64,000 bases of DNA from an uncultured delta proteobacterium. Its GTDB lineage: Bacteria > Desulfobacterota > Binatia > UBA9968. Positions 1 through 64,000 of the stretch are shown here, piece after piece (within the stretch, counting starts at the first letter, position 1; each line of letters starts with the position of its first letter). The DNA lies in assembly GCA_963816145.1 (NCBI GenBank), contig CAWFJP010000005.1, positions 320,001 to 384,000 of the forward strand, written 5' to 3'. Below the pieces are notes generated by a model, which had not been told where the DNA came from, ran no database searches, and saw only the letters and a program-made list of their open reading frames with translations. Position numbers and translations under genes: made by a program.

Positions 1-2
1 CT

Positions 3-680
3 TCGTCCTTGAGCGCGCGGCCAACGGCCCGGCGCGATGAGGCACCGATCGGCGGCTCAATTCTGAGCGGTTTCTCGCATGCGGTCAAATCGCCTTATCT
101 AGTCAACGTCAGTTGCTTTCTCTTGCTGTTCGCGATCACTTCGACGTTTCTATACTTCCAGCAGGCAGAGATCGCCAGAAAGTATTTCGCCGACCGGGGC
201 GCGCGCACAGCGTTTTTTGCCAGCATCGATCTGTGGGTGAATATTTTAACTCTCGGTGCGCAGTTATTCGTTACCGGGAGAACTATCAAGCGCATCGGCG
301 TGGCGCTGACCTTGTCGTTGCTGCCGCTGCTAAGTATTTTCGGCTTCGGCACTTTGGCTTGGGCGCCGACGATCAGCGCGCTCGTGGTTTTTCAAGTGAT
401 CCGCCGTGCTGGGAATTTCGCCTTCGCCCGGCCGTCCCGTGAAGTGCTGTTTACCGTGTTGCCGCGGGAGGACAAGTACAAAGCCAAGAGTTTTATCGAC
501 ACGGTGGTCTATCGCTTGGGCGATCAGGTGGGCGCCTGGTCCTACGCCGGCTTGGGTGGGCTCGGACTGGCGATGACCGGGGTGGCGATTGTCGCCGTGC
601 CGATTTCAGTTGTTTGGTTGGTTAATAGTTTGTGGCTGGGGCGCAAGCAGAAATCGCTTGAAGCGGTAGCCATTGGATAG
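3..680 (+). CDS. MFS-type ATP/ADP translocase (TLC/NTT)-like membrane transporter, 5'-truncated by window edge
   Basis: Hydrophobic ORF open to the window start; motif FAFARPSREVLFTVLPREDKYKAKSFIDTVVYRLGD typical of the bacterial NTT-like MFS family. Confidence 0.8.
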   Translation, partial: SSLSARPTARRDEAPIGGSILSGFSHAVKSPYLVNVSCFLLLFAITSTFLYFQQAEIARKYFADRGARTAFFASIDLWVNILTLGAQLFVTGRTIKRIGVALTLSLLPLLSIFGFGTLAWAPTISALVVFQVIRRAGNFAFARPSREVLFTVLPREDKYKAKSFIDTVVYRLGDQVGAWSYAGLGGLGLAMTGVAIVAVPISVVWLVNSLWLGRKQKSLEAVAIG

Positions 681-780
681 TTCCAAAGGTTCCAGGGGGT
701 TCCAATGGTTCCAACACGGCGAATGATTCTGTGACTTTCCCGGCCATTGGAACCACGGGAACGTCTGGAACTATTGGAAC
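680..780. repeat. Palindromic intergenic repeat with ~9-nt periodic GTTCCAA / TTGGAAC arms
   Basis: 4x GTTCCA(A) at 680-714 and 4x TTGGAAC-like units at 747-780 between convergent genes. Confidence 0.85.
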
Positions 781-789
781 CGGCTTCGT

Positions 790-1326
790 TCAGCTTTTCG
801 CCGCGGTCAAATCGATATCGATATTTTCCTGCCGCTGTATTTCACTAAAACGTTCGCGTAGTTCGGCGATATTGGTCCTTGTCGGTACGGCCAAGTCCGC
901 TTCGAGCTGGAAGATTGGCGTGCCGCTGATCGGTGCGGCGTAGGTCTTGGTTTCCATTGACTCGATGTTGACGGCCATGCCGCTAAGCACGTTGCTGATC
1001 TGGTAAACGATCCCTGGATGATCCATGCAGGAGGCGGTGAGTTTGTAGGGCAAGAACGACTCGGCGGCGCTGCGCATGGTTGGCGTCTTGATCGAAATGG
1101 TCAAGCCGGTTTCGCTTTCGATCTCGCGATAATCGCGGCCGATCTTGACCAGATCGTTGCCCGCGCCGGTGATTAAGACGATGACGGCGAACTCGCCGCA
1201 AAATACCGCCATCTTGCTGTCTTCAATGTTGCAGTCATGGCGGGCGATGAACGCGGCGATCTTTTCGACGAGACCGACGCGGTCGGGACCGACGGCGGTG
1301 AGAATGAGATGGTTGGAGTCTGGCAT
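790..1326 (-). CDS. gcvR: Tandem ACT-domain protein, glycine cleavage regulator GcvR-like
   Basis: LTAVGPDRVGLV...CNIEDSKM and second ACT MDHPGIVYQISN; 178 aa. Confidence 0.8.
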   Translation of the reverse strand: MPDSNHLILTAVGPDRVGLVEKIAAFIARHDCNIEDSKMAVFCGEFAVIVLITGAGNDLVKIGRDYREIESETGLTISIKTPTMRSAAESFLPYKLTASCMDHPGIVYQISNVLSGMAVNIESMETKTYAAPISGTPIFQLEADLAVPTRTNIAELRERFSEIQRQENIDIDLTAAKS

Positions 1327-1346
1327 GGGTTCACGTTAATGAATTC

Positions 1347-1380
1347 GTTCAAACAGTTCAAATCGTTCAAGGCGTTCAAA
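1347..1380. repeat. 9-nt periodic GTTCAA tandem (half element)
   Basis: GTTCAA at 1347, 1356, 1365, 1374. Confidence 0.8.
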
Positions 1381-1404
1381 ACGTCGCAACGCCGAAATTC
1401 AATC

Positions 1405-1487
1405 TCACCACGAAGATCACGAAGGACACGAAGGTTACGGTTGATCAACTTTCCGAACTTCGTGCACTTCGTGTCCTTCGTGCTGAA
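1405..1487. repeat. Palindromic CACGAAG/CTTCGTG 9-nt periodic element (REP/MITE-like)
   Basis: CACGAAG at 1409, 1418, 1427; three CTTCGTG units in the right arm; close relative at 29494-29578. Confidence 0.9.
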
Positions 1488-1530
1488 TAGTATCTTGGCT
1501 TCCTAGCTTAGAGAATGGTAATCGTGCTCC

Positions 1531-2820
1531 CTAGAGGAAGAAGCCGTTCATGATCGCGTCGCGCCAGAGCTTGGCAACCGGAGGCACGATGCCTTGCGGC
1601 AGTTTGTCGTCGCTCCAGCCCCACGAATGAATGCCGGCGCCAAGGGAGACCGGGCGGACCTTCGGCGGCGGATCGAGTTTGGCGAACAAGGGTAGCGAGC
1701 GTTCGCAGCGTTTTAGCGTTACGGTGTCGTCGTTGACGCCGTGGATCGACAAAAAGTTGGGTACTGGTTTAACGCCGTGACCCGACAATTCTTTGGTGTA
1801 GCCGAGGTAGCGCCGGACCAGGGCGTCGGTTTCTTGATGCGATAGCTTGAGCCGAGCTGCGCTGGCGCGGGCGGCGGATTCCAGGGCTTTAGTCGAATTT
1901 TTGTGTATGAAGTCCTCGGCTTTGAAGTTGGGCCGTTTCTTGGCGCTTTCCCAGCGCTCGAAAGTCAGCTCGATTAACATCGGCAGGCCGATTTCTTGAT
2001 TCTTCATGCCTTCGTACATATAACGCGCGGTGTCGCGCCAGGTGCGCAGACGCAGTTGATTGAATGGAAAATTCCAATCGTCGCCGCTGATGAGAGGGTA
2101 CATCCAGCCAAACGGCGAACTGCCCCAACCGAGCAGGCCGGCGATATTGGCGACGCGCTGCGATGCCATCATCGCGAACGGCCCGCCGGTAGAGTGGCCG
2201 TGAATGTAGATCGAGTACTCTCCCTCGGGAAACTGCCGGCGCGCCGTTTCCTTGACCGCTTGTTCGAAAGCGACGGGCCAGGCGGCCATGCGGTGATAAA
2301 ATTCTGTGCCTTCTTTCGCCGACAACGAAACCAGCGTGCCGTATTCTGCACGCTTCGAAGCGTCCTTGACGATGGTGTACTGATCCGGGATGATCTTGGT
2401 TTCCTTGCTCCAAAGCGGTGTGCGTGCCGAGCCGTCGGGATTTTCGACATCACCGGGCCAGTCACGGTTGGCATCGTGGAAATAGAAACGTCCGGGAAAA
2501 GTCATCGTTGCCACCGGAATGCCGAACTTCTCGGGTAAGAGCTTGGCAATCCGTTCCACCGACTTGAAGTCCGAGACGCCGCCGTGCAGGAGCAACACGC
2601 CGACCTTCTTTCCGTCGGCTCCGTTGGGGATACGTGACTTTTCTTTCGGATCGTAGCGCACGACGCCGATGTCCCAATCCATAGCCAATTCGTGGATGCG
2701 AAAGATGTCCTCGGTGATTTCGATGGGCGCTCCGGCTTTGGCTGTGATTTCGTCGTTGAGTTTGAGGACTTCGTCGAAAGAAACTAACGTCGGCGGCTCC
2801 CAGGCAGAATGCGCTGTCAT
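1531..2820 (-). CDS. Alpha/beta-hydrolase-fold protein of unknown function
   Basis: LLHGG, GHSTG nucleophile elbow, HGVNDD and GIHSW candidate triad residues. Confidence 0.7.
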   Translation of the reverse strand: MTAHSAWEPPTLVSFDEVLKLNDEITAKAGAPIEITEDIFRIHELAMDWDIGVVRYDPKEKSRIPNGADGKKVGVLLLHGGVSDFKSVERIAKLLPEKFGIPVATMTFPGRFYFHDANRDWPGDVENPDGSARTPLWSKETKIIPDQYTIVKDASKRAEYGTLVSLSAKEGTEFYHRMAAWPVAFEQAVKETARRQFPEGEYSIYIHGHSTGGPFAMMASQRVANIAGLLGWGSSPFGWMYPLISGDDWNFPFNQLRLRTWRDTARYMYEGMKNQEIGLPMLIELTFERWESAKKRPNFKAEDFIHKNSTKALESAARASAARLKLSHQETDALVRRYLGYTKELSGHGVKPVPNFLSIHGVNDDTVTLKRCERSLPLFAKLDPPPKVRPVSLGAGIHSWGWSDDKLPQGIVPPVAKLWRDAIMNGFFL

Positions 2821-2878
2821 TTTTGCTCCTAACCGCGGAAGATCGCTGCGATGAAACTATGGAATCGGGCCGATGAGG

Positions 2879-4795
2879 TCAACGCGAGCTTTCGGTAAAC
2901 GCTTCGTAGAGTGCTTTGCCGGTGGCGTCTTTGGGTTGCGGCAAGCCTAATAGCCAGGCGAGGGTCGGGGCGAAGTCGATAATGCGCACATTGGCTAATT
3001 TCTGCCCGGCACGAACGCCGGGACCGTTGAATACCATGAGCGTGCGCATGGATGCTTGTTCGGGATTGGCGCCATGGGTGCCGAAGGGTTCGGCATTGCT
3101 AATCACAAGACCGGGGCCAATGCGCGGGTCAAAATCGTATCCCGGCGCGAGTTCAATATAGAGCTGGCCGCCGACTTCGCCGCCGATGCCTTTGGCTTCG
3201 CCGTCGCGGTCCGCGTCGAATACCGCCGTGACTATTTGGCGTTCACCATCGCGAATCGAAAATAGCAGCTCGCTAATTTTCCGCACCAGCTCAGCGCGCT
3301 CTTCCTGGCCGACAATGCCGCTCTTGCGATCCGTAGAATTGATTAACAAATAACCGTTGTTGACGGCCGGGTATAGCACTTTGGTTTTACTGAGATCGAC
3401 GCGCCCTTGGGCATCAACCGAGAGCAGCACTCCCTGCTGCAATACTTGATTGACCGCCACGCGCTTGTTTGCTCCCTGCATGCCATGATCGGACACGAGC
3501 GCGAATAGCCCGCCGCTAGGCCGATTGGCCAGCAGCAATCCAAGGTGCTCGTCGCAGCTGACATAGACCTGTTCGAGAAACGGACGAATCCTATCGGCGA
3601 TCTCCTGGCGAAAATTGGGCAGGGTGTTGTCGAGCCAGCCACGCCAGACATGCTCCGCTTCGTCTGGGAAGGGAGTGTAGGCGACATAGAGATCCCATGG
3701 CAAATGTGTCATCGCCCATCGGTTAGTTTCCATCAATTGATGCTGAGCGAAAAGAATAGTTTCCAGATAGCGGGCCTCAGCGTTGCCATCGCCGCCGTTG
3801 CCGATGGTGCGGCCGAGGCCGCCATTTTGATAAAGAAAACTCGCGCCGTTGCCGATAAAGGCGCGCACAACCGGGCTGGCCTCGGCCACCGATCCAAGCG
3901 CGAGTTCACGGGCGGGGCGGGAGAAATAGAGAAAGAAATCGCTGCCGTCAGGCTTGAGGTCAAACAGACGGAAATAACTCTGGGCTTCTTGACCACTGGC
4001 CGTTTTGACGCTTACGGGCAAGCTCCAGAAAAACTTGCCGCTGACGCTCGGGCTCGCCGGCTTTAATCGAACCGTCACGTCGTTGCCATTTCGCGCGGTG
4101 GCGATGGCAAGGGTGTCATAACCGATCTGCGGGTCGATTGGGTCATCGATCAGCAACCCGACAAAATGGTTTTCGCCGACGGTAAAGGAGATTTCGATCG
4201 GCACGGCATCGCTCAGCGGCGGATTGTCCCACGGCCTACTGGGCTCCTTTTGCACGGCGCGCTTGGTGACGATACCATCGCGGCCGGCGATGAGATTGTA
4301 ACCGGAAAATCGCACGATTTGTTCGGCGCGCTCTTCGGCGAAGGTTGGGATATGCGATACGATAATTTTCATGCCGCCTCTTTGGGCGGCCGCCCAAATC
4401 GGTTCAGCTCGCAATGGAGCGCCGGAAAAACCGGCGAGACTGTCGAGGATTGTAAACTGATCGCGCGGCGCGCGCGGCACTCGATTGCCGCTGATACCCG
4501 TCAAACGAGGCGGCGCGCCGGTCATCAGCGAGGCGAAGCCCGGTGCGGTTTTGGATGGAAATCCAGCCATGACATCGTCCGCAAATGCGCCCCCTTCGAT
4601 GAGCTTGGCGAGGTTGGGAAGTTTTCCGGCGCGCAGGAGTTGCTGGGCAAATAATGACACGGTGCCGTCCCAGGCCATGACGACGGCCTTTTGCGCGCTT
4701 TCAGCGGCGAAGCAACGCGGCGACGCCCAGCTTAGGACCAACAGTACGCTAAATAGAACGGGGACAATACTTGCTCGTTTGCTCATAAATGGCAT
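2879..4795 (-). CDS. Exported alkaline phosphatase superfamily / nucleotide pyrophosphatase-phosphodiesterase protein
   Basis: Signal peptide; WDG, SKT-P...TG, D..EH, SDHG, GTHG, DFAPT motifs. Confidence 0.8.
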   Translation of the reverse strand: MPFMSKRASIVPVLFSVLLVLSWASPRCFAAESAQKAVVMAWDGTVSLFAQQLLRAGKLPNLAKLIEGGAFADDVMAGFPSKTAPGFASLMTGAPPRLTGISGNRVPRAPRDQFTILDSLAGFSGAPLRAEPIWAAAQRGGMKIIVSHIPTFAEERAEQIVRFSGYNLIAGRDGIVTKRAVQKEPSRPWDNPPLSDAVPIEISFTVGENHFVGLLIDDPIDPQIGYDTLAIATARNGNDVTVRLKPASPSVSGKFFWSLPVSVKTASGQEAQSYFRLFDLKPDGSDFFLYFSRPARELALGSVAEASPVVRAFIGNGASFLYQNGGLGRTIGNGGDGNAEARYLETILFAQHQLMETNRWAMTHLPWDLYVAYTPFPDEAEHVWRGWLDNTLPNFRQEIADRIRPFLEQVYVSCDEHLGLLLANRPSGGLFALVSDHGMQGANKRVAVNQVLQQGVLLSVDAQGRVDLSKTKVLYPAVNNGYLLINSTDRKSGIVGQEERAELVRKISELLFSIRDGERQIVTAVFDADRDGEAKGIGGEVGGQLYIELAPGYDFDPRIGPGLVISNAEPFGTHGANPEQASMRTLMVFNGPGVRAGQKLANVRIIDFAPTLAWLLGLPQPKDATGKALYEAFTESSR

Positions 4796-4801
4796 GCAGA
4801 G

Positions 4802-5785
4802 TTACTGCAGCGTCCGGCGCGCTTCGGCGAGGTAGCTCATGTCGACATACTTATCGGTCTTGGGCAACGGTTGAACTAAGGTACCGTCTTCGACCAGCAA
4901 TTGCATAACCTTGTCCATCCCCTTGGGATTGATCTCGCCGTCTTTGGGAATCGCGTTGGTGTTGATGTAATAGCGCCAACTCGCTTCCGAGTGTTTCTCG
5001 CTAAACTTGAGCCGCTTCATGATGATGCGCACGGTGTCTTCCTTCTGGTTGTGAATCCACTGGTCGCCGCGCAGGATAGCGCGCAGGAAGCGCACCAGCA
5101 GCGGCTTTTTGTCTTGGGCGAAGTCGGCGCGGACGTTGAAGACGGTCTGGACAAAGTTCGGCGTGTATTTGGCCGTGGAGCCGAGATTGACCAGACCCAT
5201 ATCGTCGGCGCCGAAGGTGTATGGCGGGCTCAAAATCGCCGCGGCGATGCTGCCGGTCTGCATCGCCAGTAAACGGTCCGGCATGATGCCCATGGCGCGC
5301 AGCCCATAATCGCGCGGGTATTCCAAACCGTTGGCCTTGAGCATTTCCTTCATGATTATCGTATCGCTGGTAATCAAGCCTGAAACGCCGATGGTGGCGC
5401 CTTTGAGATCCTTAAAGGTCTTATATTTAGGATTGGCGTAGAGATCGTACACCGGCGCGTTGGTCAGACCGCCGACGATCTTGAGCGCCGCGCCTTTCTC
5501 GACCGCCCGGATGGTGGTCATCGCCGACGATGCCGAAACTTGGGTCGAGCCGGCGATCAGCACCGGGATCGCCAGCGTGCTGGCGTTCAGCACCACGGCT
5601 TCGAAAAAAATGTTTTCTTTGGTGAAAAAGCCTTTTTCCTGGGCGACGTAGACCGGCAAGTAATTCATCGAAATGGAGATCGTGCTGAGGGTGATTTTGT
5701 CCGGAGCTATTTGGGCATGCAGCGGCGCCCTCGATCCGGCGATCGTCAGCCAGAGGGTCAGGGCAACTATTTTCCATTGAGGCAT
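4802..5785 (-). CDS. ABC substrate-binding protein, NMT1/SsuA/TauA-like
   Basis: Signal peptide, VAQEKGFF, DLKGATIGVS; start moved to ATG 5785 (GGAGGA RBS). Confidence 0.85.
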   Translation of the reverse strand: MPQWKIVALTLWLTIAGSRAPLHAQIAPDKITLSTISISMNYLPVYVAQEKGFFTKENIFFEAVVLNASTLAIPVLIAGSTQVSASSAMTTIRAVEKGAALKIVGGLTNAPVYDLYANPKYKTFKDLKGATIGVSGLITSDTIIMKEMLKANGLEYPRDYGLRAMGIMPDRLLAMQTGSIAAAILSPPYTFGADDMGLVNLGSTAKYTPNFVQTVFNVRADFAQDKKPLLVRFLRAILRGDQWIHNQKEDTVRIIMKRLKFSEKHSEASWRYYINTNAIPKDGEINPKGMDKVMQLLVEDGTLVQPLPKTDKYVDMSYLAEARRTLQ

Positions 5786-5817
5786 CGTTCCTCCAAATCC
5801 GCTCTTCTCGCCCATTG

Positions 5818-5847
5818 ACAGTAGCTGATTGCAATTCGGCGTGTCAA
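5818..5847 (-). promoter_or_regulatory. sigma70-type promoter for the SBP gene
   Basis: TTGACA-18-TACTGT on the minus strand. Confidence 0.5.
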
Positions 5848-5908
5848 CGCGGGCGCGTTCATCCCCGTGCAGATAGCATAGCGAGGTAAATTCAGTGTGT
5901 GCTCCTCG

Positions 5909-7189
5909 TTACAAAAGCTCAAGGGCGTGGAGCGCCAAGCCTTCAGCCACCGAGGTAAATTCTTGACCGGCGCGGACTGCTGCGTGAGGAAATTTGTTAT
6001 CGAAGATGCCGCGGATGGCTGGCACAAAAGACGATCCGCCGGTCATGAAGATCGCGTCGACGTTTGCGGCGGCAACGTTACAGGTGGCGAGCAGCCGGTC
6101 GACGCAGGCTGTGATGGCGCCAATTTCGGGCGCGATCCACTGCTCGAAGTCGCTGCGCGCGACGGTTCGCTCGATGGCGATCGTAGCTTCGCTGAAATCA
6201 AATTGGCTATGCGCCTGTTCCGATAGACTGTATTTGACCGACTCGATCGCTTGGTACAGGCGATAGCCGAGATCATGGTCGACCAGCTCGATGAGCGCGT
6301 CAAGCTTTTCCCGCGCTACGGCTTGGAAGCGAATCTGCTTGAGCAGCTCCATGTTTTTCCGAGTCTTGAGAAACGACAGGTAGTGCCAACGTTCCAAATG
6401 CTCGTACAGCCAATTGGGCACAGGTAACAGTTTGCCGAACTGCGATTTATACTCCGAGCCCAAGCCTAGTAGCGGCGCCACCAGATGGCGCACGAGTTTG
6501 CTGTCGAAAGTGTCGCCGGCAATACCGACGCCGTCATTGCCGATGACTTGATCGCTCAGTTCGGTTGTCGAAGCTTGTGTCGATTTCAATTGGACCAGGG
6601 AGAAATCGCTGGTGCCGCCGCCAAAGTCGGCGATCAGCACAAGCTCGTCATGGTCGAGGCGCTGGTGGTATTTATAAGCGGCGGCGACCGGCTCGGGAAG
6701 GAAGTGGACCTCGTCGAAACCGGCGTTAGCGAATGCTTTACGCAAGCGCTCGACCGCGAAGTCATCGTCGGCCTGATTTTTAGTGCCGCTAAAATGAACT
6801 GGCCGGCCGACCACCAGCTTGGCGCCGAGTTCGCCGAACTGGGATTCGGCGGATTTACGCAAATAGCGAAGCAAGATCCCGATCAGCTCTTCCAGAGAGA
6901 AAGTTTGATTGAAGATTTGGGTTTGGTTGAATAGCCGGCTGGCGAGATAGGACTTGGTCGATTGAATCAGCCGTCCCGGCATGCGCGCATTTAAATAGCT
7001 TTGGATCGCATCGGGCCCGGCGACCACATGCAGCTTGCCGCTCCTCGACGCCTCGTCTTGTTCAAAATAAAGGATCGAACGAAACGTCGAGCCGGCGCCG
7101 AACTCCGCGAGATCGACGGCGCGGTTCGCATGAGCGAGCGCCAAGGAGCTATTGGTGGTACCGAAGTCAAGTCCAAAGGCTTTAGGCAA
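5909..7189 (-). CDS. Hsp70-family ATPase, YegD-like (no substrate-binding domain)
   Basis: GLDFGTTNS, EPVAAA, DFGGGTSDF, TGGSS motifs; 426 aa. Confidence 0.85.
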   Translation of the reverse strand: MPKAFGLDFGTTNSSLALAHANRAVDLAEFGAGSTFRSILYFEQDEASRSGKLHVVAGPDAIQSYLNARMPGRLIQSTKSYLASRLFNQTQIFNQTFSLEELIGILLRYLRKSAESQFGELGAKLVVGRPVHFSGTKNQADDDFAVERLRKAFANAGFDEVHFLPEPVAAAYKYHQRLDHDELVLIADFGGGTSDFSLVQLKSTQASTTELSDQVIGNDGVGIAGDTFDSKLVRHLVAPLLGLGSEYKSQFGKLLPVPNWLYEHLERWHYLSFLKTRKNMELLKQIRFQAVAREKLDALIELVDHDLGYRLYQAIESVKYSLSEQAHSQFDFSEATIAIERTVARSDFEQWIAPEIGAITACVDRLLATCNVAAANVDAIFMTGGSSFVPAIRGIFDNKFPHAAVRAGQEFTSVAEGLALHALELL

Positions 7190-7448
7190 GGAAAATGCTG
7201 ACCTTTCCAGTGTTGAAATCAGGGATTTGCGGCGAAGAGAATAGTTCTTTCGCCAATTCTATCATCGTCGGCAAAATTACCAAGCATGAGACCTTGAACT
7301 GATTGTGTCATCGGCTCGGGTCGATTGTGCCAGACGAAGAATTTTGATGACGCATTGTGCCAGTCACACGAGTCCAACACATGCGGTGGATTTACCTGGA
7401 TTTCCGGTAATCTCTCGAAACTACAAACCTGGTAGACAATGCCGTGGA

Positions 7449-7464
7449 TGGCATCATGATTGCT
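7449..7464 (+). promoter_or_regulatory. sigma54 -24/-12 promoter
   Basis: TGGCAT-CATGA-TTGCT with exact GG-N10-GC spacing, ~115 nt upstream of the kinase ATG. Confidence 0.65.
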
Positions 7465-7580
7465 CAGAAAAGCATGAAAAATTCCGCGGCTACCTCATTG
7501 CTTGTTTGGTTTCCAGTGCGAAATGGCGGGGAACTCTTGCGGACCCAATACAACAAGGATCGGGTAGGTTTTTGTTAAAC

Positions 7581-10500
7581 ATGCGACTCCGACTCAATCT
7601 TAGCCTGCGTGTGCGGTTGTTCGAACTGGTAGCGATTGCGCTCCTGCCGGCGTTCGGCCTGATTGTTTACCACGCGGAGGAACAGCGTCACCAGGCCATC
7701 GCTGACGCCGCTAACGCCGCGCAGCGTTACGCGCGCTTCGTTGCATCGGATATTCATCGCGTGATCGATAGCTCCGGTCATTTGCTGATGGCGTTAGCGC
7801 AGCTTCCTGAGGTGCAAAACGCCGATCATGGCGCCTGCAATCGAGTTTTTGCCAAAATAATTAAAGAGTATCGAGTCTATCGCGACTTCGGTGTTGCTGA
7901 TCAAGATGGTCGGATCCTTTGCAGCGCGTCGCCGCCCGCGGGGCGGCCGCCGATCGGCGATCTCGTAGGCTCTAACGGTACTAATGCGCCACATCAACTT
8001 GTGGTTGGCAACTACCACATTTCTCAACCCTCAGGCCGGGCGGGCTTGAATCTTGGTTTCCCGATTCGTCGGGAAGGCAGTGTCGTGGGACTTGTGTATC
8101 TGGAGCTCGACTTGGCATGGCTAGGTCAGATTGCCAAGGTCGCTGACTTGCCCGAGGGATCAACGGTCACCCTCTTGGATCGGAACAGCACGATCCTTTC
8201 TCATTTCCCGAATAATCCGGGGTTTGCCGGGCGAAAAGTGACTACAGCCGCAATATCAAATGCGACAATTGACAATGGCAAACGAATTTCCCAAGGGATG
8301 TGGCTGGATGGGCAGGATCGCCTCTTCGGTTTATGGTCGGTGGGTGGAGCGTCCCAGGAGCCATGGGTCATGACTCAAGTGGGCTTGCTCAAAGAAGTCG
8401 CGCTTGCCGATGCCGAATGGTACTTCAAGCGTAACCTTGTGGCGTTATCATTGGTCGCAATTCTGGCACTCTTAATCGCTTGGTATGTCGGAGATATATT
8501 ATTCGTACGCCAGCTCAAGTCCTTGGCCAAAACGACGGCCAAGATCGGTGCGGGCGACTTTAACGTTCGCACGGGGCTGAGCCGTCGCAACAACGAATTA
8601 GACCGCTTTGCGCGGTCACTGGATTCGATGGCCGAGTTGCTGCAGCAGCGCGATCATGAGGCGAAAGTCGCCAAGGAGCGTTCACAACGACAGCTTGAGC
8701 GGATCAATGCCTTGCGTGAAATCGATATGGCGATTTCGTCGACCCTGGACCTACGCGCAGTTCTGAGCGTGCTCTTGGAAAAAATTGAATTGGTACTTAC
8801 TGCCGCCGCGGCGACAATTCGATTGGTGAACCAGCAGACGGGGGCATTGGAGCCATTCGTTTGCCGCAATGTCGATAACGCGGCTTGGCGTGCTGGATCG
8901 CGGACAGACTTGAGCGGCTTGGCGAAGACGGTTTTGGAGAATCGGATTCCGTTAACCGTGGCGAATGTTCAAACCGATCCACGTTCGACGGAAGCAGAGC
9001 TCGACAGAAAACTGGGGTTTGTGTCTTACTTGGGAGTGCCGTTGGTCGTGGCGCGTGAATCGCTCGGCGTGATCGAATTCTATACCCGGGAGGAACATGC
9101 CTTCAACGACGATGAAATCGAGTACCTCGCCGCCCTCGCCGGCCAGTCTGCGGTAGCGATTCATAATGCCCGATTGTTCGAAGAAACACGCCGACGCGAG
9201 CGCGAAGCTTCTGCATTGCACGGTGTTGCGGCTGCAGCTTCGCAGTCCTTGGATCTCGATGTGATTCTTAACGAAGTGATCAGCAAGATCTCAGCTAACT
9301 TCGCCTTTGACTCCGGCCATATATTACTTTTCAATTCCGAGACCTCTTTGTTGGAGTTGCGAGCGACGCATCCGGAAGCGGCGGCAAGCCCGCTCGATGA
9401 AGCTCTTTGGCGACAAGAGGAATCCTTCATACATCGCGTCGCAGCATCGGGGGAGGTTGTCGCGATTGAGGATGTCCTGGCCGATTCAGGTTGTCGAGGC
9501 CTCTGCGGGGTTAACGACGAGGAATCAAGCGGTAGGCGTTTTCTCGCTGTGTTTCCGGTCAAGACTAAACTAAAACATTGGGGCATCGCGGTGTTTAGCG
9601 GCCGCGAGCCAAGGCGGCTGAATGATAATGAAAGCCGTTTGCTCACGTCTATGACGCAACAGATCGGCGTCGCTGTGGAGAACGCGTTGCTGTACGAACA
9701 GACCGTGGCCAAAGCCAAAGAACTGGCGACGCTTTACTCCTTCACCACCCTTGCCAGCCAGTCGTTGGATATTCAGTTGCTGCTCCGTCGAACCACGGAA
9801 AAACTCCTCGAAATTTTCAAGTTCGACGCAGTCCGAGTATTCCTACGCGAAGGTGGCAGCGACGTAGTCGTCCTGGCTACACATTTCGGCTTGCCGTCAG
9901 GTTTCCCGCTTCGTGATCGCTATCATATCGGCGAGGGCCGCATTGGCGGGGTCATGAACAGCGGCAACCCGATGTTTGTTCCGGACCTGGCTAACGACCC
10001 TTCATATTGGACCACGGCACAGAATCAGGAGATGCGGAAACTAGGGTTTCGCAGTTCTTTCTTGATGCCAATTAACGCGGCCGGAAAATGTCTGGGTGTT
10101 ATGAATTTCCTTTGTCGCCAGCCTTATCGTTTCTCCGCCAGCGATGTCCAGTTGATCGAGGCTGCGGCGCACCATCTAGGGACCGCAGTGGGCAACGCCA
10201 ACCTGTTTTCCCAAATCCAGCGGAAGTCGCAGGAACTCGAGGTAGCCAACAAAGCCAAGGACGAGTTTCTCGGTGTGATCTCTCATGAATTGCGTACGCC
10301 GCTCAACATCATCAAGGGGTATGCCGATATTCTCAAACAAAGAATATTCGGCGACGTGAATAGCGAGCAGGCAACGGCGCTTGAAAAAATCATGACTCAA
10401 GCAACGGCGCTGACGGACATGATCAACGACGTATTGCAAGTGTCAGCGATCGAGGCGCAAAAAACCCGATTGAGTTGGGGGGATGTCGATCTGGTCTCTT

Positions 10501-11012
10501 TGCTGAGCGAACTGCGAGAAAGCTACGGTTTCGCTAACGACGCGTCGATCGAAGTCCGCTGGACCTTTGGCGATGATTTGCCGGTGATTCGTACCGACGC
10601 CGAGAAACTCAAAGCGATCGTGCAGAATCTCGTTAACAATGCGCTCAAATTCACTGAGACGGGAACCGTAAGCATAACGGCGAATGAATTTGTCGAGGGC
10701 GATGGCATTGAGTTGCGGGTGACGGATACCGGCATCGGTATTCCCGCGGATAAGATCGATACGATATTCGGGATGTTTCAGCAAGCCGATAATTCTTCTA
10801 CCCGAGGATATGGCGGCGTCGGACTGGGGTTATATATCGTAAAGAGCTTTACCGAACTCCTAGGCGGCCATGTGTCGGTATGCAGCGAAATTGGCAAAGG
10901 CACATGTTTTAGCGTTAATCTGCCACTCGATGCCGAAGCGAAGCTCGCGGCTCCTGGCGGCCTGGTTCCTACGCATGCCGCTCCCGCGGTTGAGCCGGCT
11001 GCAATAACTTAG
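7581..11012 (+). CDS. Membrane sensor histidine kinase (TM-dCache-TM-HAMP-3xGAF-HisKA-HATPase)
   Basis: Two TMs, HAMP, three GAF repeats, H-box SHELRTPL, NNALKFT, DTGIGI, GGVGLGL; likely start ATG 7581. Confidence 0.9.
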   Translation: MRLRLNLSLRVRLFELVAIALLPAFGLIVYHAEEQRHQAIADAANAAQRYARFVASDIHRVIDSSGHLLMALAQLPEVQNADHGACNRVFAKIIKEYRVYRDFGVADQDGRILCSASPPAGRPPIGDLVGSNGTNAPHQLVVGNYHISQPSGRAGLNLGFPIRREGSVVGLVYLELDLAWLGQIAKVADLPEGSTVTLLDRNSTILSHFPNNPGFAGRKVTTAAISNATIDNGKRISQGMWLDGQDRLFGLWSVGGASQEPWVMTQVGLLKEVALADAEWYFKRNLVALSLVAILALLIAWYVGDILFVRQLKSLAKTTAKIGAGDFNVRTGLSRRNNELDRFARSLDSMAELLQQRDHEAKVAKERSQRQLERINALREIDMAISSTLDLRAVLSVLLEKIELVLTAAAATIRLVNQQTGALEPFVCRNVDNAAWRAGSRTDLSGLAKTVLENRIPLTVANVQTDPRSTEAELDRKLGFVSYLGVPLVVARESLGVIEFYTREEHAFNDDEIEYLAALAGQSAVAIHNARLFEETRRREREASALHGVAAAASQSLDLDVILNEVISKISANFAFDSGHILLFNSETSLLELRATHPEAAASPLDEALWRQEESFIHRVAASGEVVAIEDVLADSGCRGLCGVNDEESSGRRFLAVFPVKTKLKHWGIAVFSGREPRRLNDNESRLLTSMTQQIGVAVENALLYEQTVAKAKELATLYSFTTLASQSLDIQLLLRRTTEKLLEIFKFDAVRVFLREGGSDVVVLATHFGLPSGFPLRDRYHIGEGRIGGVMNSGNPMFVPDLANDPSYWTTAQNQEMRKLGFRSSFLMPINAAGKCLGVMNFLCRQPYRFSASDVQLIEAAAHHLGTAVGNANLFSQIQRKSQELEVANKAKDEFLGVISHELRTPLNIIKGYADILKQRIFGDVNSEQATALEKIMTQATALTDMINDVLQVSAIEAQKTRLSWGDVDLVSLLSELRESYGFANDASIEVRWTFGDDLPVIRTDAEKLKAIVQNLVNNALKFTETGTVSITANEFVEGDGIELRVTDTGIGIPADKIDTIFGMFQQADNSSTRGYGGVGLGLYIVKSFTELLGGHVSVCSEIGKGTCFSVNLPLDAEAKLAAPGGLVPTHAAPAVEPAAIT

Positions 11013-11060
11013 AGTAATTACTTCAGATTCCCGGAAGGGAATCCTCTGCGGCGCCCGTAA

Positions 11061-12041
11061 CTATCGTTTCGTGGCCAATTCTTTGGCGGCTACGGCGGAC
11101 AGTGAAAAATCGAAGATTGTCGCCGCTGGCAGGTCGGCGTTCAGCCCTGCGGTGGCGGCGAGCATGGCGATGTAGGCTTTGCTTTGTTCCGGTGTCGGCA
11201 CGCCGTCGCGGGAGTAGGTGTCTTTGACTGACTCATAGGCCTTGAGCGCTTGACCTGGAGTGAGCGCCATCCATTTGCCGATCAAGGCTGTGGCGTCCTC
11301 CCGCTGGTTGGCCGTGTATTGCAAACCATCGATGGCGGCCTTGAGCACTTCAATAACTTCGCCGCGGCTGGTTTTGATTTTTTCATCGGTGGCGGCGAGA
11401 CCGGCTTGGGGAATTTGCAGCAGGGTGCCCATTTGAATCAAGCGCTTGAGCCCCATCTCTTCGCCTTTGATATCGGCCGGGGCGGCGATGATGGCGGCCT
11501 CGGCAAGGCCTTTCTGCACGGCGATCAAACGGTCGATGGATGATGGCGCGTTAATGATCGTAGTCTTGGGGCCGAGTTTGTAGCGATCGATGAGGAACTG
11601 GATCTCATAAGCGACCAGATTACCGAAACCGCTGCCGGCGATTTTCTTTCCCGTCAAATCGGTCACCGCATTGACTTCAGGGCGCACTACTAAGCTGTGT
11701 TGCAGTTTCACCGAGGCGAAGTGAATGACTTTTGCCGGTGCGCCGCGGGCAGCCGCGGTGGCGATGGTGCTGGGAATGATCGTGTAATCCACCGAGCGGT
11801 TGAGCAGCGCCGCCGCCGTCAAGCTCGGGGCCATCTGAATCAGCTCGACGTCGAAACCGCGGCGAGCGAAGAAGCCTTTCTGCACCGCGGCGTAGATTGG
11901 AAAGTAACTGAGCGATGGAGCGGCGGTGGCGATGCGAATCTTGGTGCGCGGTGCATCGGCGGCGAAGAGCGATGATGTGGCCGGCGGAGCCGCGAAGAAG
12001 AATTGACCGGATAGGACCAAAAGGACCGCTAATCGAATCAT
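11061..12041 (-). CDS. ABC substrate-binding protein, NMT1/SsuA-like
   Basis: Signal peptide from ATG 12041 (GGAG RBS); AVQKGFFARRGFDVELI. Confidence 0.85.
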   Translation of the reverse strand: MIRLAVLLVLSGQFFFAAPPATSSLFAADAPRTKIRIATAAPSLSYFPIYAAVQKGFFARRGFDVELIQMAPSLTAAALLNRSVDYTIIPSTIATAAARGAPAKVIHFASVKLQHSLVVRPEVNAVTDLTGKKIAGSGFGNLVAYEIQFLIDRYKLGPKTTIINAPSSIDRLIAVQKGLAEAAIIAAPADIKGEEMGLKRLIQMGTLLQIPQAGLAATDEKIKTSRGEVIEVLKAAIDGLQYTANQREDATALIGKWMALTPGQALKAYESVKDTYSRDGVPTPEQSKAYIAMLAATAGLNADLPAATIFDFSLSAVAAKELATKR

Positions 12042-12087
12042 ATTATCTCCAGAGGTCTTTATAGAAGCTTGGATCGGATAGTCGTAA

Positions 12088-13092
12088 TTAGCGAAACAGT
12101 TTCTGGAATTCTTGCCGTTTTTCGGCGTAAAACGATTCGCCGAGATCATCCATTTCGACGAACTTGATCTTGTCGGCGTCGGGTACCGGCGGGTAAACGC
12201 CTTTGCGGTTTACGAACTCGCCGGCCTTGGCCATGAGGTTCATGCTCTCATCGTCGAGGAAAAAGTCGATGAAGGCCCGGGCGGCATTAGGATGGGGCGC
12301 CTTGTGGAAGATCGACATGTAGCTGGCGTCACCCAAGAGCCGATAGTCGCCGCGCACGTAATCTACCGGCGCGCCTTTCTGGCCGTTCAAGAACACATAA
12401 TAGACGTAAGTGATACCGATAGGGGTTTCGCCGGTGGTGATGCGGTCGGCCGCGGGTCCGAAGGATTCGACGAGCACGGGCTTCATCGCCGCTAGGTCGC
12501 GGATGAATTTATCCGATCTGTCTTTGCCCATGAGCTTGGGCAAATTCGCTAGCCATTGAGCGGTCGTGGTATGCAGCGTCGGGTCGGCCATGACCAGCTT
12601 GCCGCGGAATTGCGGTTTGACCAAATCTTCCAATGACTTTGGCGCGTCGGCGGGTTTGATCGCGCTTTTGTTGTACATCACGCCGACGATGTGATTGCGC
12701 GCGCGCGGACCGAGCTGGGGATCGATGGCTTCTTTCGGAAAATCCTTGCTCATCGGTGACTCATATTTTGCCAGGATGCCTTCCTTGAGCATGATGCGTT
12801 GGGTGTCTTCGGTGGACATCACCAGATCGAAGAGCGCCTTGCCGGCGCGCGCTTCAGTCAAGGCGCGTTCCATCACTTTGGTCGCCGAGGTGCGCCAATA
12901 GTCGATGGCCACGCCGGTTCTTTTCTGAAAGGATTTTTGCAGCAGCTCAAAAATATCCGACTGCATCGTGCCGTAGACGATCAGCTTGCCGTCTTTCTTC
13001 GCGGCCTCGATGAGTTTGACGTCTTGGGCGAAGGCTGGAGTCAGCCACGGCAAGCAAAAAACCAATAGTGTCAGGTTGCGGAAACGCTTCAC
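12088..13092 (-). CDS. Extracellular solute-binding protein (Fe3+/thiamine-type)
   Basis: AAKKDGKLIVY, YNK...APKSLEDL, APHPNAARAFIDF. Confidence 0.85.
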   Translation of the reverse strand: MKRFRNLTLLVFCLPWLTPAFAQDVKLIEAAKKDGKLIVYGTMQSDIFELLQKSFQKRTGVAIDYWRTSATKVMERALTEARAGKALFDLVMSTEDTQRIMLKEGILAKYESPMSKDFPKEAIDPQLGPRARNHIVGVMYNKSAIKPADAPKSLEDLVKPQFRGKLVMADPTLHTTTAQWLANLPKLMGKDRSDKFIRDLAAMKPVLVESFGPAADRITTGETPIGITYVYYVFLNGQKGAPVDYVRGDYRLLGDASYMSIFHKAPHPNAARAFIDFFLDDESMNLMAKAGEFVNRKGVYPPVPDADKIKFVEMDDLGESFYAEKRQEFQKLFR

Positions 13093-13108
13093 TGCGACTC
13101 CTTTCGGG

Positions 13109-13143
13109 CCCTCCCCTAACCCGTTACCGCAAGCGGACGTGGG
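13109..13143. repeat. Degenerate CCCTCxCC-type REP-like hairpin
   Basis: CCCTCCCCTAACCCGTTACCGCAAGCGGACGTGGG. Confidence 0.45.
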
Positions 13144-13153
13144 TATCGGAAGG

Positions 13154-14194
13154 TTAGATGCGGTAAAAGTCTTTGGCGTTGTCGTAAAGGATTTTCTGTT
13201 TTGTGGCGTCGGATAGCTCCGGCCGTTTGAGCAGCTCCGGTATGTCCTTCAAGAATTCGCCATAGACTCGCTCATGCGGGTAGTCGGAGGGGAACATGAT
13301 GCGGTCGTCGCCGACCACCTGGGCGACATGGGCGAGGGAAGTCTCTTCCGGTTCGCAGGTGACATAGACCGGGCAATCTTTCACGTAGTCGCTGGGCTTC
13401 TTTTTTAAATTCGGAAAGGAACGGGCGCCGCGGGTTTCGTATTCGTAGTCCAAGCGGTCCATCATGTAGGGCAGCCAGCCGCAGCCGGCTTCGAGAAAGG
13501 CGATTTTCAGTTCGGGAAATTGTTCGAGGACGCCGTCACAGATGATGCTGGTGAACTGAATCATCAGCGGGAAAGGATGTTCGAGAGCATGAACTTGCCC
13601 CTGATCTTCGAAAAAATCGAAACCGAAGCCGCGGCTGGGCGCACCGTGAATGCCTAGCGGCACGCCGAGGTCCTGGGCCGCCGCGAAGATCGGGCGAAAA
13701 TCAGGATGTCCGAAACCTTTGTTCATGACGGTGGCCGATGGCAGAAACGCGCCGACCATGTCGAGCTTCTCGACGGCGTAGCGCAACTCCGCAGCCGCGC
13801 CATGGGGATCTTGGATCGGCAGCACGGCGACGCCTTTCAAGCGCGAGTCTTTCTTGATGTAACGGGCATTGAACCAATTGTTGTAAGCGCGCGAGATCGA
13901 GCGGGACCAGTCTGGATCTTGCACCAAGCCGATGGCTAAAGCCGCCGTCGGATAGAGCACGGTGTAATCGACGCCTAGCGTCTCAACGAACTTGATCACG
14001 TCCTCGGGTTTGGTTTCAGTGACTTTATCCGGGCGGCCGGCGCCGAGGCCGCGCGGCCAGCCGTCGAGCGACGGAAATAGCGCATAGGCGCGAGCGCGGC
14101 GCATGCCGCGATATTTGCCTTCGAAGTATTCTTCGATCTCTTCGTGATTCTCATAAATATGGCCGTCGGCATCGATAACTTTGAGCTTTTGCAT
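13154..14194 (-). CDS. Amidohydrolase-2 family (ACMSD/LigW-like) protein
   Basis: IDADGH, RAYNNW, LGIHG, LEAGCGW, FPSDYPH. Confidence 0.9.
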   Translation of the reverse strand: MQKLKVIDADGHIYENHEEIEEYFEGKYRGMRRARAYALFPSLDGWPRGLGAGRPDKVTETKPEDVIKFVETLGVDYTVLYPTAALAIGLVQDPDWSRSISRAYNNWFNARYIKKDSRLKGVAVLPIQDPHGAAAELRYAVEKLDMVGAFLPSATVMNKGFGHPDFRPIFAAAQDLGVPLGIHGAPSRGFGFDFFEDQGQVHALEHPFPLMIQFTSIICDGVLEQFPELKIAFLEAGCGWLPYMMDRLDYEYETRGARSFPNLKKKPSDYVKDCPVYVTCEPEETSLAHVAQVVGDDRIMFPSDYPHERVYGEFLKDIPELLKRPELSDATKQKILYDNAKDFYRI

Positions 14195-14235
14195 AATGAA
14201 AAATCCTTTCTGCTCCTGTCGCATCGGTATGCGCG

Positions 14236-14265
14236 AGGTTAGGCTGCGACTCGGTTTGCTGTCAA
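14236..14265 (-). promoter_or_regulatory. sigma70-type promoter
   Basis: TTGACA-18-TAACCT on the minus strand upstream of 14194. Confidence 0.55.
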
Positions 14266-14303
14266 GTGGTGGTCAGCGCCGAAACCAAAACTCGGATGAT
14301 CTT

Positions 14304-14440
14304 TCGCAGAGGCGCGAAGGCGCAATGTTCGGTGGTTTTCATTTCGAACGGAGAGTGACATCTTTCATAGATCCCTCGCATTCGCTCGGGATGACCTCCC
14401 GCTGGCATGTCACTTAGCGCCTTTGCGCGTTGGCGAGCGA
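14304..14440. repeat. Nested palindromic repeats: GCGCxAAG-type outer arms around a GTCAT/ATGAC-type REP element
   Basis: Outer CGCAGAGGCGCGAAGGCGCAA / TTAGCGCCTTTGCGCGTTGGCG; inner TCATTTCGAAC...AGATCCCTCGCATTCGCTCGGGATGAC (14339-14395). Confidence 0.7.
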
Positions 14441-14578
14441 TCATTCCAATCCGAGATTGACGCAAATTGGGCCAATCGCTTTTATGACCAGGGTTTTGAA
14501 CCGCCACGATACACGTTGATTGCGGCAGCCGTTTCGGGTTAGACAGGAAGAAATTACTTTTTCTTGGAGGGAAAAGTT

Positions 14579-15664
14579 ATGGCACGCAACGGAATCCCCG
14601 TCGTCGATGGCGACGGTCATGTGATGGAAGATTGGGACGGGCTTTTGCAATATATGCCGGAGCCGTACATCAAGAGCGGCCGCTTCAAGGGTCGGATTTT
14701 CCCGCCGCTGGATCATCTACATGGGGCGACGCTCTATACGCTGGTGCCCGGCGCGTTCCGTCCGGTGCGCGAAGATGGCTGGTTGGAGTTTATGGAAGAT
14801 GTCGGCATCGAGCGGGCGGTGCTGTACAGCACGGGTGGGCTGGCCTTTGGCAAGGTTATAACCCGTGAATTCGCCGTCGACGTGGCGCGGGCGTGGAACA
14901 ACTGGTTCGCCGACACTTACTTGAAAAAAAGCCCGCGCTTTCAGGGGCTGGCCTTGGTGCCGCTGCAAGAACCGGCGGAAGCGATTAAAGAAATGCGCCG
15001 CGCGGTCAATGAACTGAAATTCTGCGGCGTCATGCTGCCATCCACCGGCTTCAAGGGCCATTTGGGGGATAAGGAATACTGGCCGTTTTATGAAGAAGCG
15101 AGCAAACTCGGCTGCTGTATCGGTATTCATGGCGGCGCCCACGAGGGACTGGGAATGGATTGGCTTACGCCCTACGCACCGATCAATGGTTTGGGCCATG
15201 CGATTGGCCAGATGGTGGCGTTTGCCGGCTTGGTCTTTAACGGAATTTTTGAAAAGTATCCCAACGTCCGCGTCGGTTTCATGGAAGCCGGGGTGTCGTG
15301 GTTGCAAACATGCTTAGAGCGCTTCGACCGCGGCTGGGAAACCCATATCCAGTACGATCCGCGCGGCGAATATCTGCAGCTCAAGCCTGGCGAAAAAGTC
15401 AGCGACTATATCCGCCGCCATGTCGAAGCGGGGCGCATCTTCGTCGGCTGTGAAGGTACCGAGAAAGGGCTGCATCATTTAGTTGAGGCGGTTGGCAATA
15501 AGCCATTCATGTTCTCCAGCGACTTTCCCCATGAAGTGAATAACGAATACTGCAAGCACGAGATCGAAGAAATCATCGAGAACGAGCATCTCACCGATGA
15601 CGATAAGCATGCGGTGCTGCATCGCAACGCGGAACGGTTTTACGGTCTGAAGCCGCTGGGGTGA
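14579..15664 (+). CDS. Amidohydrolase-2 family protein
   Basis: VDGDGH, RAWNNW, IGIHG, MEAGVSW, FSSDFPH; start ATG 14579 after GGAGGG. Confidence 0.9.
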   Translation: MARNGIPVVDGDGHVMEDWDGLLQYMPEPYIKSGRFKGRIFPPLDHLHGATLYTLVPGAFRPVREDGWLEFMEDVGIERAVLYSTGGLAFGKVITREFAVDVARAWNNWFADTYLKKSPRFQGLALVPLQEPAEAIKEMRRAVNELKFCGVMLPSTGFKGHLGDKEYWPFYEEASKLGCCIGIHGGAHEGLGMDWLTPYAPINGLGHAIGQMVAFAGLVFNGIFEKYPNVRVGFMEAGVSWLQTCLERFDRGWETHIQYDPRGEYLQLKPGEKVSDYIRRHVEAGRIFVGCEGTEKGLHHLVEAVGNKPFMFSSDFPHEVNNEYCKHEIEEIIENEHLTDDDKHAVLHRNAERFYGLKPLG

Positions 15665-15697
15665 TACGGCGAGCGGAGTGAACCGTCTCTGAATCAA

Positions 15698-15740
15698 TCC
15701 GTGCGGGGTTTTTGGATCTACCGGTCTGAGCCCCGCGCGG
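15698..15740 (+). terminator. GC-rich stem-loop after amidohydrolase
   Basis: CCGTGCGGGGTTT ... GAGCCCCGCGCGG; no clear U tract. Confidence 0.4.
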
Positions 15741-15838
15741 TTGCCTAACAATATTAATTCTCCGAGCCGCTCTTTAACTCCCCATCACTCCTGGTTAAAT
15801 TCATAGTCAGTCATAGCTCTATTTTCGGAGTTGAATTT

Positions 15839-16948
15839 ATGGACATGCCGATGTCCGGCGATATTTTCCCTGCCAGGCAAGCGATTGAGATGATCGACCA
15901 GGTCGATCTCTCTCTTCCCATTGAGATTCCCGCCGTGCCGCTGGAGTCCGACCCGGATAATGTGCCGCCCGCGGATCATCGCGCGCTGTTAGCGGAAGTT
16001 GCCGCGCTCAAGAAAGCAAAGAACGCTTATATTCTGGCCCATAATTATGCGCCGCGCGATATTCAGGATGTCGCCGATGCGGTGGGCGATTCGCTCTACC
16101 TGGCGCAGCAGGGTGCCCAGTCCGACGCCGACGTTTTGGTTGAAGCGTCGGTGCTGTTCATGAACCAGATCCTGGCGATTATGAAAAAACCGCGACAGCG
16201 GGTGTTGGCGCCGGATCCGGGTGCGCTCTGTTCCTTGGCGGCGCATGCCGACGCAGGTAAAATTCGCCAGTGGCGGCGCGATCACCCGGACGGCATTGTC
16301 ATCAGTTACGTGAATACGTACTTGGATGTAAAAGCGGAAAGCGACTACTGCTGTGCCTCGGCCAACGCGGCCAAAGTCGTGCTGTATGTCTTGGAACATT
16401 CGCGCCCGAGCCAACCGCTGCTGTTTCTTCCCGATCTCTATCTTGGTTTTTACGCGGCAAAGCTGTTGGAGCAACAGAAGCAGTCCGTTGACCGGCTCTG
16501 GCTGATGATGGGCGCTTGTCATGTGCATGACCGGATCCGGCCGTATCATGTCGAGCAGCAACGCAAGCTCTATCCCGATGCGGCGGTGGTGGTTCATCCC
16601 GAGTGTGGCTGCACCAGCGCCTGTATGCGCCAGATGGCGCAGGGTAAAACGCCGGCGGATATGATGCAGTTCCGCTCGACGCAGGGTATGGTGCAGTTCG
16701 TCCGCGACACACCGCAGCAAGTCGTGATCATGGCCACCGAGGTGGGTAACATTTATCCGTTGTCCAAAGCTGCGCCCGGGAAGACGATCGTGCCGGCGAG
16801 CGCTGAAGCGGTGTGCGCATTCATGAAGCAGAACACATTGCGCAAATTACGTGACTCGCTGCGCGATGGCGTGCACGAAATTAAAGTCGATGCCGAGTTG
16901 GCGGCGCGGGCGCGGCTGCCGATCGAGCGGATGTTGAGTATTTTGTAA
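15839..16948 (+). CDS. nadA: Quinolinate synthase NadA
   Basis: ILAHNY, GDSL, CSLA, YVNT, FLPD, CHVH, HPEC, GST-equivalent RST, CAFM: three Fe-S Cys present. Confidence 0.9.
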   Translation: MDMPMSGDIFPARQAIEMIDQVDLSLPIEIPAVPLESDPDNVPPADHRALLAEVAALKKAKNAYILAHNYAPRDIQDVADAVGDSLYLAQQGAQSDADVLVEASVLFMNQILAIMKKPRQRVLAPDPGALCSLAAHADAGKIRQWRRDHPDGIVISYVNTYLDVKAESDYCCASANAAKVVLYVLEHSRPSQPLLFLPDLYLGFYAAKLLEQQKQSVDRLWLMMGACHVHDRIRPYHVEQQRKLYPDAAVVVHPECGCTSACMRQMAQGKTPADMMQFRSTQGMVQFVRDTPQQVVIMATEVGNIYPLSKAAPGKTIVPASAEAVCAFMKQNTLRKLRDSLRDGVHEIKVDAELAARARLPIERMLSIL

Positions 16949-16995
16949 TCGTTACGGCGGCCGAACCCGCCCACACGGCGAGAGAAAGGTAATCG

Positions 16996-18630
16996 ATGAT
17001 GGAAGATCTCGTTGAAATCGTCAATCCGTTGGGTGTCCCGCGCAAGCAGGTGAGTAAACTGGCGCCGCGACGATACGACAGCCTGGAGGGCCGGCGGATT
17101 GGATTGCTCGATAACAACAAGCCCAACGCCGACACGTTCTTGCAAATCATCGGCGAATTACTCCGCGCGCGTCATGCCGATATCCAACTCGTTGCCAAAC
17201 GCAAGATGACGCGCATGGAATCGGACGGTCTGGCGCAGTTAGCCGGGGATTGCGATGTCGTCATCAACGCCTTTGCCGATTGAGGTTCGTGCACGTCGTG
17301 GAGTGTCCACGACTCGGTAAAGCTCGAAGGCGCGGGGATTGCCACCGTGACCGTGGTGAGCAGCGAGTTTTGGGCCCTAGCTCTGACAGAGGCGCAGGCG
17401 CGTGGTGTGAAAGATCTGCCGCTGGTCAAAGTGCCGCATCCGGTGGGCACGATAGCGTTTGATGCGCTGCGCTCGGTCGCCGAGTCGGCAGTCGATGCGA
17501 TTGTCAGTAAATTGGTTCGCGGCAATGATTCGGCCTCGTGCGGCGAGGGCATCTCTGCAGAGGCCGGTGAAGGCAGTGCCGCCGCCACGTTGTCCGTTCC
17601 GAGCGATCCCGAAGATTTGTTCAGTTTCTTTTTCGATCGCGGATGGACCGACGGCTTGCCGGTCTTGCCACCGACTTTAGCAGCGGTGCGAAAGATGGTT
17701 GCCGCTGGCGGCAAGAAAGCCGATGTGATTTTGGGCGTCATCCCGCCGCTGAATGGCGTTGCCACCGTTGAAAAGATCGCCGCCAATGCGGTGATGGCAG
17801 GCTGTTTGCCGGACTATTATCCGCTCGTGCTCGCGGCGGTGCGCGCCATCACCCGGCCGGGCTATAACCTTGACGGCTTGCAGACGACCACGGGAAATAT
17901 CGCGCCGCTGGCGATCGTTAACGGGCCTTGCCGCAATCGGTTGGCGATCAACTATGGTGCCAATGTGCTCGGTCAGGGCTGGCGCGCTAACGCCACCATC
18001 GGCCGGGCGATTCGTTTCGTCATGACCAATATCGGCGGTGCTCGGCCCGGCAGCTTCGATAAGTCGACGATGGGCCAGCCGGCGAAATACACTTTTTGTT
18101 TCGCTGAAAACGAAGAAGAGAGTCCGTGGCAACCGTTTCATGTCGAGCGCGGCCTGGCGCGCGATTGCGATACGATACATATGTTCGGCGCCAGCGGCGT
18201 TTACAGCGCCGTCGATATGGCCAGCCAATCGGCCAATGGATTGCTCAAGACTTTCGCGTTGACGATGACCGGCGGCTTGGCGAGCGGCGTGACTTCAACA
18301 GAAGTTCTCTGGGTGATTTGTCCCGAGCACGCGGCTATCCTGGCGCGGGATGGTTTTTCCAAAGAGAAGTTGCGTGTCGAGCTATTCGCTTTTGCACGCG
18401 TGCCCTTCGACAAGATCGCCGATGAAAACTTAGATCTGCTCGCCAAACGGCGACCTGGTTGGTTCAAGTCTGGCGCGGCGCGCGAGATTGGCGTGGTCGA
18501 CCGGCCCGAAGACATCTGGCTCGTGGTCGCCGGTGGCGCGGGCGCCAAGTCGGCATATATTCCGGGGCGGACGGGAACGCGGATGCAAACGGTGGCCGTG
18601 GAGGGACCCGAGTATGCAGTACTGGAGTGA
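16996..18630 (+). CDS. UGSC-motif selenoprotein fused to a conserved uncharacterised domain (Sec at TGA 17281-17283, residue 96; 544 aa)
   Basis: ORFs 16996..17283 and 17347..18630 are in frame with no other stop; read-through gives AFAD-U-GSCTSWSVHD..LEGAGIATV; SECIS-like hairpin follows. Confidence 0.88.
17295..17313 (+). promoter_or_regulatory. Bacterial SECIS-like hairpin
   Basis: GTCGTGGA-GTG-TCCACGAC, perfect 8-bp stem with G-first loop, 11 nt after the TGA. Confidence 0.8.
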
Positions 18631-18637
18631 TGGCAAT

Positions 18638-19630
18638 ATGAGTTGGAATCGGCAAATCGTAATTGTGATGATCTATTTCTGCGTGTGGTTGGTGCCGTCG
18701 CTGGCCGATGCCCAAATCAAGTCGATCATCATCGGCGAAGGGGTGCGCGGCGCGATGTATTTGCCGGCGTACATCGCCGAGGAAAAAGGCTTCTTCAAGC
18801 GGCGTGAATTGGATACCCGCATGGTTACCTTCAGCCGCAGCAACGACATCAATGCCTTGGTGTCGGGAGATATACAGTTCGATCTGACGTCGCCGGACAA
18901 AGTTGTCCATAGCGCCTTGGGCGGATTCCCGGTGAAGATGGTGATGGGCACGGCACGCGGGCTGAACCTCGCCTTGACGGTGCATCCATCGATCCGCACG
19001 GCTACCGATTTGCGTGGCAAGTCGGTGGCGATCACCGGCTTTTCCGGTTTGCCCTATACCGGGCTGCTGCTCTGTTTACGCGAACTCGGCATGACCAAGG
19101 ATCAGGTGGTGCCGCTCAATATCGGCGGCAAGAGCGCGCGCTTCGAGGCCTTACTCGGCAATCGTGTGCCGGCGGCGATCCTCGATCCGCCCTATACAAC
19201 GCTGGCGGCCAAGGAAGGTTACCGCTTGCTAGTGGACTTGGCGCCGTTGGATGTTCCCTATCTGCGCAACATTGTCGCGGTGTCGGAGAAAACGCTGCGC
19301 GACGACAGCCGCACGGTCGCGCGCTTTGTCGCTGGGTTGGCGGAGGGCATGCAGTTTTATCGCAACAAGGTCAACAAAGAAGACAGCATGAAGATTCTGG
19401 CGAAGTATCTACGGCTGCCGTTGGAGAAAAATCGTCCGATGATCGAAGAAGGCTATGAAACCTATCGTGATATGATGCTGAAAAAACCTTACGCGGACCC
19501 CACTGCGATGAAGATTCTGCTGGAGATCATAGCCGAATCGAATCCCAAGGCGAAGTCGGTCAATCTCGCGGCGCTGATCGACTCGTCGTTCGTCGAAGGC
19601 TTGGATCGTGCGGGTATGTTCGACCGTTAG
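18638..19630 (+). CDS. ABC substrate-binding protein, NMT1/SsuA-like
   Basis: Signal peptide from ATG 18638; YIAEEKGFF, DLRGKSVAI; 7 nt after the selenoprotein stop. Confidence 0.85.
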   Translation: MSWNRQIVIVMIYFCVWLVPSLADAQIKSIIIGEGVRGAMYLPAYIAEEKGFFKRRELDTRMVTFSRSNDINALVSGDIQFDLTSPDKVVHSALGGFPVKMVMGTARGLNLALTVHPSIRTATDLRGKSVAITGFSGLPYTGLLLCLRELGMTKDQVVPLNIGGKSARFEALLGNRVPAAILDPPYTTLAAKEGYRLLVDLAPLDVPYLRNIVAVSEKTLRDDSRTVARFVAGLAEGMQFYRNKVNKEDSMKILAKYLRLPLEKNRPMIEEGYETYRDMMLKKPYADPTAMKILLEIIAESNPKAKSVNLAALIDSSFVEGLDRAGMFDR

Positions 19631-19659
19631 CCCAGTTTGGCCACGGCGTTTGGTAATCG

Positions 19660-20559
19660 TTAAAGCGGGTCGTCCTGCAGGCGGCCGATCATGCGGCGCC
19701 AGACATTTTTGTCGGGCTGGGTTTGCGGCTTTTTGATCTCCAATTGGCCCATCATCCGGGTCTTTTCATGCAGCTCGACGCTCAGGTTCTCGCATTCTTG
19801 CGACAGGCGTTTGATCAGTTTGCCGATTTCCGCTTCCTTCGCCGCCGTCGCTTGGATGACGACTTCTTTGTCTTTGAGTTGAATCTCCTGCAGGTGCAAC
19901 TTGGATTCAGCATCCTTTAGACGGGTTTCGAGATCGATGATATTGGCGCGAAAATCTGCTTCGGCCTTTTTGAACATGTTGGCCTTCCCTTGCACCGCTT
20001 CGTCGCGTTGGCTCAGTTGGCTTTTGAGCGCGGCGATTTCTCGGTCGATGTCTGCGGTTTTTTTGGCGACTTCCTGTTCGAGCTGCTGCTCTGTGTAGCC
20101 GGGGGTAACCGGGCGGTTGGCCAGTTCGTTGATCTGGCGGTTCAACGAAGCGATTTCGGTTTCGCGTTCTTCGAGTTTTCGCTCGGTGCTGCGCAGGCGC
20201 TGTTCCAGGATCGCCAACTGGTCGCGCGTATTGTTTTCGAGCATGGTGAAGGCGAGATTGCGCTCCTGGAGCGCCAGGGTGCTTTGCTCGAGTTGATTGC
20301 GCAGAGTCGCGACTTCGGTCTGTCGGCTCTCCTCACTGCGCTGGGCGGTTTCGGTTTGGCGGATCGCCGTCACGCAGGCGCGATCGGCGAGGCTGCTCAA
20401 CTTGCTGATATAGTCGAGCAGCTGATTTGCCTGAGTCTCGATCTCGACCAAGCCGGAGGCATCGTCGAACGACAGATTGGGCATATCGTTTGGCGCTTCT
20501 CCAGCGTCAACTTCCGGTTGGTTGCGAACGATCGACAAGACATTTTCAGTGGCACGCAT
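19660..20559 (-). CDS. Coiled-coil protein of unknown function
   Basis: Long E/Q/K/L heptad-rich sequence; C-terminal VWRRMIGRL. Confidence 0.7.
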   Translation of the reverse strand: MRATENVLSIVRNQPEVDAGEAPNDMPNLSFDDASGLVEIETQANQLLDYISKLSSLADRACVTAIRQTETAQRSEESRQTEVATLRNQLEQSTLALQERNLAFTMLENNTRDQLAILEQRLRSTERKLEERETEIASLNRQINELANRPVTPGYTEQQLEQEVAKKTADIDREIAALKSQLSQRDEAVQGKANMFKKAEADFRANIIDLETRLKDAESKLHLQEIQLKDKEVVIQATAAKEAEIGKLIKRLSQECENLSVELHEKTRMMGQLEIKKPQTQPDKNVWRRMIGRLQDDPL

Positions 20560-20916
20560 TGCAAAATTTCCTCCGTCGATGCTGGCAAGACGGTCGTGGG
20601 AATTTTCAGCAATTTTTATACCACCTGGGGATCACTGGCGGCGATTCATAAATAGTTGAAAAGGCGAGCTTATTTTTAGATTAACAAGGCCGCGGTGGCG
20701 GTTAGCGTCGAAACTTGGACAATTATGGCCATGCTTCGTAAATAAGAGCAATCGAGTCGACGACAACTGGCGAAATCAGTTTCGAGGATCGCCGGGCCGA
20801 TTTTTAGCTACATCAGTGCGGCGAAAAGCAGTCGGTAATTTCCCCGTCGTTGCAGTTCAAGTTCAGCGTTTGAATTGCTACAAAGGAGTCGGTTGGGGGG
20901 GTAGGAAGCGGATCCG

Positions 20917-21532
20917 ATGAAGAAGCGGCAGCGGCGCTGGAGCGGATGGTTGATGGTTATGGGGATTCTTTTCGGATGCGATACGGCGTTTCAAGTCGGC
21001 ACCGCCGTGCAGTCGGGACGCCAAGCGCTGTTGCGTAAAGATCCTGCGCAAGCGGTGCCGCATTTTGAGGAAGCGGCGCGCAAAGATCCCGATTATGTTT
21101 ACCGTTCAGCGCATTTCAGCGAAGGCATCTGGGCCTCTGTCGGCCGCTTGCCAGTACGCCACCGGCAATTTCTCCCAAGCCCAACAATCCCTCAAACTGG
21201 CATTGACCAAAGACAAAGACGATCTTCTGGCCCGGCTGTATCTTGGCCTGACTCTGCTGCGCAACGGTCACGAGAGCCGTGGGCAAACTGAATTGCTAAA
21301 CGCCCGACAAAGTGTGCACGACTGGATCGAAAATATTTTGACCAGCCGTTCGGCGGAAGCTTATTGGGATCCCAATAAGCAGATCCGTTCGGAGATCAAG
21401 AAAACTCTCGAGCATCTGGCAGGGACGAGCAGGGATCGGACGCAGATTTTGACCAATGCCGAATGGCTGGGCGCCGAGGTCGAAGAAGAGATCGAACGGG
21501 TGCGGCGCGAGGAAAGCCAACGCAAAGGCTAA
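20917..21532 (+). pseudogene. TPR lipoprotein interrupted by a +1 frameshift near 21148
   Basis: Lipobox-like ILFG-C; removing one T in CGC-T-TGC joins ..GIWASVGR to CQYATGNFSQAQQSL..ARLYLGLTL. Confidence 0.7.
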
Positions 21533-21662
21533 ATTCGCATGGTTGGATCGAGGGTTTGTCGATTGTTGCTTGTTTTGCGCTTGGAAAATAATGCCGATGC
21601 AGGTAGTCTTAGTTGAATGAGATTCGCACCTGCACCTGGGCATTGTATTTGTTTAAACCCCG

Positions 21663-22745
21663 ATGGCCGGAAATAAGCTAAAAGGGCTGGTCTTAAGCGG
21701 GGGCCGGGGAACTCGGCTGCGCCCGCTCACGCATACCGCGGCAAAACAGCTTGTGCCGGTGGCCAACCGGCCGATACTGTTTCACGTTCTCGACAATTTG
21801 CAAAAAGCCGCAGTCGACGACGTCGGGATCGTGATCTCGCCCGAGACCGGGCCGGCGATCCGCGAAGCGGTGGGCGACGGCAGCGCCTGGGGAATGAAAA
21901 TTTCTTTTATCGAGCAAACCGAACCGCTCGGCCTGGCTCACGCGGTCAAGGTGGCGCGGCCCTATTTGGGCGACGATCCCTTCGTCATGTATCTCGGCGA
22001 TAATCTGATCGGTTCGGGGATCGAAAGTTTTCGCGAGCAATTCGAAAAATCCGGCGCGGTTGCGTCGATCTTGCTCAAGGAAGTCGACAACCCGTCAAGT
22101 TTTGGTATCGCCGAAGTCGACGATCAACAGCGCGTGCTCGGCCTGGTAGAAAAGCCGCGGGAGCCGAAATCAAAATTAGCCTTGGTGGGTATTTATTTTT
22201 TTACTGCGAAGATTCATAGCGCCATCGACCAGATCGTGCCTTCCTGGCGCGGCGAGTTGGAGATCACCGACGCCATTCAACTGCTGCTCAGTCAAGGCGG
22301 CAAAGTGCTGAGCCATCGCATCGATGGTTGGTGGCTCGACACCGGCAAGAAGGACGATCTATTGACCGCCAACACCGTCGTCCTCGATGAGTGGGTGCAG
22401 CGGAAGATTGACGGTGAGATCGATGGCGCCAGCCACGTCACCGGACGTGTGCAGCTCGGCAAAGGCAGCCGTGTCGTCAATAGCACTGTGCGCGGTCCCG
22501 CAGTGATCGGCGATGAGGTGCTCGTCGAGAATTCTTTTGTCGGTCCGTTCACCTCCATCGGCAATGGCTGCCGCATCGTTTCTTCAATGCTGGAACACTG
22601 CTTATTGCTGGAAGGCGCGCGGGTGGAATGTGTGGACCGTCTCGAAGATAGCTTGCTCGGCAAAAACTCCGCTGTGGTGCGCGAGCAAAAGAGACACCAG
22701 GCCTACCGCTTGATGATCGGCGACGATTCCGAAGTGTTGCTCTGA
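21663..22745 (+). CDS. rmlA: Glucose-1-phosphate thymidylyltransferase (long form)
   Basis: LSGGRGTRLRPLT..KQLVPV, YLGDN, EKP, RGELEITDAIQ, WLDTG plus LbH tail. Confidence 0.95.
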   Translation: MAGNKLKGLVLSGGRGTRLRPLTHTAAKQLVPVANRPILFHVLDNLQKAAVDDVGIVISPETGPAIREAVGDGSAWGMKISFIEQTEPLGLAHAVKVARPYLGDDPFVMYLGDNLIGSGIESFREQFEKSGAVASILLKEVDNPSSFGIAEVDDQQRVLGLVEKPREPKSKLALVGIYFFTAKIHSAIDQIVPSWRGELEITDAIQLLLSQGGKVLSHRIDGWWLDTGKKDDLLTANTVVLDEWVQRKIDGEIDGASHVTGRVQLGKGSRVVNSTVRGPAVIGDEVLVENSFVGPFTSIGNGCRIVSSMLEHCLLLEGARVECVDRLEDSLLGKNSAVVREQKRHQAYRLMIGDDSEVLL

Positions 22746-23308
22746 TGCCGTTTACTTTCTCGCCCACTAGAATTGCCGATGTGCTGGTCGTCGAGCCACG
22801 AATTTTTCCCGACGAGCGCGGCTTTTTCATGGAAACCTACAAGCGTTCGGAATTCGCCGCTCACGGAATCGGTGAGCCGTTTGTGCAATGTAATCAGTCA
22901 CGCTCGGCGCGCGGCATCTTGCGCGGTTTGCACTTTCAAAAGCCGCCGAAGGCTCAAGGTAAGCTAGTGCGCGTCATGAGCGGCGCGATCTTCGATGTGG
23001 CGGTCGATTTACGCAAGGGGGCGCCGACCTACGGCCAATGGGTCGGCGTGGAATTGACCGCGGCAAATAATAAGATGCTTTATGCGCCGGCGGGCTTCGC
23101 CCATGGCTTTTGCGTCGTCAGCGCCGAAGCGGATATCGCGTACATGACCAGCGACGAATATGCGCCGTCGCTGGAGTCCGGCATCGCCTGGGACGATGCG
23201 GATCTGAACATCACTTGGCCGGTCACAGTGCCGCAACTATCGGGGCGCGATCGTAAGTGGTCGCGCTTGCGCGACACCGATACGGGATTTGTCTATCGGG
23301 GAAGGTGA
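22745..23308 (+). CDS. rmlC: dTDP-4-dehydrorhamnose 3,5-epimerase
   Basis: DERGFFME, LRGLHFQ, DVAVDLR, GFAHGF. Confidence 0.95.
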   Translation: MPFTFSPTRIADVLVVEPRIFPDERGFFMETYKRSEFAAHGIGEPFVQCNQSRSARGILRGLHFQKPPKAQGKLVRVMSGAIFDVAVDLRKGAPTYGQWVGVELTAANNKMLYAPAGFAHGFCVVSAEADIAYMTSDEYAPSLESGIAWDDADLNITWPVTVPQLSGRDRKWSRLRDTDTGFVYRGR

Positions 23309-23332
23309 GCCCGGTTCGTTTCATTCGAAGAT

Positions 23333-24379
23333 ATGAAAACTATTTTTGTTACCGGCGGTTGCGGTTTCATCGGCAGTAATTTCGTGCGTCTGCTATCGAC
23401 GACCACGGATTACCGCATCGTCAATTTCGACAAGCTGACCTACGCCGGCAATTTGGAGAACGTCGCCGATATCAGCCCAGCGCGCATGCGCTTTGTCCAG
23501 GGCGATATTTGCGACCGCGAGTTCGTCGAGCGCATACTCGCCGAAGAGAAGCCCTGGGCGTTTGTCAACTTTGCCGCGGAGTCGCATGTCGATCGCAGCA
23601 TTCTCGACTCGGCGCCGTTTCTCCAGACCAATATCGGCGGTGTTCAATCGCTGCTCGAAGCCGTGCGGCGGGTGAGCGTCGAACGGTTCCTGCAGATCTC
23701 GACCGACGAAGTCTATGGCGACAAGGAAGGCAAGCCGTCGTCCACCGAAGATTCTCTTTTGGCGCCGAGCAGTCCTTACTCGGCGAGCAAAGCCGCCGCC
23801 GATCTGCTTTGCTTCTCCTATCGGCGCACCTATGGTTTGCCGATTCTGGTGACGCGCAGCTCCAACAACTACGGGCCGTATCAATTTCCCGAGAAACTCA
23901 TCCCGCTGCTCTTGCGCAACGGTCTCGGCGATCTTGATTTTCCTGTCTACGGTGACGGCCAGCAGATTCGCGATTGGATCCATGTCGAAGACAACTGCCG
24001 TGGGTTGTTGGCAGTTTTGGAAAACGGCGAGATCGGATCGATTTATAATATCGGCACGAGCGAAGAGCGCAGTAATCTGGCGGTCGTCGACGCGATCTGT
24101 GCCGCCATCGCGGCGCACAAAGGTGTCGATCTGGACCGACTCACAGCGCGCATTCGTTACGTCGCCGACCGTCCGGGCCATGACCGGCGCTACGCCCTCG
24201 ATACGACCAAGGTGCGTAATGAGCTCGGTTGGGCGCCGCGAGTGGATTTCCCGAGCGGTTTGCAACGGACGGTCGATTGGTATTTGAGTCATGCGGACTG
24301 GGTGGCGCGGGTGACGTCCGGCGAATATCGCCAATACTACGAATCAGTTTACGCCCAGAGCTGGGGCAAGACATCCTAA
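23333..24379 (+). CDS. rmlB: dTDP-glucose 4,6-dehydratase
   Basis: TGGCGFIG, AAESHVDRS, STDEVYG, YSASK, DRPGHDRRY. Confidence 0.95.
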   Translation: MKTIFVTGGCGFIGSNFVRLLSTTTDYRIVNFDKLTYAGNLENVADISPARMRFVQGDICDREFVERILAEEKPWAFVNFAAESHVDRSILDSAPFLQTNIGGVQSLLEAVRRVSVERFLQISTDEVYGDKEGKPSSTEDSLLAPSSPYSASKAAADLLCFSYRRTYGLPILVTRSSNNYGPYQFPEKLIPLLLRNGLGDLDFPVYGDGQQIRDWIHVEDNCRGLLAVLENGEIGSIYNIGTSEERSNLAVVDAICAAIAAHKGVDLDRLTARIRYVADRPGHDRRYALDTTKVRNELGWAPRVDFPSGLQRTVDWYLSHADWVARVTSGEYRQYYESVYAQSWGKTS

Positions 24380-25254
24380 TGGCTCGGGTCGGAGTCGTCG
24401 GCAGCACGGGACAGTTGGGCCATGACCTGGTCGAGGTGCTGCGTGGAGCCAATAATTTTGAAGTCGTTGCACTCGATCATAGTCAGATCGAGTGTGCCGA
24501 TTTGGACTCGGTGCGCGGGGTGTTGCTGCCGCTCAAGGCGCGGGCGGTGATCAATTGCGCTGCCTTTGTCCGGGTCGACGACTGTGAATCGCAGGCGCGC
24601 GAAGCGTTTGCCGTCAATGCGCTGGGCGCTCTTCATGTCGCCCGCGCCGCTGCCGAGAGCGGCGCCAAATGCGTTTACATCAGCACCGATTATGTTTTCG
24701 ACGGCGGTAAGGATTCTCCCTACATCGAGTCCGACGTTACTGCGCCGATCAACGTATATGGCGCGTCGAAGCTCGCGGGCGAGCATTTGGTTCGGCAGGC
24801 GGCGCCGGACTGGTTAATCGTCCGGGTGGCGAGTCTATTCGGCAAGACCGGCGCCCGCGGCAAAGGCGGTAATTTTATCGAAACGATTCTCGCTAAAGCG
24901 CGCAAAGGAGAGCCGCTGAAGGTTGTCGACGATATCCTCATTTCGCCGACCTACGCCTGGGATGCGTCGGAGGCGATCGCCCAACTGATCGCCGCCGATG
25001 CCACTGGTATCATTCACGCCGCCAATAGCGGCGCCTGTACATGGTATGAGTTCGCTAAAACGGCTTTGGAACTTTGTCAATTGACCGCCCCGATCGAGGC
25101 GGTGCCATCGTCCCAATTCCCCACGCTGGCGCGCCGGGCGAAGAACTCGGCGCTAGCGAGCGCGCGCTTGCTGCAAGAATTCAACATCACGATGCCCCTC
25201 TGGCGCGACGCTCTGCGCGCCTACCTGTTCGAAAAAGACCACCTGCGGGCCTAA
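24379..25254 (+). CDS. rmlD: dTDP-4-dehydrorhamnose reductase
   Basis: GSTGQLG, NCAA, ISTDYVFDG, YGASK; start ATG 24379 overlaps the rmlB stop. Confidence 0.95.
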   Translation: MARVGVVGSTGQLGHDLVEVLRGANNFEVVALDHSQIECADLDSVRGVLLPLKARAVINCAAFVRVDDCESQAREAFAVNALGALHVARAAAESGAKCVYISTDYVFDGGKDSPYIESDVTAPINVYGASKLAGEHLVRQAAPDWLIVRVASLFGKTGARGKGGNFIETILAKARKGEPLKVVDDILISPTYAWDASEAIAQLIAADATGIIHAANSGACTWYEFAKTALELCQLTAPIEAVPSSQFPTLARRAKNSALASARLLQEFNITMPLWRDALRAYLFEKDHLRA

Positions 25255-25341
25255 GCGGATTTCTTTCGCCGCAAGCCTTTGCGCCGCGGCCGGAGATCAT
25301 GCTAGTAACCTGAATAAATCTATTACCGTGAGGAAACCATC

Positions 25342-26103
25342 ATGCGCATAATCGAAAAACTATTTACCACCAAGCAGCATGGCGTTGCTGGATATTTGGC
25401 CGCTCCGGAACGCAGCGAACCTGGGCCGGCGTTGTACTTGATCCATCCTAAAGGCGGAATGGGCGAGTATATCAAGACAGAGACGCGTAAGTTCGCCCAG
25501 CTCGGTTACACGACTTTTGCCGTCAACGTATTTGAGCAATTGGGCTTTCCCGAAGAGACCCACATCGTCACCGGTGCGCAGATCCAGGCCAAGACTCCCG
25601 ACCCGGAATTCACTCGCGTGCTCACCGAGGGCTGGCGTTTCTTGCTCAAGCAGCCCAACGTCAACAAACAGCGCGTGGCTGTTTGCGGCTATTGCATGGG
25701 CGGGCGTATCGCGATTCATTTCGTCGCGTCAGTGCCAGAAGAAGTGCGCGCCTTTGTCGGTTACTATCCCACCGTGCGCGACGAGCCGGCTTCAGCGCTG
25801 CGGCCGATCCACCCAAGCGCCGCGGCGAAAAAATTCCGCTGTCCGTCGATCAATCTATACGGCGCCGACGATCTGACCACGGTGCTGCCGGTGCAAGAGG
25901 CGATGTATCAAGCCTTCAAAGAAAATGGCCAGCCGCTGGAGTGGCATTTCTTTCCCTTTGGCGGCCATGGTTACGTCGATCCAGGCGCGCCCGGATACAA
26001 CCCCCGCACCGCCGATCTGTCTTGGCCGCTGGTGGCCGATTTCTTGGAGCGCAACTTGAAATGGAGCTCTCCTGAGGTGCCAAATCCGAACGTGATTGTC
26101 TAA
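25342..26103 (+). CDS. Dienelactone hydrolase family protein
   Basis: GYCMGG Cys nucleophile, GADD, GHG. Confidence 0.85.
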   Translation: MRIIEKLFTTKQHGVAGYLAAPERSEPGPALYLIHPKGGMGEYIKTETRKFAQLGYTTFAVNVFEQLGFPEETHIVTGAQIQAKTPDPEFTRVLTEGWRFLLKQPNVNKQRVAVCGYCMGGRIAIHFVASVPEEVRAFVGYYPTVRDEPASALRPIHPSAAAKKFRCPSINLYGADDLTTVLPVQEAMYQAFKENGQPLEWHFFPFGGHGYVDPGAPGYNPRTADLSWPLVADFLERNLKWSSPEVPNPNVIV

Positions 26104-26125
26104 GATTTACCACGCTAGCTGAACG

Positions 26126-26166
26126 AAAACGCCGCCCTGGGTGATTTCCTAGGGCGGTGTTTTTTT
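26126..26166. terminator. Bidirectional intrinsic terminator
   Basis: AAAACGCCGCCCTGG ... CTAGGGCGGTGTTTTTTT between convergent genes. Confidence 0.8.
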
Positions 26167-26204
26167 GCGGAGGTGAGTAGCGAATCTGACTTCGCGGGTT
26201 CGGT

Positions 26205-26462
26205 TCATCCCCCTCCGCGCAAAGTCCCTTTGAACTCGTCGACGGTCATTTTGCCGGCGACCATCAGTTCCATGTCGGAGCCGCTGGTGTAGTGGCTCCA
26301 GTCGCCGATCGCTAGATCCCAGTGCATCACTTTGCTTATAGGCGGCAGGTTCGCGGGAAGTTGTTTGTCTTTGTGCGAGATCGGGATTTCCATGGCGCGG
26401 CCGATAGCGCGCACATCGGCCTTTTGTTTCTGGCACCAATCGAGTATTTCGGCAAACGTCAT
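26205..26462 (-). CDS. Hypothetical protein (85 aa), coupled to the cupin
   Basis: ATGA overlap with the cupin stop; protein-like composition. Confidence 0.65.
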   Translation of the reverse strand: MTFAEILDWCQKQKADVRAIGRAMEIPISHKDKQLPANLPPISKVMHWDLAIGDWSHYTSGSDMELMVAGKMTVDEFKGTLRGGG

Positions 26463-26908
26463 TGTTGCTGCTCCGCTGGTTTGTTCTCCGACTTGACCGG
26501 ATTGTATAGATGTTCTTTCAGCCCGGTGTGCACGCCGTAGATAACCTTACCGATCTTGGGTTTCTTCAAGGGCTCGGTGCTCACCTGGTAGAGGATCAGC
26601 CGTTCGGTACCGGTGTTGTTGAGCTGGTAGAAAAAACCTGGAGGGACATGGACGGCTTGGTGTTGTTTGAGATGATATTCTTCGCCGTCATGCAATCCCT
26701 TCATGGTGCACTCGCCCTGGACCACGAAAAACGTGTGATCGGAGCCGGGATGGCAGTGGAGCTCGTCGTTGACGCCGGGCTCGTAGCTGTTGAGCGCGAT
26801 ATGCAGCCGGTCGGTTTGGGTCGGACGCGCGTAGTTGCGGCCCGTGGGCTTGCCCCACTGAGCCTCCTTCACAACGTCGACTTTGGTAATCTTGGTAATC
26901 TTTTCCAT
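26459..26908 (-). CDS. Cupin-domain protein
   Basis: LHCHPGSDHTFFVVQG, VPPG..Y.L.NTG; start ATG 26908 after AGGAGG. Confidence 0.8.
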   Translation of the reverse strand: MEKITKITKVDVVKEAQWGKPTGRNYARPTQTDRLHIALNSYEPGVNDELHCHPGSDHTFFVVQGECTMKGLHDGEEYHLKQHQAVHVPPGFFYQLNNTGTERLILYQVSTEPLKKPKIGKVIYGVHTGLKEHLYNPVKSENKPAEQQQ

Positions 26909-26996
26909 GGATATCCTCCTGGTAAGTTCGATCCCGCTAAATCTACAGGATGTTGGCAATCAAAAACAAGTGGTGCGCAAATCCTGGCTCTTCGTG

Positions 26997-27025
26997 TTGA
27001 CAGAATTGCTCGCCGACCATAGATT
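26997..27025 (+). promoter_or_regulatory. sigma70 promoter
   Basis: TTGACA-17-TAGATT. Confidence 0.65.
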
Positions 27026-27138
27026 CGCGGCATGGCGATGTTTTCAGTCAAACTAAAAAAGCGGCTGGCTGCGATTTCCCTCATCGCTACAACGTTTAAG
27101 CTAGGTTAATACTGATAACACCCAAGGAAGACGCTTAC

Positions 27139-28188
27139 ATGAAGACATTATTCAGACTCATCGTGTCGTTGATCGTCACCGCTTCCGTTGACGTTTCGGC
27201 CCAGGGGGCCAAGCCGTCGACCCTCGCTGATCTCGTTAAATATCGTGGCGCCGATCGGGAGAAGATTCTTTACGAGGGCGCCAAGCGGGAAGGAAGTTTC
27301 GTTTGGTACACCTCCCTGGTGCCGCATAAGGAGATCAGCAAGGTTTTCATGAGCAAGTATCCCGGTGTCAGCATTGATATCTATCGCGCCGACGGGGTGA
27401 CCCTTGCGAATCGCGCTATGGCCGAGCATCAGGCGCGCCGTCACATTATGGACGCCATCGAAACCACGCCGCCGCCATTGATGCCGCTGCGCGATAACAA
27501 GTTGCTGATGCCGTACTGGTCCCCGCATCTGGCGGCTTATCCCGAAATTGCCAAGGAAAAGGCCGATGGCGATCTGGTGTGGTGGAGCACTGACCGCGAG
27601 TCGTTGATCGGCGTCGGCTACAACAAGAATACATTTCCCGCCGCCGATCTGCCGAAGCGTTTCGACGACCTGCTCAAGCCGGCGTTGAAGGGCAAAATGG
27701 GGGTGGCGAACAACGAGACCGGCGCCCGCGCCCTCGGCGGCATCATCAAGGCCAAGGGAGAGGAATTTGTCCGGCGGCTCAAAGATCAAGAAGCGCGCCC
27801 GCACGCGACAAGTGCCGCGGGGTTGGCCGATCTGATCATTCGTGGCGAGGTGCCGATCTCCTTTACCATGGTGCAAACCAATTTGACGCAGCCCGCTGCC
27901 ACGCGCGGCGCACCGGTGGGCTGGGTGCCGATGGAGGTCGTGCCGGTCAATGCCGGCGGCGCCGCGATTTCGGCCAATGCGGCCCATCCCCATGCGGCAT
28001 TGTTGTTCATCGATTTTCTGCTTGGTCCGGAAGGCCAGAAGATGTATGCCGACAAACTTTTCTATACCAGCGCGACGAGAAAAGTCAGCTATGAGAAATG
28101 GTATCCCGATAAAGGATTGACCACGGCGGAGTACGAAGAACGGGCCGACAAGTGGCTGAAGCTCCTGCGCGAGATTACCCGAAAGTAG
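27139..28188 (+). CDS. Extracellular solute-binding protein (Fe3+/thiamine-type)
   Basis: GAKREGSFVWYTS, GYN, DLLKPALKGK, AAHPHAALLFIDF. Confidence 0.85.
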   Translation: MKTLFRLIVSLIVTASVDVSAQGAKPSTLADLVKYRGADREKILYEGAKREGSFVWYTSLVPHKEISKVFMSKYPGVSIDIYRADGVTLANRAMAEHQARRHIMDAIETTPPPLMPLRDNKLLMPYWSPHLAAYPEIAKEKADGDLVWWSTDRESLIGVGYNKNTFPAADLPKRFDDLLKPALKGKMGVANNETGARALGGIIKAKGEEFVRRLKDQEARPHATSAAGLADLIIRGEVPISFTMVQTNLTQPAATRGAPVGWVPMEVVPVNAGGAAISANAAHPHAALLFIDFLLGPEGQKMYADKLFYTSATRKVSYEKWYPDKGLTTAEYEERADKWLKLLREITRK

Positions 28189-28436
28189 CTTGCGGGGCGC
28201 TTATGTGGCTCAATTCCCTGTACGAATTCCCCTTATTTAACAGAAGGTTGCCACGACTTCAGAGTCTTTTCTTGAAGACTGCCTAGCTAAAATGGCCGGT
28301 TCGACCGGCATAATATTTTCAAGCCGCCGAAATTCAACGGGAAATACCCCTCGGCGAAGTGAATCCCGCACCCCCTCCCTTTGACGTCTAACTAACGAGT
28401 GATAAGCGTAGCTGCTCCAACTTAGGGGAGGGCATA

Positions 28437-28499
28437 ATGGCTGCAAAAATCGACTGCATGACCTGCCGGAAACGGCCGAGAAAAAAGACGCGGAAATAG
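28437..28499 (+). CDS. Putative 20-aa small protein MAAKIDCMTCRKRPRKKTRK
   Basis: AGGGGAGGG RBS 4 nt before ATG, TTGACG upstream at 28381, terminator downstream; CxxC plus basic tail. Confidence 0.5.
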   Translation: MAAKIDCMTCRKRPRKKTRK

Positions 28500-28509
28500 T
28501 GGATTGATA

Positions 28510-28536
28510 ATCGAGGATAGAGGATCGAAGATCGAA
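28510..28536. repeat. 7-nt periodic ATCGAGG/ATCGAAG repeat
   Basis: ATCGAGG ATAGAGG ATCGAAG ATCGAA; partial inverse at 28613-28624. Confidence 0.7.
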
Positions 28537-28564
28537 AAACTCTCCGTTACCAATACCAAAAACA

Positions 28565-28601
28565 AAAAAGGGCCTGCGATAAACAACGCAGGCCCTTTTT
28601 T
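28565..28601. terminator. Bidirectional intrinsic terminator
   Basis: AAAAAAGGGCCTGCG-loop-CGCAGGCCCTTTTTT. Confidence 0.85.
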
Positions 28602-28624
28602 GTTTAACGGGTGATCTTCTCGAT

Positions 28625-29461
28625 TTAGAAGAAAGCCAACGTCCGCATCTCGATGCTTTCGCGCGGCGGCACATTGGGCGGGGCCGTCGGGTCGTCAAAG
28701 GCGCAGTGGGCGGTCCAGCGGGCCCGGCCGTCTTTGAGCGAGTCGTAGCACTTGAACACCATGGCCTCGTTGCGCTGCATGTTGGGAAAGTAGCACCAGC
28801 GATGCGCCGGGTTATGGGTCATGTGGTAGACCTCGCCGCGCCGGTTCGGGTAAATGCGCGCGCTCGGGATCAGTTCACTGGTTCCAATGGACTGGGCGTC
28901 GGCGATGGCGAGATGGTCGTTTTGCACCGGCTGGTTGATCGGCCGCCAGGTTTGCACCACGGCGAAGCGCCGGCTGATGAGTTCTTCGGCTTCATCTGGC
29001 AGCAACTCGCGCACCCGCTGCGGTCCCGACCACTCCGTGTAGTCATTGTGCGCGTTGCGTACCGGGCTGCTTACCTGATTGGCCTCGCGGATGGCGCTGT
29101 CCGCGGCGCGCAACGTGTGATCGAACACCAGCACCCGTTTGGCGCCGGAGATTTGCTTTACCAGTTCCTCGGTTTCGTTGTAATAGATCGAGCGCACTTC
29201 ATCTTCGTCGTAGAAATTTTTCACCTGGGTGTCGTGACGGACGAGGACGAACCCCTCGCGCTCCAGTGACAGCCGATCGGCGATGTCCCGGCCATTGTAG
29301 ATCGGCATCTTGAACTCGGCGTACTTGCCCTTGCGCTTTTGGTCCGCTACCTCTTGCCGGACCCCGCCATAGCTCTCGGGTGTTTCGCTAGTATCGACGA
29401 GATAGTTCAAAATCGCTTCAAATGCCGGCGCGGGCTCGTTGATTTGTTCGGCTCGTGACAT
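28625..29461 (-). CDS. CmcJ/NvfI/AsaB-family Fe(II)/2-oxoglutarate-type oxidoreductase
   Basis: VFDHTLR, AHNDYT (HxD), WRP, FKCYDS, AHCAF, RESIEMR. Confidence 0.85.
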   Translation of the reverse strand: MSRAEQINEPAPAFEAILNYLVDTSETPESYGGVRQEVADQKRKGKYAEFKMPIYNGRDIADRLSLEREGFVLVRHDTQVKNFYDEDEVRSIYYNETEELVKQISGAKRVLVFDHTLRAADSAIREANQVSSPVRNAHNDYTEWSGPQRVRELLPDEAEELISRRFAVVQTWRPINQPVQNDHLAIADAQSIGTSELIPSARIYPNRRGEVYHMTHNPAHRWCYFPNMQRNEAMVFKCYDSLKDGRARWTAHCAFDDPTAPPNVPPRESIEMRTLAFF

Positions 29462-29493
29462 AAGCGGTTTCCTTTGGGGGTAATCGAACAATG

Positions 29494-29578
29494 GTTCACC
29501 ACGAAGGCACGAAGGACACGAAGGTTTCGAACGATCTAACTTCCGAACTTCGCGCTTTTCGTGTCCTTCGTGGTGAAC
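29494..29578. repeat. Palindromic CACGAAG element (same family as 1405-1487)
   Basis: GTTCACCACGAAG...TTCCGAACTTCG...CTTCGTGGTGAAC. Confidence 0.9.
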
Positions 29579-29608
29579 ATGTCTTGGTCTTCGTGGCGCT
29601 GGCTATTC

Positions 29609-30247
29609 CTACTTCGGCATCATCTCGCAGGGTGTCTGCCTAGGGCCGAGGCTTTCGTAGTAGTCGTTGGTCTCCGGATTGTACCGGCCCTGGTTGAAGT
29701 CGCCGCCTTTTTGACTACGGATGATCACCGCCACGGTGCGTTCGCCGACGGTGAGCTCGGTGTGGATTTCATATGGCTTTACCAGATCGATGTCGCCCGG
29801 CCCGCAGAGCACGTTGCTCGATTCCTTGATCTGGGCAAAGTTGGGCTTGGAGCGGTCGTCGAGCCGGTCGTAGCGCACAACTTTTTCTCGGCCATCAATG
29901 ACGCCATAAAGCGTGTAGATATGCGCGTGATCGTGAATCCGCGCCGGCGCGCCCTGGCGCGCTTGGCCTTTGGTCAGGCCGTTGATGGCGAAGCCGTAGT
30001 CGGGGTCCTCGTAGAAAAGCAGGTTCTCGGCGCGGCCGTTGGCGGGCACGCAATCGGGCCAGGTCTTCGAGGCGGCGACCATATCGGGATCGGCCAAGAG
30101 TTCGGCTAAGATCGGCCGCAGGCCATTCCAGCGTTTGTCGAGATCGGCTTCCTTGGCGAACAGCTCGCGGGTCTTTCGGATGAAACGATCTTTAGCATTT
30201 TCGCTGCTCGTTTGTCTCGTCGTGGTGGTTGCAGTTTGGGTTTCCAT
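29609..30247 (-). CDS. Cysteine/thiol dioxygenase-like cupin
   Basis: IHDH...YG...G.E...RY...IH 3-His pattern; start ATG 30247 after AGGAGG. Confidence 0.75.
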   Translation of the reverse strand: METQTATTTTRQTSSENAKDRFIRKTRELFAKEADLDKRWNGLRPILAELLADPDMVAASKTWPDCVPANGRAENLLFYEDPDYGFAINGLTKGQARQGAPARIHDHAHIYTLYGVIDGREKVVRYDRLDDRSKPNFAQIKESSNVLCGPGDIDLVKPYEIHTELTVGERTVAVIIRSQKGGDFNQGRYNPETNDYYESLGPRQTPCEMMPK

Positions 30248-30260
30248 GTTTCCTCCTGGT

Positions 30261-31433
30261 CTAGGGTTGGAGTTGTGGTTGCGGGTTTGAGGTTGAGCTG
30301 CTGCGCGATTCATATTCCCCCGCACCGTAGAAGCGCGCGCAGTTGTCCCAAAGGATCTTGCGCTTGTCGTCGTCGGAAAGTTTCAACTCAAGAAAGCTCT
30401 TGACGGCGTTGGGATACTTCGAGTCACCATGCGGATAGTCGGTGGAGAATACCAACTGATCGCAACCGAACTCTTCGATCGTGTAGCGTGCCGGCGCTTC
30501 ATCGGGCTCGATGGAGATCCAGCATTGGCGTTTGAAATACTCGCTGGGCGGCATCTTCAAATCCGACATGAAGACATCGCCTTCACGCTCGTAGCCTTCG
30601 TCCAGCCGCCATAACAGCCAGGGCAGCCAGGAACAGTTGGCTTCAAGAAAGGCGACGCGCATCTTGGGATGACGTTCCAAAATACCTCCGCCCAAGAAAG
30701 CGCCCATGCCCATCATCTGCTCGAACGGTTGGGCATAAACGCGGCGCAGACCGAAGTTGGGTTCGAAATGTTCCGCCGCCTGGCGCGAGCGCGATGCCGA
30801 AGCTTCGTGGAAGCCCAACGGCAAATTCAATTCTTCGAGCAATTCCCAGAGCGGCTCGTAGTGCGGGTCATACCAGTTCTTGCCGTTGATGATGTTGGAG
30901 CGCAGGAACACCGAGCGAAAACCATACTCTTCTTTGACCCGGCGGGTTTCGCGCAAAGCATCGTCGAGATCGTAGACCGAGATCATGCCGGCGCCGAGGA
31001 GCCGCTCGGGATCGGCGGAGCAAAAGTCATGCAGCCAATCGTTGTAGGCGCGCGCCATGGCGTCAGCGAAGCGCGGATCTTGGTCGGGGAAGGTGAGTAT
31101 GCCCAGTCCGCGAGTCGGGAACAGCACCGCGGTGTCGATGCCTTCGGTGTCCATCGCTTCCAACTGCACGTGACCGGTCCAGCCGCGCTCGGCGTGGCTG
31201 CGATAGATCTCCTGATTCTTATTGAAGTTGCTGCCGCGGTGCGGTGTGCCACCGGTGCGCCGGGTGTCTTTGGGCACTTTAGGAAAGATCGTGCCGAGAT
31301 CGCGGACGTTGTCCGAGGTCCGGCCGCGCGGCGCCTGATCGCGAAATTTGGGATCAATATAGCGCTCCCAAAGATCGGGCGGCTCCATGATATGCATGTC
31401 GCTGTCGAAAACTTTGAATCCATTTTTCGCCAT
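30261..31433 (-). CDS. Amidohydrolase-2 family protein
   Basis: FDSDMH, RAYNDW, LGFHE, LEANCSW, FSTDYPH; start ATG 31433. Confidence 0.9.
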   Translation of the reverse strand: MAKNGFKVFDSDMHIMEPPDLWERYIDPKFRDQAPRGRTSDNVRDLGTIFPKVPKDTRRTGGTPHRGSNFNKNQEIYRSHAERGWTGHVQLEAMDTEGIDTAVLFPTRGLGILTFPDQDPRFADAMARAYNDWLHDFCSADPERLLGAGMISVYDLDDALRETRRVKEEYGFRSVFLRSNIINGKNWYDPHYEPLWELLEELNLPLGFHEASASRSRQAAEHFEPNFGLRRVYAQPFEQMMGMGAFLGGGILERHPKMRVAFLEANCSWLPWLLWRLDEGYEREGDVFMSDLKMPPSEYFKRQCWISIEPDEAPARYTIEEFGCDQLVFSTDYPHGDSKYPNAVKSFLELKLSDDDKRKILWDNCARFYGAGEYESRSSSTSNPQPQLQP

Positions 31434-31454
31434 GGTTCCCCCTTTGATTTGCCG

Positions 31455-31484
31455 AGCGTAATGCCGAGTTAGGGGAGATGTCAA
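31455..31484 (-). promoter_or_regulatory. sigma70-type promoter
   Basis: TTGACA-18-TACGCT on the minus strand. Confidence 0.55.
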
Positions 31485-31544
31485 GCAATGTTTACTTTGA
31501 GTTGTCGGCGGGTTGGATCGCCGCTCCAGCGCGCAGATTCGGCG

Positions 31545-31571
31545 GAGATTTCTCGCTGCCCTCGAAATGAC
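31545..31571. repeat. GTCAT-type REP half element
   Basis: GAGATTTCTCGCTGCCCTCGAAATGAC, similar to 14369-14395 and 62714-62741. Confidence 0.65.
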
Positions 31572-31626
31572 TATTGATGATGAATTGACCATGTCACAGT
31601 TTGCGGTCTTTCAAGTGTCGCTAACG

Positions 31627-32502
31627 TCACGGCATGTTAACGCCGGTAGGAGCGAAGTACTCTGAGCCCGTTGTGCGGGATGCACCCCATGGCAGTTCGA
31701 GCTGGTTGCCCTCAGGAAAGAGAACTTGCGCCGTCCCTTCAATGCGCTCGCCACGCACTTTGCCGCTGAATTCATGACGGGTTAGGCCGATGCCTTCCAA
31801 CGTCATGACGAGGTTGAACGAGATGTTCTCGCCGTTGAGCTTCATGTCGCTCAGCACTTCACGGTTGGCGCCGGCGCGGACGACGCCTTCGGCGCTTTGG
31901 AATTGCTGTTCCAACACCGCGGCGTAGGCGATGCGCTGGCCGGCGAGGTTAAACTCCCAGCTCCAGTTGCCGGCAATGCGCGCCGGCACGATCCAGAGGT
32001 AGCTGGTCGGGCTGCCGCTGTCAGTGGCGTCGGCGGGCCAGGTGCCGAGATCCCAGGTGCTGGTTAAGACGCGCGTGCCAGGGCGCGCGCGTTCGAGAAT
32101 GATCGGTCTTAGCAGCCGCAAGAGTTCCGGAAATAGCCACATGGTGACTACCGTAGCCTCGCGGAGGTCGGCGTCGAAGGCGTTCTGATGAATAAACTTG
32201 ACGCGGTCAGCGACGCCCTGGGCCATGGCGATGCCATTGGATTCGGCGATCAGCTTCGCGTCGATATCGACGCCCCAGCCGCGCACTTTCGCATTCATTT
32301 TCGCCGCGGTGAGGACAATGAGTCCATCGCCCGAGCCGAGGTCCGCCACCACGTCGTCGTCGCGCAGGTTGGCGAGCTTGAGCATGCGCTCGGCACTTTC
32401 GGGCGTGCTCGCTTGGAAGAACGAAAAGCGCTCTTGGGCCGGCGCGCCGGCGGCGGCACAAAGCATGATGCCGAAAATCAGTTTGCGGGTTAATTCAATC
32501 AT
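31627..32502 (-). CDS. Class I SAM-dependent methyltransferase with signal peptide and C-terminal beta domain
   Basis: VADLGSGDG, GVDID, ATVVTMWL, PGTRV. Confidence 0.85.
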   Translation of the reverse strand: MIELTRKLIFGIMLCAAAGAPAQERFSFFQASTPESAERMLKLANLRDDDVVADLGSGDGLIVLTAAKMNAKVRGWGVDIDAKLIAESNGIAMAQGVADRVKFIHQNAFDADLREATVVTMWLFPELLRLLRPIILERARPGTRVLTSTWDLGTWPADATDSGSPTSYLWIVPARIAGNWSWEFNLAGQRIAYAAVLEQQFQSAEGVVRAGANREVLSDMKLNGENISFNLVMTLEGIGLTRHEFSGKVRGERIEGTAQVLFPEGNQLELPWGASRTTGSEYFAPTGVNMP

Positions 32503-32523
32503 GCATTCTCCGTTGCTATTCTC

Positions 32524-32584
32524 GTACGGGCGACCCCCCCGTGGTCACCATCTCCGGCGGACAGGCACGGGGGCCGGCCCCTCC
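32524..32584. repeat. Degenerate GTAG-type REP doublet
   Basis: GTACGGGCGACCCCCCCGTGGTCACC ... GGACAGGCACGGGGGCCGGCCCCTCC. Confidence 0.5.
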
Positions 32585-32703
32585 GCGGAATAGTTATTGA
32601 ATTTACAAACAAGCACGCCCTTTCTCTGCGGTCAATTGACAAGCGCTCTTTGCCCAATTACATCTCGTACAGTCGAGGGATATCTAACGGAATGCCGGGA
32701 GCT

Positions 32704-33690
32704 ATGAGCATGACTGTTCGAACATTGGTCGGTATCGCCATTCTGGTTTTGCTCAGTTCGGTCGACCTGAGCGCGCAAAGCCGCAAGGTGCGGGTGGCGA
32801 TGCCGGGCTACACCATCGCCGGGATTTCATTTCTTACCGCGAAGGTCAACGGCTACTACGCCGCCGAGGGCTTGGATGTGGAGCTGATCGCCATGCGCGC
32901 GCCGACGGCGAATCTCGCCGTGCTGAGCAGCAGCGTGGAGTTCTCCACGGTGCCTTTGGCTGGATTGAATACGGCGCTGCGCGGCGGCGCATTGAAGATC
33001 GTCATGGTCCACTTCGACAAGCCGCAGCATGTGTTGTTTGTCAAGAATGACCTGCAAAATCTAAAACTCTTGCGCGGCAAAAAAGTCGCCGTGTCCGGGC
33101 CGGGAGTGATCGACGACTTGCTGTTGCGTGAAGTGCTGGGAAATAACGGCATCGATGCCAACAAAGAGCTGGCTATTCTCAGCATGGGTTCGGCGGATAC
33201 CCGGGTGACCAGCTTGATCAGTGGCGCGGTGGACGGAGCGATGATCATCGCTCCGCATACTTTTACCGCCAAGGACGCGGGCTTTCGCGAATTGGTGGTG
33301 TTTCGCGACCAGGGTTTGCTCTTGCCGAGCGGCGGTATCGCGGCACGGGACGAAACACTGAAAAACGATCCGGGTTTGGTGGAGCGCTTCACGCGCGCGT
33401 CGATGATGGGGTTCATCCACTCGCGCGATAACCGCGCCGGCGCGATCCGGGTTCTTAGCAAGACGTTAAGGATCGACGAGACGATCGCCGCGAAAGTATA
33501 CGATTCGTCGCGACCGACGATGACGGCCGACGGCACGCTCAGTGACGATGCACAAAAGAAAATGGCTGCTTTTGTCGCTAAGTCTGCCGGCCTTAAAGAA
33601 ATCATAGCGGCGGACAAGGCCTTCGATTTCTCGTTTGTACGCAAGGCTAACGCTGCGTTGCACACCAAAGGCTGGCAGCCGCTGCCGTGA
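32704..33690 (+). CDS. ABC substrate-binding protein, NMT1/SsuA-like
   Basis: Signal peptide; AKVNGYYAAEGLDVELI, LRGKKVAVS; TTGACA-17-TACATC at 32636-32664 favours a start near 32704. Confidence 0.85.
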   Translation: MSMTVRTLVGIAILVLLSSVDLSAQSRKVRVAMPGYTIAGISFLTAKVNGYYAAEGLDVELIAMRAPTANLAVLSSSVEFSTVPLAGLNTALRGGALKIVMVHFDKPQHVLFVKNDLQNLKLLRGKKVAVSGPGVIDDLLLREVLGNNGIDANKELAILSMGSADTRVTSLISGAVDGAMIIAPHTFTAKDAGFRELVVFRDQGLLLPSGGIAARDETLKNDPGLVERFTRASMMGFIHSRDNRAGAIRVLSKTLRIDETIAAKVYDSSRPTMTADGTLSDDAQKKMAAFVAKSAGLKEIIAADKAFDFSFVRKANAALHTKGWQPLP

Positions 33691-33691
33691 A

Positions 33692-33721
33692 TTGACAACA
33701 GCGCTCCAGCGGCACTAAGGT
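33692..33721 (+). promoter_or_regulatory. sigma70-type promoter for the grdE/grdB-like pair
   Basis: TTGACA-18-TAAGGT. Confidence 0.5.
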
Positions 33722-33739
33722 CTTCTGTGAAAGAGCATT

Positions 33740-35014
33740 ATGCAACTGACACTGGCCTATCACCCGGTTAGCTCGATTCGCTTCGGCGCTAAATTGAATT
33801 TGGACGGCACGGTGCTGACGGTTAGCCAAGACGAATTGCGCGCCATTGTTCTCGAAGACTCGCTGATCGAAGCGGTGGACTTCGCCCTCGCCGCGCCCAA
33901 CGACAGCCTGCGCGCCGGGCCGGTGTTCGATATCGTCGAGCCGCGCGCCAAGGCGGCGGTCGGCAGCCCGGACTGGCCGGGGATTCTCGGTGCGCCGCAG
34001 ACCGCCGGCAGCGGCACTACGCATGTGCTGTCCGGTGCGGCAGTGACCATGCTGCGTGAGGACTCTTCCGGTGATTCGCGCGGCGCCACTGGTTACGTCC
34101 TCGAAATGAGCGGCGCGCCGGCGGCGGGCTCGCATTACGGCACGCTGCGGCATTTGATCGTCGTACCGCGTACTCGGCCGAATATTCCGGCGGCCGCGCG
34201 TCAGCGCGCTTACCGTTTAGCGCAATTGAAAATGGCTGTGCGACTGGCACAGGCGGCTTTTTCTGTCGTACCGGCGCGATCCGAAGTCCTCGATAACGCG
34301 GATGCCGAGCCGCGCGCCGGCTTGCCGCGGCTGGCTTACATTGGTCAAATCTTTTCACGTCAGCGCAAACCGGAAGCCGATGAGCATATACTTTACGGCA
34401 CTGACACCGACGGCATGCTGCCGACCCTCCTCCATCCCAACGAGTGGCTCGACGGCGCGTTGGTGCCGTCGTACCACGCGTCAATCGGTGGCGCAGAAAC
34501 CTATTTTTATCAAAATCATCCAGTGATTCTCGAACTCTACCGGCGCCATCGCGCGGGTGAAATAAATTTCATCGGCTCGGTGGCGACGATAGCCTCGGCC
34601 AATAATTTCGACCGCGAACGCAACACGCGCTTTGCGGCCAATCTTACTAAATGGGCACTGCGCGCTGATGCCGCAGTGCTGACCAAGTTCGGCGGCGGCG
34701 TGCCGCACACGGATTTGTCGGAGACCGCGCGCGTACTCGAAACCATGGGTGTCAAGACCGCCGTGCAGGTTACGGATCTCGCGCGCGACCACCGGATCGA
34801 GTCGGCGCTATTGTTCAACTTCCCCGAGGTCGACGCCATCGTCTGCATCGGCGGCAACGACACCCACTGGAAGCTGCCGCAGGTCGAGCGCGTGATCGCG
34901 GCCAGCAGCGGCCTGGCGGAGTTGCTCGCCGGCCCGTTGGAGATCGACTCGCTCAATGTGATCGGCGTCGCCAACCAGCAAGGGGCGTCGCGATTGAAGT
35001 CGGTGGTGTATTAA
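33740..35014 (+). CDS. Glycine/sarcosine/betaine reductase component B non-Sec subunit (GrdE/GrdG/GrdI-like)
   Basis: DIVEPRAK, AGSGTTHVLSG, PTLLHPNEWLDGA, TY.YQNHP.I.ELY, DAIV..GN; adjacent to grdB-like gene. Confidence 0.85.
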   Translation: MQLTLAYHPVSSIRFGAKLNLDGTVLTVSQDELRAIVLEDSLIEAVDFALAAPNDSLRAGPVFDIVEPRAKAAVGSPDWPGILGAPQTAGSGTTHVLSGAAVTMLREDSSGDSRGATGYVLEMSGAPAAGSHYGTLRHLIVVPRTRPNIPAAARQRAYRLAQLKMAVRLAQAAFSVVPARSEVLDNADAEPRAGLPRLAYIGQIFSRQRKPEADEHILYGTDTDGMLPTLLHPNEWLDGALVPSYHASIGGAETYFYQNHPVILELYRRHRAGEINFIGSVATIASANNFDRERNTRFAANLTKWALRADAAVLTKFGGGVPHTDLSETARVLETMGVKTAVQVTDLARDHRIESALLFNFPEVDAIVCIGGNDTHWKLPQVERVIAASSGLAELLAGPLEIDSLNVIGVANQQGASRLKSVVY

Positions 35015-35018
35015 GAGG

Positions 35019-35091
35019 GCGTGAGGCCTGAGACGCGAGGCTTGAGTAAATCCGGAATCCGAACTCATGTCTCAAGCCTCGCGCCTCAGGC
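35019..35091. repeat. Palindromic 7-nt periodic GCxTGAG/CTCAxGC element
   Basis: GCGTGAG GCCTGAG ACGCGAG GCTTGAG ... CTCATGT CTCAAGC CTCGCGC CTCAGGC. Confidence 0.85.
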
Positions 35092-35108
35092 GTACTTAGG
35101 AGTTTGTC

Positions 35109-36380
35109 ATGCGTGTCGTACATTACGTCAATCAATTTTTCGGTGGGCTCGGCGGTGAAGAACACGCAGGAAATGCGCTTGAAATTCGCGATGGTGCGGT
35201 GGGGCCGGGCAAGTTGCTGGAACAACTCTTTGGCAACGACTGCCAAGTGGTGATGACGTTGGTCTGCGGCGATAACTACGCTGTGGAGAATCTGGAGGCG
35301 TTGACGGCCGCTGTATTGGAAAAAATTCGCGCTGCCCAGGCCGATCTGTTTGTCGCCGGGCCATGCTTTCTAGCGGGGCGATACGGCCTGGCGGCGGGGG
35401 CGCTGTGCGCGGCCGCGCAGGCGACATTGAAAATTCCCGTCATCACCGCCATGGCGGCGGAGAATCCCGGCGCCGATCTCTACCGCGAGTTCATGTATAT
35501 CGTCGACTCCGGTGACAATAGCGCTAAGATGCGCGAGGTGTTGACGCGAATGGCGGCCATGGCACAGAAGCTCATGCGTCATGAGATCATCGGCAGCCCC
35601 AAGGATGAAGGCTATCTCGTGCGCGGATTGATCCGCGATGAATTTGTCGAGCTATCCGCCGGCCAGCGCTTGGTCGATATGGTGCTCAAGAAAGTGCGCG
35701 GCGAGCCCTTCGAGAGCGAAATGAGTCCGACCACCTTCGCGCCGGTACCGAAGCCGCCGGCGATCGCCGATCTGACAAAAGCCAAGGTGATGCTGGTTAC
35801 CGACGGCGGGCTGGTGCCGAAGGGCAATCCAGACAAGATCCAGGGCTCGGCGGCGACTCGCTGGGGCGTGTACAGTGTCAAAGGTTGCCAAGATTTGGAT
35901 GGCGCCGACTACGAGATCTCCCACGGCGGCTATGATCCGCAGTTCGTGCGCCAGGATCCGGATCGGCTGGTGCCGCTGGATGTCATGCGCGAACTGGAAC
36001 GGGAGGGCGTCATCGGCGAGTTGCACGAAGAGTTTATTTCCACTTCGGGTCTGTCTAATCCATTGTCGAACACCCGGCGCATGGGACGGGAGATGGCAGC
36101 CAAGGCGAAGCAGCTGGGCATCGACGCGATCATTCTGACTTCAACGTGAGGCACCAGCACTCGCAGCGGCGCTGCGATCACTACGGAATTGGAAAAGGCC
36201 GGTATTCCCACGGTGCAGATTACCGCCGCGTTGCCCGTGGCGAAGATGGTCGGCGCCAATCGGTTGGTGCTCGGCAATGGTATCGTCCATGTGGTGGGCG
36301 ATGCCAAGGTATCGAAAGAGGACGAAAAGAAGCTGCGGCGCCGCTTGGTGGAGCAGGCTCTCGCGGCGATGCAAAAGTAA
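35109..36380 (+). CDS. grdB: Glycine/betaine/sarcosine reductase family selenoprotein B (Sec at TGA 36147-36149, residue 347; 423 aa)
   Basis: MRVVHYVNQFFGGLGGEE, AGP.F.AGRYG, VP.GNPD, HGGYD, DPDRLVPLD, ILTST-U-GT; in-frame continuation to TAA 36380. Confidence 0.92.
36161..36177 (+). promoter_or_regulatory. Bacterial SECIS-like hairpin
   Basis: TCGCAGC-GGC-GCTGCGA, perfect 7-bp stem with G-first loop, 11 nt after the TGA. Confidence 0.82.
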
Positions 36381-36630
36381 TAGCCGATGGAATCGCGTCC
36401 ATAATTTTGCCCGTTATCGGCCATTGCGCAGGGGTTCTTCGCCGAGGCCCGTAAAGATTGTCCAGTTCCTTGACTTGCTTCGAAGGCTGCTTTGGCTATT
36501 GATCGAGTATGGCATTATAATCAGCAACGAACCGAGTGAGCTTCGCCGGTGGAGGCAGGCCAAGTGGCGAATACATCAATTTCCCAACTCTATGCCAGGA
36601 CAATACCAAATCGCCGATTAGAGATCGCGA

Positions 36631-37770
36631 ATGAAACGTAGATTGATTGGACCGACGGTCATCGCCACGACGCTTTGCCTAGTGCTGTTGCAGCACCGTT
36701 TTTTTGGCGACAAAGGTTGGAGTCTCCTCGGGGTTCTGGGAAAAGTCCTGTCCGTCGTGGGTGCGATCCTTACGCCGCCCGAATCGGTCAGCAGCTTTTT
36801 TTATACTAATCTCGCGTTGCCGCTGGCGGTCGTTGTTACGGCGCTGGTTGTGCTTTGGATGATTCTAGCCGGCGCCCGGAAGACGATGCGTCAAGTGACC
36901 CCCGACGCGGAGGCGCCGATCTGGGAACTCCCCGTCACCAGCGATACCACTTCGGAGAGCGAACCGTTGGACGACGCGCCTGAATTGTCTTGGTCGCTGC
37001 CAGCCTATCGCTTCAATTGTCTACGCAGCAAGCTGGTCCTGGGATTTCTCGCGATCAGCCTGTTCGTCGTGGTCGCGGCTGCGTCATTCACTTACAGCTA
37101 TTTACATCGCGCGGTGGAGGGCGGCGCCAAGGCGCGCGCAGGCATCACCGCGATGGCGGTCAACGCCACGGCGGTTTGGCATGTCGATGGAAAGAGGTAT
37201 CAGGAGCTGCGCGACGAATTGGTCAAGACGACGACCCGACCAGCGGTCGCCTACGCCTATGTCGAGGACAGTGATGGCGAGTTGATTGCTCACGCTCCGA
37301 AAGATCTGCCGAATCATTTGATTCGCCGGCCGTTGTTGGAGCCGCGCCTGATGACTGGCGAACAGTTGGTGGGTTATCGCAACGAGATCGTCTACGACTA
37401 CGCCCAGCGCAGTGGCTTGAACAATCGATTCGTCGTCCATCTGGGAATCTGGCAGGACTCGGTGGTGGCCGAGACATGGTCAGTGTTGGGGCCGATCTTG
37501 CTTGCGGTCATTTTGTTGATACTCTGCGCCGCGGCGGTGTTTCTCGTTATGTTGCGGGACCTGCACCGGCCGCTGCTTGAGCTGGTCGAACAGTCGACGC
37601 GCATTAGCAAAGGCAATTTTTCCGTGGCCCTGGCAACCAAGCGGGACGATGAACTGGGAGATCTGGCTCGCTCGTTGGAACGCATGAGATCGAGTTTGCG
37701 CGCAGTGCTTTCCCGTATTGGCACGGAACCTACGGCGACTCCGTCGGAGCGGCAGAGGCGATCGTTTTAG
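36631..37770 (+). CDS. Membrane protein ending in a HAMP domain
   Basis: Several TMs, periplasmic segment, HRPLLELV..ISKGNF..RDDELGDLARSLERMR near the C-terminus. Confidence 0.75.
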   Translation: MKRRLIGPTVIATTLCLVLLQHRFFGDKGWSLLGVLGKVLSVVGAILTPPESVSSFFYTNLALPLAVVVTALVVLWMILAGARKTMRQVTPDAEAPIWELPVTSDTTSESEPLDDAPELSWSLPAYRFNCLRSKLVLGFLAISLFVVVAAASFTYSYLHRAVEGGAKARAGITAMAVNATAVWHVDGKRYQELRDELVKTTTRPAVAYAYVEDSDGELIAHAPKDLPNHLIRRPLLEPRLMTGEQLVGYRNEIVYDYAQRSGLNNRFVVHLGIWQDSVVAETWSVLGPILLAVILLILCAAAVFLVMLRDLHRPLLELVEQSTRISKGNFSVALATKRDDELGDLARSLERMRSSLRAVLSRIGTEPTATPSERQRRSF

Positions 37771-37907
37771 TCGTCCGAAGAGCCGATCGCCATGCGCTAG
37801 CTATCAGGCGGAACCAGTTTGACTGAGCTCTGATCGCGGTCGTCGTCCACTTCCGCCTGGGGCCAGAAGAAATCCCAACACAATCGCTTGACGACATTGC
37901 GCGCTGG

Positions 37908-38951
37908 TCATTTTCCGGTGTAGATTTCTTTGACGAAGCCGGAACTCTCCAACTCTTGAAGTAAGCGGTTGTCGTAGAAATCCTTGGGATTGGCCGCGGC
38001 GGCTTTGGGGTGGTCGGTCACCGAAAGCGCGGCTCGGATGGCGTCATCGGTGACGTACGGCACCCGTGGAAACAGCTGGGCAAAGCTGCGGTAGGCTTCG
38101 TCGATGATTTCTTGATCTTTTGACGCGAGATATTTGCCGATGGCGCGCTTGGAAATATCCGGCTGCTCGATCGACAGTTTCAACCCGACCACCATCGCTT
38201 TTAGAAATCCCCGCACGACATCGGGACTTTGCTGGATCGCCGAACGGCGCACGGCTAATCCCATGAATGGATAGGGCAGCTTGAGCGCGCCGATGTTGAC
38301 CAGTTCCTTGAAGCCCAAGCGGCGCGCCATCAACGTCGTCGGCGCCGAGTGGACCGCGGCTTGGACGATGCCTTGATTCAACGCCGCCAGCGCGTCTTCC
38401 TGGCGCGAGAAGTAGAGTACCTTCATATCCTGCTGGGTCATTTTGTATTGTCTCAAAAGGGCGATAGCGGCATGGTCGGAAGACGCGCCTTTGGTGATGA
38501 CGCCGAGCACTTTGCCGCGCAGGTCGGGCACCTCTTTGATCTCCGGACGGGCGTACAAAGAAAACGCATAGGTCGCCACCGGCATGCCGACATAAATAAA
38601 CTCGGCGCCGCTCAACATGGCGTTGACCGCCGCGCCGCCGGTCATGGCGATATCGACCGCGCCGGACAGCATCGATTGCGTCAAGCGGACGCCGCCGGGG
38701 ATGTAGACGGGCTTGATGTCAAGGTTGTATTTCTGATCGATCTTGCTGTCGGCGATGTTCCACAGCGGCGTCTGGCCGCCGTTCAGTTGCGGGTAGCCGA
38801 CGCGGATCGTCGTCGGCGCGGCGGCGTGGAGAGAATTGGCCGCAAAGAGCGCAAAGGTCGCAAAAAATATTGCCATAACAAGACTGCTCAACAATTTTGA
38901 TGATACCATGAGTTGTGGAGCCCCCCGCGGTTTGGCGTTGCGATTGTTCAC
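37908..38951 (-). CDS. ABC substrate-binding protein, NMT1/SsuA-like
   Basis: IRVGY, DLRGKVLGV, FYDNRLL; exact start uncertain. Confidence 0.85.
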   Translation of the reverse strand: MNNRNAKPRGAPQLMVSSKLLSSLVMAIFFATFALFAANSLHAAAPTTIRVGYPQLNGGQTPLWNIADSKIDQKYNLDIKPVYIPGGVRLTQSMLSGAVDIAMTGGAAVNAMLSGAEFIYVGMPVATYAFSLYARPEIKEVPDLRGKVLGVITKGASSDHAAIALLRQYKMTQQDMKVLYFSRQEDALAALNQGIVQAAVHSAPTTLMARRLGFKELVNIGALKLPYPFMGLAVRRSAIQQSPDVVRGFLKAMVVGLKLSIEQPDISKRAIGKYLASKDQEIIDEAYRSFAQLFPRVPYVTDDAIRAALSVTDHPKAAAANPKDFYDNRLLQELESSGFVKEIYTGK

Positions 38952-39030
38952 TGACTACTTAGCAGGAAAATCCTATCTCGACAAAGCTCTTGTCGGAGAG
39001 TGCGGGTCTGGAGTATTGGTGGACATCGCC

Positions 39031-40056
39031 ATGGCATACAAGATCAAGATCATGTTCACCACGAGGGACACGAAGATCACGAAGGGTTTCGTTGCGGTTT
39101 TTACCGCGCTTCTCTTCATAGGTGGATTCAGACCGGCTAACGCTTTGGACAATGTGCGCGTTGCGACCGCTTCACTGACTTCACCGTCGATTCTCTACCT
39201 CCTAGTCGCCCAGAAGGAGGGTTACTTCAAGAACGAAGGACTCAACGTCGAGATCCTCAACATTCGCGGCGAGCTCGCCGCGAAGATCACGTCGGTCGGT
39301 GAAATCGATTTCTTTACTCAGGGATTTAGCGGTTTGAACGCGGCGGTGCGAGGCTTGCAGCTCAAAGTTATCATGGTCGTCGACGAGAAGCCGGACTGGG
39401 ATTTTATCACCCAGCCGCAGATCAAGACTTTTGCGCAACTGAAAGGCGGCGCCGTCGGCATCCTTTCCATCGGCGGCACGGTCGCGGTGGTGACCCGCGA
39501 GATGCTGCGGCGCAATAACCTGGACCCGGCGAAGGATGTCAACTTGATGGTTATGGGCGGCAACGACATGCGCTTCATCTCGCTCAAGGGCAAAGTGATC
39601 GGGGCCACGCTCCTGGACGCCGCCAATAGTTATCGCGCGCAGAAAGATGGCTTCTACAAATTGGCGGCGGCTAGTGATTACGTGAGCGAGTATATGAGCG
39701 GCGGGATCGTCACTTCGACGGAACGGATCAAGCAGGCCCCGGATAAGGTCGCCCGCTTCATGACCGGCGCCCTCAAGGGTTACCTATTCTTTACCACGCG
39801 TCGCGAACCATCGATCAACTACATGATGCAATTCTTGAAGACCAAGGATAGGGAAGCGGTCAGCGCGATTTACGACGCCAGCGTGAAAGTCATGACCCGG
39901 GACGGCATGATTGAGGAAAAGGTGCTGCAAGCCGTGATCGATGAAGCCCAGCGTGGCGCTGGAGTGAAAAAGGATGTTCGCACCGCGGATTATTTCGACT
40001 TCAGTTTTCTACGGAAGGCGCGGGAGCAATTGAGGGTGAGCGGGTGGAAGCCGTGA
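39031..40056 (+). CDS. ABC substrate-binding protein, NMT1/SsuA-like
   Basis: Start ATG 39031 or 39052; VAQKEGYFKNEGLNVEI, QLKGGAVG, YFDFSFL. Confidence 0.85.
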   Translation: MAYKIKIMFTTRDTKITKGFVAVFTALLFIGGFRPANALDNVRVATASLTSPSILYLLVAQKEGYFKNEGLNVEILNIRGELAAKITSVGEIDFFTQGFSGLNAAVRGLQLKVIMVVDEKPDWDFITQPQIKTFAQLKGGAVGILSIGGTVAVVTREMLRRNNLDPAKDVNLMVMGGNDMRFISLKGKVIGATLLDAANSYRAQKDGFYKLAAASDYVSEYMSGGIVTSTERIKQAPDKVARFMTGALKGYLFFTTRREPSINYMMQFLKTKDREAVSAIYDASVKVMTRDGMIEEKVLQAVIDEAQRGAGVKKDVRTADYFDFSFLRKAREQLRVSGWKP

Positions 40057-40079
40057 GCGTATTTCCAGATTAAAGGCGC

Positions 40080-40337
40080 TCAGCTCGACTTCGAGCGTTC
40101 CCGCGCACAATCTACACACTCGGCTAAGGTAACGTCGGGGTTGTCAAACGCTTGCCGCGACAAAGTGTGCCCATAAAGATTTTTGCCTTCGACAACGTAG
40201 CGACCAGGCGGAACCTCGATTACCCGAAAGTACCAACTATCGACTAAGCCCGAGATCGGATAATCCCGAGTCAATTTGAGATTGTCACAGCTTAGATGGA
40301 TTTCTTCACCGCCACTTTTCTTGAATTGAAGTAACAA
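40080..40337 (-). CDS. Small hypothetical protein
   Basis: 85 aa, globular-looking (WYFRVIEV..G.YVVEG), AT-richer than flanks; start uncertain. Confidence 0.45.
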   Translation of the reverse strand: MLLQFKKSGGEEIHLSCDNLKLTRDYPISGLVDSWYFRVIEVPPGRYVVEGKNLYGHTLSRQAFDNPDVTLAECVDCARERSKSS

Positions 40338-40376
40338 GAATGTTTGGTCGCAGACAATTCGTTTAAAAGCTGTTCA

Positions 40377-41441
40377 CTACCGCTCCAACAGCCCCGTCAG
40401 CTGCACGAGTTCTTCAAACCTTGCGCCCCATTTGTCCGCGTCGGGAACCAGGGTTTTGCGGTTGCCGACTTCGTCGGTGGCGCCGGTGGCGAGGTCTTTG
40501 TGGGCCGGCCAGCGGGTTTGGCGGTAGGCGATCTCTTGGCCTTTTTTCGACAGCATGAAGTCGACCAGCAGGGCGGCAGCGTAGGGATGCGGCGGGCGGG
40601 CGGCGAGGACGAACGCCGATGCGGCTTTTACCGGGACAAACGGTTCGGGGAAAAGATAGTCGATCGGCGCGCCGGCTTTCTTGAGCGCCACTGCTTCGTG
40701 ATGGTGCGCGTCGATCTGCACGGGAAACTCGCCGGCGGTGACCAATTGTGAGACCAGTGTGCGTCCTTTGCGGATGTTCAATTGCTGCGCGCCAAGGCTA
40801 CGGGCGATCTGTTTGCCGCGTTCGTCGCCGTAGTAGTCCATGATCGCGGCCAGCCAGTCGTCGGCGTCTTTGTCCATGCCGAGTTTGCCTTTCCAGCGCG
40901 GCTGCAACAGATCTTCGATGGATTTCGGCGCCTGCGCGCGGGTCACCTGTTTGTTGTTGTAAAGGTAGACTAGAAGAGACGCCCAGATGCCGTTGAAATA
41001 ACCTTCCTTGTCGGTGAAACCGGCGCGCAGGGCGCGGCGGTAGGGCGTGTCGAAGCGCATCACCGCGTTGGCTTTTTTTAGTGTGTAGAGCGCCGAGCTG
41101 CGCACGTTCATGGTGTCGTAGTTGAATTTGCCGGCGCGATATTCGGTCATGATGCGGTTGAGCAAGCTTTGGGGTCCGCCAGTTAAGATCTCAACTTTTA
41201 GAAATGGATATTCCGTTTCAAAAATGCTGGTGAACTCGCGCAAGGATTCGCGATTCATCGGCGCATACCAAATTACGGTACGCTCGTTCTTCGCTTCGCG
41301 CACCAGAGTCGCTTGGCGTTCCGCCGCCGGCAGTTGATTGATCTTGGCGAGGGTTTCTTCAGGCGTCGCGGCTAGGGCGCGGGTTGGCGCATTGGCGAGA
41401 CAGGCGCCGAGGACTAAAAATGTCAGTAGGCGGGACCGCAT
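40377..41441 (-). CDS. Extracellular solute-binding protein (Fe3+/thiamine-type)
   Basis: AKNERTVIWY, YN...APKSIEDLLQPRWKGK, PHPYAAALLVDF. Confidence 0.85.
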   Translation of the reverse strand: MRSRLLTFLVLGACLANAPTRALAATPEETLAKINQLPAAERQATLVREAKNERTVIWYAPMNRESLREFTSIFETEYPFLKVEILTGGPQSLLNRIMTEYRAGKFNYDTMNVRSSALYTLKKANAVMRFDTPYRRALRAGFTDKEGYFNGIWASLLVYLYNNKQVTRAQAPKSIEDLLQPRWKGKLGMDKDADDWLAAIMDYYGDERGKQIARSLGAQQLNIRKGRTLVSQLVTAGEFPVQIDAHHHEAVALKKAGAPIDYLFPEPFVPVKAASAFVLAARPPHPYAAALLVDFMLSKKGQEIAYRQTRWPAHKDLATGATDEVGNRKTLVPDADKWGARFEELVQLTGLLER

Positions 41442-41468
41442 GGTGTTCCTCCTTTGTGCTGGGAGCTG

Positions 41469-41969
41469 TTAGATCGGTCCGTCGAGGCGCCAGGATTTAC
41501 CCACCAGCCGCGCGATCGGCGGAACTTGATCATCGATGTGCGCGGCGACCGCCTGGCCGACGAAAAGATATAAGCCTTCGACTTCCATTTCCTTGACGAG
41601 CTTGCACTCAACGTTGGCGTGGCAACCCTTGACCAGCGGCGCCTGCACGACTTTGGCCGGCAGGGTTTCTAAGCCGAGGGCGACAAATTTGTCGTCGACG
41701 TCGCGACCGGACATGTCGCGGCTTTTGTCGACGGCCCGCAGTTGCTCGGTGGAACAAACGTTGACGACGAATTCTCCGCTTTTCTGGATCACTTCGCGGC
41801 TGAAATTCTTGTCTTGAATGCCGATCATTAGGAGCGGCGGTTCGTCGCCGATCCCGAGAGCGCGAAAGGCAAACTGCACGTTGCGCTTGCCCTGGTGGGC
41901 GGTGGAGATCAAATAGAGGCCGGTGGGTGTGACCCGATAGGCGTTCTTTAGATTGAGTTCTTTGAGCAT
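41469..41969 (-). CDS. Flavin reductase-like (FMN-binding split barrel) protein
   Basis: PP.LMIGI, SGEFVVNV, SGRDVDDKF, APLV..C..NVECK, LFVGQ. Confidence 0.8.
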   Translation of the reverse strand: MLKELNLKNAYRVTPTGLYLISTAHQGKRNVQFAFRALGIGDEPPLLMIGIQDKNFSREVIQKSGEFVVNVCSTEQLRAVDKSRDMSGRDVDDKFVALGLETLPAKVVQAPLVKGCHANVECKLVKEMEVEGLYLFVGQAVAAHIDDQVPPIARLVGKSWRLDGPI

Positions 41970-41987
41970 GGATTCTCCCGGGTCTGT

Positions 41988-42824
41988 TTATTTGCGTTCG
42001 CTACCGAGTCTTTTGTACCAGCTTTCGGTCGCGGCCGATTCCTTTTGCCGTGCGAAGAAGTCGCGGTCCGTGCCTTGACGTTTCAATTCAAGCAGCATTT
42101 CTCGCGCGGCGTTGGTGGCGGCAAGCGGAATGCTCGACGGCGTGAGTGCAATGCGAAAGCCGAGGGCGAAAAATTCCGCCGCGCTTATTTGCGCTTTGGG
42201 CCAAAGCGATACGATTGGTGTGCGGATGCGGGCGCCGACATGGCGGAAGTCGGCGATATCGGTTAGTTGGACGCCGACCGCGTCGGCTCCGGCCGCAGCA
42301 TATGCGGTCATTCTTTGACAAACTTGATCGAGCGATTCTTTCGGTCGGGAATCGCAACGGGCGATAATGACGAAGGCTGGATCGCGCCGGGCATCGACAG
42401 CGGCTTTGATCTGGTCGACCACCGTGACAGTCGGCGCAATCGCCAGCTCCTCGGGTGCGGCGCCGTACTCATTGACCGCTGCGTCTTCGAAACGGACCGC
42501 CGCCGCGCCGGCGCGCTCGTAGAGCTTTAGCGCTCGGGTCAGTGCGATGGTTTCGGCGCAGATCGATCCGCCGTCGACAATCAGCGGAATGTCGGTGGCC
42601 TCCGAAACCTGGCCAATGCGCTGGGCGACTTGTGTCGTGGTCAGAAGATTGCGGTCGGGCAGGCAAAAGTTTTTGTGAATGGCATTGCCGGAGAGGTGCA
42701 CGGCGCTGTAGCCGCAGTCCTGCGCCAGTCGCGCGAATAGCGCGTCAGTGACACCGGGAGCGATGGCGCCCTTTGGATCATTGAGTAGCTCGCGCAACCG
42801 GGCGCGTTTCTGTTGATCGTTCAT
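41988..42824 (-). CDS. Isocitrate lyase/PEP mutase family protein (degenerate active site)
   Basis: APGVTDAL.A, LSG, LPD, PLIVD, FED, IIARCD, YAAAGADA. Confidence 0.8.
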   Translation of the reverse strand: MNDQQKRARLRELLNDPKGAIAPGVTDALFARLAQDCGYSAVHLSGNAIHKNFCLPDRNLLTTTQVAQRIGQVSEATDIPLIVDGGSICAETIALTRALKLYERAGAAAVRFEDAAVNEYGAAPEELAIAPTVTVVDQIKAAVDARRDPAFVIIARCDSRPKESLDQVCQRMTAYAAAGADAVGVQLTDIADFRHVGARIRTPIVSLWPKAQISAAEFFALGFRIALTPSSIPLAATNAAREMLLELKRQGTDRDFFARQKESAATESWYKRLGSERK

Positions 42825-42835
42825 TTTGATTCGAT

Positions 42836-43666
42836 TTACTCCATGCCGTCGGTGATGAATTGGATGACGTAGCCCGCGGGGTCGTCCATATACGTGCCGC
42901 CACGGTCGGCGCTCGGCTCCTTGGCCGCGCCGCGGTCGCCGTTTTCAATGGCCAATTTGGCCAAGTGTTCGATGGCCTCGGACCATTTGGCTGTAGGTAC
43001 ATAAAAAGCAATATGGGGTCCGGGGACTTTTCGGCTCATCACGAGACCTTTCGAGGCGAACGGCGCTTTGGTCAGGATCAATGTCTGGCCGCTAGCCATC
43101 TTCAGGGTGGCTTGTTTACCGTCGGCGCTACGGCTTTGCACCTCGAAGCCGAGAACGTCGTGATAGAATTTGATCGACGCTTCGACATCCGGAGCTTCCA
43201 GCTCGATATAGCCGACGCCGGTCATGCGGCCCGTGGCCGCGCTCGCGGCGGTGTTGACATCTTTCGGTAAATACACTGCGTAATGATTTCCAGCCGGGTC
43301 GGTAAAGAAAACTGTTTGCGCTGCGAATGGATGGCTATTTCCGACCGGCCCCGTGTAACTTACACCGAGCTGATTGAGGTCGGCTGCGAGTTGATCTAGC
43401 CCAGATTCCGTGGTCGTGAAGGAATAGGTCGGCAATCCGCGCGGACTACTCGGGCTTGGCCGGTCATCGCTTTGAAGGTAGACGCCCATGCGTTTGCCAC
43501 CGATTTGAATAAACGTATGCGGCACCGCGCCGCGCTTGCGTTGACGCACGTTGAGACCGTTACGTTTCCCGAGTACCCCGCCAAAAACACGGGCATAAAA
43601 ATCCTCGGCGATGACGATATCATCGACGGGAACAACAAAATGATCGAGAGATTGAGCGATGGCCAT
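42836..43666 (-). CDS. Two-domain VOC/glyoxalase-family protein
   Basis: LDHFVVPVDD..AEDFY, FFTDPAGN, SIKFYHDVLGF, HIAFYV, YMDDPAG. Confidence 0.85.
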   Translation of the reverse strand: MAIAQSLDHFVVPVDDIVIAEDFYARVFGGVLGKRNGLNVRQRKRGAVPHTFIQIGGKRMGVYLQSDDRPSPSSPRGLPTYSFTTTESGLDQLAADLNQLGVSYTGPVGNSHPFAAQTVFFTDPAGNHYAVYLPKDVNTAASAATGRMTGVGYIELEAPDVEASIKFYHDVLGFEVQSRSADGKQATLKMASGQTLILTKAPFASKGLVMSRKVPGPHIAFYVPTAKWSEAIEHLAKLAIENGDRGAAKEPSADRGGTYMDDPAGYVIQFITDGME

Positions 43667-43715
43667 GAGTTACTCCTACTACCTATTACTGTTGCCAAAT
43701 GCCTATTGCCGCCGT

Positions 43716-44852
43716 TTATTCCGCTTGCAGCTGCTTCATAAACCAATCGGCGATATAGGTTCTGCGGTCGAATCTTTTTTGCCCATGGCCGACGCCGTCG
43801 AGCATGGAGCGGCCGGGGGAGTTGACGGCGTTATTGTAAAGATTCAGCGCGCCGCGCGGGTCCATGACGCGGTCGTCGATGCTGTAACCGACTAACAGGG
43901 GACACTCGATTTTGTCGGCGCGGCCGATGAGGGTGAACTCCTTGATGTTCTCACGTGCATCCTTCAAGTCCTTCGCCCCCATGAGCCAACGCAGTCGGTC
44001 TTGGATCGGCGGATAGTAGTCGAAGATGTCGTCGACGAGATTATAAGCGCCGCTCCAAACCGCGACGGCTTTGATTCTTTTCTCGACTGTGGCGCAGCGC
44101 GGGCCGGAATAGCCACCCATGCTGGAGCCGTGCAGGCCGATACGGTTGGCATCGACATCGGCGCGGGTGACGAGATAGTCGATCACCGCCTTGGCGACTC
44201 GATCCGAGTCCGGTGGCGCGTAGAGTTTGAGGTGGCGCAAAGTGCCGCCATGGCCGGGGCCGTCGACATCGATAAACGACATGCTGCGGCGGACATATTG
44301 TCCGGCGCCGCCATCTTCGCCGCGCAAGAGGATGCCGTCGGCGCCGCCGTAGTTATAGACCACCGGCAGTTTGCTCCCAGGCATGCCGCGCCCGGGCCAG
44401 AACAGCGCGGGCAGTTTATGGCCTTCATAAGGGATCTCCACCTGTTCGAAGGGCGCTGGCACCATGTTCCAGGCTTTAGCAAAGTTCTCTTCCAGTTTCT
44501 TGTAGGTTGGCAGCATGCGCGGGTCGGTCTCCGGCATATGGACCACGGCGCGGCGGTAAAAGTCGGCGGCGCGCAAGTAGAATTCGTGAGCGGTGACCTT
44601 GCGACCTTGTTGCTCGAAGCCGGCGGCAAGCTCTTCATTTTTCTTGGCGGCTTCGGTCCACTCTTTGTGCCAGCTTTCGAGATTGAAAAACTTTACGCGC
44701 CGGGCGACCCCGCGAACATCCGGATCCGGATGATCCGGAGAAACTTCCATGCGCACGTCGAGTTGACCGCCGCCCGGCAACCCCTTGGCGGGATAGAGAA
44801 AAATTTCGGCTTGTTGGCGGTCGAAAACATCGCCGCCGGTTTTGTCGGCCAT
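43716..44852 (-). CDS. Alpha/beta hydrolase, FrsA / 2,6-dihydroxypseudooxynicotine hydrolase-like
   Basis: W..EW..AA, YLRAA..Y, VEIPYEG, GGADG, DGPGHG, GSSMGGY, C-terminal H. Confidence 0.85.
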   Translation of the reverse strand: MADKTGGDVFDRQQAEIFLYPAKGLPGGGQLDVRMEVSPDHPDPDVRGVARRVKFFNLESWHKEWTEAAKKNEELAAGFEQQGRKVTAHEFYLRAADFYRRAVVHMPETDPRMLPTYKKLEENFAKAWNMVPAPFEQVEIPYEGHKLPALFWPGRGMPGSKLPVVYNYGGADGILLRGEDGGAGQYVRRSMSFIDVDGPGHGGTLRHLKLYAPPDSDRVAKAVIDYLVTRADVDANRIGLHGSSMGGYSGPRCATVEKRIKAVAVWSGAYNLVDDIFDYYPPIQDRLRWLMGAKDLKDARENIKEFTLIGRADKIECPLLVGYSIDDRVMDPRGALNLYNNAVNSPGRSMLDGVGHGQKRFDRRTYIADWFMKQLQAE

Positions 44853-44946
44853 TGTCGGACTCCTTGAGAATCGCTGGAACTCGAGACGATATCCTGTTTG
44901 CCCCAGGAGCCGTGAGATTGCAACTCGCAGTGGACGCCGGGTGATT

Positions 44947-47295
44947 TCAACCCGGTGAAGGTCGATCGGTTTGGAGGGAGGGTGGCGGCTCTGCGTCTTG
45001 CAGTTCGCCGTTGCACGGAATCAGCACGGTGAAAGTGGAGCCCTTTCCGGGTTCGCTGCTGACGCTCACGACACCGCCGAGCAGTTCGGTGAATGACTTG
45101 ACGATGTGCAAGCCCAAACCGACGCCGCCATAGGTGCGCGTCTTCGAACTATCGGCCTGGCGAAACCGTTCGAAGATGTATGTCAACTCATTCGCTGGAA
45201 TGCCGATGCCGGTATCGATGACGCAGAATTCGACCGCGTTGCGCTCAGGACGAGCTCGGGCAAATACTGTCACCGTGCCGATATCGGTAAATTTGATGGC
45301 ATTGTTGATGAGGTTTTGCAGAATATGTTTCAACTTGTCCGGGTCGCTGTCGATTAGCGGCAGATCGTTGGGATATTGCCAGCGCAAGTCGATTGCCTTG
45401 CCGTGCGGATAATCGTACAGCGCTTTGAGGTCGTCCAAAAATCCGCTGACCCAAAATTGGCGCCTTTCCGCCTCGACGACCCCAGCTTCGATTTTGGTCG
45501 CATGCATGATGCTATTGACCATAAACAGCAGCTCGCCGGCATGGCGCGTCACTTTGTCGAGCGCCGTGTTCTGCTCGGCGTTCACCGCACCCATCAGCCC
45601 TTCCTGGACCAGTTTGGTGTAACCGGAGATGACGTTGAGCGGGGTGCGCAGCTCGTGCGACATGACGCTTAAGAAGTCCTCTTTGATTTGGTTGGCTTTT
45701 TCCAGTTCGCGGGTCTGCCGGATCGTTTGCTCGTAGAGTTCGGAGTTACGGATCGCGACCGCCGCCTGGCTCGCGAAACTGCGAAGAAAGGTGAGGTCTT
45801 CGCTGCCGTAGTGGTGCAGTTGATCGGCATAAATCGATACGACGCCGATCACCTCGTCCTTGGCGATTAACGGAATCCCCAGGTAAGAGTTGAAACCGGC
45901 GTCGAGAAAGAACTTGCTGTCGAGTCCGGCAGAAACTACGTTCAGGTCGGAGATGCTTACGCTGTCCTTGGCGCGCACAACCGGATGCGGCGCGGCGCAA
46001 AAATCTGCCGCGCGGGATTTCCAAGCAGCGTCATCGATGCCGCGCGAGGCGATCCTTGCAAGCGGCTTGTCTGCGCCATGAAAGAGCTCGACGGTCATGG
46101 CGCCGGCGGTGACCATTTGGGCGAGCCGATCGAGCAGGACCGTGAGCACGGCGTCGAGATCGAGAGTCGAAGAGGCGGCGAGGTTGAGCTCGTAAAGCGC
46201 GGTTTGGCGATCGGTATGACGCTGGATTTGCCGCTGGGCCAGCTGGCGTTGGGTGATGTCGCGCACCAGGCACACTGCGGCGACTGGATTCTCCTCATTT
46301 TCGCCCATGGTGAAGGAGGAAACACTCAACAGGGTCGAAGGGTTTAGCCCGGTGTTCACAGAACATTCGTATTCGCGCAGGGTGCCGTTCACTAGGCGCT
46401 GCCAGAGCTGGGGCCCGTCGGGAGCAAGCTTTTTCGCCAGGGTGCGCACATCCGTGCCATTGAGCGGTACTCCAGGGCGAGAGAACATGTCTAGTGCAGT
46501 CCTGTTGCTGACCCGGATGATGCCGGAGCTATCAAGCACCAACAGGCCATCGTCCATGGCATCGATAATCTGTTTGGCGGCGAACTCCGGCGTGATGGTG
46601 ACGAGTCGATATCGATAAATTGTCCGGTTGGCTAACACAATGAAACCGAGCACCGGCACGTAGCCGAATGGGTAGAGCGGCACGCCCAAGGCGGCGAGAA
46701 AATCAACTGAAGCCAGGGAGGCGATGCAAAGCGCGATAAACAGTCCTTTGTTGCGCCATCGTACGGGTCCGGGGAGTGCATTCCTGAAAGTCGTCCAGTA
46801 CAACTTGAGACTGACGGCCATCACAAAAATGAAATAACCGACTGAAACCGTGCCCAACCAATCGTAAACTGGATAATAGCCCCACCAGTGAAGCTGGACT
46901 CCGGTGTGAAATCCGTCAGGCAACAGCAGCGTCAGACTGAAGCCGATCGCTAATTGCCACGCCAGCCAAACGCGCCGGCGACTTTTGGGGTCGGCGTGTG
47001 CCGAAGCTACTGCGGAATGATAAGCAGCTGCCGGGATAAAATTGACGCCGACTTGACCGACCCGGCTCCAAAAGAGAGCAACCGATTCGGTCAACGCGCA
47101 AAACATTAACGCATCGCTATAGAGCCACAGGGCTCCGGTCGTGGTCATGATGCAGAATGAGGTGCTGATGCGCGAGCGTTGTTCGCTGTCGCGGATCATG
47201 AAGCCCAGCGCCAACAGAACGCTTGCCGTGACGAACGGCGGCAACGCGAACAGGCTACTTTGATAGTTTTGCGCGTTGAGTACTTCGGTGAGCAT
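44947..47295 (-). CDS. Sensor histidine kinase (7TM N-terminal, PAS, GAF, HisKA, HATPase)
   Basis: ~7 TMs, PAS ending VRDIT, GAF, SHELRTPL, NNAIKFT, GGVGLGL; start ATG 47295. Confidence 0.9.
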   Translation of the reverse strand: MLTEVLNAQNYQSSLFALPPFVTASVLLALGFMIRDSEQRSRISTSFCIMTTTGALWLYSDALMFCALTESVALFWSRVGQVGVNFIPAAAYHSAVASAHADPKSRRRVWLAWQLAIGFSLTLLLPDGFHTGVQLHWWGYYPVYDWLGTVSVGYFIFVMAVSLKLYWTTFRNALPGPVRWRNKGLFIALCIASLASVDFLAALGVPLYPFGYVPVLGFIVLANRTIYRYRLVTITPEFAAKQIIDAMDDGLLVLDSSGIIRVSNRTALDMFSRPGVPLNGTDVRTLAKKLAPDGPQLWQRLVNGTLREYECSVNTGLNPSTLLSVSSFTMGENEENPVAAVCLVRDITQRQLAQRQIQRHTDRQTALYELNLAASSTLDLDAVLTVLLDRLAQMVTAGAMTVELFHGADKPLARIASRGIDDAAWKSRAADFCAAPHPVVRAKDSVSISDLNVVSAGLDSKFFLDAGFNSYLGIPLIAKDEVIGVVSIYADQLHHYGSEDLTFLRSFASQAAVAIRNSELYEQTIRQTRELEKANQIKEDFLSVMSHELRTPLNVISGYTKLVQEGLMGAVNAEQNTALDKVTRHAGELLFMVNSIMHATKIEAGVVEAERRQFWVSGFLDDLKALYDYPHGKAIDLRWQYPNDLPLIDSDPDKLKHILQNLINNAIKFTDIGTVTVFARARPERNAVEFCVIDTGIGIPANELTYIFERFRQADSSKTRTYGGVGLGLHIVKSFTELLGGVVSVSSEPGKGSTFTVLIPCNGELQDAEPPPSLQTDRPSPG

Positions 47296-47312
47296 GGTGC
47301 GACGTCGCCGCT

Positions 47313-48062
47313 CTAGGTTGACGCATGGCGCCGGGCGGCTCGCGCAACCAAAGCGGAAAAGATCTGCCTCTGATGGCGATTGCGCGCCGCAAGTACTTCC
47401 GGGTGCCACTGCACGCCGAGGACAAAGCTATGACCGGTGCTTTCGATGCCTTCGACGATGCCGTCGCCCGCGGTGGCGTTGACGATCAATCCGCGGCCTA
47501 AAGTTTTGACCGACTGGTGATGTGTCGTACTGACCTCGGTATGACTGAGCCCGACAATGTTTCCCAACAGGGTGCGCGATTGGATCGTGATGTGATGGCC
47601 GCGCTTTACGGCTTTTTTGCTTTGCTGGTGTTCCTGGGCGTTCGGCACTTGAGTGGCGATGTCTTGGTAAAGGCTGCCGCCCAGGACGACGTTGATCGCT
47701 TGGGCGCCGCCGCAGATGCCTAAGACCGGTAGATCCTGTTTCAATGCCGCGGCAGTGACCTGCAGCTCGAAAGCGCTGCGCTCGGCTTTGATCCTGCCGA
47801 GAGCCGCGATCGGTTTTTCGCCGTAATAACTGGGGTGGATATCGAAATTGCCGCCGCTTAGTACGACGCCATCGAGGCGCGCCAAGAGGCGGCGAATCGC
47901 GCTACTCGAGAGCATTGGCGGTAAGATTAGCGGAATTGCCCCCGCATTAGCGACTGCTCTGACGTAGCGTTGGGCAAGAAAGTAGAGCGGTTCGCGGTTT
48001 TCGCGCCGGTCGGCGTTTGAAGTATCAGAAGTGATGCCGATCAGCGGAGCCGGGTTTGTCAT
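47313..48062 (-). CDS. Peptidase C26 / gamma-glutamyl-gamma-aminobutyrate hydrolase (PuuD-like)
   Basis: PLIGIT, LSGG..DI.P..YG, LGICGG, HHQ, VQWHPE. Confidence 0.88.
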   Translation of the reverse strand: MTNPAPLIGITSDTSNADRRENREPLYFLAQRYVRAVANAGAIPLILPPMLSSSAIRRLLARLDGVVLSGGNFDIHPSYYGEKPIAALGRIKAERSAFELQVTAAALKQDLPVLGICGGAQAINVVLGGSLYQDIATQVPNAQEHQQSKKAVKRGHHITIQSRTLLGNIVGLSHTEVSTTHHQSVKTLGRGLIVNATAGDGIVEGIESTGHSFVLGVQWHPEVLAARNRHQRQIFSALVARAARRHAST

Positions 48063-48067
48063 TTGGG

Positions 48068-50134
48068 TCAGGGTTCGTACAGACGCTTGTAGATGCGGTG
48101 GTTACGCAGAACTAGTTTAACATAGCCGCGGGTTTCGATGTAGGGGATTCTCTCGACGAACTCTTCGATATCGTCGGTGGCGATCTCGCGCTCCCAACGG
48201 TCGACTGCCGCTTCACCGGCGTTATAGGCGGCTATCGCTTTGAACCAGTTATTCGAGTAGCGCTGCAGCAGATCTTTCAAATACTGGGTGCCGAGCGAAA
48301 TATTTAGTTCGGGATCGAACAATTTCTCCTGTGTCGGCGCCGGCAGGCCAAGTTGTTTGGCGACCCGGGCGGCCGTCGGTGGTATCAATTGCATGAGTCC
48401 CAAGGCGGTCGCCGGCGACCGGGCCCGGGCGTCGAACAGGCTCTCTTGGCGGATTAGTGCCAGGATCAAATGCGGATCGAGGTCGCGCTCCTGGGCCTTT
48501 TGTTGCACGAGTTCCCAATAGGCCAACGGATAACGATAGAAGTTGCGCTCGCTCTGTGAAATCGGCAGCTGGTTGGCGAGGTTAAGGCTTCGACCGTAGG
48601 CTTGATTGGCGAAGTACTCGCGCATCAAAAGCGGCTGCAACCGGCTCTTGGGATTGGCGCGCTGGTTTACTCGATCGAGCTCTGCCACTGCCAAGCCATG
48701 GAGTCCCAGGACGGTCAGTTCGCGCGCGCGGCTCAGGTGAAAGTTGACCTCAGCGCCGAGGGCAGGCTCGGCCTCCGAGCCGGCGCTGGGTTTTGCCAGA
48801 TCCGCTTCTTGCATCGGGCTGCCGAGCCGTTCGAGGGCGCGTTGCGATAGGGTTTGATAGTAGGACTCCTCGCCGCCCTTGAAAATTTGCCGATAAATCT
48901 GTTTGGCGCTATCGGTGTCGCCGAGCTTTTCCGCACTGCGTGCTTGCCAATAAACCGCTGCGGTGCCGAAGGTGCCACTGCGTGACTGCGCCGCCAGCGC
49001 CTTGAAGGTGGTCAGTGCCGCCGGCCAGTCGCCGCTCCGGTAATGGAGCCAGGCCAAGCGCCAGACGGCGTCGTCGCGGACGCTGCTGTTGGGGAATTGC
49101 TTCTGCACCGTGGTATAAAGCTCGATCGCTTCGGATTTTCTGCCGAAGTACTCGTGGATGTCGCCTGAGGCGAAGGTAGCGCGGTCGGCATAGGCGCTGC
49201 TCGGGTAGCGCTGCAACAGCTGCTTGAAATACTCGAATGCCTGGGCGTTCTCATGGCGATTCCACAGCGTTTGACCGATCTGATAGAGCGCTTTAGGCGC
49301 CTCGCTGCTGTCGGGAAAATCTCGGACGATCTGCTCCAGCACCGGGGTCGCTTCGTTGCGGCTGCGGATGGCGGCTAACTTGGTCAATACGCGCAGGCGT
49401 TGGTCCGGATCGGTGGCGCTGTCCAAGACACGTTTGTAAAGCGCATCGGCGTCCTTGAATTGCCGTTCGCGCGCCAGGCGATCCGCTTCATCGGCGAGCG
49501 CGGCAAGGGTATTCAAGGCAAACTGTTCGGGATACCTATCGCGCAACCGGGTCTGATCCTTGCGCGCCAAGCCGGCCCACGGTGAAGTGGGACTGTTGCC
49601 GCGCAATTCCTGGTAACCGTTGTAGGCGCGTTGTAGATCGCCTTGGACCTCAAAATTCTGCGCCAGCAAATAACTCGCCTCGTCGGCGATATCCCTTAAT
49701 ACCGATTTGTCGGCACGCAGTTGGCGCAGGATTTCGTTGGCTTGGGCGAATTTTTTCTCAGCTTGGTCGAGTTTCGCCCGTTGCAAAGTCGCTCGTGCTT
49801 GCCAGACCGATTGCGGGAAGCGCTGCTTGAGTTGCAGTAAGTACTGGCGCGACTGCTCCATATTGCTTTCTTTGAACGCGATCAGCGCCAAGTAATACAG
49901 GCTATAATCGCTGAGTTGGTAGCTGGTCTCTAAGGTCTTTTGAAACAGTTCTGTGGCTTGACTTGTGTTGCCCTGATTGTAGAGCGAGTAAGCTTTTTGG
50001 AATGCATTGCGCCCGTCGTCGCCTTGGGCGTTGAGCCTGGCCCATGGCAGAAAGAGCAGAATTAACAGGGCGCATGCCGAAAGTTTCTGCTGCATTGGTG
50101 ATTTAAGTGTAAACAAGCGCACGCTTCGATGCAA
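48068..50134 (-). CDS. TPR-containing soluble lytic murein transglycosylase (Slt-like)
   Basis: TPR repeats then IRQES, GLMQ, AYNAG, ETRGYV; true start probably ~50095. Confidence 0.9.
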   Translation of the reverse strand: MHRSVRLFTLKSPMQQKLSACALLILLFLPWARLNAQGDDGRNAFQKAYSLYNQGNTSQATELFQKTLETSYQLSDYSLYYLALIAFKESNMEQSRQYLLQLKQRFPQSVWQARATLQRAKLDQAEKKFAQANEILRQLRADKSVLRDIADEASYLLAQNFEVQGDLQRAYNGYQELRGNSPTSPWAGLARKDQTRLRDRYPEQFALNTLAALADEADRLARERQFKDADALYKRVLDSATDPDQRLRVLTKLAAIRSRNEATPVLEQIVRDFPDSSEAPKALYQIGQTLWNRHENAQAFEYFKQLLQRYPSSAYADRATFASGDIHEYFGRKSEAIELYTTVQKQFPNSSVRDDAVWRLAWLHYRSGDWPAALTTFKALAAQSRSGTFGTAAVYWQARSAEKLGDTDSAKQIYRQIFKGGEESYYQTLSQRALERLGSPMQEADLAKPSAGSEAEPALGAEVNFHLSRARELTVLGLHGLAVAELDRVNQRANPKSRLQPLLMREYFANQAYGRSLNLANQLPISQSERNFYRYPLAYWELVQQKAQERDLDPHLILALIRQESLFDARARSPATALGLMQLIPPTAARVAKQLGLPAPTQEKLFDPELNISLGTQYLKDLLQRYSNNWFKAIAAYNAGEAAVDRWEREIATDDIEEFVERIPYIETRGYVKLVLRNHRIYKRLYEP

Positions 50135-50288
50135 TCGGCGCCTAGGTAAAAGCGCACCGTCTTTCGGACGCGCTGGCTCTGTTGTGTTTTCGCCGGATGA
50201 ACGTTATGTTTTTCGCCAAACTACGTTTCTGGTCAGCGATGGGTACCGGACGAAATCGGGTCATCTCGGTTAAGGAGGCAGGCCTAAC

Positions 50289-50720
50289 TTGAAGATCGAA
50301 GGCAGTTACATGTTCAATGCGCCGCGGCAACGGGTCTGGGAGCTACTGCTCGATCCCAAAATCATGGCTCAGTGCATGCCGGGTTGCGAAGCGATGAATG
50401 AAGTGGCGCCAGACCATTATGAGACCGTGATGAAGGTCGGGGTAGCTTCGGTCAAAGGGACCTACAAAGGCAAAGTTGCCATCAAGGACAAACAGCCGCC
50501 GGCGCATTACGTCTTGAGCGGCGAGGGGTCGGGTGGCCCGGGTTTCATGCAGGGAGATGTGATTATCGATCTCGAAGAGAGTAACGGCCAGACTAAGCTC
50601 AAATACACCACCGAGCCGAAAATTGGCGGGCTCATCGCCAGCGTCGGCCAGCGCATGCTTAACGGCGTCGCCAAAATGATGGCCGACCAGTTCTTCAAAA
50701 AGGTCGAGAGCTTTATCTGA
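50289..50720 (+). CDS. coxG: CoxG / SRPBCC family protein
   Basis: VWELLLDP....CMPGCE, GG.IASVGQRM. Confidence 0.8.
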   Translation: MKIEGSYMFNAPRQRVWELLLDPKIMAQCMPGCEAMNEVAPDHYETVMKVGVASVKGTYKGKVAIKDKQPPAHYVLSGEGSGGPGFMQGDVIIDLEESNGQTKLKYTTEPKIGGLIASVGQRMLNGVAKMMADQFFKKVESFI

Positions 50721-50767
50721 ATCCTTTTCGCGATCCTGTATTCGTCGTTTCAAGCAAGAAGATTCCC

Positions 50768-51673
50768 ATGGTACCCAACGTCAGCGTGATTATTCCCACT
50801 TATAATCGTTGGCCGATGGTGGGCGCGGCGGTTGCGTCGGTACTGGAGCAGAGCCATCGCGACTTCGAGCTGATTGTTGTCGACGACGGCTCGACCGATG
50901 CGACTTCCGTGGAGTTAGCTAAGTTCGGCGCGCAGTTACGTTATTGTCGCCAAGATCGAGCCGGGGTGTCGACGGCGCGTAATTTGGGTGTGCGCCAAAG
51001 CCGCGGCCGGCTAATTGCGTTTCTCGATTCCGACGATCTCTGGCAACCCGACAAACTCAAGATTCAGGTGCACTTCATGGAGAGCTCTCCGGAAGTACAG
51101 ATTTGCCAAACCGACGAGGTTTGGTTCCGCCATGGCGTCCGTGTCAATCCAGGGATCAAGCACCGTAAACCGTCTGGTGATATTTTTGACCGTAGTCTCG
51201 ACCTCTGTTTAGTCAGTCCGTCGGCTGTGATGCTGACCCGGGAAGTGTTCGATCGCAGCGGCGGCTTCGATGAATCTTTACCGGTCTGTGAAGACTACGA
51301 CTTGTGGCTGCGCATCGCTCGGGATTATCCGGTGGCGTTGATCGAGCAGCCGTTGGTCGTCAAGCATGGTGGCCATGCCGACCAGCTGTCCCATTCGCTG
51401 TGGGGAATGGATCGCTATCGCGTGATCGCGCTGCAAAAGCTTTTGCGCGCCGGCATCGCCGGCGTGCAGCGTGCTGCGGTGCTGCGGGTCTTGCACAACA
51501 AGGTCGCTGTGCTCGTCCAAGGGGCGCGCAAGCGCGGCAAAGTGGCAGACGCTGAACGCTACCTGGCGATTCTCAGCGAGTTTGCCGGGGAGATTGGCAA
51601 TGTCGGAGAGCGCGTTCCGCAGTTTCGCGGCGTCCAAGGGCTTCCGTGCGCCGACGCTCAGCCGCTGGCTTAG
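50768..51673 (+). CDS. Glycosyltransferase family 2
   Basis: VSVIIPTYNR, VVDDGSTD, FLDSDD, EDYDLWLR, GGHADQLS. Confidence 0.9.
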   Translation: MVPNVSVIIPTYNRWPMVGAAVASVLEQSHRDFELIVVDDGSTDATSVELAKFGAQLRYCRQDRAGVSTARNLGVRQSRGRLIAFLDSDDLWQPDKLKIQVHFMESSPEVQICQTDEVWFRHGVRVNPGIKHRKPSGDIFDRSLDLCLVSPSAVMLTREVFDRSGGFDESLPVCEDYDLWLRIARDYPVALIEQPLVVKHGGHADQLSHSLWGMDRYRVIALQKLLRAGIAGVQRAAVLRVLHNKVAVLVQGARKRGKVADAERYLAILSEFAGEIGNVGERVPQFRGVQGLPCADAQPLA

Positions 51674-52151
51674 TTGGCAGGCGGCGGACCGCACGGCGCT
51701 GGCCAAACTGGCTTTGGACCTCAAACTCGGCGAGAATCATTTCCGCGACTTGATGGATTGGAGCGAGGAAATCGCCCTGCGCGATGGCACCGCCATCGCG
51801 GCAATCATCGCCGGCAAAGCCGTCGACGATATCGCCACCGATCCGCGCCTTGGCCGTGCCGACAAGGTGAAAAGAATAAAGGAAAGCCTCAGACGATTGC
51901 GCTTTCCGCGCTTGACCCGGACCGAAGATGAAATCCAGGGTAAGATTCACGCGCTCAAGCTGCAACCGGAGATTCGCGTGACCGTGCCGTCGGGTTTGGA
52001 GGGCGGCAGATTGCAGATCGAGTTTAGCGTGACAAATCAGCAGGATTTCAAGCGGCTGGCCGACAAGTTAGGGGCGGCGGCCGAAAGCAGTGTTACCGGC
52101 GAGATTTTCACGCTGTTGGGTCAGACTTCGAGCCCTACAGAACCAGCTTAG
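51600..52151 (+). CDS. Hypothetical helical protein between GT2 and the SPL-like gene
   Basis: Likely start ATG 51600; LRRLRFPRL motif; abuts the radical SAM gene. Confidence 0.65.
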   Translation: MSESAFRSFAASKGFRAPTLSRWLSWQAADRTALAKLALDLKLGENHFRDLMDWSEEIALRDGTAIAAIIAGKAVDDIATDPRLGRADKVKRIKESLRRLRFPRLTRTEDEIQGKIHALKLQPEIRVTVPSGLEGGRLQIEFSVTNQQDFKRLADKLGAAAESSVTGEIFTLLGQTSSPTEPA

Positions 52152-53264
52152 TTGACCGCAGACTTGATGCAAAATTTTCAACCCGAAGAAGTGATCGTCG
52201 AAGGCGATTCCGTAGGCAGCCCGATCTATCAAAACTTGCGGCGCGCTTTGCCGCAGGTGCCCTTTCGTTTTGTCGACGACATCGCCGCAAAGAATGGCGC
52301 TTTAAGCGGTTTAGGCGACTCCTTCGGGTCGGCCAAGAAAAGGCTTTATTTGGCCAAGCACAAGGGTGAGTTTTTAAAAAAATGTCCCGGCAGTGAGGGG
52401 CAGGTCTGCTGCAACTATTTCGTCATCAATTTCGCCAGCAATTGCCCGATGGATTGCAGCTACTGCTATCTGCAAGAGTACCTGGCTGATAATGCTGCGT
52501 TGAAAGTCTTTAGCAACGTCGGTGACTTGATCGACGAAGCCGACGCAACGTTAAAAAAACATCGCGGGGTGTTTTTTCGTATCGGCACCGGCGAGATCAC
52601 CGATAGCTTGGCATTGGAGCCCTATACCGGCATGGTGCGCGAGATCTTGCCGTACTTTGCCGAGCAGGCCAATGTTCTCTTGGAGCTCAAAACCAAGAGC
52701 GACTGTGTCGACACTTTGCTCGATCTTGATCCCAAAGGGCGCGTGGTGGTGGGTTGGTCGATGAATCCGCAGCGGGTAATCGATGCCGATGAACACGCCA
52801 CGGCTTCCTTGACTGCGCGCTTGAACGCGGCGCGCCGTGTCCAAGATGCCGGCTACCGGCTGGGCTTTCATTTCGACCCGATGATTGAGTATTCGGGATG
52901 GGAAATCGATTACTGTGCCATGCTAGAGCAAACCTTCGCGACCATCGATTGGCGCAAGCTCTCGTGGGTGAGCTTGGGGGTATTACGCGATACGCTGGGA
53001 TTGAAGCGAACCATGCGTGAGCGCTTTCCGCGCAGCCAGCTGCTGACCGGCGAGCAGGTTCTCTGTCCCGACGGCAAGCTTCGCTACTATCAGCCGTTGC
53101 GGGTCGCCATGTACCGTCAGATGGTCGGTTGGATTCGCCAAGCTGCGCCGACGGTGAAGATCTATCTCTGTATGGAAAGTCGCGAAGTGTGGGAACAAGT
53201 ATTCGGTTATGCGCCGTCCTGTGAAAAAGAGCTGGGCAATCAGCTCGGGAATTTAGGATTTTAG
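52152..53264 (+). CDS. Spore photoproduct lyase-like radical SAM protein
   Basis: CPG...CCNY, CPMDCSYC (CxxxCxxC), TGE.TDSL, ELKTK, HFDP, YLCME. Confidence 0.85.
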   Translation: MTADLMQNFQPEEVIVEGDSVGSPIYQNLRRALPQVPFRFVDDIAAKNGALSGLGDSFGSAKKRLYLAKHKGEFLKKCPGSEGQVCCNYFVINFASNCPMDCSYCYLQEYLADNAALKVFSNVGDLIDEADATLKKHRGVFFRIGTGEITDSLALEPYTGMVREILPYFAEQANVLLELKTKSDCVDTLLDLDPKGRVVVGWSMNPQRVIDADEHATASLTARLNAARRVQDAGYRLGFHFDPMIEYSGWEIDYCAMLEQTFATIDWRKLSWVSLGVLRDTLGLKRTMRERFPRSQLLTGEQVLCPDGKLRYYQPLRVAMYRQMVGWIRQAAPTVKIYLCMESREVWEQVFGYAPSCEKELGNQLGNLGF

Positions 53265-53364
53265 ATTTTTGATTTTCGTTTGGCGGAATATTCTGCGGAA
53301 TTGACTTATGTCCTCTCCTGAATCCAAAATCGGCAAGGGGCTCCGCGGAGCAAAATCCAAAATG
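53251..53364. repeat. Palindromic 7-nt periodic ATTTTxG / AATCCAA element
   Basis: ATTTAGG ATTTTAG ATTTTTG ATTTTCG ... AATCCAA AATCGGC ... AATCCAA AATG. Confidence 0.75.
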
Positions 53365-54159
53365 GCCAGAGACAGCGCCATCGGGGTTTTCGACTCGGGC
53401 ATCGGCGGGCTCACGGTGTTACACCAGATCATCGAGGCGATGCCGCGGGAGAACACCGTTTATTTGGGCGACACGGCACGGTCCCCCTACGGCACCAAGT
53501 CGGTGGAAACCGTCATGCGCTACTCGTTCGAGAACAGCGAGTTCTTGGTCGAGAAGGGCGTCAAATTGGTGGTCGTCGCTTGCAACACCTCGACGGCCAT
53601 TGCTCTCAGCCGCTTGCAAGAGAGCCTATCGGTGCCGGTTATCGGCGTGATCGAGCCCGGCGTACGGCGGGCGATCAGGTGCACCAAAAACAAAAAAGTC
53701 GGCGTCATCGGCACTGAGGCGACGATCCAGAGCGGCGCCTATACCCGTGCCTTGAAAGCGGCCGACCCGAAGTTAGAAGTTTATAGCCGGGCCTGCCCGC
53801 TGTTCGTGCCGCTGGTCGAAGAAGGCTGGACCGACAACGCGGTGGTCGAGATGACCGTGAAGGCTTATCTAGGCAGTCTCAAACAGAGCGGCATCGACAC
53901 TCTGGTCTTGGGCTGCACCCATTATCCGTTACTGAAAAAATCGATCCGAAAGTTTCTCGGCAGCGCGGTAAATCTAGTCGATTCCGCCGAGGAGACCGCC
54001 GGTGAAGTGGCGGTGGCGCTCAGGAAGCGGGCGAGCGGGCGCAAGACCGGCAAGGGTATTCATAGCTTCTTTGTCACCGATGCGCCGGAGCGCTTTGTCA
54101 AAGTCGGCCGGCGCTTTCTCGGCGAAAACGTCGAATCCGCCGTGCGCATTGAACGCTAA
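53362..54159 (+). CDS. murI: Glutamate racemase
   Basis: FDSGIGGLT, GDTARSPYG, VACNT, LGCTHY. Confidence 0.95.
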   Translation: MARDSAIGVFDSGIGGLTVLHQIIEAMPRENTVYLGDTARSPYGTKSVETVMRYSFENSEFLVEKGVKLVVVACNTSTAIALSRLQESLSVPVIGVIEPGVRRAIRCTKNKKVGVIGTEATIQSGAYTRALKAADPKLEVYSRACPLFVPLVEEGWTDNAVVEMTVKAYLGSLKQSGIDTLVLGCTHYPLLKKSIRKFLGSAVNLVDSAEETAGEVAVALRKRASGRKTGKGIHSFFVTDAPERFVKVGRRFLGENVESAVRIER

Positions 54160-54276
54160 GCTACCGGGACCTCCAATAACACCTTTAAGTCTCGTGCAGA
54201 GTCATGTATTTTGCTAGTATCCTTAGCGGCCAAATGGCTCCTCCGTGTCCACCAAATCCGGGAGTAAATTTCTAAA

Positions 54277-57200
54277 ATGTGGGATTTTATTAAAAAGATT
54301 GTCGGCACTAAAAATGACCGCGAGATCAAACGTATTCGTCCCTACGTTGATGAAATCAATAAACTCGAGCCGGAATACCAGCGGCTGAGTGACGGCGAAC
54401 TCAGAGCGAAAACCGATCAGTTCAAGCGCCTGCTCGCCGAAGCTACGGCGACTTTGAAAAGCGAGTTGGAGGAAAGCCAAAATCGCGCGAGTGTCGCCGA
54501 ACCCGAGGAGCGCGAGGAACTGAAAACTCAAGCCGAGGATCTCGACAAGGAACTACGCCGAAAAGAGGCGGAAATCTTAGATCAGCTCTTGCCAGAAGCT
54601 TTTGCCGCGGTGCGCGAGGCTTCGCGTCGCACCATCGGCCTGCGTCATTACGATGTCCAGTTGATCGGCGGTGCGGTGCTCCACTCGGGTAAGATTGCCG
54701 AGATGAAGACCGGTGAGGGCAAGACTCTGGTCGCGACCTTGGCGCTCTATCTCAATGCGCTCACCGGACGCGGCGTGCACTTGATTACCGTTAATGACTA
54801 TTTGGCGCGGCGCGATGTCCAGTGGATGGGGCCGATTTACCATAAACTCGGTTTGACCGCGGCGTCGATCGTTCATGAGGTCAGTTACCTTTTCGATCCA
54901 ACTTACCTGACTAAAGACTATCGTTTCATCAACCTGCGGCCGATCTCGCGCCAGGAAGCTTATCAGGCCGATATTACCTACGGCACCAATAACGAATTTG
55001 GTTTCGATTATCTGCGCGACAACATGAAGTTCTCCCTGGAAGAATATGTCCAGCGCGAGCTCAATTTCGTTGTCGTCGACGAGGTCGACAATATTTTGAT
55101 CGACGAAGCGCGCACGCCGTTGATTATCTCCGGGCCGGCCGAAGAGTCGACGGATAAGTACTACCTGATCGATCGAGTGATTCCCAAGCTTCAACGGGGC
55201 GCGGTGATCCAGGGCGATCCATCGCAGGAAGACCGCGCTGCCATCGAAGCCAAGGGCGATTACACGGTCGACGAGAAAAGCCGCTCGGTGACTTTGACCG
55301 AAACTGGTGTGGCCAAAGTTGAGCGGCTGCTTGGCGTTCACAATCTCTACGACCCGCGCCAGATCGATACGCTGCACCATGTGCAGCAAGCTCTCAAAGC
55401 GCACGCGATTTTTAAGCGCGATGTCGATTACGTCATCAAAGACGGCGAAGTGATTATCGTCGACGAATTTACCGGCCGTTTGATGCCGGGGCGGCGTTGG
55501 TCCGACGGTTTACACCAGGCGGTGGAGGCCAAGGAGCGCGTCCACATCCGCGAGGAAAACCAGACGCTCGCGACCATCACGATTCAAAACTACTTCCGCA
55601 TGTACAAGAAACTCGCGGGCATGACCGGCACGGCGGATACCGAAGCTCCCGAGTTTCAAAAAATCTATAAGCTGGACGTCACGGTGGTGCCAACCCATCG
55701 CAATATGGTGCGCCAGGATAATGCGGATGTGGTCTATCGCACCGACAAGGAGAAATTTGACGCCGTGGTTTTGGAAATTGAGGAGCGCCACAAGAAGGGA
55801 CAGCCGGTTTTAGTCGGCACGACTTCGGTGGCCAAGTCGGAGAAGCTGTCGCAACTGCTCAAGAAGAAAAACATCAAGCACAATGTTTTGAACGCGGTCA
55901 ATCATGAGGCTGAAGCGAGCATTATTGCTCAAGCCGGGCGCTACGGCGCGCTCACCATCGCCACTAATATGGCCGGCCGCGGTACCGACATCTTGCTCGG
56001 TGGAAATCCCGAATTTCTCGCCCGCTCGGATATGGAAAACGAATGGATCAACCGGGCATCGAAATTGCCGTTACAGGGCGCCGCCCGTTATGAGGACTCT
56101 CTGCGCGAATTGCGCGAGAAGTACGACGAGGAAGTCCAGCGGGCGGAGAAAAAGTTTCTCAAGGACAATGGGATCTTCGATCAGCAGCGCAGCGAATCCT
56201 TGAAGCGAACCACGGAGTTGCAGCGCGAGATCCGCGGCGCCTCGCCCTTCGCCGAGGCCAGAGAAAAGTACGAGGATGTCTCGGCAACCCAATTGATCGA
56301 GGCGCTGCACAGCTCGCGGCCGATTCCGGAAAGTTATTTGCGGGCGAAAAACAATTTCGAGGGGACGGTGCTCGCCGCGGCCGAAAGCCAATCGGTTGCC
56401 TTGCCGGATGAATTTATCGAAACCAAGAACGAGTTCGACGCCACGTTGGAACGCTGGCATCAAAAGCCCGAAGAACGCAATGACTTGATCGATTTGCTCG
56501 ACGAGAGGCGGCGAGTCTATGAACAGCGATTGATCGATCTGGAATTCGACCGCGCGAAGGCCGCTCTCGCTCGGGGTGAAATGGCCGCGACGGTTAATGA
56601 GTATGAGCAAGCGCACAGGGCATTCGAGGAGGCCGAGGTGCGCTGCGAGGAGATTCGCCTGCCCTACGAAAAAGCCATCCAGGATGCGCAACAAAACTAT
56701 GAAACCAAGCGCCAGGAATATCTGCGCATGGTCGAGGACATTCGCGAGCAGCTGGAAAAAGCGCCAGACGAATACCGTCAGCGGTTCGATGAGATGCTGG
56801 CGCGGTACAATACGGTTTGCGCCGAGGAAAAGGGAAAAGTGATCGCTGCCGGTGGCCTGCATATCCTTGGCACCGAGCGCCATGAAAGCCGGCGCATCGA
56901 TAATCAGCTGCGCGGCCGCGCCGGCCGCCAAGGCGATCCGGGCTCGTCGCGTTTTTATCTGTCCCTCGAAGACGATCTCATGCGTATCTTCGGCGCTGAC
57001 CGGATTCAAGGCATTATGAGCCGGTTGGGTATGGAAGACGGCGAGCCCATCGAGCACGGCCTGGTCACCCGCGCTATTGAGAACGCCCAGAAAAAAGTCG
57101 AAGCGCACAACTTCGATATCCGTAAGCACCTTTTGGAATATGATGACGTCTTAAACAAACAACGCGAGGTGATTTATGGTCATCGGCGCGAAGTCCTCAA

Positions 57201-57876
57201 GGGCGAAACTTTGAAGGAACAAGTGACTGAGTGGGCGGACGAGCTCGCCGACGAGGTCATTGGCCGCTGCGTCGACAAGGATCGCCATCCTTCGGAGTGG
57301 GATTGGAACGCGTTGCGCGAGGGAATGACCCATCAGTTCAACATACGTCCCGAATTCGCCAATGACGAAATCGAAAATGTAACCGAGGAGCAGCTCTCAG
57401 AAACGCTTCATCAGAAAATTCTCGATAAGTACGATGAGAAAGAGCAGCGGTTCGGTGAGCCAATGCTGCGCCAGTTAGAAAAAATAATCATGTTGCAGAC
57501 CATCGATACACTCTGGAAGGATCATTTGCTCAGCATGGACCATCTGAAGGAAGGCATCGGGCTACGCGGCTACGGTCAGAAAAATCCTTTGCAAGAGTAT
57601 CAAAAAGAGGGCTACGACATGTTCGAGGACATGAATCACCGTGTTCAGGAAGATGTCGTGCAGAAGCTTTTCACAGTTGAGTTAGCGCGGGAAAATGCTC
57701 CACAGGAGATCGCCGTGGAGCAGCCGCATCCACAACGCATGGTTCTAAGCCATGGCCGGGACCCGATCGCCGCCCAACCGAACGTCGCACCCCATCGTGA
57801 GGCCGCGAAAGTCGGGCGCAACGATCCTTGTCCTTGCGGCAGCGGCAAAAAATATAAGCGATGTCATGGCAGGTAG
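54277..57876 (+). CDS. secA: Preprotein translocase ATPase SecA (1199 aa, large inserts)
   Basis: [75 protein letters not shown]. Confidence 0.97.
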
Positions 57877-58022
57877 TATCTGCTGGGTGTGATGCTGATC
57901 ACTTCCCAATCCCTCTGGCGGTGCCGCTTAGGGTGTGACGAAAGGTTTTTAGATTGCGAGACCTTAGGCGCGATTTGAGGACAGGCGCCGCGTAGCGGGG
58001 TCGGTAATAGCGGGAAACGAAC

Positions 58023-58057
58023 AAGGCCGGTTGTCTCAATCCAGACAACCGGCCTTT
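58023..58057. terminator. Stem-loop/terminator between convergent genes
   Basis: AAGGCCGGTTGTCT-CAATCC-AGACAACCGGCCTT, 14-bp perfect stem. Confidence 0.75.
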
Positions 58058-58116
58058 GCTATGATTGAGGCATTGATGTGGGTTGGTTTTGCAATTTCGC
58101 CTCGATTGACTCCGTT

Positions 58117-59499
58117 CTAGTGCGCGGTCGCGTTTTTCTTGGGCAGATCATGACTGTCGTCGTGCGTTGAAAACGACGGTACGTTGTTGCCCGCCCCCAG
58201 TTTGATGATTCGGTCCTTGTATTCGTGGAGATCCTTGGTCGAGTTGCGGGTGTCGATCACCAGCTTGGCCGCTGCGGCAATTTGGCGCATGTCATAGGCG
58301 CTGTGATCGGTGAGGATAATCACGCAATCGTGTTTGGCGATCTCGGTAGGCGTTGCTTCAATCGATTTTAGGACGCTACCGCCAAGCCTTAGCGACGGCA
58401 CGAACGGGTCGTTATAGCTCAGATTCGCGCCCTTGTCGGAAAGTAAACGCATGACATCCAGCGCCGGCGACTCTCGGCAATCGCTGACATTTTTCTTGTA
58501 GGCGACACCCATGACCAAAACGTTGGAACCTCGAACGCTTTTCGAGAAGCGATTGAGACCATCGCTGACCATGTCGGCGACGATATTGGGCATCATGCCG
58601 TTGATCTCCGCTGCCAGGCCAATGAACCGAGCCTGAAAATTGAGGGCTTTTAGTTTCCACGCCAGGTAATGCGGATCGATGGGGATGCAGTGGCCGCCCA
58701 GACCGGGACCTGGATAGAACGGGCTAAAGCCAAATGGTTTGGTGGCCGCGGCATCGATCACTTCATAGACATCGACGCCGAGCAGATCGCACATCATGGC
58801 AAGCTCGTTGACCATGCCGATGTTGACGCTGCGAAAGGTGTTTTCCAAGAGTTTGACCATTTCAGCACATTTCGTGCTGCTTACGGGTATGACTCGTTCG
58901 ATAAAAGCTGAGTAAAACAAGCGGGCGATTTCCGTACATTCCGAAGTGATACCGCCGACGATTTTGGGCGTGTTGTGGGTGTTGAAAGAGACATTGCCTG
59001 GATCGATCCGTTCCGGCGAAAAGGCGACGTAGAAATCGCTGCCAACTTTGAGACCGGAGTTTTCGAGCTCGGGTACGATCAGCTCGTCCGTGGTCCCCGG
59101 ATAGGTGGTGCTTTCCAGCACGATCAATTGCCCCGGATGGAGGTATTTGCGGATCTCTTCGGTCGCCGAAAGGATAAATGAGATATCCGGATCGCGGCTT
59201 TTGCTGAGCGGCGTCGGCACGCAAATGCTCACCGTATCGGCGTCTTTTAACGCGCTAAAATCATAGGTCGCGGTGAACTTGCCGGCGTTAACAGCGTCGG
59301 CGATGGTCTGGTCGGGTACATCCTGAATATATGACTTTCCTTGTTTCAGAGTGGCGATCTTGCCATGGTCCAGGTCGATACCGACGACTTTGAAACCGGC
59401 AGCGGCGATTTCCATAGCCAATGGCAGGCCGACATAGCCCAGGCCGATGACAGCAGCAATGGCTTGGCGATTCTCGATTTTACTTCTTGTTGCGTTCAA
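58117..59499 (-). CDS. Nucleotide-sugar 6-dehydrogenase (WbpA/WecC-like)
   Basis: GLGYVGLP, CVPTP, LESTTYPGTT, SPER.DPG, GGHCIP.DP, YK.N..D.RESP. Confidence 0.92.
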   Translation of the reverse strand: MNATRSKIENRQAIAAVIGLGYVGLPLAMEIAAAGFKVVGIDLDHGKIATLKQGKSYIQDVPDQTIADAVNAGKFTATYDFSALKDADTVSICVPTPLSKSRDPDISFILSATEEIRKYLHPGQLIVLESTTYPGTTDELIVPELENSGLKVGSDFYVAFSPERIDPGNVSFNTHNTPKIVGGITSECTEIARLFYSAFIERVIPVSSTKCAEMVKLLENTFRSVNIGMVNELAMMCDLLGVDVYEVIDAAATKPFGFSPFYPGPGLGGHCIPIDPHYLAWKLKALNFQARFIGLAAEINGMMPNIVADMVSDGLNRFSKSVRGSNVLVMGVAYKKNVSDCRESPALDVMRLLSDKGANLSYNDPFVPSLRLGGSVLKSIEATPTEIAKHDCVIILTDHSAYDMRQIAAAAKLVIDTRNSTKDLHEYKDRIIKLGAGNNVPSFSTHDDSHDLPKKNATAH

Positions 59500-59505
59500 A
59501 CGAAG

Positions 59506-60903
59506 TTACCTCCCTAGATTGAGTTCAGCTTTTTCGCCCGTTTTTGAGGTCTTAAATTCCTTTACGTGGATTTCGTATTTATCGATAAGTTCATACAGAT
59601 TGACCCGGCTGATTCCCAATTCGCGGGCCGCTCGGCTGATGATGCCGCGGTTGCGCGCTAGGGCTTTCTTGACGAAGTCGATTTCGATGGCCTGCTTGGC
59701 AAATTTCAAATTCACTTCGGTCGCATTGTCATCGAAAGCGAATCCAAAGTCTCTAGATTTGAGTACACTGCGAGGGCTCAACACCACCGCGCGGCTGATT
59801 AGATTCTCCAACTCGCGTACATTGCCTGGCCAAGGATGCATGAGCAGAGCCGCTTCGGCTTCGGGTGAAAGGCTCATGGCCGGTTTGCGATGTTCTTGAC
59901 AAAACCGGCGCAGGAAATGTTGTGCTAACGGGACGATGTCGTCTTTGCGATCGCGCAGCGCCGGCATGTCGAGTGGGACGACTTTAAGCCGATAGTAGAG
60001 ATCCTCGCGGAATACATGATTTTTCATGTCCTTTTGCAGGTCTCGATTAGTGGCGGCGATGATTCTAAGATCGACTTCAATCGGTTGCGTGCCACCCACT
60101 CGTTCGATGCGGCGATCTTGCAGGAAGCGTAAGAGCTTTACCTGTAAACGCGGCGCTAGTTCACCGATCTCATCGAGGAATAGCGTGCCGGTGTGGGCCA
60201 ACTCGAATTTGCCTTTTTTTTGGGCATGGGCTCCGGTGAAAGCGCCTTTCTCGTGACCGAAGAGTTCGCTTTCGAGAAGGTTCTCGGGAATGGCGCCGCA
60301 ATTTACGACTACAAACGGTTTGTTTTTACGCGGGCTATGGCGATGAATGGCGTTGGCAACGACCTCTTTACCGGTACCGCTCTCACCGCAAATTAGCACC
60401 GATATGTCCGACCCGGCGACTCTTTCGATGAAGCGAAAGATGTTCTTCATGGATTTTGACCGACCAATAATACCATCAAACCCGTCTGCCGAGCCGGGGA
60501 GCTTCTCCTGGATTTTCTGTTGCAGTTGGTAAATGTGAAATGCCCGTTGGAGAATCACTTTTATCTCGTCAAGGCGCAGCGGCTTCGCGTAATAATCACA
60601 TGCTCCTAAGCGCACGGCACGAATCGCGTTGAGGTCTTCGCTGTTCCCGGTAATCACTATCGCGCGGGTCGCCGGCTCGGTGGACAGGAATTGTTCCAGT
60701 AGCCGGAGGCCGCCGAGATCGTCCGGGTTCAGCCGGTTCAAGGAGAGATCGAGGGTGACCACTGGCGGGTGCTCGCGTTCGAAGAGTTGGATCGCGTCGT
60801 CTTCATTCGATGCGGTGAGGATCTCGTATTCGGACTCCATCGACCAGCGCATCTGTTTGAGGATATTCTCCTCGTCATCGACCATTAAAATTTTTGGTTT
60901 CAC
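59506..60903 (-). CDS. prsR: PEP-CTERM-type sigma54-dependent response regulator PrsR-like
   Basis: KQMRWS, PPVVTLDL receiver signature; GESGTGKE, GAFTGA, WPGNVRELEN, Fis HTH. Confidence 0.85.
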   Translation of the reverse strand: MKPKILMVDDEENILKQMRWSMESEYEILTASNEDDAIQLFEREHPPVVTLDLSLNRLNPDDLGGLRLLEQFLSTEPATRAIVITGNSEDLNAIRAVRLGACDYYAKPLRLDEIKVILQRAFHIYQLQQKIQEKLPGSADGFDGIIGRSKSMKNIFRFIERVAGSDISVLICGESGTGKEVVANAIHRHSPRKNKPFVVVNCGAIPENLLESELFGHEKGAFTGAHAQKKGKFELAHTGTLFLDEIGELAPRLQVKLLRFLQDRRIERVGGTQPIEVDLRIIAATNRDLQKDMKNHVFREDLYYRLKVVPLDMPALRDRKDDIVPLAQHFLRRFCQEHRKPAMSLSPEAEAALLMHPWPGNVRELENLISRAVVLSPRSVLKSRDFGFAFDDNATEVNLKFAKQAIEIDFVKKALARNRGIISRAARELGISRVNLYELIDKYEIHVKEFKTSKTGEKAELNLGR

Positions 60904-60928
60904 TGATTCACGCCCAATTCTAAGATGC

Positions 60929-62131
60929 TTAGATTCGTGGGAACTCTAACTCGACCGTGGTTCCTCTGTTGACTTGGCTGTCGATACGGATATGGCCGCC
61001 GTGGACTTCAACGATCGAACGAGTATGACACATCCCGATGCCCATGCCGCGCTCTTTGGTGGTTTGAAACGGACGAAAGACATTTTGCAATTGCTCGGGC
61101 GGTATACCACAGCCTGTGTCGCGAATCGCCGCGAAGATTTTACCAGGATCGGTCGCGCCAACGCTAATGTCGACAGCCCCCTGGCCTTTGGGGAGGCTTT
61201 GGATGGCATTCAACAGGATGTTGGTAAAAACTTTTTGCAGTAACTCAGGGTCCCCTAAAATAATTGGTGGGGCATCCTGTGGGGGAAATTTCGTGGTGAT
61301 CATTACACCGGTGCGCTGTGCGAGTTTGAGATCCTCAAAAGTGTTATGGATAACTTCTAGGATGTTGACCGGTTGCTGGTTGAGGGTGAATTGTCCGCGC
61401 TGTATAGAAAGACTGGCAATTAGGCTAATCATTTTGTCGGTGGTTTGCGTGAATGTAGCAAAAGCATCAGCAACGAAATCGGGGTTTTGATTTAGATGTT
61501 TGGCATTTTCCAATGTCATACTCTGGAGAGTCGCCAAGTTCTTTAGATCGTGAATGATGAAAGCGGTAAGCCGATGGAACGAATCCCATTCCCGCCTCAA
61601 GGACAATTCTTCGGTAACTTTGTGCCTAATGATCAAGTTCGCCATTTGATTCCTGATTTTTAACAAGAATCGATCATTCTTGGCGGACACGCTGTTGCGG
61701 CTTTGATTTTTACTTACACCCAATATTGCTAGAAACTCGTTATTGTTTTCAACGAAGACATAACGGGTAATGCCAAGTTCCCTTAAATTATCTTCGTTTT
61801 CGATCGGACGGGAGCATTCCGGATCGGGGGTACCGGAAATTTCAAAAATTTTGTCTACCTCGGCAGGTTCCAAATCTCTTGCCCTGCGGATTGTGCTATG
61901 GCGACGGCGCTCATCGATATTTGTCGGCGAGTGATAATAGTACAGCCTATACGTCATATCAGAGTAATTGGCGGGCAGCCATAATGCGACATGGCGCACG
62001 AGCATGACGCTTGCGATGCGTTTTGCGATTATCGGAAACACCTCGGCTAGATTTAGTGTGCTGCTGGTGTTATCGGGAACCGGCGCCCGGAGATTACCAA
62101 AGTCGTATGATTTTTCAACAAAAGTATTCAT
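60929..62131 (-). CDS. prsK: PrsK-like histidine kinase lacking the N-terminal membrane region
   Basis: F.RL.AFIIHDLKN...NA.....NPDF..D, NILLNA, DTGCGI, FQTTK..GMGIG; 400 aa, no TM. Confidence 0.75.
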   Translation of the reverse strand: MNTFVEKSYDFGNLRAPVPDNTSSTLNLAEVFPIIAKRIASVMLVRHVALWLPANYSDMTYRLYYYHSPTNIDERRRHSTIRRARDLEPAEVDKIFEISGTPDPECSRPIENEDNLRELGITRYVFVENNNEFLAILGVSKNQSRNSVSAKNDRFLLKIRNQMANLIIRHKVTEELSLRREWDSFHRLTAFIIHDLKNLATLQSMTLENAKHLNQNPDFVADAFATFTQTTDKMISLIASLSIQRGQFTLNQQPVNILEVIHNTFEDLKLAQRTGVMITTKFPPQDAPPIILGDPELLQKVFTNILLNAIQSLPKGQGAVDISVGATDPGKIFAAIRDTGCGIPPEQLQNVFRPFQTTKERGMGIGMCHTRSIVEVHGGHIRIDSQVNRGTTVELEFPRI

Positions 62132-62436
62132 GGTAAAATTAGCATTTGACTGGCAAACTTCTTGTTGAGCGAATGCGTACGAAACGACATAACCGACAGT
62201 CCTACGGTAAACAGACGAGCTCCGGGAGCCATCCGTCCCGGGGAATTGACTTGGAAAAAGCCAAGGAAGGGCATGGTTCTAAGCAGAACCTTGCACCATT
62301 CCCACGCGATAAAATGGTGACGGCAGACTTTGGCCGTCTGACCTAGGAGAAATAACAACATCGTTACTTTAACATCAACATGAAAGTAAAAAAGGAGTTA
62401 GCTACGTTGAATGTTCGATAAAACAAGATTTTCTTA

Positions 62437-62452
62437 AGCAAGTGTTGTGCCG
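62437..62452 (-). promoter_or_regulatory. sigma54 -24/-12 promoter facing prsK-prsR
   Basis: CGGCAC-AACAC-TTGCT with GG-N10-GC spacing. Confidence 0.6.
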
Positions 62453-62643
62453 CTACCCGCTGGTGGTAGGGTTGTTCTTAATTTGATTCCCTGTTGAACC
62501 CGCGTTTTCAGACGAGGAACCTTTGAGTTGACTGCCGATGTGGACCGAGGGAGTACAGAGCGAAGCAAGAATAGAGAGTTAATATTGAGATAGGACTTAG
62601 GAACAGCTTGGCCTGCTGCAGAGACATGCCGTCCCCTTGCGAT

Positions 62644-62775
62644 GAGACTCTGTCGCAACGGTCATTCCGAGGTGAAGCCGAGGAATCTCTTCTTCGTATG
62701 TGGCTGAATATACGAGATCCCTCGCTCCGCTCGGGATGACAGATGTGGGGCATCTGCACATTACGACACAGCCTC
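62644..62775. mobile_element. MITE-like element with 15-bp imperfect terminal inverted repeats enclosing a GTCAT-type REP doublet
   Basis: GAGACTCTGTCGCAA / TTACGACACAGCCTC (12/15 match); inner GTCATTCCGAGG..GGAATCTC ... GAGATCCCTCGCTCCGCTCGGGATGAC. Confidence 0.6.
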
Positions 62776-63412
62776 GCCGGGGAGAGGGTTAATCTGGGAA
62801 TTTGACTTCTCCATGGTCCGGGCGGTGTTCCAACTATGTGGCTTAAGGATGGCAAGCAGTCTAAATTCCGGTTTCGGGTATTTGCCTGCGTTTATACCTG
62901 CTCGTTACGAATAGGCTGGAGATGCGCCAAGCGTACTTTTGATAACTTTACTTTAATTTGCGCAGGTTAATCCCTTCGCGCCATCCGTGGTACTTAACCG
63001 ACCTTTACCCAGTTATTTATTTTCTTCGGTGTTCTACTCTAGTTTGGCTCGACACCGTGGTTTTCTCCCTGCCGGGGGATGGAAATTCAATCAAATTGAG
63101 TCGGATGAGGAACTTGGAGTTAACTAAATGTGCCAAAGAAGGGATCGGGCAAGAAGTAATAATGACAAAAAGTGACTGAAAGTGACGTTCTCGATTCACT
63201 AAAGCGACGAAGGTCGAGATAAATCTTGCTCAATAGCGTATGCTACGATTAAAATACTAATTTAGAACGTTTCCGAAGAAGGATGCGAAGTTTGGCTCAA
63301 TAGGTCATCTCCGGGGGCGCATGCGTTGCCACAGCGGAAGTTGGTAATTTGCTCTGTTTTTGAAGATAGAAATTGCGCTTTTAGGCAAAAATGTTTGATA
63401 GATTAGTCTAAA

Positions 63413-64000
63413 ATGACCAAACCTCTACTGAAAAAAAGCGCCGATTCGAGACTGACTAGCCGTTTGGGCAAAGATTCGTATGAAGAACCGTCTTTGCTCG
63501 ATGGATTCCCTTGCATCTTCTACGAAGCTGATAATTCGCTTAGAATCCTTCGTGCATCACCGAACGTCCACGAGCTCATCGGAATCGAACGTGAAAGAAT
63601 AATCGGGGTCAGTTGGTTATTTGATGAGGGAGTCGTGCCAGCGGATCGCGGTCTATTGAAACAGAAATTCTTAGAATCGGGCCAGAGCGGAATAGCCTCC
63701 TTGATTCACCGACTGATCGACGATCGTGGCCGCATCGTCCGGGTGGCTCATAGTTTACAGAGGATAAACCGTCACAGACAAGACTTAATCAGAGGCAATA
63801 TTCTACCCCTGATAGTTTCTGATGGGAACGGCGTGGTTATCGATGTTGGATTCGTGTCAAAGTTCCTTCATAAGATAGGTAATCATTTTCAATTGCTCAA
63901 TCTAATGCTGCATTCTATTCGCCGCAGTGATTCTATATTGAAGGAATTGGAGCTGGTTCAGGAAACAACCGAAGAAGCCATCGATCTAACTCACATATTT
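63413..64000 (+). CDS. PAS-domain histidine kinase, 3'-truncated by window edge (absent from ORF track)
   Basis: Open from ATG 63413 to the window end: PCIFYEAD..RASPNVHELIG (PAS-like), HRLIDDRGRIVRV, then H-box-like FLHKIGNHFQLL. Confidence 0.7.
   Translation, partial: MTKPLLKKSADSRLTSRLGKDSYEEPSLLDGFPCIFYEADNSLRILRASPNVHELIGIERERIIGVSWLFDEGVVPADRGLLKQKFLESGQSGIASLIHRLIDDRGRIVRVAHSLQRINRHRQDLIRGNILPLIVSDGNGVVIDVGFVSKFLHKIGNHFQLLNLMLHSIRRSDSILKELELVQETTEEAIDLTHIF

Follow-up and report, generated by a model that had tools for sequence, protein, structure and literature searches.

Gene content of the locus

The stretch of DNA analysed here (the window, 64,000 nucleotides) comes from a metagenome-assembled genome (MAG) of a soil Binatia bacterium that is 99.5% complete. 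A scan of open reading frames (ORFs) places genes for an NMT1-type binding protein, a GrdE-like protein and a GrdB-like selenoprotein in tandem on one strand between positions 32650 and 36380 (Table 1); the three same-strand ORFs and their profile matches bear out a gene order that had been proposed from the letters of the DNA only. As also proposed, the window has no other grd genes: whole-genome profile searches for GrdA (PF04723) and GrdC (NF040746) gave matches confined to another contig, C2. The oxygenase-type families noted in the same reading are indeed encoded in the window, as a thiol-dioxygenase-like cupin and a glyoxalase/dioxygenase-superfamily protein. The genome encodes heme-copper oxidases, and the host is an oxygen-respiring soil bacterium.

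Table 1. Features at and around the GrdE/GrdB locus, in positions of the window.
Feature	Position	Strand	Remarks
3-His cupin, thiol-dioxygenase-like fold	29609..30247	-	AF2 and Foldseek
Amidohydrolase_2 family protein	30261..31592	-	PF04909, 99.2 bits
SAM-dependent methyltransferase-like protein	31627..32502	-	between amidohydrolase and SBP
NMT1/SsuA-type periplasmic solute-binding protein (SBP)	32650..33690	+	PF09084; likely start ATG 32704
GrdE-like subunit, protein B alpha-type, without pyruvoyl-precursor cysteine	33740..35014	+	PF09338
GrdB-family selenoprotein, 423 aa, Sec at residue 347, U-G-T-S-T-R-S	35109..36380	+	PF07355, TIGR01918
In-frame TGA, selenocysteine	36147..36149	+	TGA at this site in 81/81 related GrdB hits
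SECIS-like hairpin CGCAGC-GGC-GCUGCG	36162..36176	+	begins 11 nt past the TGA
HAMP-domain membrane protein	36631..37770	+	PF00672, 47.5 bits; directly 3' of GrdB
Glyoxalase/dioxygenase-superfamily protein	42836-43666

The flanking genes are shared with related loci to varying extents. The gene for the HAMP-domain protein, in which no output domain was found, also lies 3' of GrdB in five other loci (L018, L025, L028, L031 and L032) and has 4 tblastn matches across the genome. The amidohydrolase gene is a clustered neighbour in 6 related loci as well as in the window and is common within the Binatia subclade; it is a weak link to the module, because it has 162 tblastn matches in the genome. The methyltransferase-like gene is shared with L025 only.

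The SBP matches PF09084 (NMT1) with 65.5 bits and TIGR01728 with 70.7 bits, the latter below its cut-off of 163.5, and its likely start codon opens the sequence MSMTVRT, which is followed by a hydrophobic, signal-like stretch. A homologue adjoins the module in only two of 80 related loci, L025 (80% identity) and L026 (73%). The genome contains about 277 paralogous tblastn matches; 9 orphan SBPs are encoded within the window itself, where no gene for an ABC permease or ATPase was found near the SBP. The SBP is a lineage-specific neighbour outside the conserved part of the system, and the narrow adjacency and the many paralogues leave only a weak link to the substrate delivery that had been suggested for it.

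A selenocysteine-encoding GrdB-family protein and its GrdE-like partner

The GrdB-like protein belongs to its family by PF07355 (436.9 bits, Pfam cut-off 22) and matches TIGR01918 over its full length (480 bits, NCBIfam cut-off 65.45, residues 2-422). It stays below the cut-offs for glycine reductase GrdB (TIGR01917 equivalog, 443.2 versus 602.2 bits), sarcosine reductase GrdF (NF040794, 483.8 versus 800), betaine reductase GrdH (NF040795, 433.7 versus 775) and D-proline reductase PrdB (TIGR04483, 87.7 versus 300, over residues 207-422 only), and no model for FarB was among the NCBIfam matches. The selenocysteine lies in the context TST-U-GTSTRSG, with serines for both cysteines of UxxCxxC, the motif given for selenoprotein B in PMC13188914; labelled GrdB, GrdF and GrdH references have UGTCTRC at this place. 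The longer stretch LTSTUGTSTRSGA is identical in 52 of the 81 GrdB hits of related loci. Compared by eye, the window protein (GPCFLAGRYG, SHGGYDP, RLVPLD, STSGLSNPL) also departs from the GrdB motif as presented by Nobu et al. 2022 (GPxF[NF]AGRYG ... AHGGxD[QTAP] ... RV[IL]PxD ... TxGNxTxV; PMC9751293), and it likewise fails the GrdF motif presented there.

The hairpin downstream of the TGA (CGCAGC-GGN-GCUGCG, 6 bp) keeps all 6 pairs in 34/34 aligned orthologues; synonymous sites do not vary within the stem but do so next to it, and no compensatory changes or covariation occur among these 34 sequences. Since the hairpin is kept and the genome contains selA, selB and tRNA-Sec as well as selD, which has a TGA of its own, the TGA at 36147-36149 is credible as a selenocysteine codon. 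The 120 homologues listed, of 2727 matches, show 76-100% identity, and the lengths called for all of them, 345-353 aa, stop at the TGA; "betaine reductase" is among the names that JGI assigns automatically to close homologues. The comparisons show an intact, conserved module with an encoded selenocysteine.

The GrdE-like protein belongs to the GrdE/PrdA proprotein family (PF09338, 243.1 bits, cut-off 22.2) and reaches neither GrdG (NF040793, 175.2 versus 780 bits) nor FarE (NF053623, 137.3 versus 675). It has PSYHAS in place of SGNC. We take the cysteine of SGN|C to be the site of GrdE self-cleavage, where the pyruvoyl group arises. PMC10838667 supports this cysteine as the cleavage site. The partners of labelled GrdB and GrdF references do have SGNC; no GrdE-like row of the UGTSTRS clade in the alignment has a cysteine in this column, and the GrdI-like partner of a GrdH that passes its cut-off likewise lacks it (SGSF). 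The altered catalytic motifs that had been read in both subunits are thus confirmed.

A separate clade with recurring neighbours

In the phylogeny, the window GrdB falls in a 55-row clade (SH-aLRT 99), and all NCBIfam-labelled GrdB, GrdF and GrdH references fall in another, of 27 rows (SH-aLRT 96). An AU test rejects a union of the window clade with the GrdH references, which score 806 and 772 bits (delta lnL 101.6, p 9.8e-21). Membership of the betaine reductases GrdHI, which the sequence-only reading had named as evidence against a new system, is rejected by the separate clades and this test. The idea of a non-canonical B component fares well, given the scores below the GrdB, GrdF and GrdH cut-offs, the failed GrdB and GrdF motifs and the separate clade.

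Across 52 loci with UGTSTRS, the neighbours are GrdE (51 loci), GrdA (17), GrdC (17) and a DUF255-like protein (23); where 5 kb or more of flanking sequence is available on each side (35 loci), GrdA and GrdC are each found in 14 and the DUF255-like protein in 18. The grdC-grdA genes lie beside the pair in all 17 cases. The DUF255-like protein is thioredoxin-like and carries AFWC[GR]xCQRMDE in 20/20 aligned sequences. In the window's subclade and in the basal Dehalococcoidia subclade, grdC-grdA and DUF255 are never adjacent, and the cupin is found there instead. The neighbours of the module include no conserved transporter or catabolic gene that would name the substrate, and no betaine transporter was found beside it (Pfam, 64 ORFs in 10 loci; ORF clusters, 52 related loci plus two regions of the host's own genome). 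Judged by its sequences, the pair is a widespread and uncharacterised branch, present in Binatia, Dehalococcoidia/SAR202, Nitrospinota and Acidobacteriota-type MAGs.

Partner genes elsewhere in the genome

One intact grdA copy, with the canonical CFVU motif, is present on contig C2 (NF040748, 184.6 bits versus 130). The same contig carries the single grdC, for which NF040746 is fully covered but in four frame pieces, as the assembly has frameshifts in the gene. Its three single-base indels are undone in all short-read contigs that span them, from 4 runs of 4 studies and including contigs 98-99% identical; these contigs are all from other samples and possibly other strains. Both genes are unlinked to the window. 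GrdD was not found in the genome (best NF040747 match 20.3 bits) and is over the cut-off in 0/5 relatives, two of which are single-contig genomes; in the relatives with full-length GrdB, GrdC and GrdA are intact in 5/5. A trxB gene is present (TIGR01292, 420.4 bits versus 343.45; C30:394175-395080), unlinked to any grd gene. Among 61 genomes of the class, GrdA is over its cut-off in 6/6 with full-length GrdB versus 0/55 without.

The host genome has paralogous loci for both subunits, six for GrdB and about eight for the GrdE-like protein. None of the six GrdB paralogues reaches the GrdB, GrdF or GrdH cut-off, and SGNC is kept in 0/7 aligned GrdE-like paralogues, the eighth (split, on C27) having been left out of the alignment. 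With no canonical B/E paralogue, the non-canonical B modules are the only possible clients of GrdA and GrdC. A DUF255-like gene lies divergently beside the paralogue on C31.

The description of the locus as a minimal module holds within the 64 kb, which lack grdA, grdC and grdD, but not for the genome, where grdA and grdC sit on another contig. The genome-wide search that the sequence-only reading had proposed cuts both ways: grdA, grdC and trxB turn up elsewhere, alongside six GrdB paralogues, and grdD is absent. Independence from the A and C proteins, as had been envisaged, is not supported in view of these genes, the co-occurrence of GrdA and GrdB and the 17 loci with adjacent grdC-grdA.

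A proposed substrate-specific module feeding shared GrdA and GrdC

From these sequence comparisons, we propose that the pair is a substrate-specific "protein B" module that feeds a shared GrdA and GrdC, with the window copy as one candidate client among six; we put the probability of this reading at roughly 0.6. As the GrdE-like subunit would have no pyruvoyl group, no Schiff base would form, and the selenolate of Sec347 would directly attack a substrate X-CH2-COO(-) at its alpha-carbon, with a quaternary ammonium, sulfonium, halide or sulfur group as the good leaving group X. A substrate that has no need of a Schiff base is plausible, possibly an onium compound as suggested earlier. Because UxxSxxS provides no thiol beside the selenocysteine to resolve the selenoether in GrdB, a carrier would be needed: the Se-carboxymethyl group would move from GrdB to the selenoprotein A encoded on contig C2, and GrdC, which is FabH-like, would receive it from GrdA in the form of an acetyl thioester. 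With no GrdD there would be no acetyl phosphate, so that the product, by family resemblance alone, is probably acetate or acetyl-CoA; this would mean an assimilatory reaction and not an ATP-yielding Stickland reaction. GrdA could be re-reduced by the DUF255-type CxxC thioredoxin-like protein of the clade, such as the one beside the C31 paralogue, or by thioredoxin and TrxB. The window copy would then be a recent paralogue that uses the same common parts.

Alternative explanations

It is possible, though rather unlikely, that the pair is a reductase of glycine betaine (or another quaternary amine or sulfonium), analogous and not orthologous to GrdHI, whose products in a methylotrophic aerobe would be an acetyl unit and either trimethylamine or a sulfide. 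The missing pyruvoyl cysteine, shared with the GrdI-like protein, is consistent with this, as are the automatic "betaine reductase" names, the statement in PMC10838667 that grdI is not a proprotein, and the description of Binatota as aerobic methylotrophs using methylamine in PMC8262859. However, the GrdH score is far from its cut-off, the GrdH references keep UGTCTRC and lie in a clade whose union with that of the window is rejected, and no betaine transporter is present among the scanned neighbours. In addition, the main text of the Binatota paper contains 0 occurrences each of betaine, trimethylamine, glycine reductase and selenium (PMC8262859).

The cupin raises the prospect of an oxygen-exposed organosulfur pathway, in which the selenocysteine would act on a carboxymethyl-sulfur compound by C-S cleavage, and oxidation of the thiol, released or supplied, would fall to the cupin. 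Its residues H105, D106, H107 and H162 are invariant in the alignment, and the best Foldseek matches of its AF2 model (pLDDT 85.3) are 8vni, 4tlf, 6xb9 and CDO (E 1e-12 to 1e-9, TM 0.6-0.76). This 3-His thiol-dioxygenase fold is found beside GrdE/GrdB in two phyla, in 8 related loci (4 Binatia-type and 4 Dehalococcoidia, in the latter directly upstream of GrdE) and in the window, and the genome has only about 6 cupin paralogues; the cupin-bearing subclades are those without adjacent DUF255 or grdCA, and the SBP belongs to the SsuA/TauA-like NMT1 type. The link is one of gene adjacency, however, which in the Binatia may be inherited synteny, since the loci have a long run of flanking genes in common, and the SBP match is below its cut-off in a family that is hugely expanded in the genome. 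We know of no organosulfur cleavage chemistry of this kind in the GrdB family, and we regard the pathway as a long shot. The same low odds apply to a wider proposal, in which the cysteine-free, pyruvoyl-free GrdE/GrdB clade of aerobic Binatia and Dehalococcoidia would perform selenium-dependent C-S or C-onium cleavage in oxygen-exposed cells, with the cupin and a dedicated DUF255 thioredoxin, and the carboxymethyl group would end up, by way of GrdA and a GrdC that has no GrdD, in acetyl-CoA and not in acetyl phosphate. If true, Stickland-type chemistry would here serve assimilation, not fermentation, and would act on an organosulfur or onium compound for which such a degradation is not yet known.

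That the SBP, GrdE and GrdB form a self-contained system without GrdA, GrdC or thioredoxin, with direct product release as in PrdAB and with the SBP delivering the substrate, is very unlikely. The 64 kb do lack grdA, grdC, grdD and a trx gene, A and C genes are never adjacent in the window's subclade, and the SBP gene, which L025 and L026 retain, precedes the pair by 49 nt in the same orientation. Against this, UxxSxxS offers no thiol for selenoether resolution, GrdA accompanies full-length GrdB in the 61 class genomes (6/6 versus 0/55), orthologous pairs have grdC-grdA beside them in 17/52 loci, and the SBP, besides its numerous paralogues and missing permease and ATPase, is absent from the 8 other loci of its 10-row subclade.

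Finally, the many paralogues, and the frame breaks that the assembly shows in some other copies (the C-terminus of the GrdB on C8, and the GrdE on C27, which is split), might hint at a redundant or decaying copy with no function of its own, but this is hardly credible given that both window ORFs are intact with selenocysteine codon and hairpin kept, that the L025 orthologue is 87% identical with the same neighbours, and that homologues are 76-100% identical among the 120 matches listed of 2727, called as ending at the TGA.

Comparison with known systems

The preferred reading, a B module feeding shared GrdA and GrdC, can be set against four known systems. PrdA/PrdB (TIGR04483) has a homologous C-terminal domain with selenocysteine and works without GrdA, as the sequence-only reading would require. 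In PrdB, the thiol of UxxC resolves the selenoether. The window protein has no thiol three residues past the selenocysteine, unlike PrdB, for which the UxxC motif is listed in PMC13188914. Clostridial GrdB/GrdE (TIGR01917) shares with the window the two protein families, the position of the selenocysteine and the placement of the SECIS, and the GrdA (CFVU) and GrdC families are present in the host genome. In contrast to the clostridial system with its GrdA, GrdC, GrdD, TrxA and TrxB, the window pair has UxxSxxS and no SGN|C, its host has no GrdD, and the genes are spread over three contigs.

GrdH/GrdI (NF040795) resembles the pair in combining a selenoprotein B with an alpha-type subunit that is not processed and has no pyruvoyl cysteine, and its use of GrdA and GrdC is a likeness to the system proposed here; GrdH differs in keeping UGTCTRC and in its separate clade, with the union rejected.

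The fluoroacetate reductase FarE/FarB of Cloacibacillus porcorum MFA1, as described in PMC10838667, differs in its neighbours, an antiporter gene and a radical-SAM gene, and in its host, a strictly anaerobic bacterium with GrdD; the window host has heme-copper oxidases, no GrdD and different neighbours at the locus. With 137 bits for FarE (NF053623), where the cut-off is 675, the window pair is not a FarE member. In other respects the two are alike. Both are GrdE/GrdB-type pairs encoded away from grdA/grdC, with a B-subunit selenocysteine that is not followed by CxxC and an E subunit without a processing cysteine; the same source describes FarB as lacking CxxC and FarE as lacking processing cysteines, "similar to grdI" (PMC10838667). 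Its authors predict a direct selenolate attack on X-CH2-COO(-) for FarEB and expect the orphan farEB module to hand over to a shared GrdA and GrdC (PMC10838667).

A GrdE/GrdB pair outside the curated reductase families

The genes for a solute-binding protein (SBP), a GrdE-like protein and a GrdB-like protein share one strand of the window, within 32650-36380 (Table). The broad NCBIfam subfamily TIGR01918 takes in the GrdB-like protein at 480 bits, and the protein falls under every curated functional cut-off of that collection: 443 against 602 for GrdB, 484 against 800 for GrdF, 434 against 775 for GrdH and 88 against 300 for PrdB. Its GrdE-like partner is likewise under the NCBIfam cut-offs for GrdG (175 against 780) and FarE (137 against 675). 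Solved structures matching GrdB or GrdE by sequence numbered zero at E <= 0.01, so that there is no structural guide to the substrate residues. A promoter and terminator scan of 32400-36800 returned no more sites than shuffled sequence and is uninformative on an SBP-grdE-grdB operon.

Table. Coordinates of the module, its neighbours and related genes of the same genome (G000); positions without a contig prefix are those of the window
Feature	Coordinates	Strand	Remarks
NMT1/THI5-type SBP	32650-33690	+	likely start ATG 32704, then a hydrophobic signal-like stretch; PF09084, 65.5 bits
GrdE-like protein, 424 aa	33740-35014	+	PF09338, 243.1 bits (Pfam)
GrdB-like protein, 423 aa	35109-36380	+	PF07355, 436.9 bits (Pfam); single in-frame TGA 36147-36149
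212-aa 3-His cupin	29609-30247	-	neighbour common to subclade
Amidohydrolase_2 protein	30261-31592	-	neighbour common to subclade
HAMP-domain membrane protein	36631-37770		directly downstream of GrdB; neighbour common to subclade
Other SBP genes (nine in the window in all)	4802-5815, 11061-12149, 12088-13092, 18488-19630, 27139-28188, 37908-38951, 38836-40056, 40377-41441		
Second selenoprotein candidate	16996-17530	+	TGA 17281-17283
grdC	G000:C2:210846-212232		precedes grdA
grdA	C2:212428-212859		NF040748, 184.6 bits against 130; canonical CFVU
C8 GrdB paralogue	G000:C8:46673-48001		
Second TrxB-like gene	G000:C8:27692-28585		327 bits, just below the 343 cut-off
C27 GrdE-like gene	G000:C27:54751-56026		
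C29 GrdB paralogue, then two GrdE-like genes	C29:95029-100304		GrdB motif UGTCSRS
Heme-copper oxidase subunit I	C29:103390-104760		

Window GrdB reads LTST-U-GTSTRSGA, a string identical in 52 of the 81 related GrdB matches; the motif is UGTCTRCGA in references from Bacillota and similar genomes, and part of PMC13188914 names UxxCxxC as canonical. The CxxC after Sec is thus lost. The pyruvoyl cysteine has gone as well: the GrdE-like protein has PSYHAS at the SGN/C site of canonical GrdE, and in the alignment Cys is absent from this column in all clade GrdE-like members. The GrdI-like partner of GrdH in the reference genome G062 (806 bits, passing NF040795) has SGSF there, likewise without Cys. 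On these alignments we regard the altered motifs as real and clade-defining. The sequence-only reading had described tandem SBP, GrdE-like and GrdB-like genes with altered motifs, and this description was borne out by the ORFs, the Pfam and NCBIfam scores, UGTSTRS and PSYHAS.

In a maximum-likelihood tree of 94 rows (quick IQ-TREE, LG+C20+F+G4), the window protein falls in a 55-row clade (SH-aLRT 99) of Binatia, Thermodesulfobacteriota-labelled, Dehalococcoidia/SAR202, Nitrospinota, Verrucomicrobiia-labelled and Acidiferrales MAGs, and all references labelled by NCBIfam cut-off (GrdB, GrdF, GrdH) fall in a separate 27-row clade (SH-aLRT 96). The window copy sits in a 10-row subclade (SH-aLRT 98) and the paralogue on contig C31 in its sister group. 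A tree forced to unite the UGTSTRS rows with the two GrdH references is 101.6 log-likelihood units worse (AU p 9.8e-21), for a grouping that came from the sequence-only reading and whose limits were drawn after the tree was seen; the GrdH reference was taken from G062, as none occurs among the 80 related loci. Nor does window GrdB fit the motifs that Nobu et al. (PMC9751293) give for GrdB and GrdF. On scores, motifs and tree together a PrdB-like identity is rejected, and so is the betaine reductase GrdHI, the placement against which the earlier proposal was to be checked.

G062 itself (Bacilliculturomica massiliensis, a cultured member of the Bacillota) holds seven TGA-bearing GrdB-family genes, of which one is the cut-off-passing GrdH and another a UGTSTRC form that branches just outside the UGTSTRS clade.

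Selenocysteine decoding

A TGA stands at the GrdB Sec position in all 81 matches from the 80 related loci. A 6-bp hairpin, CGCAGC-GGN-GCUGCG, begins 11 nt 3' of the TGA and is retained in 34/34 aligned orthologues, among which synonymous sites in the stem are invariant, flanking ones are variable and compensatory changes are absent. The 75 nt around the TGA, folded as a whole, give a z-score of only -0.24; the structural weight falls solely on the local hairpin and its conservation, and covariation is lacking. The genome also encodes tRNA-Sec and, on contig C30, selA-selB-selD, with a TGA in selD itself. We therefore read the TGA of the GrdB-like gene as a selenocysteine codon, as predicted from these sequence features. 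Close homologues are annotated as cut-off fragments of 346 aa named "glycine" or "betaine reductase", and the branch is consequently invisible in annotation.

The second selenoprotein candidate of the window, which the ORF list splits at its TGA, reads NAFAD-U-GSCTSW and after read-through fits the C-terminal part of PF24696 (UGSC family).

Neighbourhoods of the UGTSTRS clade

Within 6 kb, the 52 UGTSTRS loci hold a GrdE-like neighbour in 51 cases, GrdA in 17, GrdC in 17 and a DUF255-like thioredoxin-domain protein in 23; where the locus extends 5 kb or more to either side (35 loci), the counts are 14 for GrdA, 14 for GrdC and 18 for the DUF255-like protein. The order grdC-grdA-grdE-grdB occurs on a single strand in three loci (L027, L033, L036), and the genes are divergent in many Dehalococcoidia loci. 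The DUF255-like protein, of about 500-580 aa with PF03190 and PF13899 domains, retains AFWC[GR]xCQRMDE in 20/20 aligned sequences. In the window's own genome one such gene adjoins the C31 paralogue in divergent orientation; the GrdB and GrdE of that paralogue are 66% and 61% identical to those of the window, and the sole other PF03190 match, at 270 bits, is of housekeeping type.

In two Binatia loci with the grdC-grdA-grdE-grdB order, a radical-SAM/DUF3641 gene follows GrdB (L033 10136-11561, L036 10048-11007), as does an FGE-sulfatase-domain gene in L033. FarC of the fluoroacetate system is a radical-SAM protein too, according to part of PMC10838667.

Neither grdCA nor the DUF255 gene adjoins GrdE/GrdB within the window's 10-row subclade. 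Its common neighbours are the cupin, the amidohydrolase and the HAMP-domain protein, and a longer shared flanking block comprises an SBP, a flavin reductase, a PEP-mutase-like protein, a glyoxalase-type dioxygenase and a hydrolase. In the 212-aa cupin, H105, D106, H107 and H162 are invariant; its predicted fold (pLDDT 85.3) is best matched by mercaptosuccinate dioxygenase 8vni and the Pseudomonas thiol dioxygenase 4tlf, followed by 3-mercaptopropionate dioxygenase 6xb9 and cysteine dioxygenases (E 1e-12 to 1e-9 and TM 0.6-0.76 for the whole set). Pfam found nothing significant in the cupin (CDO_I at E 0.086 for one homologue), and NCBIfam has no family for either cupin or amidohydrolase. Four basal-subclade Dehalococcoidia loci (L029, L052, L056, L065) carry a cupin homologue immediately before GrdE, and the window's genome has only about six cupin paralogues, compared with 162 matches for the amidohydrolase and 277 tblastn matches for the SBP. 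Of all the neighbours, only the cupin recurs in a way that chance or common descent would hardly explain by themselves.

Two further families recur near GrdE/GrdB, in Dehalococcoidia (L029, L052, L065) and several Binatia loci: isochorismatase-family hydrolases at 11 loci and luciferase-like monooxygenases at 15. The isochorismatase gene closely precedes the cupin in L029 and L052 and overlaps the called cupin ORF in L065. Because luciferase-like genes are probably highly expanded in these phyla, neither family carries weight in the reading below.

The proposal that the adjacent SBP belongs to the system has weak standing. An SBP at least 50% identical to that of the window occurs in 1 of the 52 loci; an SBP and a methyltransferase stand between amidohydrolase and grdE only in the window and L025, the short contig L026 also carries an SBP, and in L018 the amidohydrolase directly abuts grdE. 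Orphan SBPs are massively expanded in this genome, and none of the 51 window ORFs scanned matched an ABC permease or ATPase family.

Partners elsewhere in the genome

The window (G000:C5:320001-384000) belongs to a genome of 7.82 Mb in 31 contigs, in which full-length GrdB-family genes number six, each with its TGA, and GrdE-like matches fall at about eight places. There is a single grdA, preceded on contig C2 by grdC; the genome further encodes TrxB and two copies of heme-copper oxidase subunit I. No GrdD (NF040747) turned up: the best match in this genome, which is 99.5% complete, reached 20 bits. The sequence-only reading had envisaged a new Sec-dependent system without A and C partners: the distinct clade and the missing grdD support it in part, but GrdA, GrdC and TrxB are encoded outside the window.

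The grdC gene covers NF040746 completely, but in four frame pieces, with three single-base indels relative to a same-genus relative (positions 1517, 1935 and 2397-2400 of L010, the grdC-grdA stretch). Every Logan contig covering these indels, from four wetland or soil runs of four studies and in some cases 98-99% identical to the assembly, has the frame-restoring state, and none supports the assembly, so that assembly errors are the likeliest source of the frameshifts. The correcting contigs come from other samples, which leaves some room for the less probable explanation that grdC is a strain-specific pseudogene. Six RNA datasets contain just a fraction of 0.06-0.07 of the sequence words in the grdC-grdA stretch. 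In each of the four runs the roughly 50 nt between the two genes (L010 2512-2565) rise to summed contig depths of 1600-3000, where adjoining sequence has about 10, and show many loose ends, behaving like a short dispersed repeat common in these metagenomes.

None of the six GrdB paralogues reaches the GrdB, GrdF or GrdH cut-off, and SGNC is retained in 0/7 aligned GrdE-like paralogues (the eighth, on C27, is split and was left out); this leaves the non-canonical B modules as sole possible clients for the one GrdA and GrdC. The five relatives examined that have full-length GrdB, two of which are represented by a single contig, all possess GrdA and intact GrdC, and none has GrdD over its cut-off. 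In a sample of 61 genomes from the class, six have full-length GrdB, the same six have GrdA over its cut-off, and the other 55 have neither; these kin are not independent, and the six span four families. The clade is coupled, phyletically and positionally, to GrdA, GrdC and the DUF255 protein.

Similarity of the C8 GrdB paralogue is lost about 30 residues before the expected end, as after a frameshift, and the C27 GrdE-like gene was matched as two overlapping pieces; both breaks are likely further indel errors or decaying copies. On C8, about 17 kb separate the second TrxB-like gene from the GrdE/GrdB pair downstream of it, and the C29 oxidase gene lies about 3 kb beyond the GrdB and GrdE-like genes there.

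Proposed mechanism and substrate

We propose that the selenolate would attack the alpha-carbon of an X-CH2-COO(-) substrate with a good leaving group directly, since there is no carbonyl cofactor, and that the Se-carboxymethyl group would have to transfer to GrdA, since no thiol stands beside Sec. GrdC, whose middle piece resembles FabH (42.6 bits to PRK09352), would accept the acetyl group as a thioester, and because GrdD is missing the end product would be acetate or acetyl-CoA, not acetyl phosphate. GrdA would be re-reduced by the DUF255 CxxC protein or by ordinary thioredoxin. By our own odds, the best substrate candidate is an onium compound (betaine or a sulfonium analogue), followed by a cupin-linked carboxymethyl-sulfur compound and then a haloacetate.

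Comparison with known systems

Textbooks treat selenoenzymes of the glycine reductase type as markers of anaerobic Stickland fermentation. The conserved branch described here is found in genomes that encode heme-copper oxidases and come from soil, wetland and the dark ocean (SAR202). Three hallmarks have disappeared from the branch at once, namely the CxxC that follows Sec, the pyruvoyl cofactor and GrdD, which forms acetyl phosphate; a dedicated thioredoxin-like partner has been gained. If active, the branch would give abundant uncultured bacteria a reductive route for small carboxymethyl compounds, be they osmolytes, haloacetates or organosulfur compounds.

In the literature searched, we met no account of this clade and nothing that links grd genes to Binatia/Binatota, SAR202, Dehalococcoidia or DUF255. 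In its main text PMC8262859, on Binatota genomes, never uses the terms betaine, sarcosine, trimethylamine, glycine reductase or selen-, and part of the Sargasso Sea selenoproteome paper gives one sequence each for grdA and grdB, there without comment. The full Grd tree in the supplement of PMC9751293 (Fig. S6) may show the clade.

By score the window pair is not a Far member (FarE 137 against 675), yet the fluoroacetate reductase FarEB is the published precedent for its combination of features: as described in parts of PMC10838667, FarB is without CxxC, FarE is, like GrdI, without the processing cysteines, and an orphan farEB module is predicted to supply shared GrdA and GrdC.

Follow-up and report, generated by a model that had tools for sequence, protein, structure and literature searches.

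A clade of GrdB-family selenoproteins with serines in place of both motif cysteines and its predicted role in a GrdD-less reductase

The DNA analysed here (hereafter, the window) is a stretch of 64,000 nucleotides from an uncultured member of the Binatia (contig CAWFJP010000005.1 of the assembly GCA_963816145.1, positions 320,001 to 384,000). It encodes a GrdB-family selenoprotein in which both cysteines of the motif that follows selenocysteine (Sec, U) are replaced by serines, so that UxxCxxC becomes UxxSxxS. The alignment shows that a SECIS hairpin for the insertion of Sec347 at the UGA was kept by compensatory changes while both Cys codons became Ser. The gene is predicted, with a probability of about 0.6, to encode the Sec subunit of a protein B composed of GrdB-like and GrdE-like chains, the substrate-specific part of a cysteine-poor, GrdD-less Grd-type reductase. 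The relevant features of the window are the following.

32650..33690, + strand: NMT1/SsuA-like solute-binding protein (PF09084, 65.5 bits), directly upstream of the GrdE-like gene
33740..35014, + strand: GrdE-family partner, the alpha subunit of protein B (PF09338, 243.1 bits), reading DGALVPSYHAS
35109..36380, + strand: gene for a 423-residue GrdB-family selenoprotein B with Sec347, TAA stop included in the coordinates
35364..35366, + strand: Cys86 (TGC) in AGPCF, clade-specific (C in 54/54 clade rows, A in 20/20 canonical rows)
36147..36149, + strand: UGA read as Sec (U347); TGA in the same column of all 85 aligned homologues
36156..36158, + strand: Ser350 (AGC, +3), at the position of the first Cys of UxxCxxC
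36165..36167, + strand: Ser353 (AGC, +6), at the position of the second Cys; A 36165 pairs with T 36173
36161..36177, + strand: SECIS hairpin, a 7-bp stem (36161-36167 with 36171-36177) and a GGC loop, starting 11 nt past the UGA

The gene, its motif and the SECIS hairpin

With TGA translated as U, the frame at 35109-36380 is open over its full length. A profile search identifies the product as a member of PF07355 (436.9 bits, cut-off 22) and of TIGR01918 (480 bits over residues 2-422, cut-off 65.45). The scores for the equivalog profiles all fall below the respective cut-offs, namely 443.2 bits against 602.2 for TIGR01917 (glycine reductase GrdB), 483.8 against 800 for NF040794 (sarcosine reductase GrdF) and 433.7 against 775 for NF040795 (betaine reductase GrdH). 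In an AlphaFold2 model (mean pLDDT 92), Sec347 is located immediately ahead of a helix, the order being strand 340-344, U347 and helix 348-363. A sequence search of the PDB yields no match below E = 0.35, and a Foldseek search of the same database retrieves only generic two-Rossmann-domain matches with TM ~0.2, that is, no solved relative on which residues could be placed.

Positions 36138-36170 read ACT TCA ACG TGA GGC ACC AGC ACT CGC AGC GGC, which translates as TSTUGTSTRSG, exactly as an earlier note on this DNA had read it, including the two AGC serine codons. The window sequence, UGTSTRSG, thus departs from the UxxCxxC rule that is published for GrdB, GrdF and GrdH (as stated in PMC6778437 and PMC13188914). 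Serine occupies both sites in all 54 rows of the clade (52 related loci and the two copies in the window's own genome), and cysteine occupies both in 20/20 canonical rows. The UxxSxxS reading is confirmed and is no sequencing error: contigs assembled from two independent soil metagenome runs span the motif and agree with the window at every position of it, and 54 sequences with protein identity of 55-87% share the identical motif. The case that the earlier note made against such an error is accordingly strengthened by the independent contigs, by the recurrence of the variant in 52 of the 79 loci that extend to the motif (among the best 80 of at least 499 relatives) and by covariation. A contig from an RNA run that spans 36132-36181 was rejected as evidence of transcription: it carries two differences there, continues upstream with sequence unlike the window, and comes from a relative.

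The A-T pair between the second AGC codon and the opposite strand of the stem, which the same note had proposed, is present in the window, and covariation ties the codons to the stem. The relevant pair (25-33, second Ser/Cys codon, in alignment A2 with 76 distinct rows) is AU in 49 rows, UA in 26 and GC in one, and is never unpaired; the hairpin co-varies with the encoded residue, so that Ser AGC is matched by Ala GCU, and Cys UGC by Ala GCA (codon tallies cover 66 of 80 loci, 14 having been dropped by an ORF heuristic). Paired cells make up 95.7% of the stem, compared to 85.8 +/- 0.9% in shuffled alignments, and none of 500 shuffles reaches this value. Given that the fold of the 76-nt segment is no more stable than that of shuffled sequence (z = -0.15), the support for the hairpin comes from covariation rather than from energy. 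The Rfam model SECIS_4 (RF01990) scores 12.8 bits (E = 4.9), below the gathering score of 38; the match is full-length (model 1-38, at 36150-36187), and its position and inner stem agree with the hairpin. The genome also encodes tRNA-Sec, selA and selB.

Distribution of the variant and of Cys86

The 52 related UxxSxxS loci come from species genomes of at least six phyla, and the record titles name Binatia, Dehalococcoidia/SAR202, Thermodesulfobacteriota, Nitrospinota, Verrucomicrobiia and Acidiferrales as hosts. In the tree, the 54 UxxSxxS rows lie on one side of a branch and a single label change is required, in line with the clade that the earlier note proposed to look for; these rows together with one UxxSxxC row are supported by an SH-aLRT value of 99, and UxxSxxC forms branch off below this group. 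All 22 sequences that reach the NCBI equivalog scores for GrdB, GrdF or GrdH retain UxxCxxC. As judged by these sequences, none of the characterised types has the variant, which answers the question of whether it is common among them, and the canonical form given in the earlier note, TSTUGTCTRCG, agrees both with the published rule and with the same 22 sequences. Within the GTDB phylum of the window, the distribution appears patchy: among 301 genomes sampled from it, the exact DNA pattern for UGTSTRSG is found only in the window's own genome and that of the canonical motif in seven, where exact patterns miss codon variants. A literature search, confined to main texts outside subscription, found no printed description of the clade beyond a remark on FarB (see below).

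The window's genome encodes six GrdB-like paralogues, two of which read UxxSxxS; the other four possess neither Cys86 nor a full CxxC. The C-terminus of the paralogue on contig C8 appears to be shifted. The exchange at Cys86 is accompanied by another at position 96, which is Ala in 52/54 clade rows and Cys in 20/20 canonical rows. The earlier note described a lone Sec with no local resolving Cys. The replacement of both motif cysteines stands; the complete absence of such a residue is not established given the invariance of Cys86. The different protective mechanism envisaged in that note is possible.

Partner genes and genomic context

The GrdE-like gene is located directly upstream in 79 of 81 loci (the window set and the best 80 of at least 499 relatives). 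An alignment of 79 partners shows that the Asn-Cys self-cleavage site is absent from the partner encoded in the window, which reads PSYHAS at the position of the canonical SGNC; PSY or TSY is characteristic of the clade, and SGSF of GrdI, so that the clade has a Ser-aromatic pair as in unprocessed GrdI. In three partners (L051, L054, L057), the Ser column is occupied by Cys. The pyruvoyl group of GrdE derives from Cys according to PMC9908766. The FarE profile NF053623 matches the window's partner with 137.3 bits, below the cut-off of 675. The NMT1-like gene next to it was considered and rejected as a clue to the substrate; this adjacency says little because the genome contains at least 150 genes for such binding proteins.

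No grdA, grdC or thioredoxin gene is present near the UxxSxxS gene within the window. The genome encodes GrdA on another contig (C2:212428-212859, 175.4 bits, one in-frame TGA, motif CFVU), and this single grdA is shared by all six GrdB-like paralogues. Next to it, grdC (NF040746) is split into three pieces that lie in three different frames, and either the Grd complex of this organism may be broken or the assembly may be wrong. In the related UxxSxxS genomes, GrdC is intact and over the cut-off in 31/31. GrdA is encoded in 46 of 50 UxxSxxS genomes (from the best 80 of at least 499 relatives) and keeps its own CxxU, as CFVU or CFAU, in 26 of the 31 loci read. In 17 genomes, grdA-grdC lie within ~4 kb of the UxxSxxS gene, as counted from coordinates; grdA is mostly located just beyond the 3-kb flanks, within which a pattern search found it in 1/52 UxxSxxS loci. 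The 17 genomes include neither the window's genome nor the complete Binatia chromosomes, in which grdA-grdC are megabases away. Five Dehalococcoidia genomes (1.8-2.1 Mb) encode no full-length GrdB homologue other than the UxxSxxS protein, whose gene is adjacent to grdC-grdA. By contrast with GrdC, GrdD (NF040747) is missing: the best match in the window's genome scores 20.3 bits against a cut-off of 350, and with this one profile, in mostly incomplete genomes, GrdD is detected in 0/31 UxxSxxS and 0/3 UxxSxxC genomes compared to 13/15 canonical ones. The link between UxxSxxS and the loss of grdA that the earlier note proposed to test is therefore not supported, given the presence of GrdA in the window's genome and in most of the others, and neither is its idea of a different acceptor protein, given a GrdA that keeps CxxU and is encoded close by in 17 genomes. 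Judging from these comparisons, the losses that are correlated with UxxSxxS are those of GrdD and of the Asn-Cys site of the GrdE partner.

Predicted function and alternatives

In the predicted protein B, Sec347 would act as the nucleophile that cleaves the alpha-carbon bond of a bound substituted acetate, after which the carboxymethyl group and the redox work would be handed to selenoprotein A, which could resolve the intermediate itself because it retains its own CxxU. The two cysteines of canonical GrdB would then be protective rather than catalytic, and dispensable in the UxxSxxS clade; protection from accidental oxidation is a role named for them in the literature, and the roles given to them in PMC6778437, PMC10838667 and PMC13188914 are stated opinions. 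Ser350 and Ser353 may hydrogen-bond the selenolate. Given that the partner lacks the Cys that gives rise to the pyruvoyl group and has a GrdI-like site, a betaine-like substrate, or another compound that does not require a Schiff base, appears more likely than glycine. Since GrdC is always present and GrdD never, the acetyl group would probably, though speculatively, be released without passing through acetyl phosphate made by GrdD.

Among known systems, betaine reductase protein B (GrdH plus GrdI, Eubacterium/Peptoclostridium acidaminophilum type) has in common with the clade the two-gene module, the Sec position, an alpha subunit with a Ser-aromatic pair (SGSF in GrdI, PSY in the clade) instead of the Asn-Cys site, and, as predicted for the clade, the transfer to GrdA. 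It differs in that UGTCTRCG is kept in 8/8 GrdH loci and in that canonical genomes carry GrdD, whereas UxxSxxS genomes do not. The GrdB/GrdE and GrdF/GrdG pairs of Clostridia are similar with respect to the PF07355/PF09338 domains, the TSTUG core, the SECIS position (Rfam SECIS_4) and the GrdA and GrdC partners; unlike these, the clade has UxxSxxS, no pyruvoyl Cys and no GrdD, and it occurs in uncultured lineages from soil and ocean that do not belong to Firmicutes. In the "CxxC-derived" motifs CxxS and CxxT, e.g., those of monothiol glutaredoxins, a redox residue starts a helix, the partner Cys is replaced by Ser, and the resolving thiol or selenol comes from another molecule; the fold and chemistry differ, and the motif of the clade starts with Sec and is proposed to have its partner in selenoprotein A. 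The only printed case found of a GrdB homologue said to be without CxxC after Sec is FarB of Cloacibacillus porcorum, which is compared here by its description in PMC10838667; the same source states that FarE, a GrdE homologue, is no proprotein. Unlike in the clade, the pair described there is accompanied by genes for a radical SAM protein and an antiporter, and its host is an anaerobe with GrdCD.

As a tentative extension, it is conceivable that the GrdD-less system with UxxSxxS represents a Stickland-type selenium reductase that contains few thiols and hence tolerates more oxygen, with which bacteria of soil and ocean other than strict anaerobes would reductively cleave betaine-like or other alpha-substituted acetates. 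One GrdA-GrdC pair might be fed by exchangeable protein-B modules, of which this genome has six that each differ in the residue pair after Sec, and acetyl might be released without acetyl phosphate, e.g., as a thioester made by GrdC alone.

Some observations count against the main prediction, namely the location of grdA-grdC on another contig in the window's genome, with one grdA for six paralogues, the sole protein B of the small Dehalococcoidia genomes, which also fits glycine reduction with a serine-derived pyruvoyl group, and Cys86, which could be a relocated redox partner of Sec. The last of these readings, in which Cys86, part of the invariant AGPxFxAGRYG loop, would come close to Sec347 in the folded protein and stand in for the lost CxxC in protecting or resolving the Sec, draws on the invariance of Cys86 in the clade together with the reciprocal loss of canonical Cys96, on the presence of Cys86 already in the nearest UxxSxxC sister (L079), and on the model, where residue 86 ends a strand ahead of a helix, a usual site for active-site loops. 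However, residue 86 belongs to the N-terminal domain and Sec347 to the C-terminal one, the swap between positions 86 and 96 may be a structural exchange in the protein interior, and the other four paralogues lack both Cys86 and a full CxxC, so that a relocated cysteine seems rather unlikely.

The pair could also constitute a true glycine reductase in which the conserved partner Ser (P/T-S-Y) self-cleaves and thereby yields a pyruvoyl group derived from serine, as happens in other pyruvoyl enzymes. The five small Dehalococcoidia genomes with no other protein B beside grdA-grdC are compatible with this scheme, the Ser-to-Cys exchange in three partners is what a self-processing nucleophile would be expected to show, and Dehalococcoidia homologues, which may or may not belong to the UxxSxxS clade, are named glycine reductases in serpentinite studies (PMC9751293). 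Nevertheless, the glycine-GrdB motif given there, AHGGxD[QTAP]..RV[IL]PxD..TxGNxTxV, is not matched, by eye, by the SHGGYDP..RLVPLD..STSGLSNPL of the window protein, the TIGR01917 score is well short of its cut-off, the partner site resembles unprocessed GrdI, and GrdD, which is needed for acetyl phosphate, is missing; this makes glycine reduction an improbable function.

Peroxidase activity of GrdB has reportedly been described by Groebe et al. 2007, and a stand-alone redox enzyme, e.g., a thiol-dependent peroxidase or a different selenol redox protein, that acts without GrdA and GrdC while these serve other paralogues, would explain the lack of grdA, grdC and thioredoxin genes nearby in the window and the megabase distances in Binatia chromosomes. 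Such an enzyme is highly unlikely, considering the nearly constant GrdE-like neighbor, the grdC-grdA adjacency in 17 genomes and the small Dehalococcoidia genomes, where GrdA has no other protein B. Finally, sequencing error or a decaying pseudogene, for which the frame errors elsewhere in the assembly (grdC, the C8 paralogue), the SECIS score under the Rfam threshold and the earlier reading of a B component without UxxCxxC as a pseudogene (PMC6778437) might speak, can be dismissed in view of the 54 identical motifs, the compensatory changes in the SECIS stem, the open frame and the agreement of independent contigs.

In the literature, the two cysteines after Sec are treated as a required mark of GrdB-type enzymes, to the extent that the genome paper PMC6778437 judged a GrdB-type copy without them a probable pseudogene. 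The existence of a large, strictly conserved clade without these cysteines beside a normal selenoprotein A, even if its function is predicted, implies that they are not needed for the core chemistry and makes the clade a natural experiment on their role. Since it lacks the pyruvoyl-forming Cys and GrdD as well, the lineage probably represents an uncharacterised reductase that differs in both substrate and product, and its hosts include abundant uncultured groups such as Binatia, SAR202/Dehalococcoidia and Nitrospinota. Because gene callers split UxxSxxS genes at the stop codon and the SECIS_4 model misses their SECIS, these genes are under-annotated in metagenomes.

The UxxSxxS gene and its immediate neighbors

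Direct reading of window positions 36138-36170 gives ACT TCA ACG TGA GGC ACC AGC ACT CGC AGC GGC. The open reading frame 35109-36149 ends at this TGA; when the codon is read as selenocysteine (Sec), the frame extends to a TAA at 36378-36380, yielding a protein of 423 residues that includes ...ILTSTUGTSTRSGAAIT..., so that the UxxSxxS motif with TGA reported in the earlier note is confirmed. A profile search identifies this protein as a match to Pfam GRDB (436.9 bits) and to NCBIfam TIGR01918, [quoted passage not shown] (480 bits, residues 2-422), with scores under the equivalog cut-offs for GrdB (443.2 vs 602.2), GrdF (483.8 vs 800) and GrdH (433.7 vs 775). The genome encodes tRNA-Sec, selA and selB. 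The neighborhood includes the following genes:

32650-33690, NMT1/SsuA-like binding protein, upstream of the GrdE-family gene (profile search)
33740-35014, GrdE-family protein, upstream of the GrdB-like gene (PF09338, 243.1 bits)
35109-36380 (+), GrdB-like selenoprotein
37908-38951 and 38836-40056, NMT1/SsuA-like proteins (Pfam)
41469-44852 (-), flavin reductase, PEP-mutase-family protein, glyoxalase-fold protein and alpha/beta hydrolase

The last of these gene runs seems to be unrelated to the grd genes. The NMT1/SsuA-like solute-binding genes are hugely expanded in this genome, with at least 150 over the Pfam cut-off (150 scored of 486 first-look candidates), one of which adjoins grdA on contig C2.

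Conservation of the serine pair and of the SECIS hairpin

Relatives were collected as 80 loci from one-genome-per-species contigs (the best 80 of 499 confirmed), each read through the TGA. Among these, 52 carry UxxSxxS, 20 UxxCxxC (including L091, read by eye), 6 UxxSxxC and 1 UxxDxxC, and one stops short of the motif; without L019, an unpublished record, UxxSxxS accounts for 51 of the 78 motif-reaching loci. The 52 UxxSxxS proteins share 55-87% identity with the protein of the window, and their record titles name Binatia, "delta proteobacterium", Dehalococcoidia/SAR202, Thermodesulfobacteriota, Nitrospinota, Verrucomicrobiia and Acidiferrales. In the 66 script-kept loci, the +3 serine codon is AGC (46), AGT (4) or TCC (2), and the +6 codon is AGC in 47 of 47; serine codons of the AGY type are one step away from TGY. 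In a quick, unrooted IQ-TREE phylogeny (85 proteins, LG+G4, both motif columns kept in), all 54 UxxSxxS rows lie on one side of a single branch, so that one label change suffices, the exact branch being weak. Together with one UxxSxxC row from Dehalococcoidia, they form a clade with an SH-aLRT of 99, nested within a 61-row clade (SH-aLRT 95) the lower branches of which are UxxSxxC forms; this branching order, in the unrooted tree, suggests that the first cysteine was lost before the second.

An NCBIfam scan of 37 proteins places 9 over the GrdF cut-off and 7 more over that of GrdB, all 16 with UxxCxxC; five UxxSxxS representatives and five other paralogs from the window's genome pass the generic TIGR01918 only. 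Given that GrdH is absent from this sample, 301 genomes of a clostridial class were searched in addition, and the 6 proteins found over the GrdH cut-off, as well as 2 just under it, all read UGTCTRCG (8/8). Thus, the variant is absent from the characterized GrdB, GrdF and GrdH types, the equivalog-level sequences being UxxCxxC in 22 of 22. PMC6778437 prints the rule, "UxxCxxC in grdBFH (Wagner et al., 1999)", and calls a copy lacking this motif "likely a pseudogene". Searches of openly available full texts found neither a conserved clade with UxxSxxS nor a system lacking GrdD described.

A 7-bp hairpin (UCGCAGC/GCUGCGA, loop GGC) begins 11 nt 3' of the UGA. The 76-nt fold is no more stable than shuffled sequence (z = -0.15), so that energy alone proves nothing. 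When 85 sequences (76 distinct) are aligned over the 54 nt that surround the UGA, 95.7% of the stem cells are paired vs 85.8 +/- 0.9% in shuffles (0 of 500 as high) and 14.8-61.1% with slid partners. At the pair involving base 1 of the +6 codon, 49 rows have A-U (Ser AGC with Ala GCU), 26 have U-A (Cys UGC with Ala GCA) and one, a paralog from the window's genome, has G-C (Gly GGC with Ala GCC); none of the 76 distinct sequences is unpaired here. Thus, the remark that the A of the second AGC pairs with T in the SECIS stem is correct, the residue change being offset by a synonymous change of the alanine codon. The Rfam profile SECIS_4, the consensus of which is the canonical Cys form, aligns at full length with 36150-36187, with an identical inner stem and a score of 12.8 bits vs the gathering score of 38. 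Contigs from two independent soil metagenome runs span the motif and show no differences at either serine codon, a comparison at the contig level in which rare variants are invisible. The stretch, in whole or in part, occurs in rows of 17 soil or wetland metagenome studies; 17 rows contain at least half of the sampled words.

In the AlphaFold2 model (34 sequences, mean pLDDT 92), Sec347 is located between the strand 340-344 and the helix 348-363, which places Ser350 and Ser353 in the first two turns of this helix. The columns specific to the clade include those of the two serines and an exchange of cysteines: at position 86 (AGPCF), 54/54 clade rows have Cys and 20/20 canonical rows have Ala, and position 96 is Ala in 52/54 and Cys in 20/20, respectively. 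Besides Sec, the clade proteins contain on average 3.6 cysteines vs 6.9 in canonical proteins. A PDB sequence search and Foldseek against PDB found no solved relative.

Partner genes and a possible mechanism

The earlier note proposed a test for a link between UxxSxxS and the loss of grdA. This link is absent: grdA is present in 46 of 50 UxxSxxS genomes (45 of 49 without the genome of the unpublished record), and contig C2 of the window's genome carries a single grdA, which contains an in-frame TGA. Of the 31 loci read, 25 retain the CxxU motif of GrdA in the form CFVU and one in the form CFAU; for the other five, the heuristic chose different frames (three) or returned nothing (two). GrdC (NF040746) is above the cut-off in 31/31 UxxSxxS genomes, and its gene adjoins grdA wherever both were placed. 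By coordinate matching, 17 genomes have the grdC-grdA pair no more than about 4 kb away from the UxxSxxS gene (G009, G015, G017, G018, G029, G032, G035, G036, G037, G038, G040, G041, G044, G045, G047, G048 and G050), and five Dehalococcoidia genomes of 1.8-2.1 Mb have no full-length GrdB homolog other than the UxxSxxS gene. A search for GrdD (NF040747, E <= 1e-10) detects it in 0/31 UxxSxxS and 0/3 UxxSxxC genomes vs 13 of the 15 genomes that carry canonical loci (above the cut-off); the best match in the window's genome scores 20 bits only. Thioredoxin-fold proteins also appear in this context, namely a DUF255 protein, which adjoins grdC in one of the Binatia genomes, and a CPDC protein of NrdH-like type, which adjoins grdA in 8 loci.

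Near the grd cluster of the Binatia genome G015 (locus L130), 11440-12402 matches a model for ArsS-type radical SAM proteins (448.6 bits) and 14899-16224 weakly matches one for ExtKL-like multiheme cytochromes; selenoprotein genes may be clustered around this locus.

Canonical GrdE-like partners contain DGAIVSGNC(V)..CDK, which includes the Asn-Cys site whose cysteine, according to PMC9908766, becomes the pyruvoyl group. The partners of UxxSxxS genes read DGA.V[PT]SY.. and lack a cysteine at this site; in three partners Cys replaces the Ser of this column, and in small Dehalococcoidia genomes Cys occurs one place earlier. None of the 8 GrdE-like genes of the window's genome has the Asn-Cys site. 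GrdI encoded beside GrdH equivalogs reads SGSF at this position, so that the clade's partner resembles the unprocessed betaine-reductase subunit. Fluoroacetate reductase of Cloacibacillus porcorum offers a printed precedent, in that PMC10838667 describes its GrdB homolog FarB as lacking the CxxC that follows Sec and its GrdE homolog as no proprotein. The window's own partner is not FarE (137.3 bits vs a cut-off of 675).

In the established reaction, protein B binds the substrate and cuts its bond at the alpha-carbon. A selenoether of the carboxymethyl group then forms on GrdA and is resolved by GrdA's own cysteine, and thioredoxin re-reduces GrdA. Because GrdA supplies its own resolving cysteine, the CxxC of GrdB would be dispensable for turnover. 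Such dispensability would be in keeping with the view, printed in PMC6778437 and PMC10838667, that this CxxC guards Sec against oxidation. The clade would manage without it, perhaps via serine hydrogen bonds or Cys86. Given that the pyruvoyl-forming cysteine is missing, that the glycine-GrdB and GrdF motifs of PMC9751293 are, by eye, unmatched by the window's protein, and that equivalog scores are not reached, the substrate is probably not glycine; a betaine-like compound or another alpha-substituted acetate would be a guess. Of the interpretation in the earlier note, the UxxCxxC rule, the tie of serine to the SECIS element and the clade stand, and the association with grdA loss does not. Sec is inserted at a conserved position whose SECIS element has been retained, Ser/Ser is strictly conserved, GrdA and GrdC co-occur with the gene, and GrdD and the Asn-Cys site are missing. 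The feature is ordinary within its own lineage, yet represents three linked departures from the textbook enzyme.

Paralogs and apparent frame breaks in the same genome

The window's genome encodes six full GrdB-like proteins, each with one TGA and a GrdE-like gene beside it. Their motifs are UGTSTRSG (twice), UGSSTRCG, UGSCSRGG, UGTCSRSG and UGTGTRSG, none of them canonical (0/6); the +3/+6 pairs of the five paralogs outside the window all differ (S/S, S/C, C/G, C/S and G/S).

C31:463151-464416, GrdB-like (L002)
C8:46676-47881, GrdB-like, UGSSTRCG (L003)
C27:56083-57351, GrdB-like, UGSCSRGG (L004)
C29:95029-96312, GrdB-like (L005)
C4:430359-431627, GrdB-like (L006)
C2, immediately 5' of grdA, grdC read in three different frames: L128 7814-8245, 8274-8855 and 8662-9156 (profile positions 3-123, 159-288 and 287-440)

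The two apparent frameshifts in grdC, a member of the single grdC-grdA pair of this genome, are due either to misassembly or to genuine decay of the gene; grdC of the closest relative (G008) is likewise split. In the C8 paralog, the last ~40 residues (L003, about 2700-2823; GNPNYHRKKKNSS...) do not align with the family C-terminus GD..L..EK.LR, a pattern that points to a frameshift close to the 3' end. For the UGSCSRGG paralog, the GrdE-like partner is called as two ORFs, C27:54751-55329 and 55319-56017 (L016 and L017), split near profile position 170-173, and represents a subunit that is naturally split or else another frame error. A distant, shorter relative with its TGA in YUPFCH (UxxC) is seen at C4:264246-264605 (L007) and as second weak matches in four small Dehalococcoidia genomes; it probably belongs to a PrdB-like or another GrdB-related selenoprotein family.
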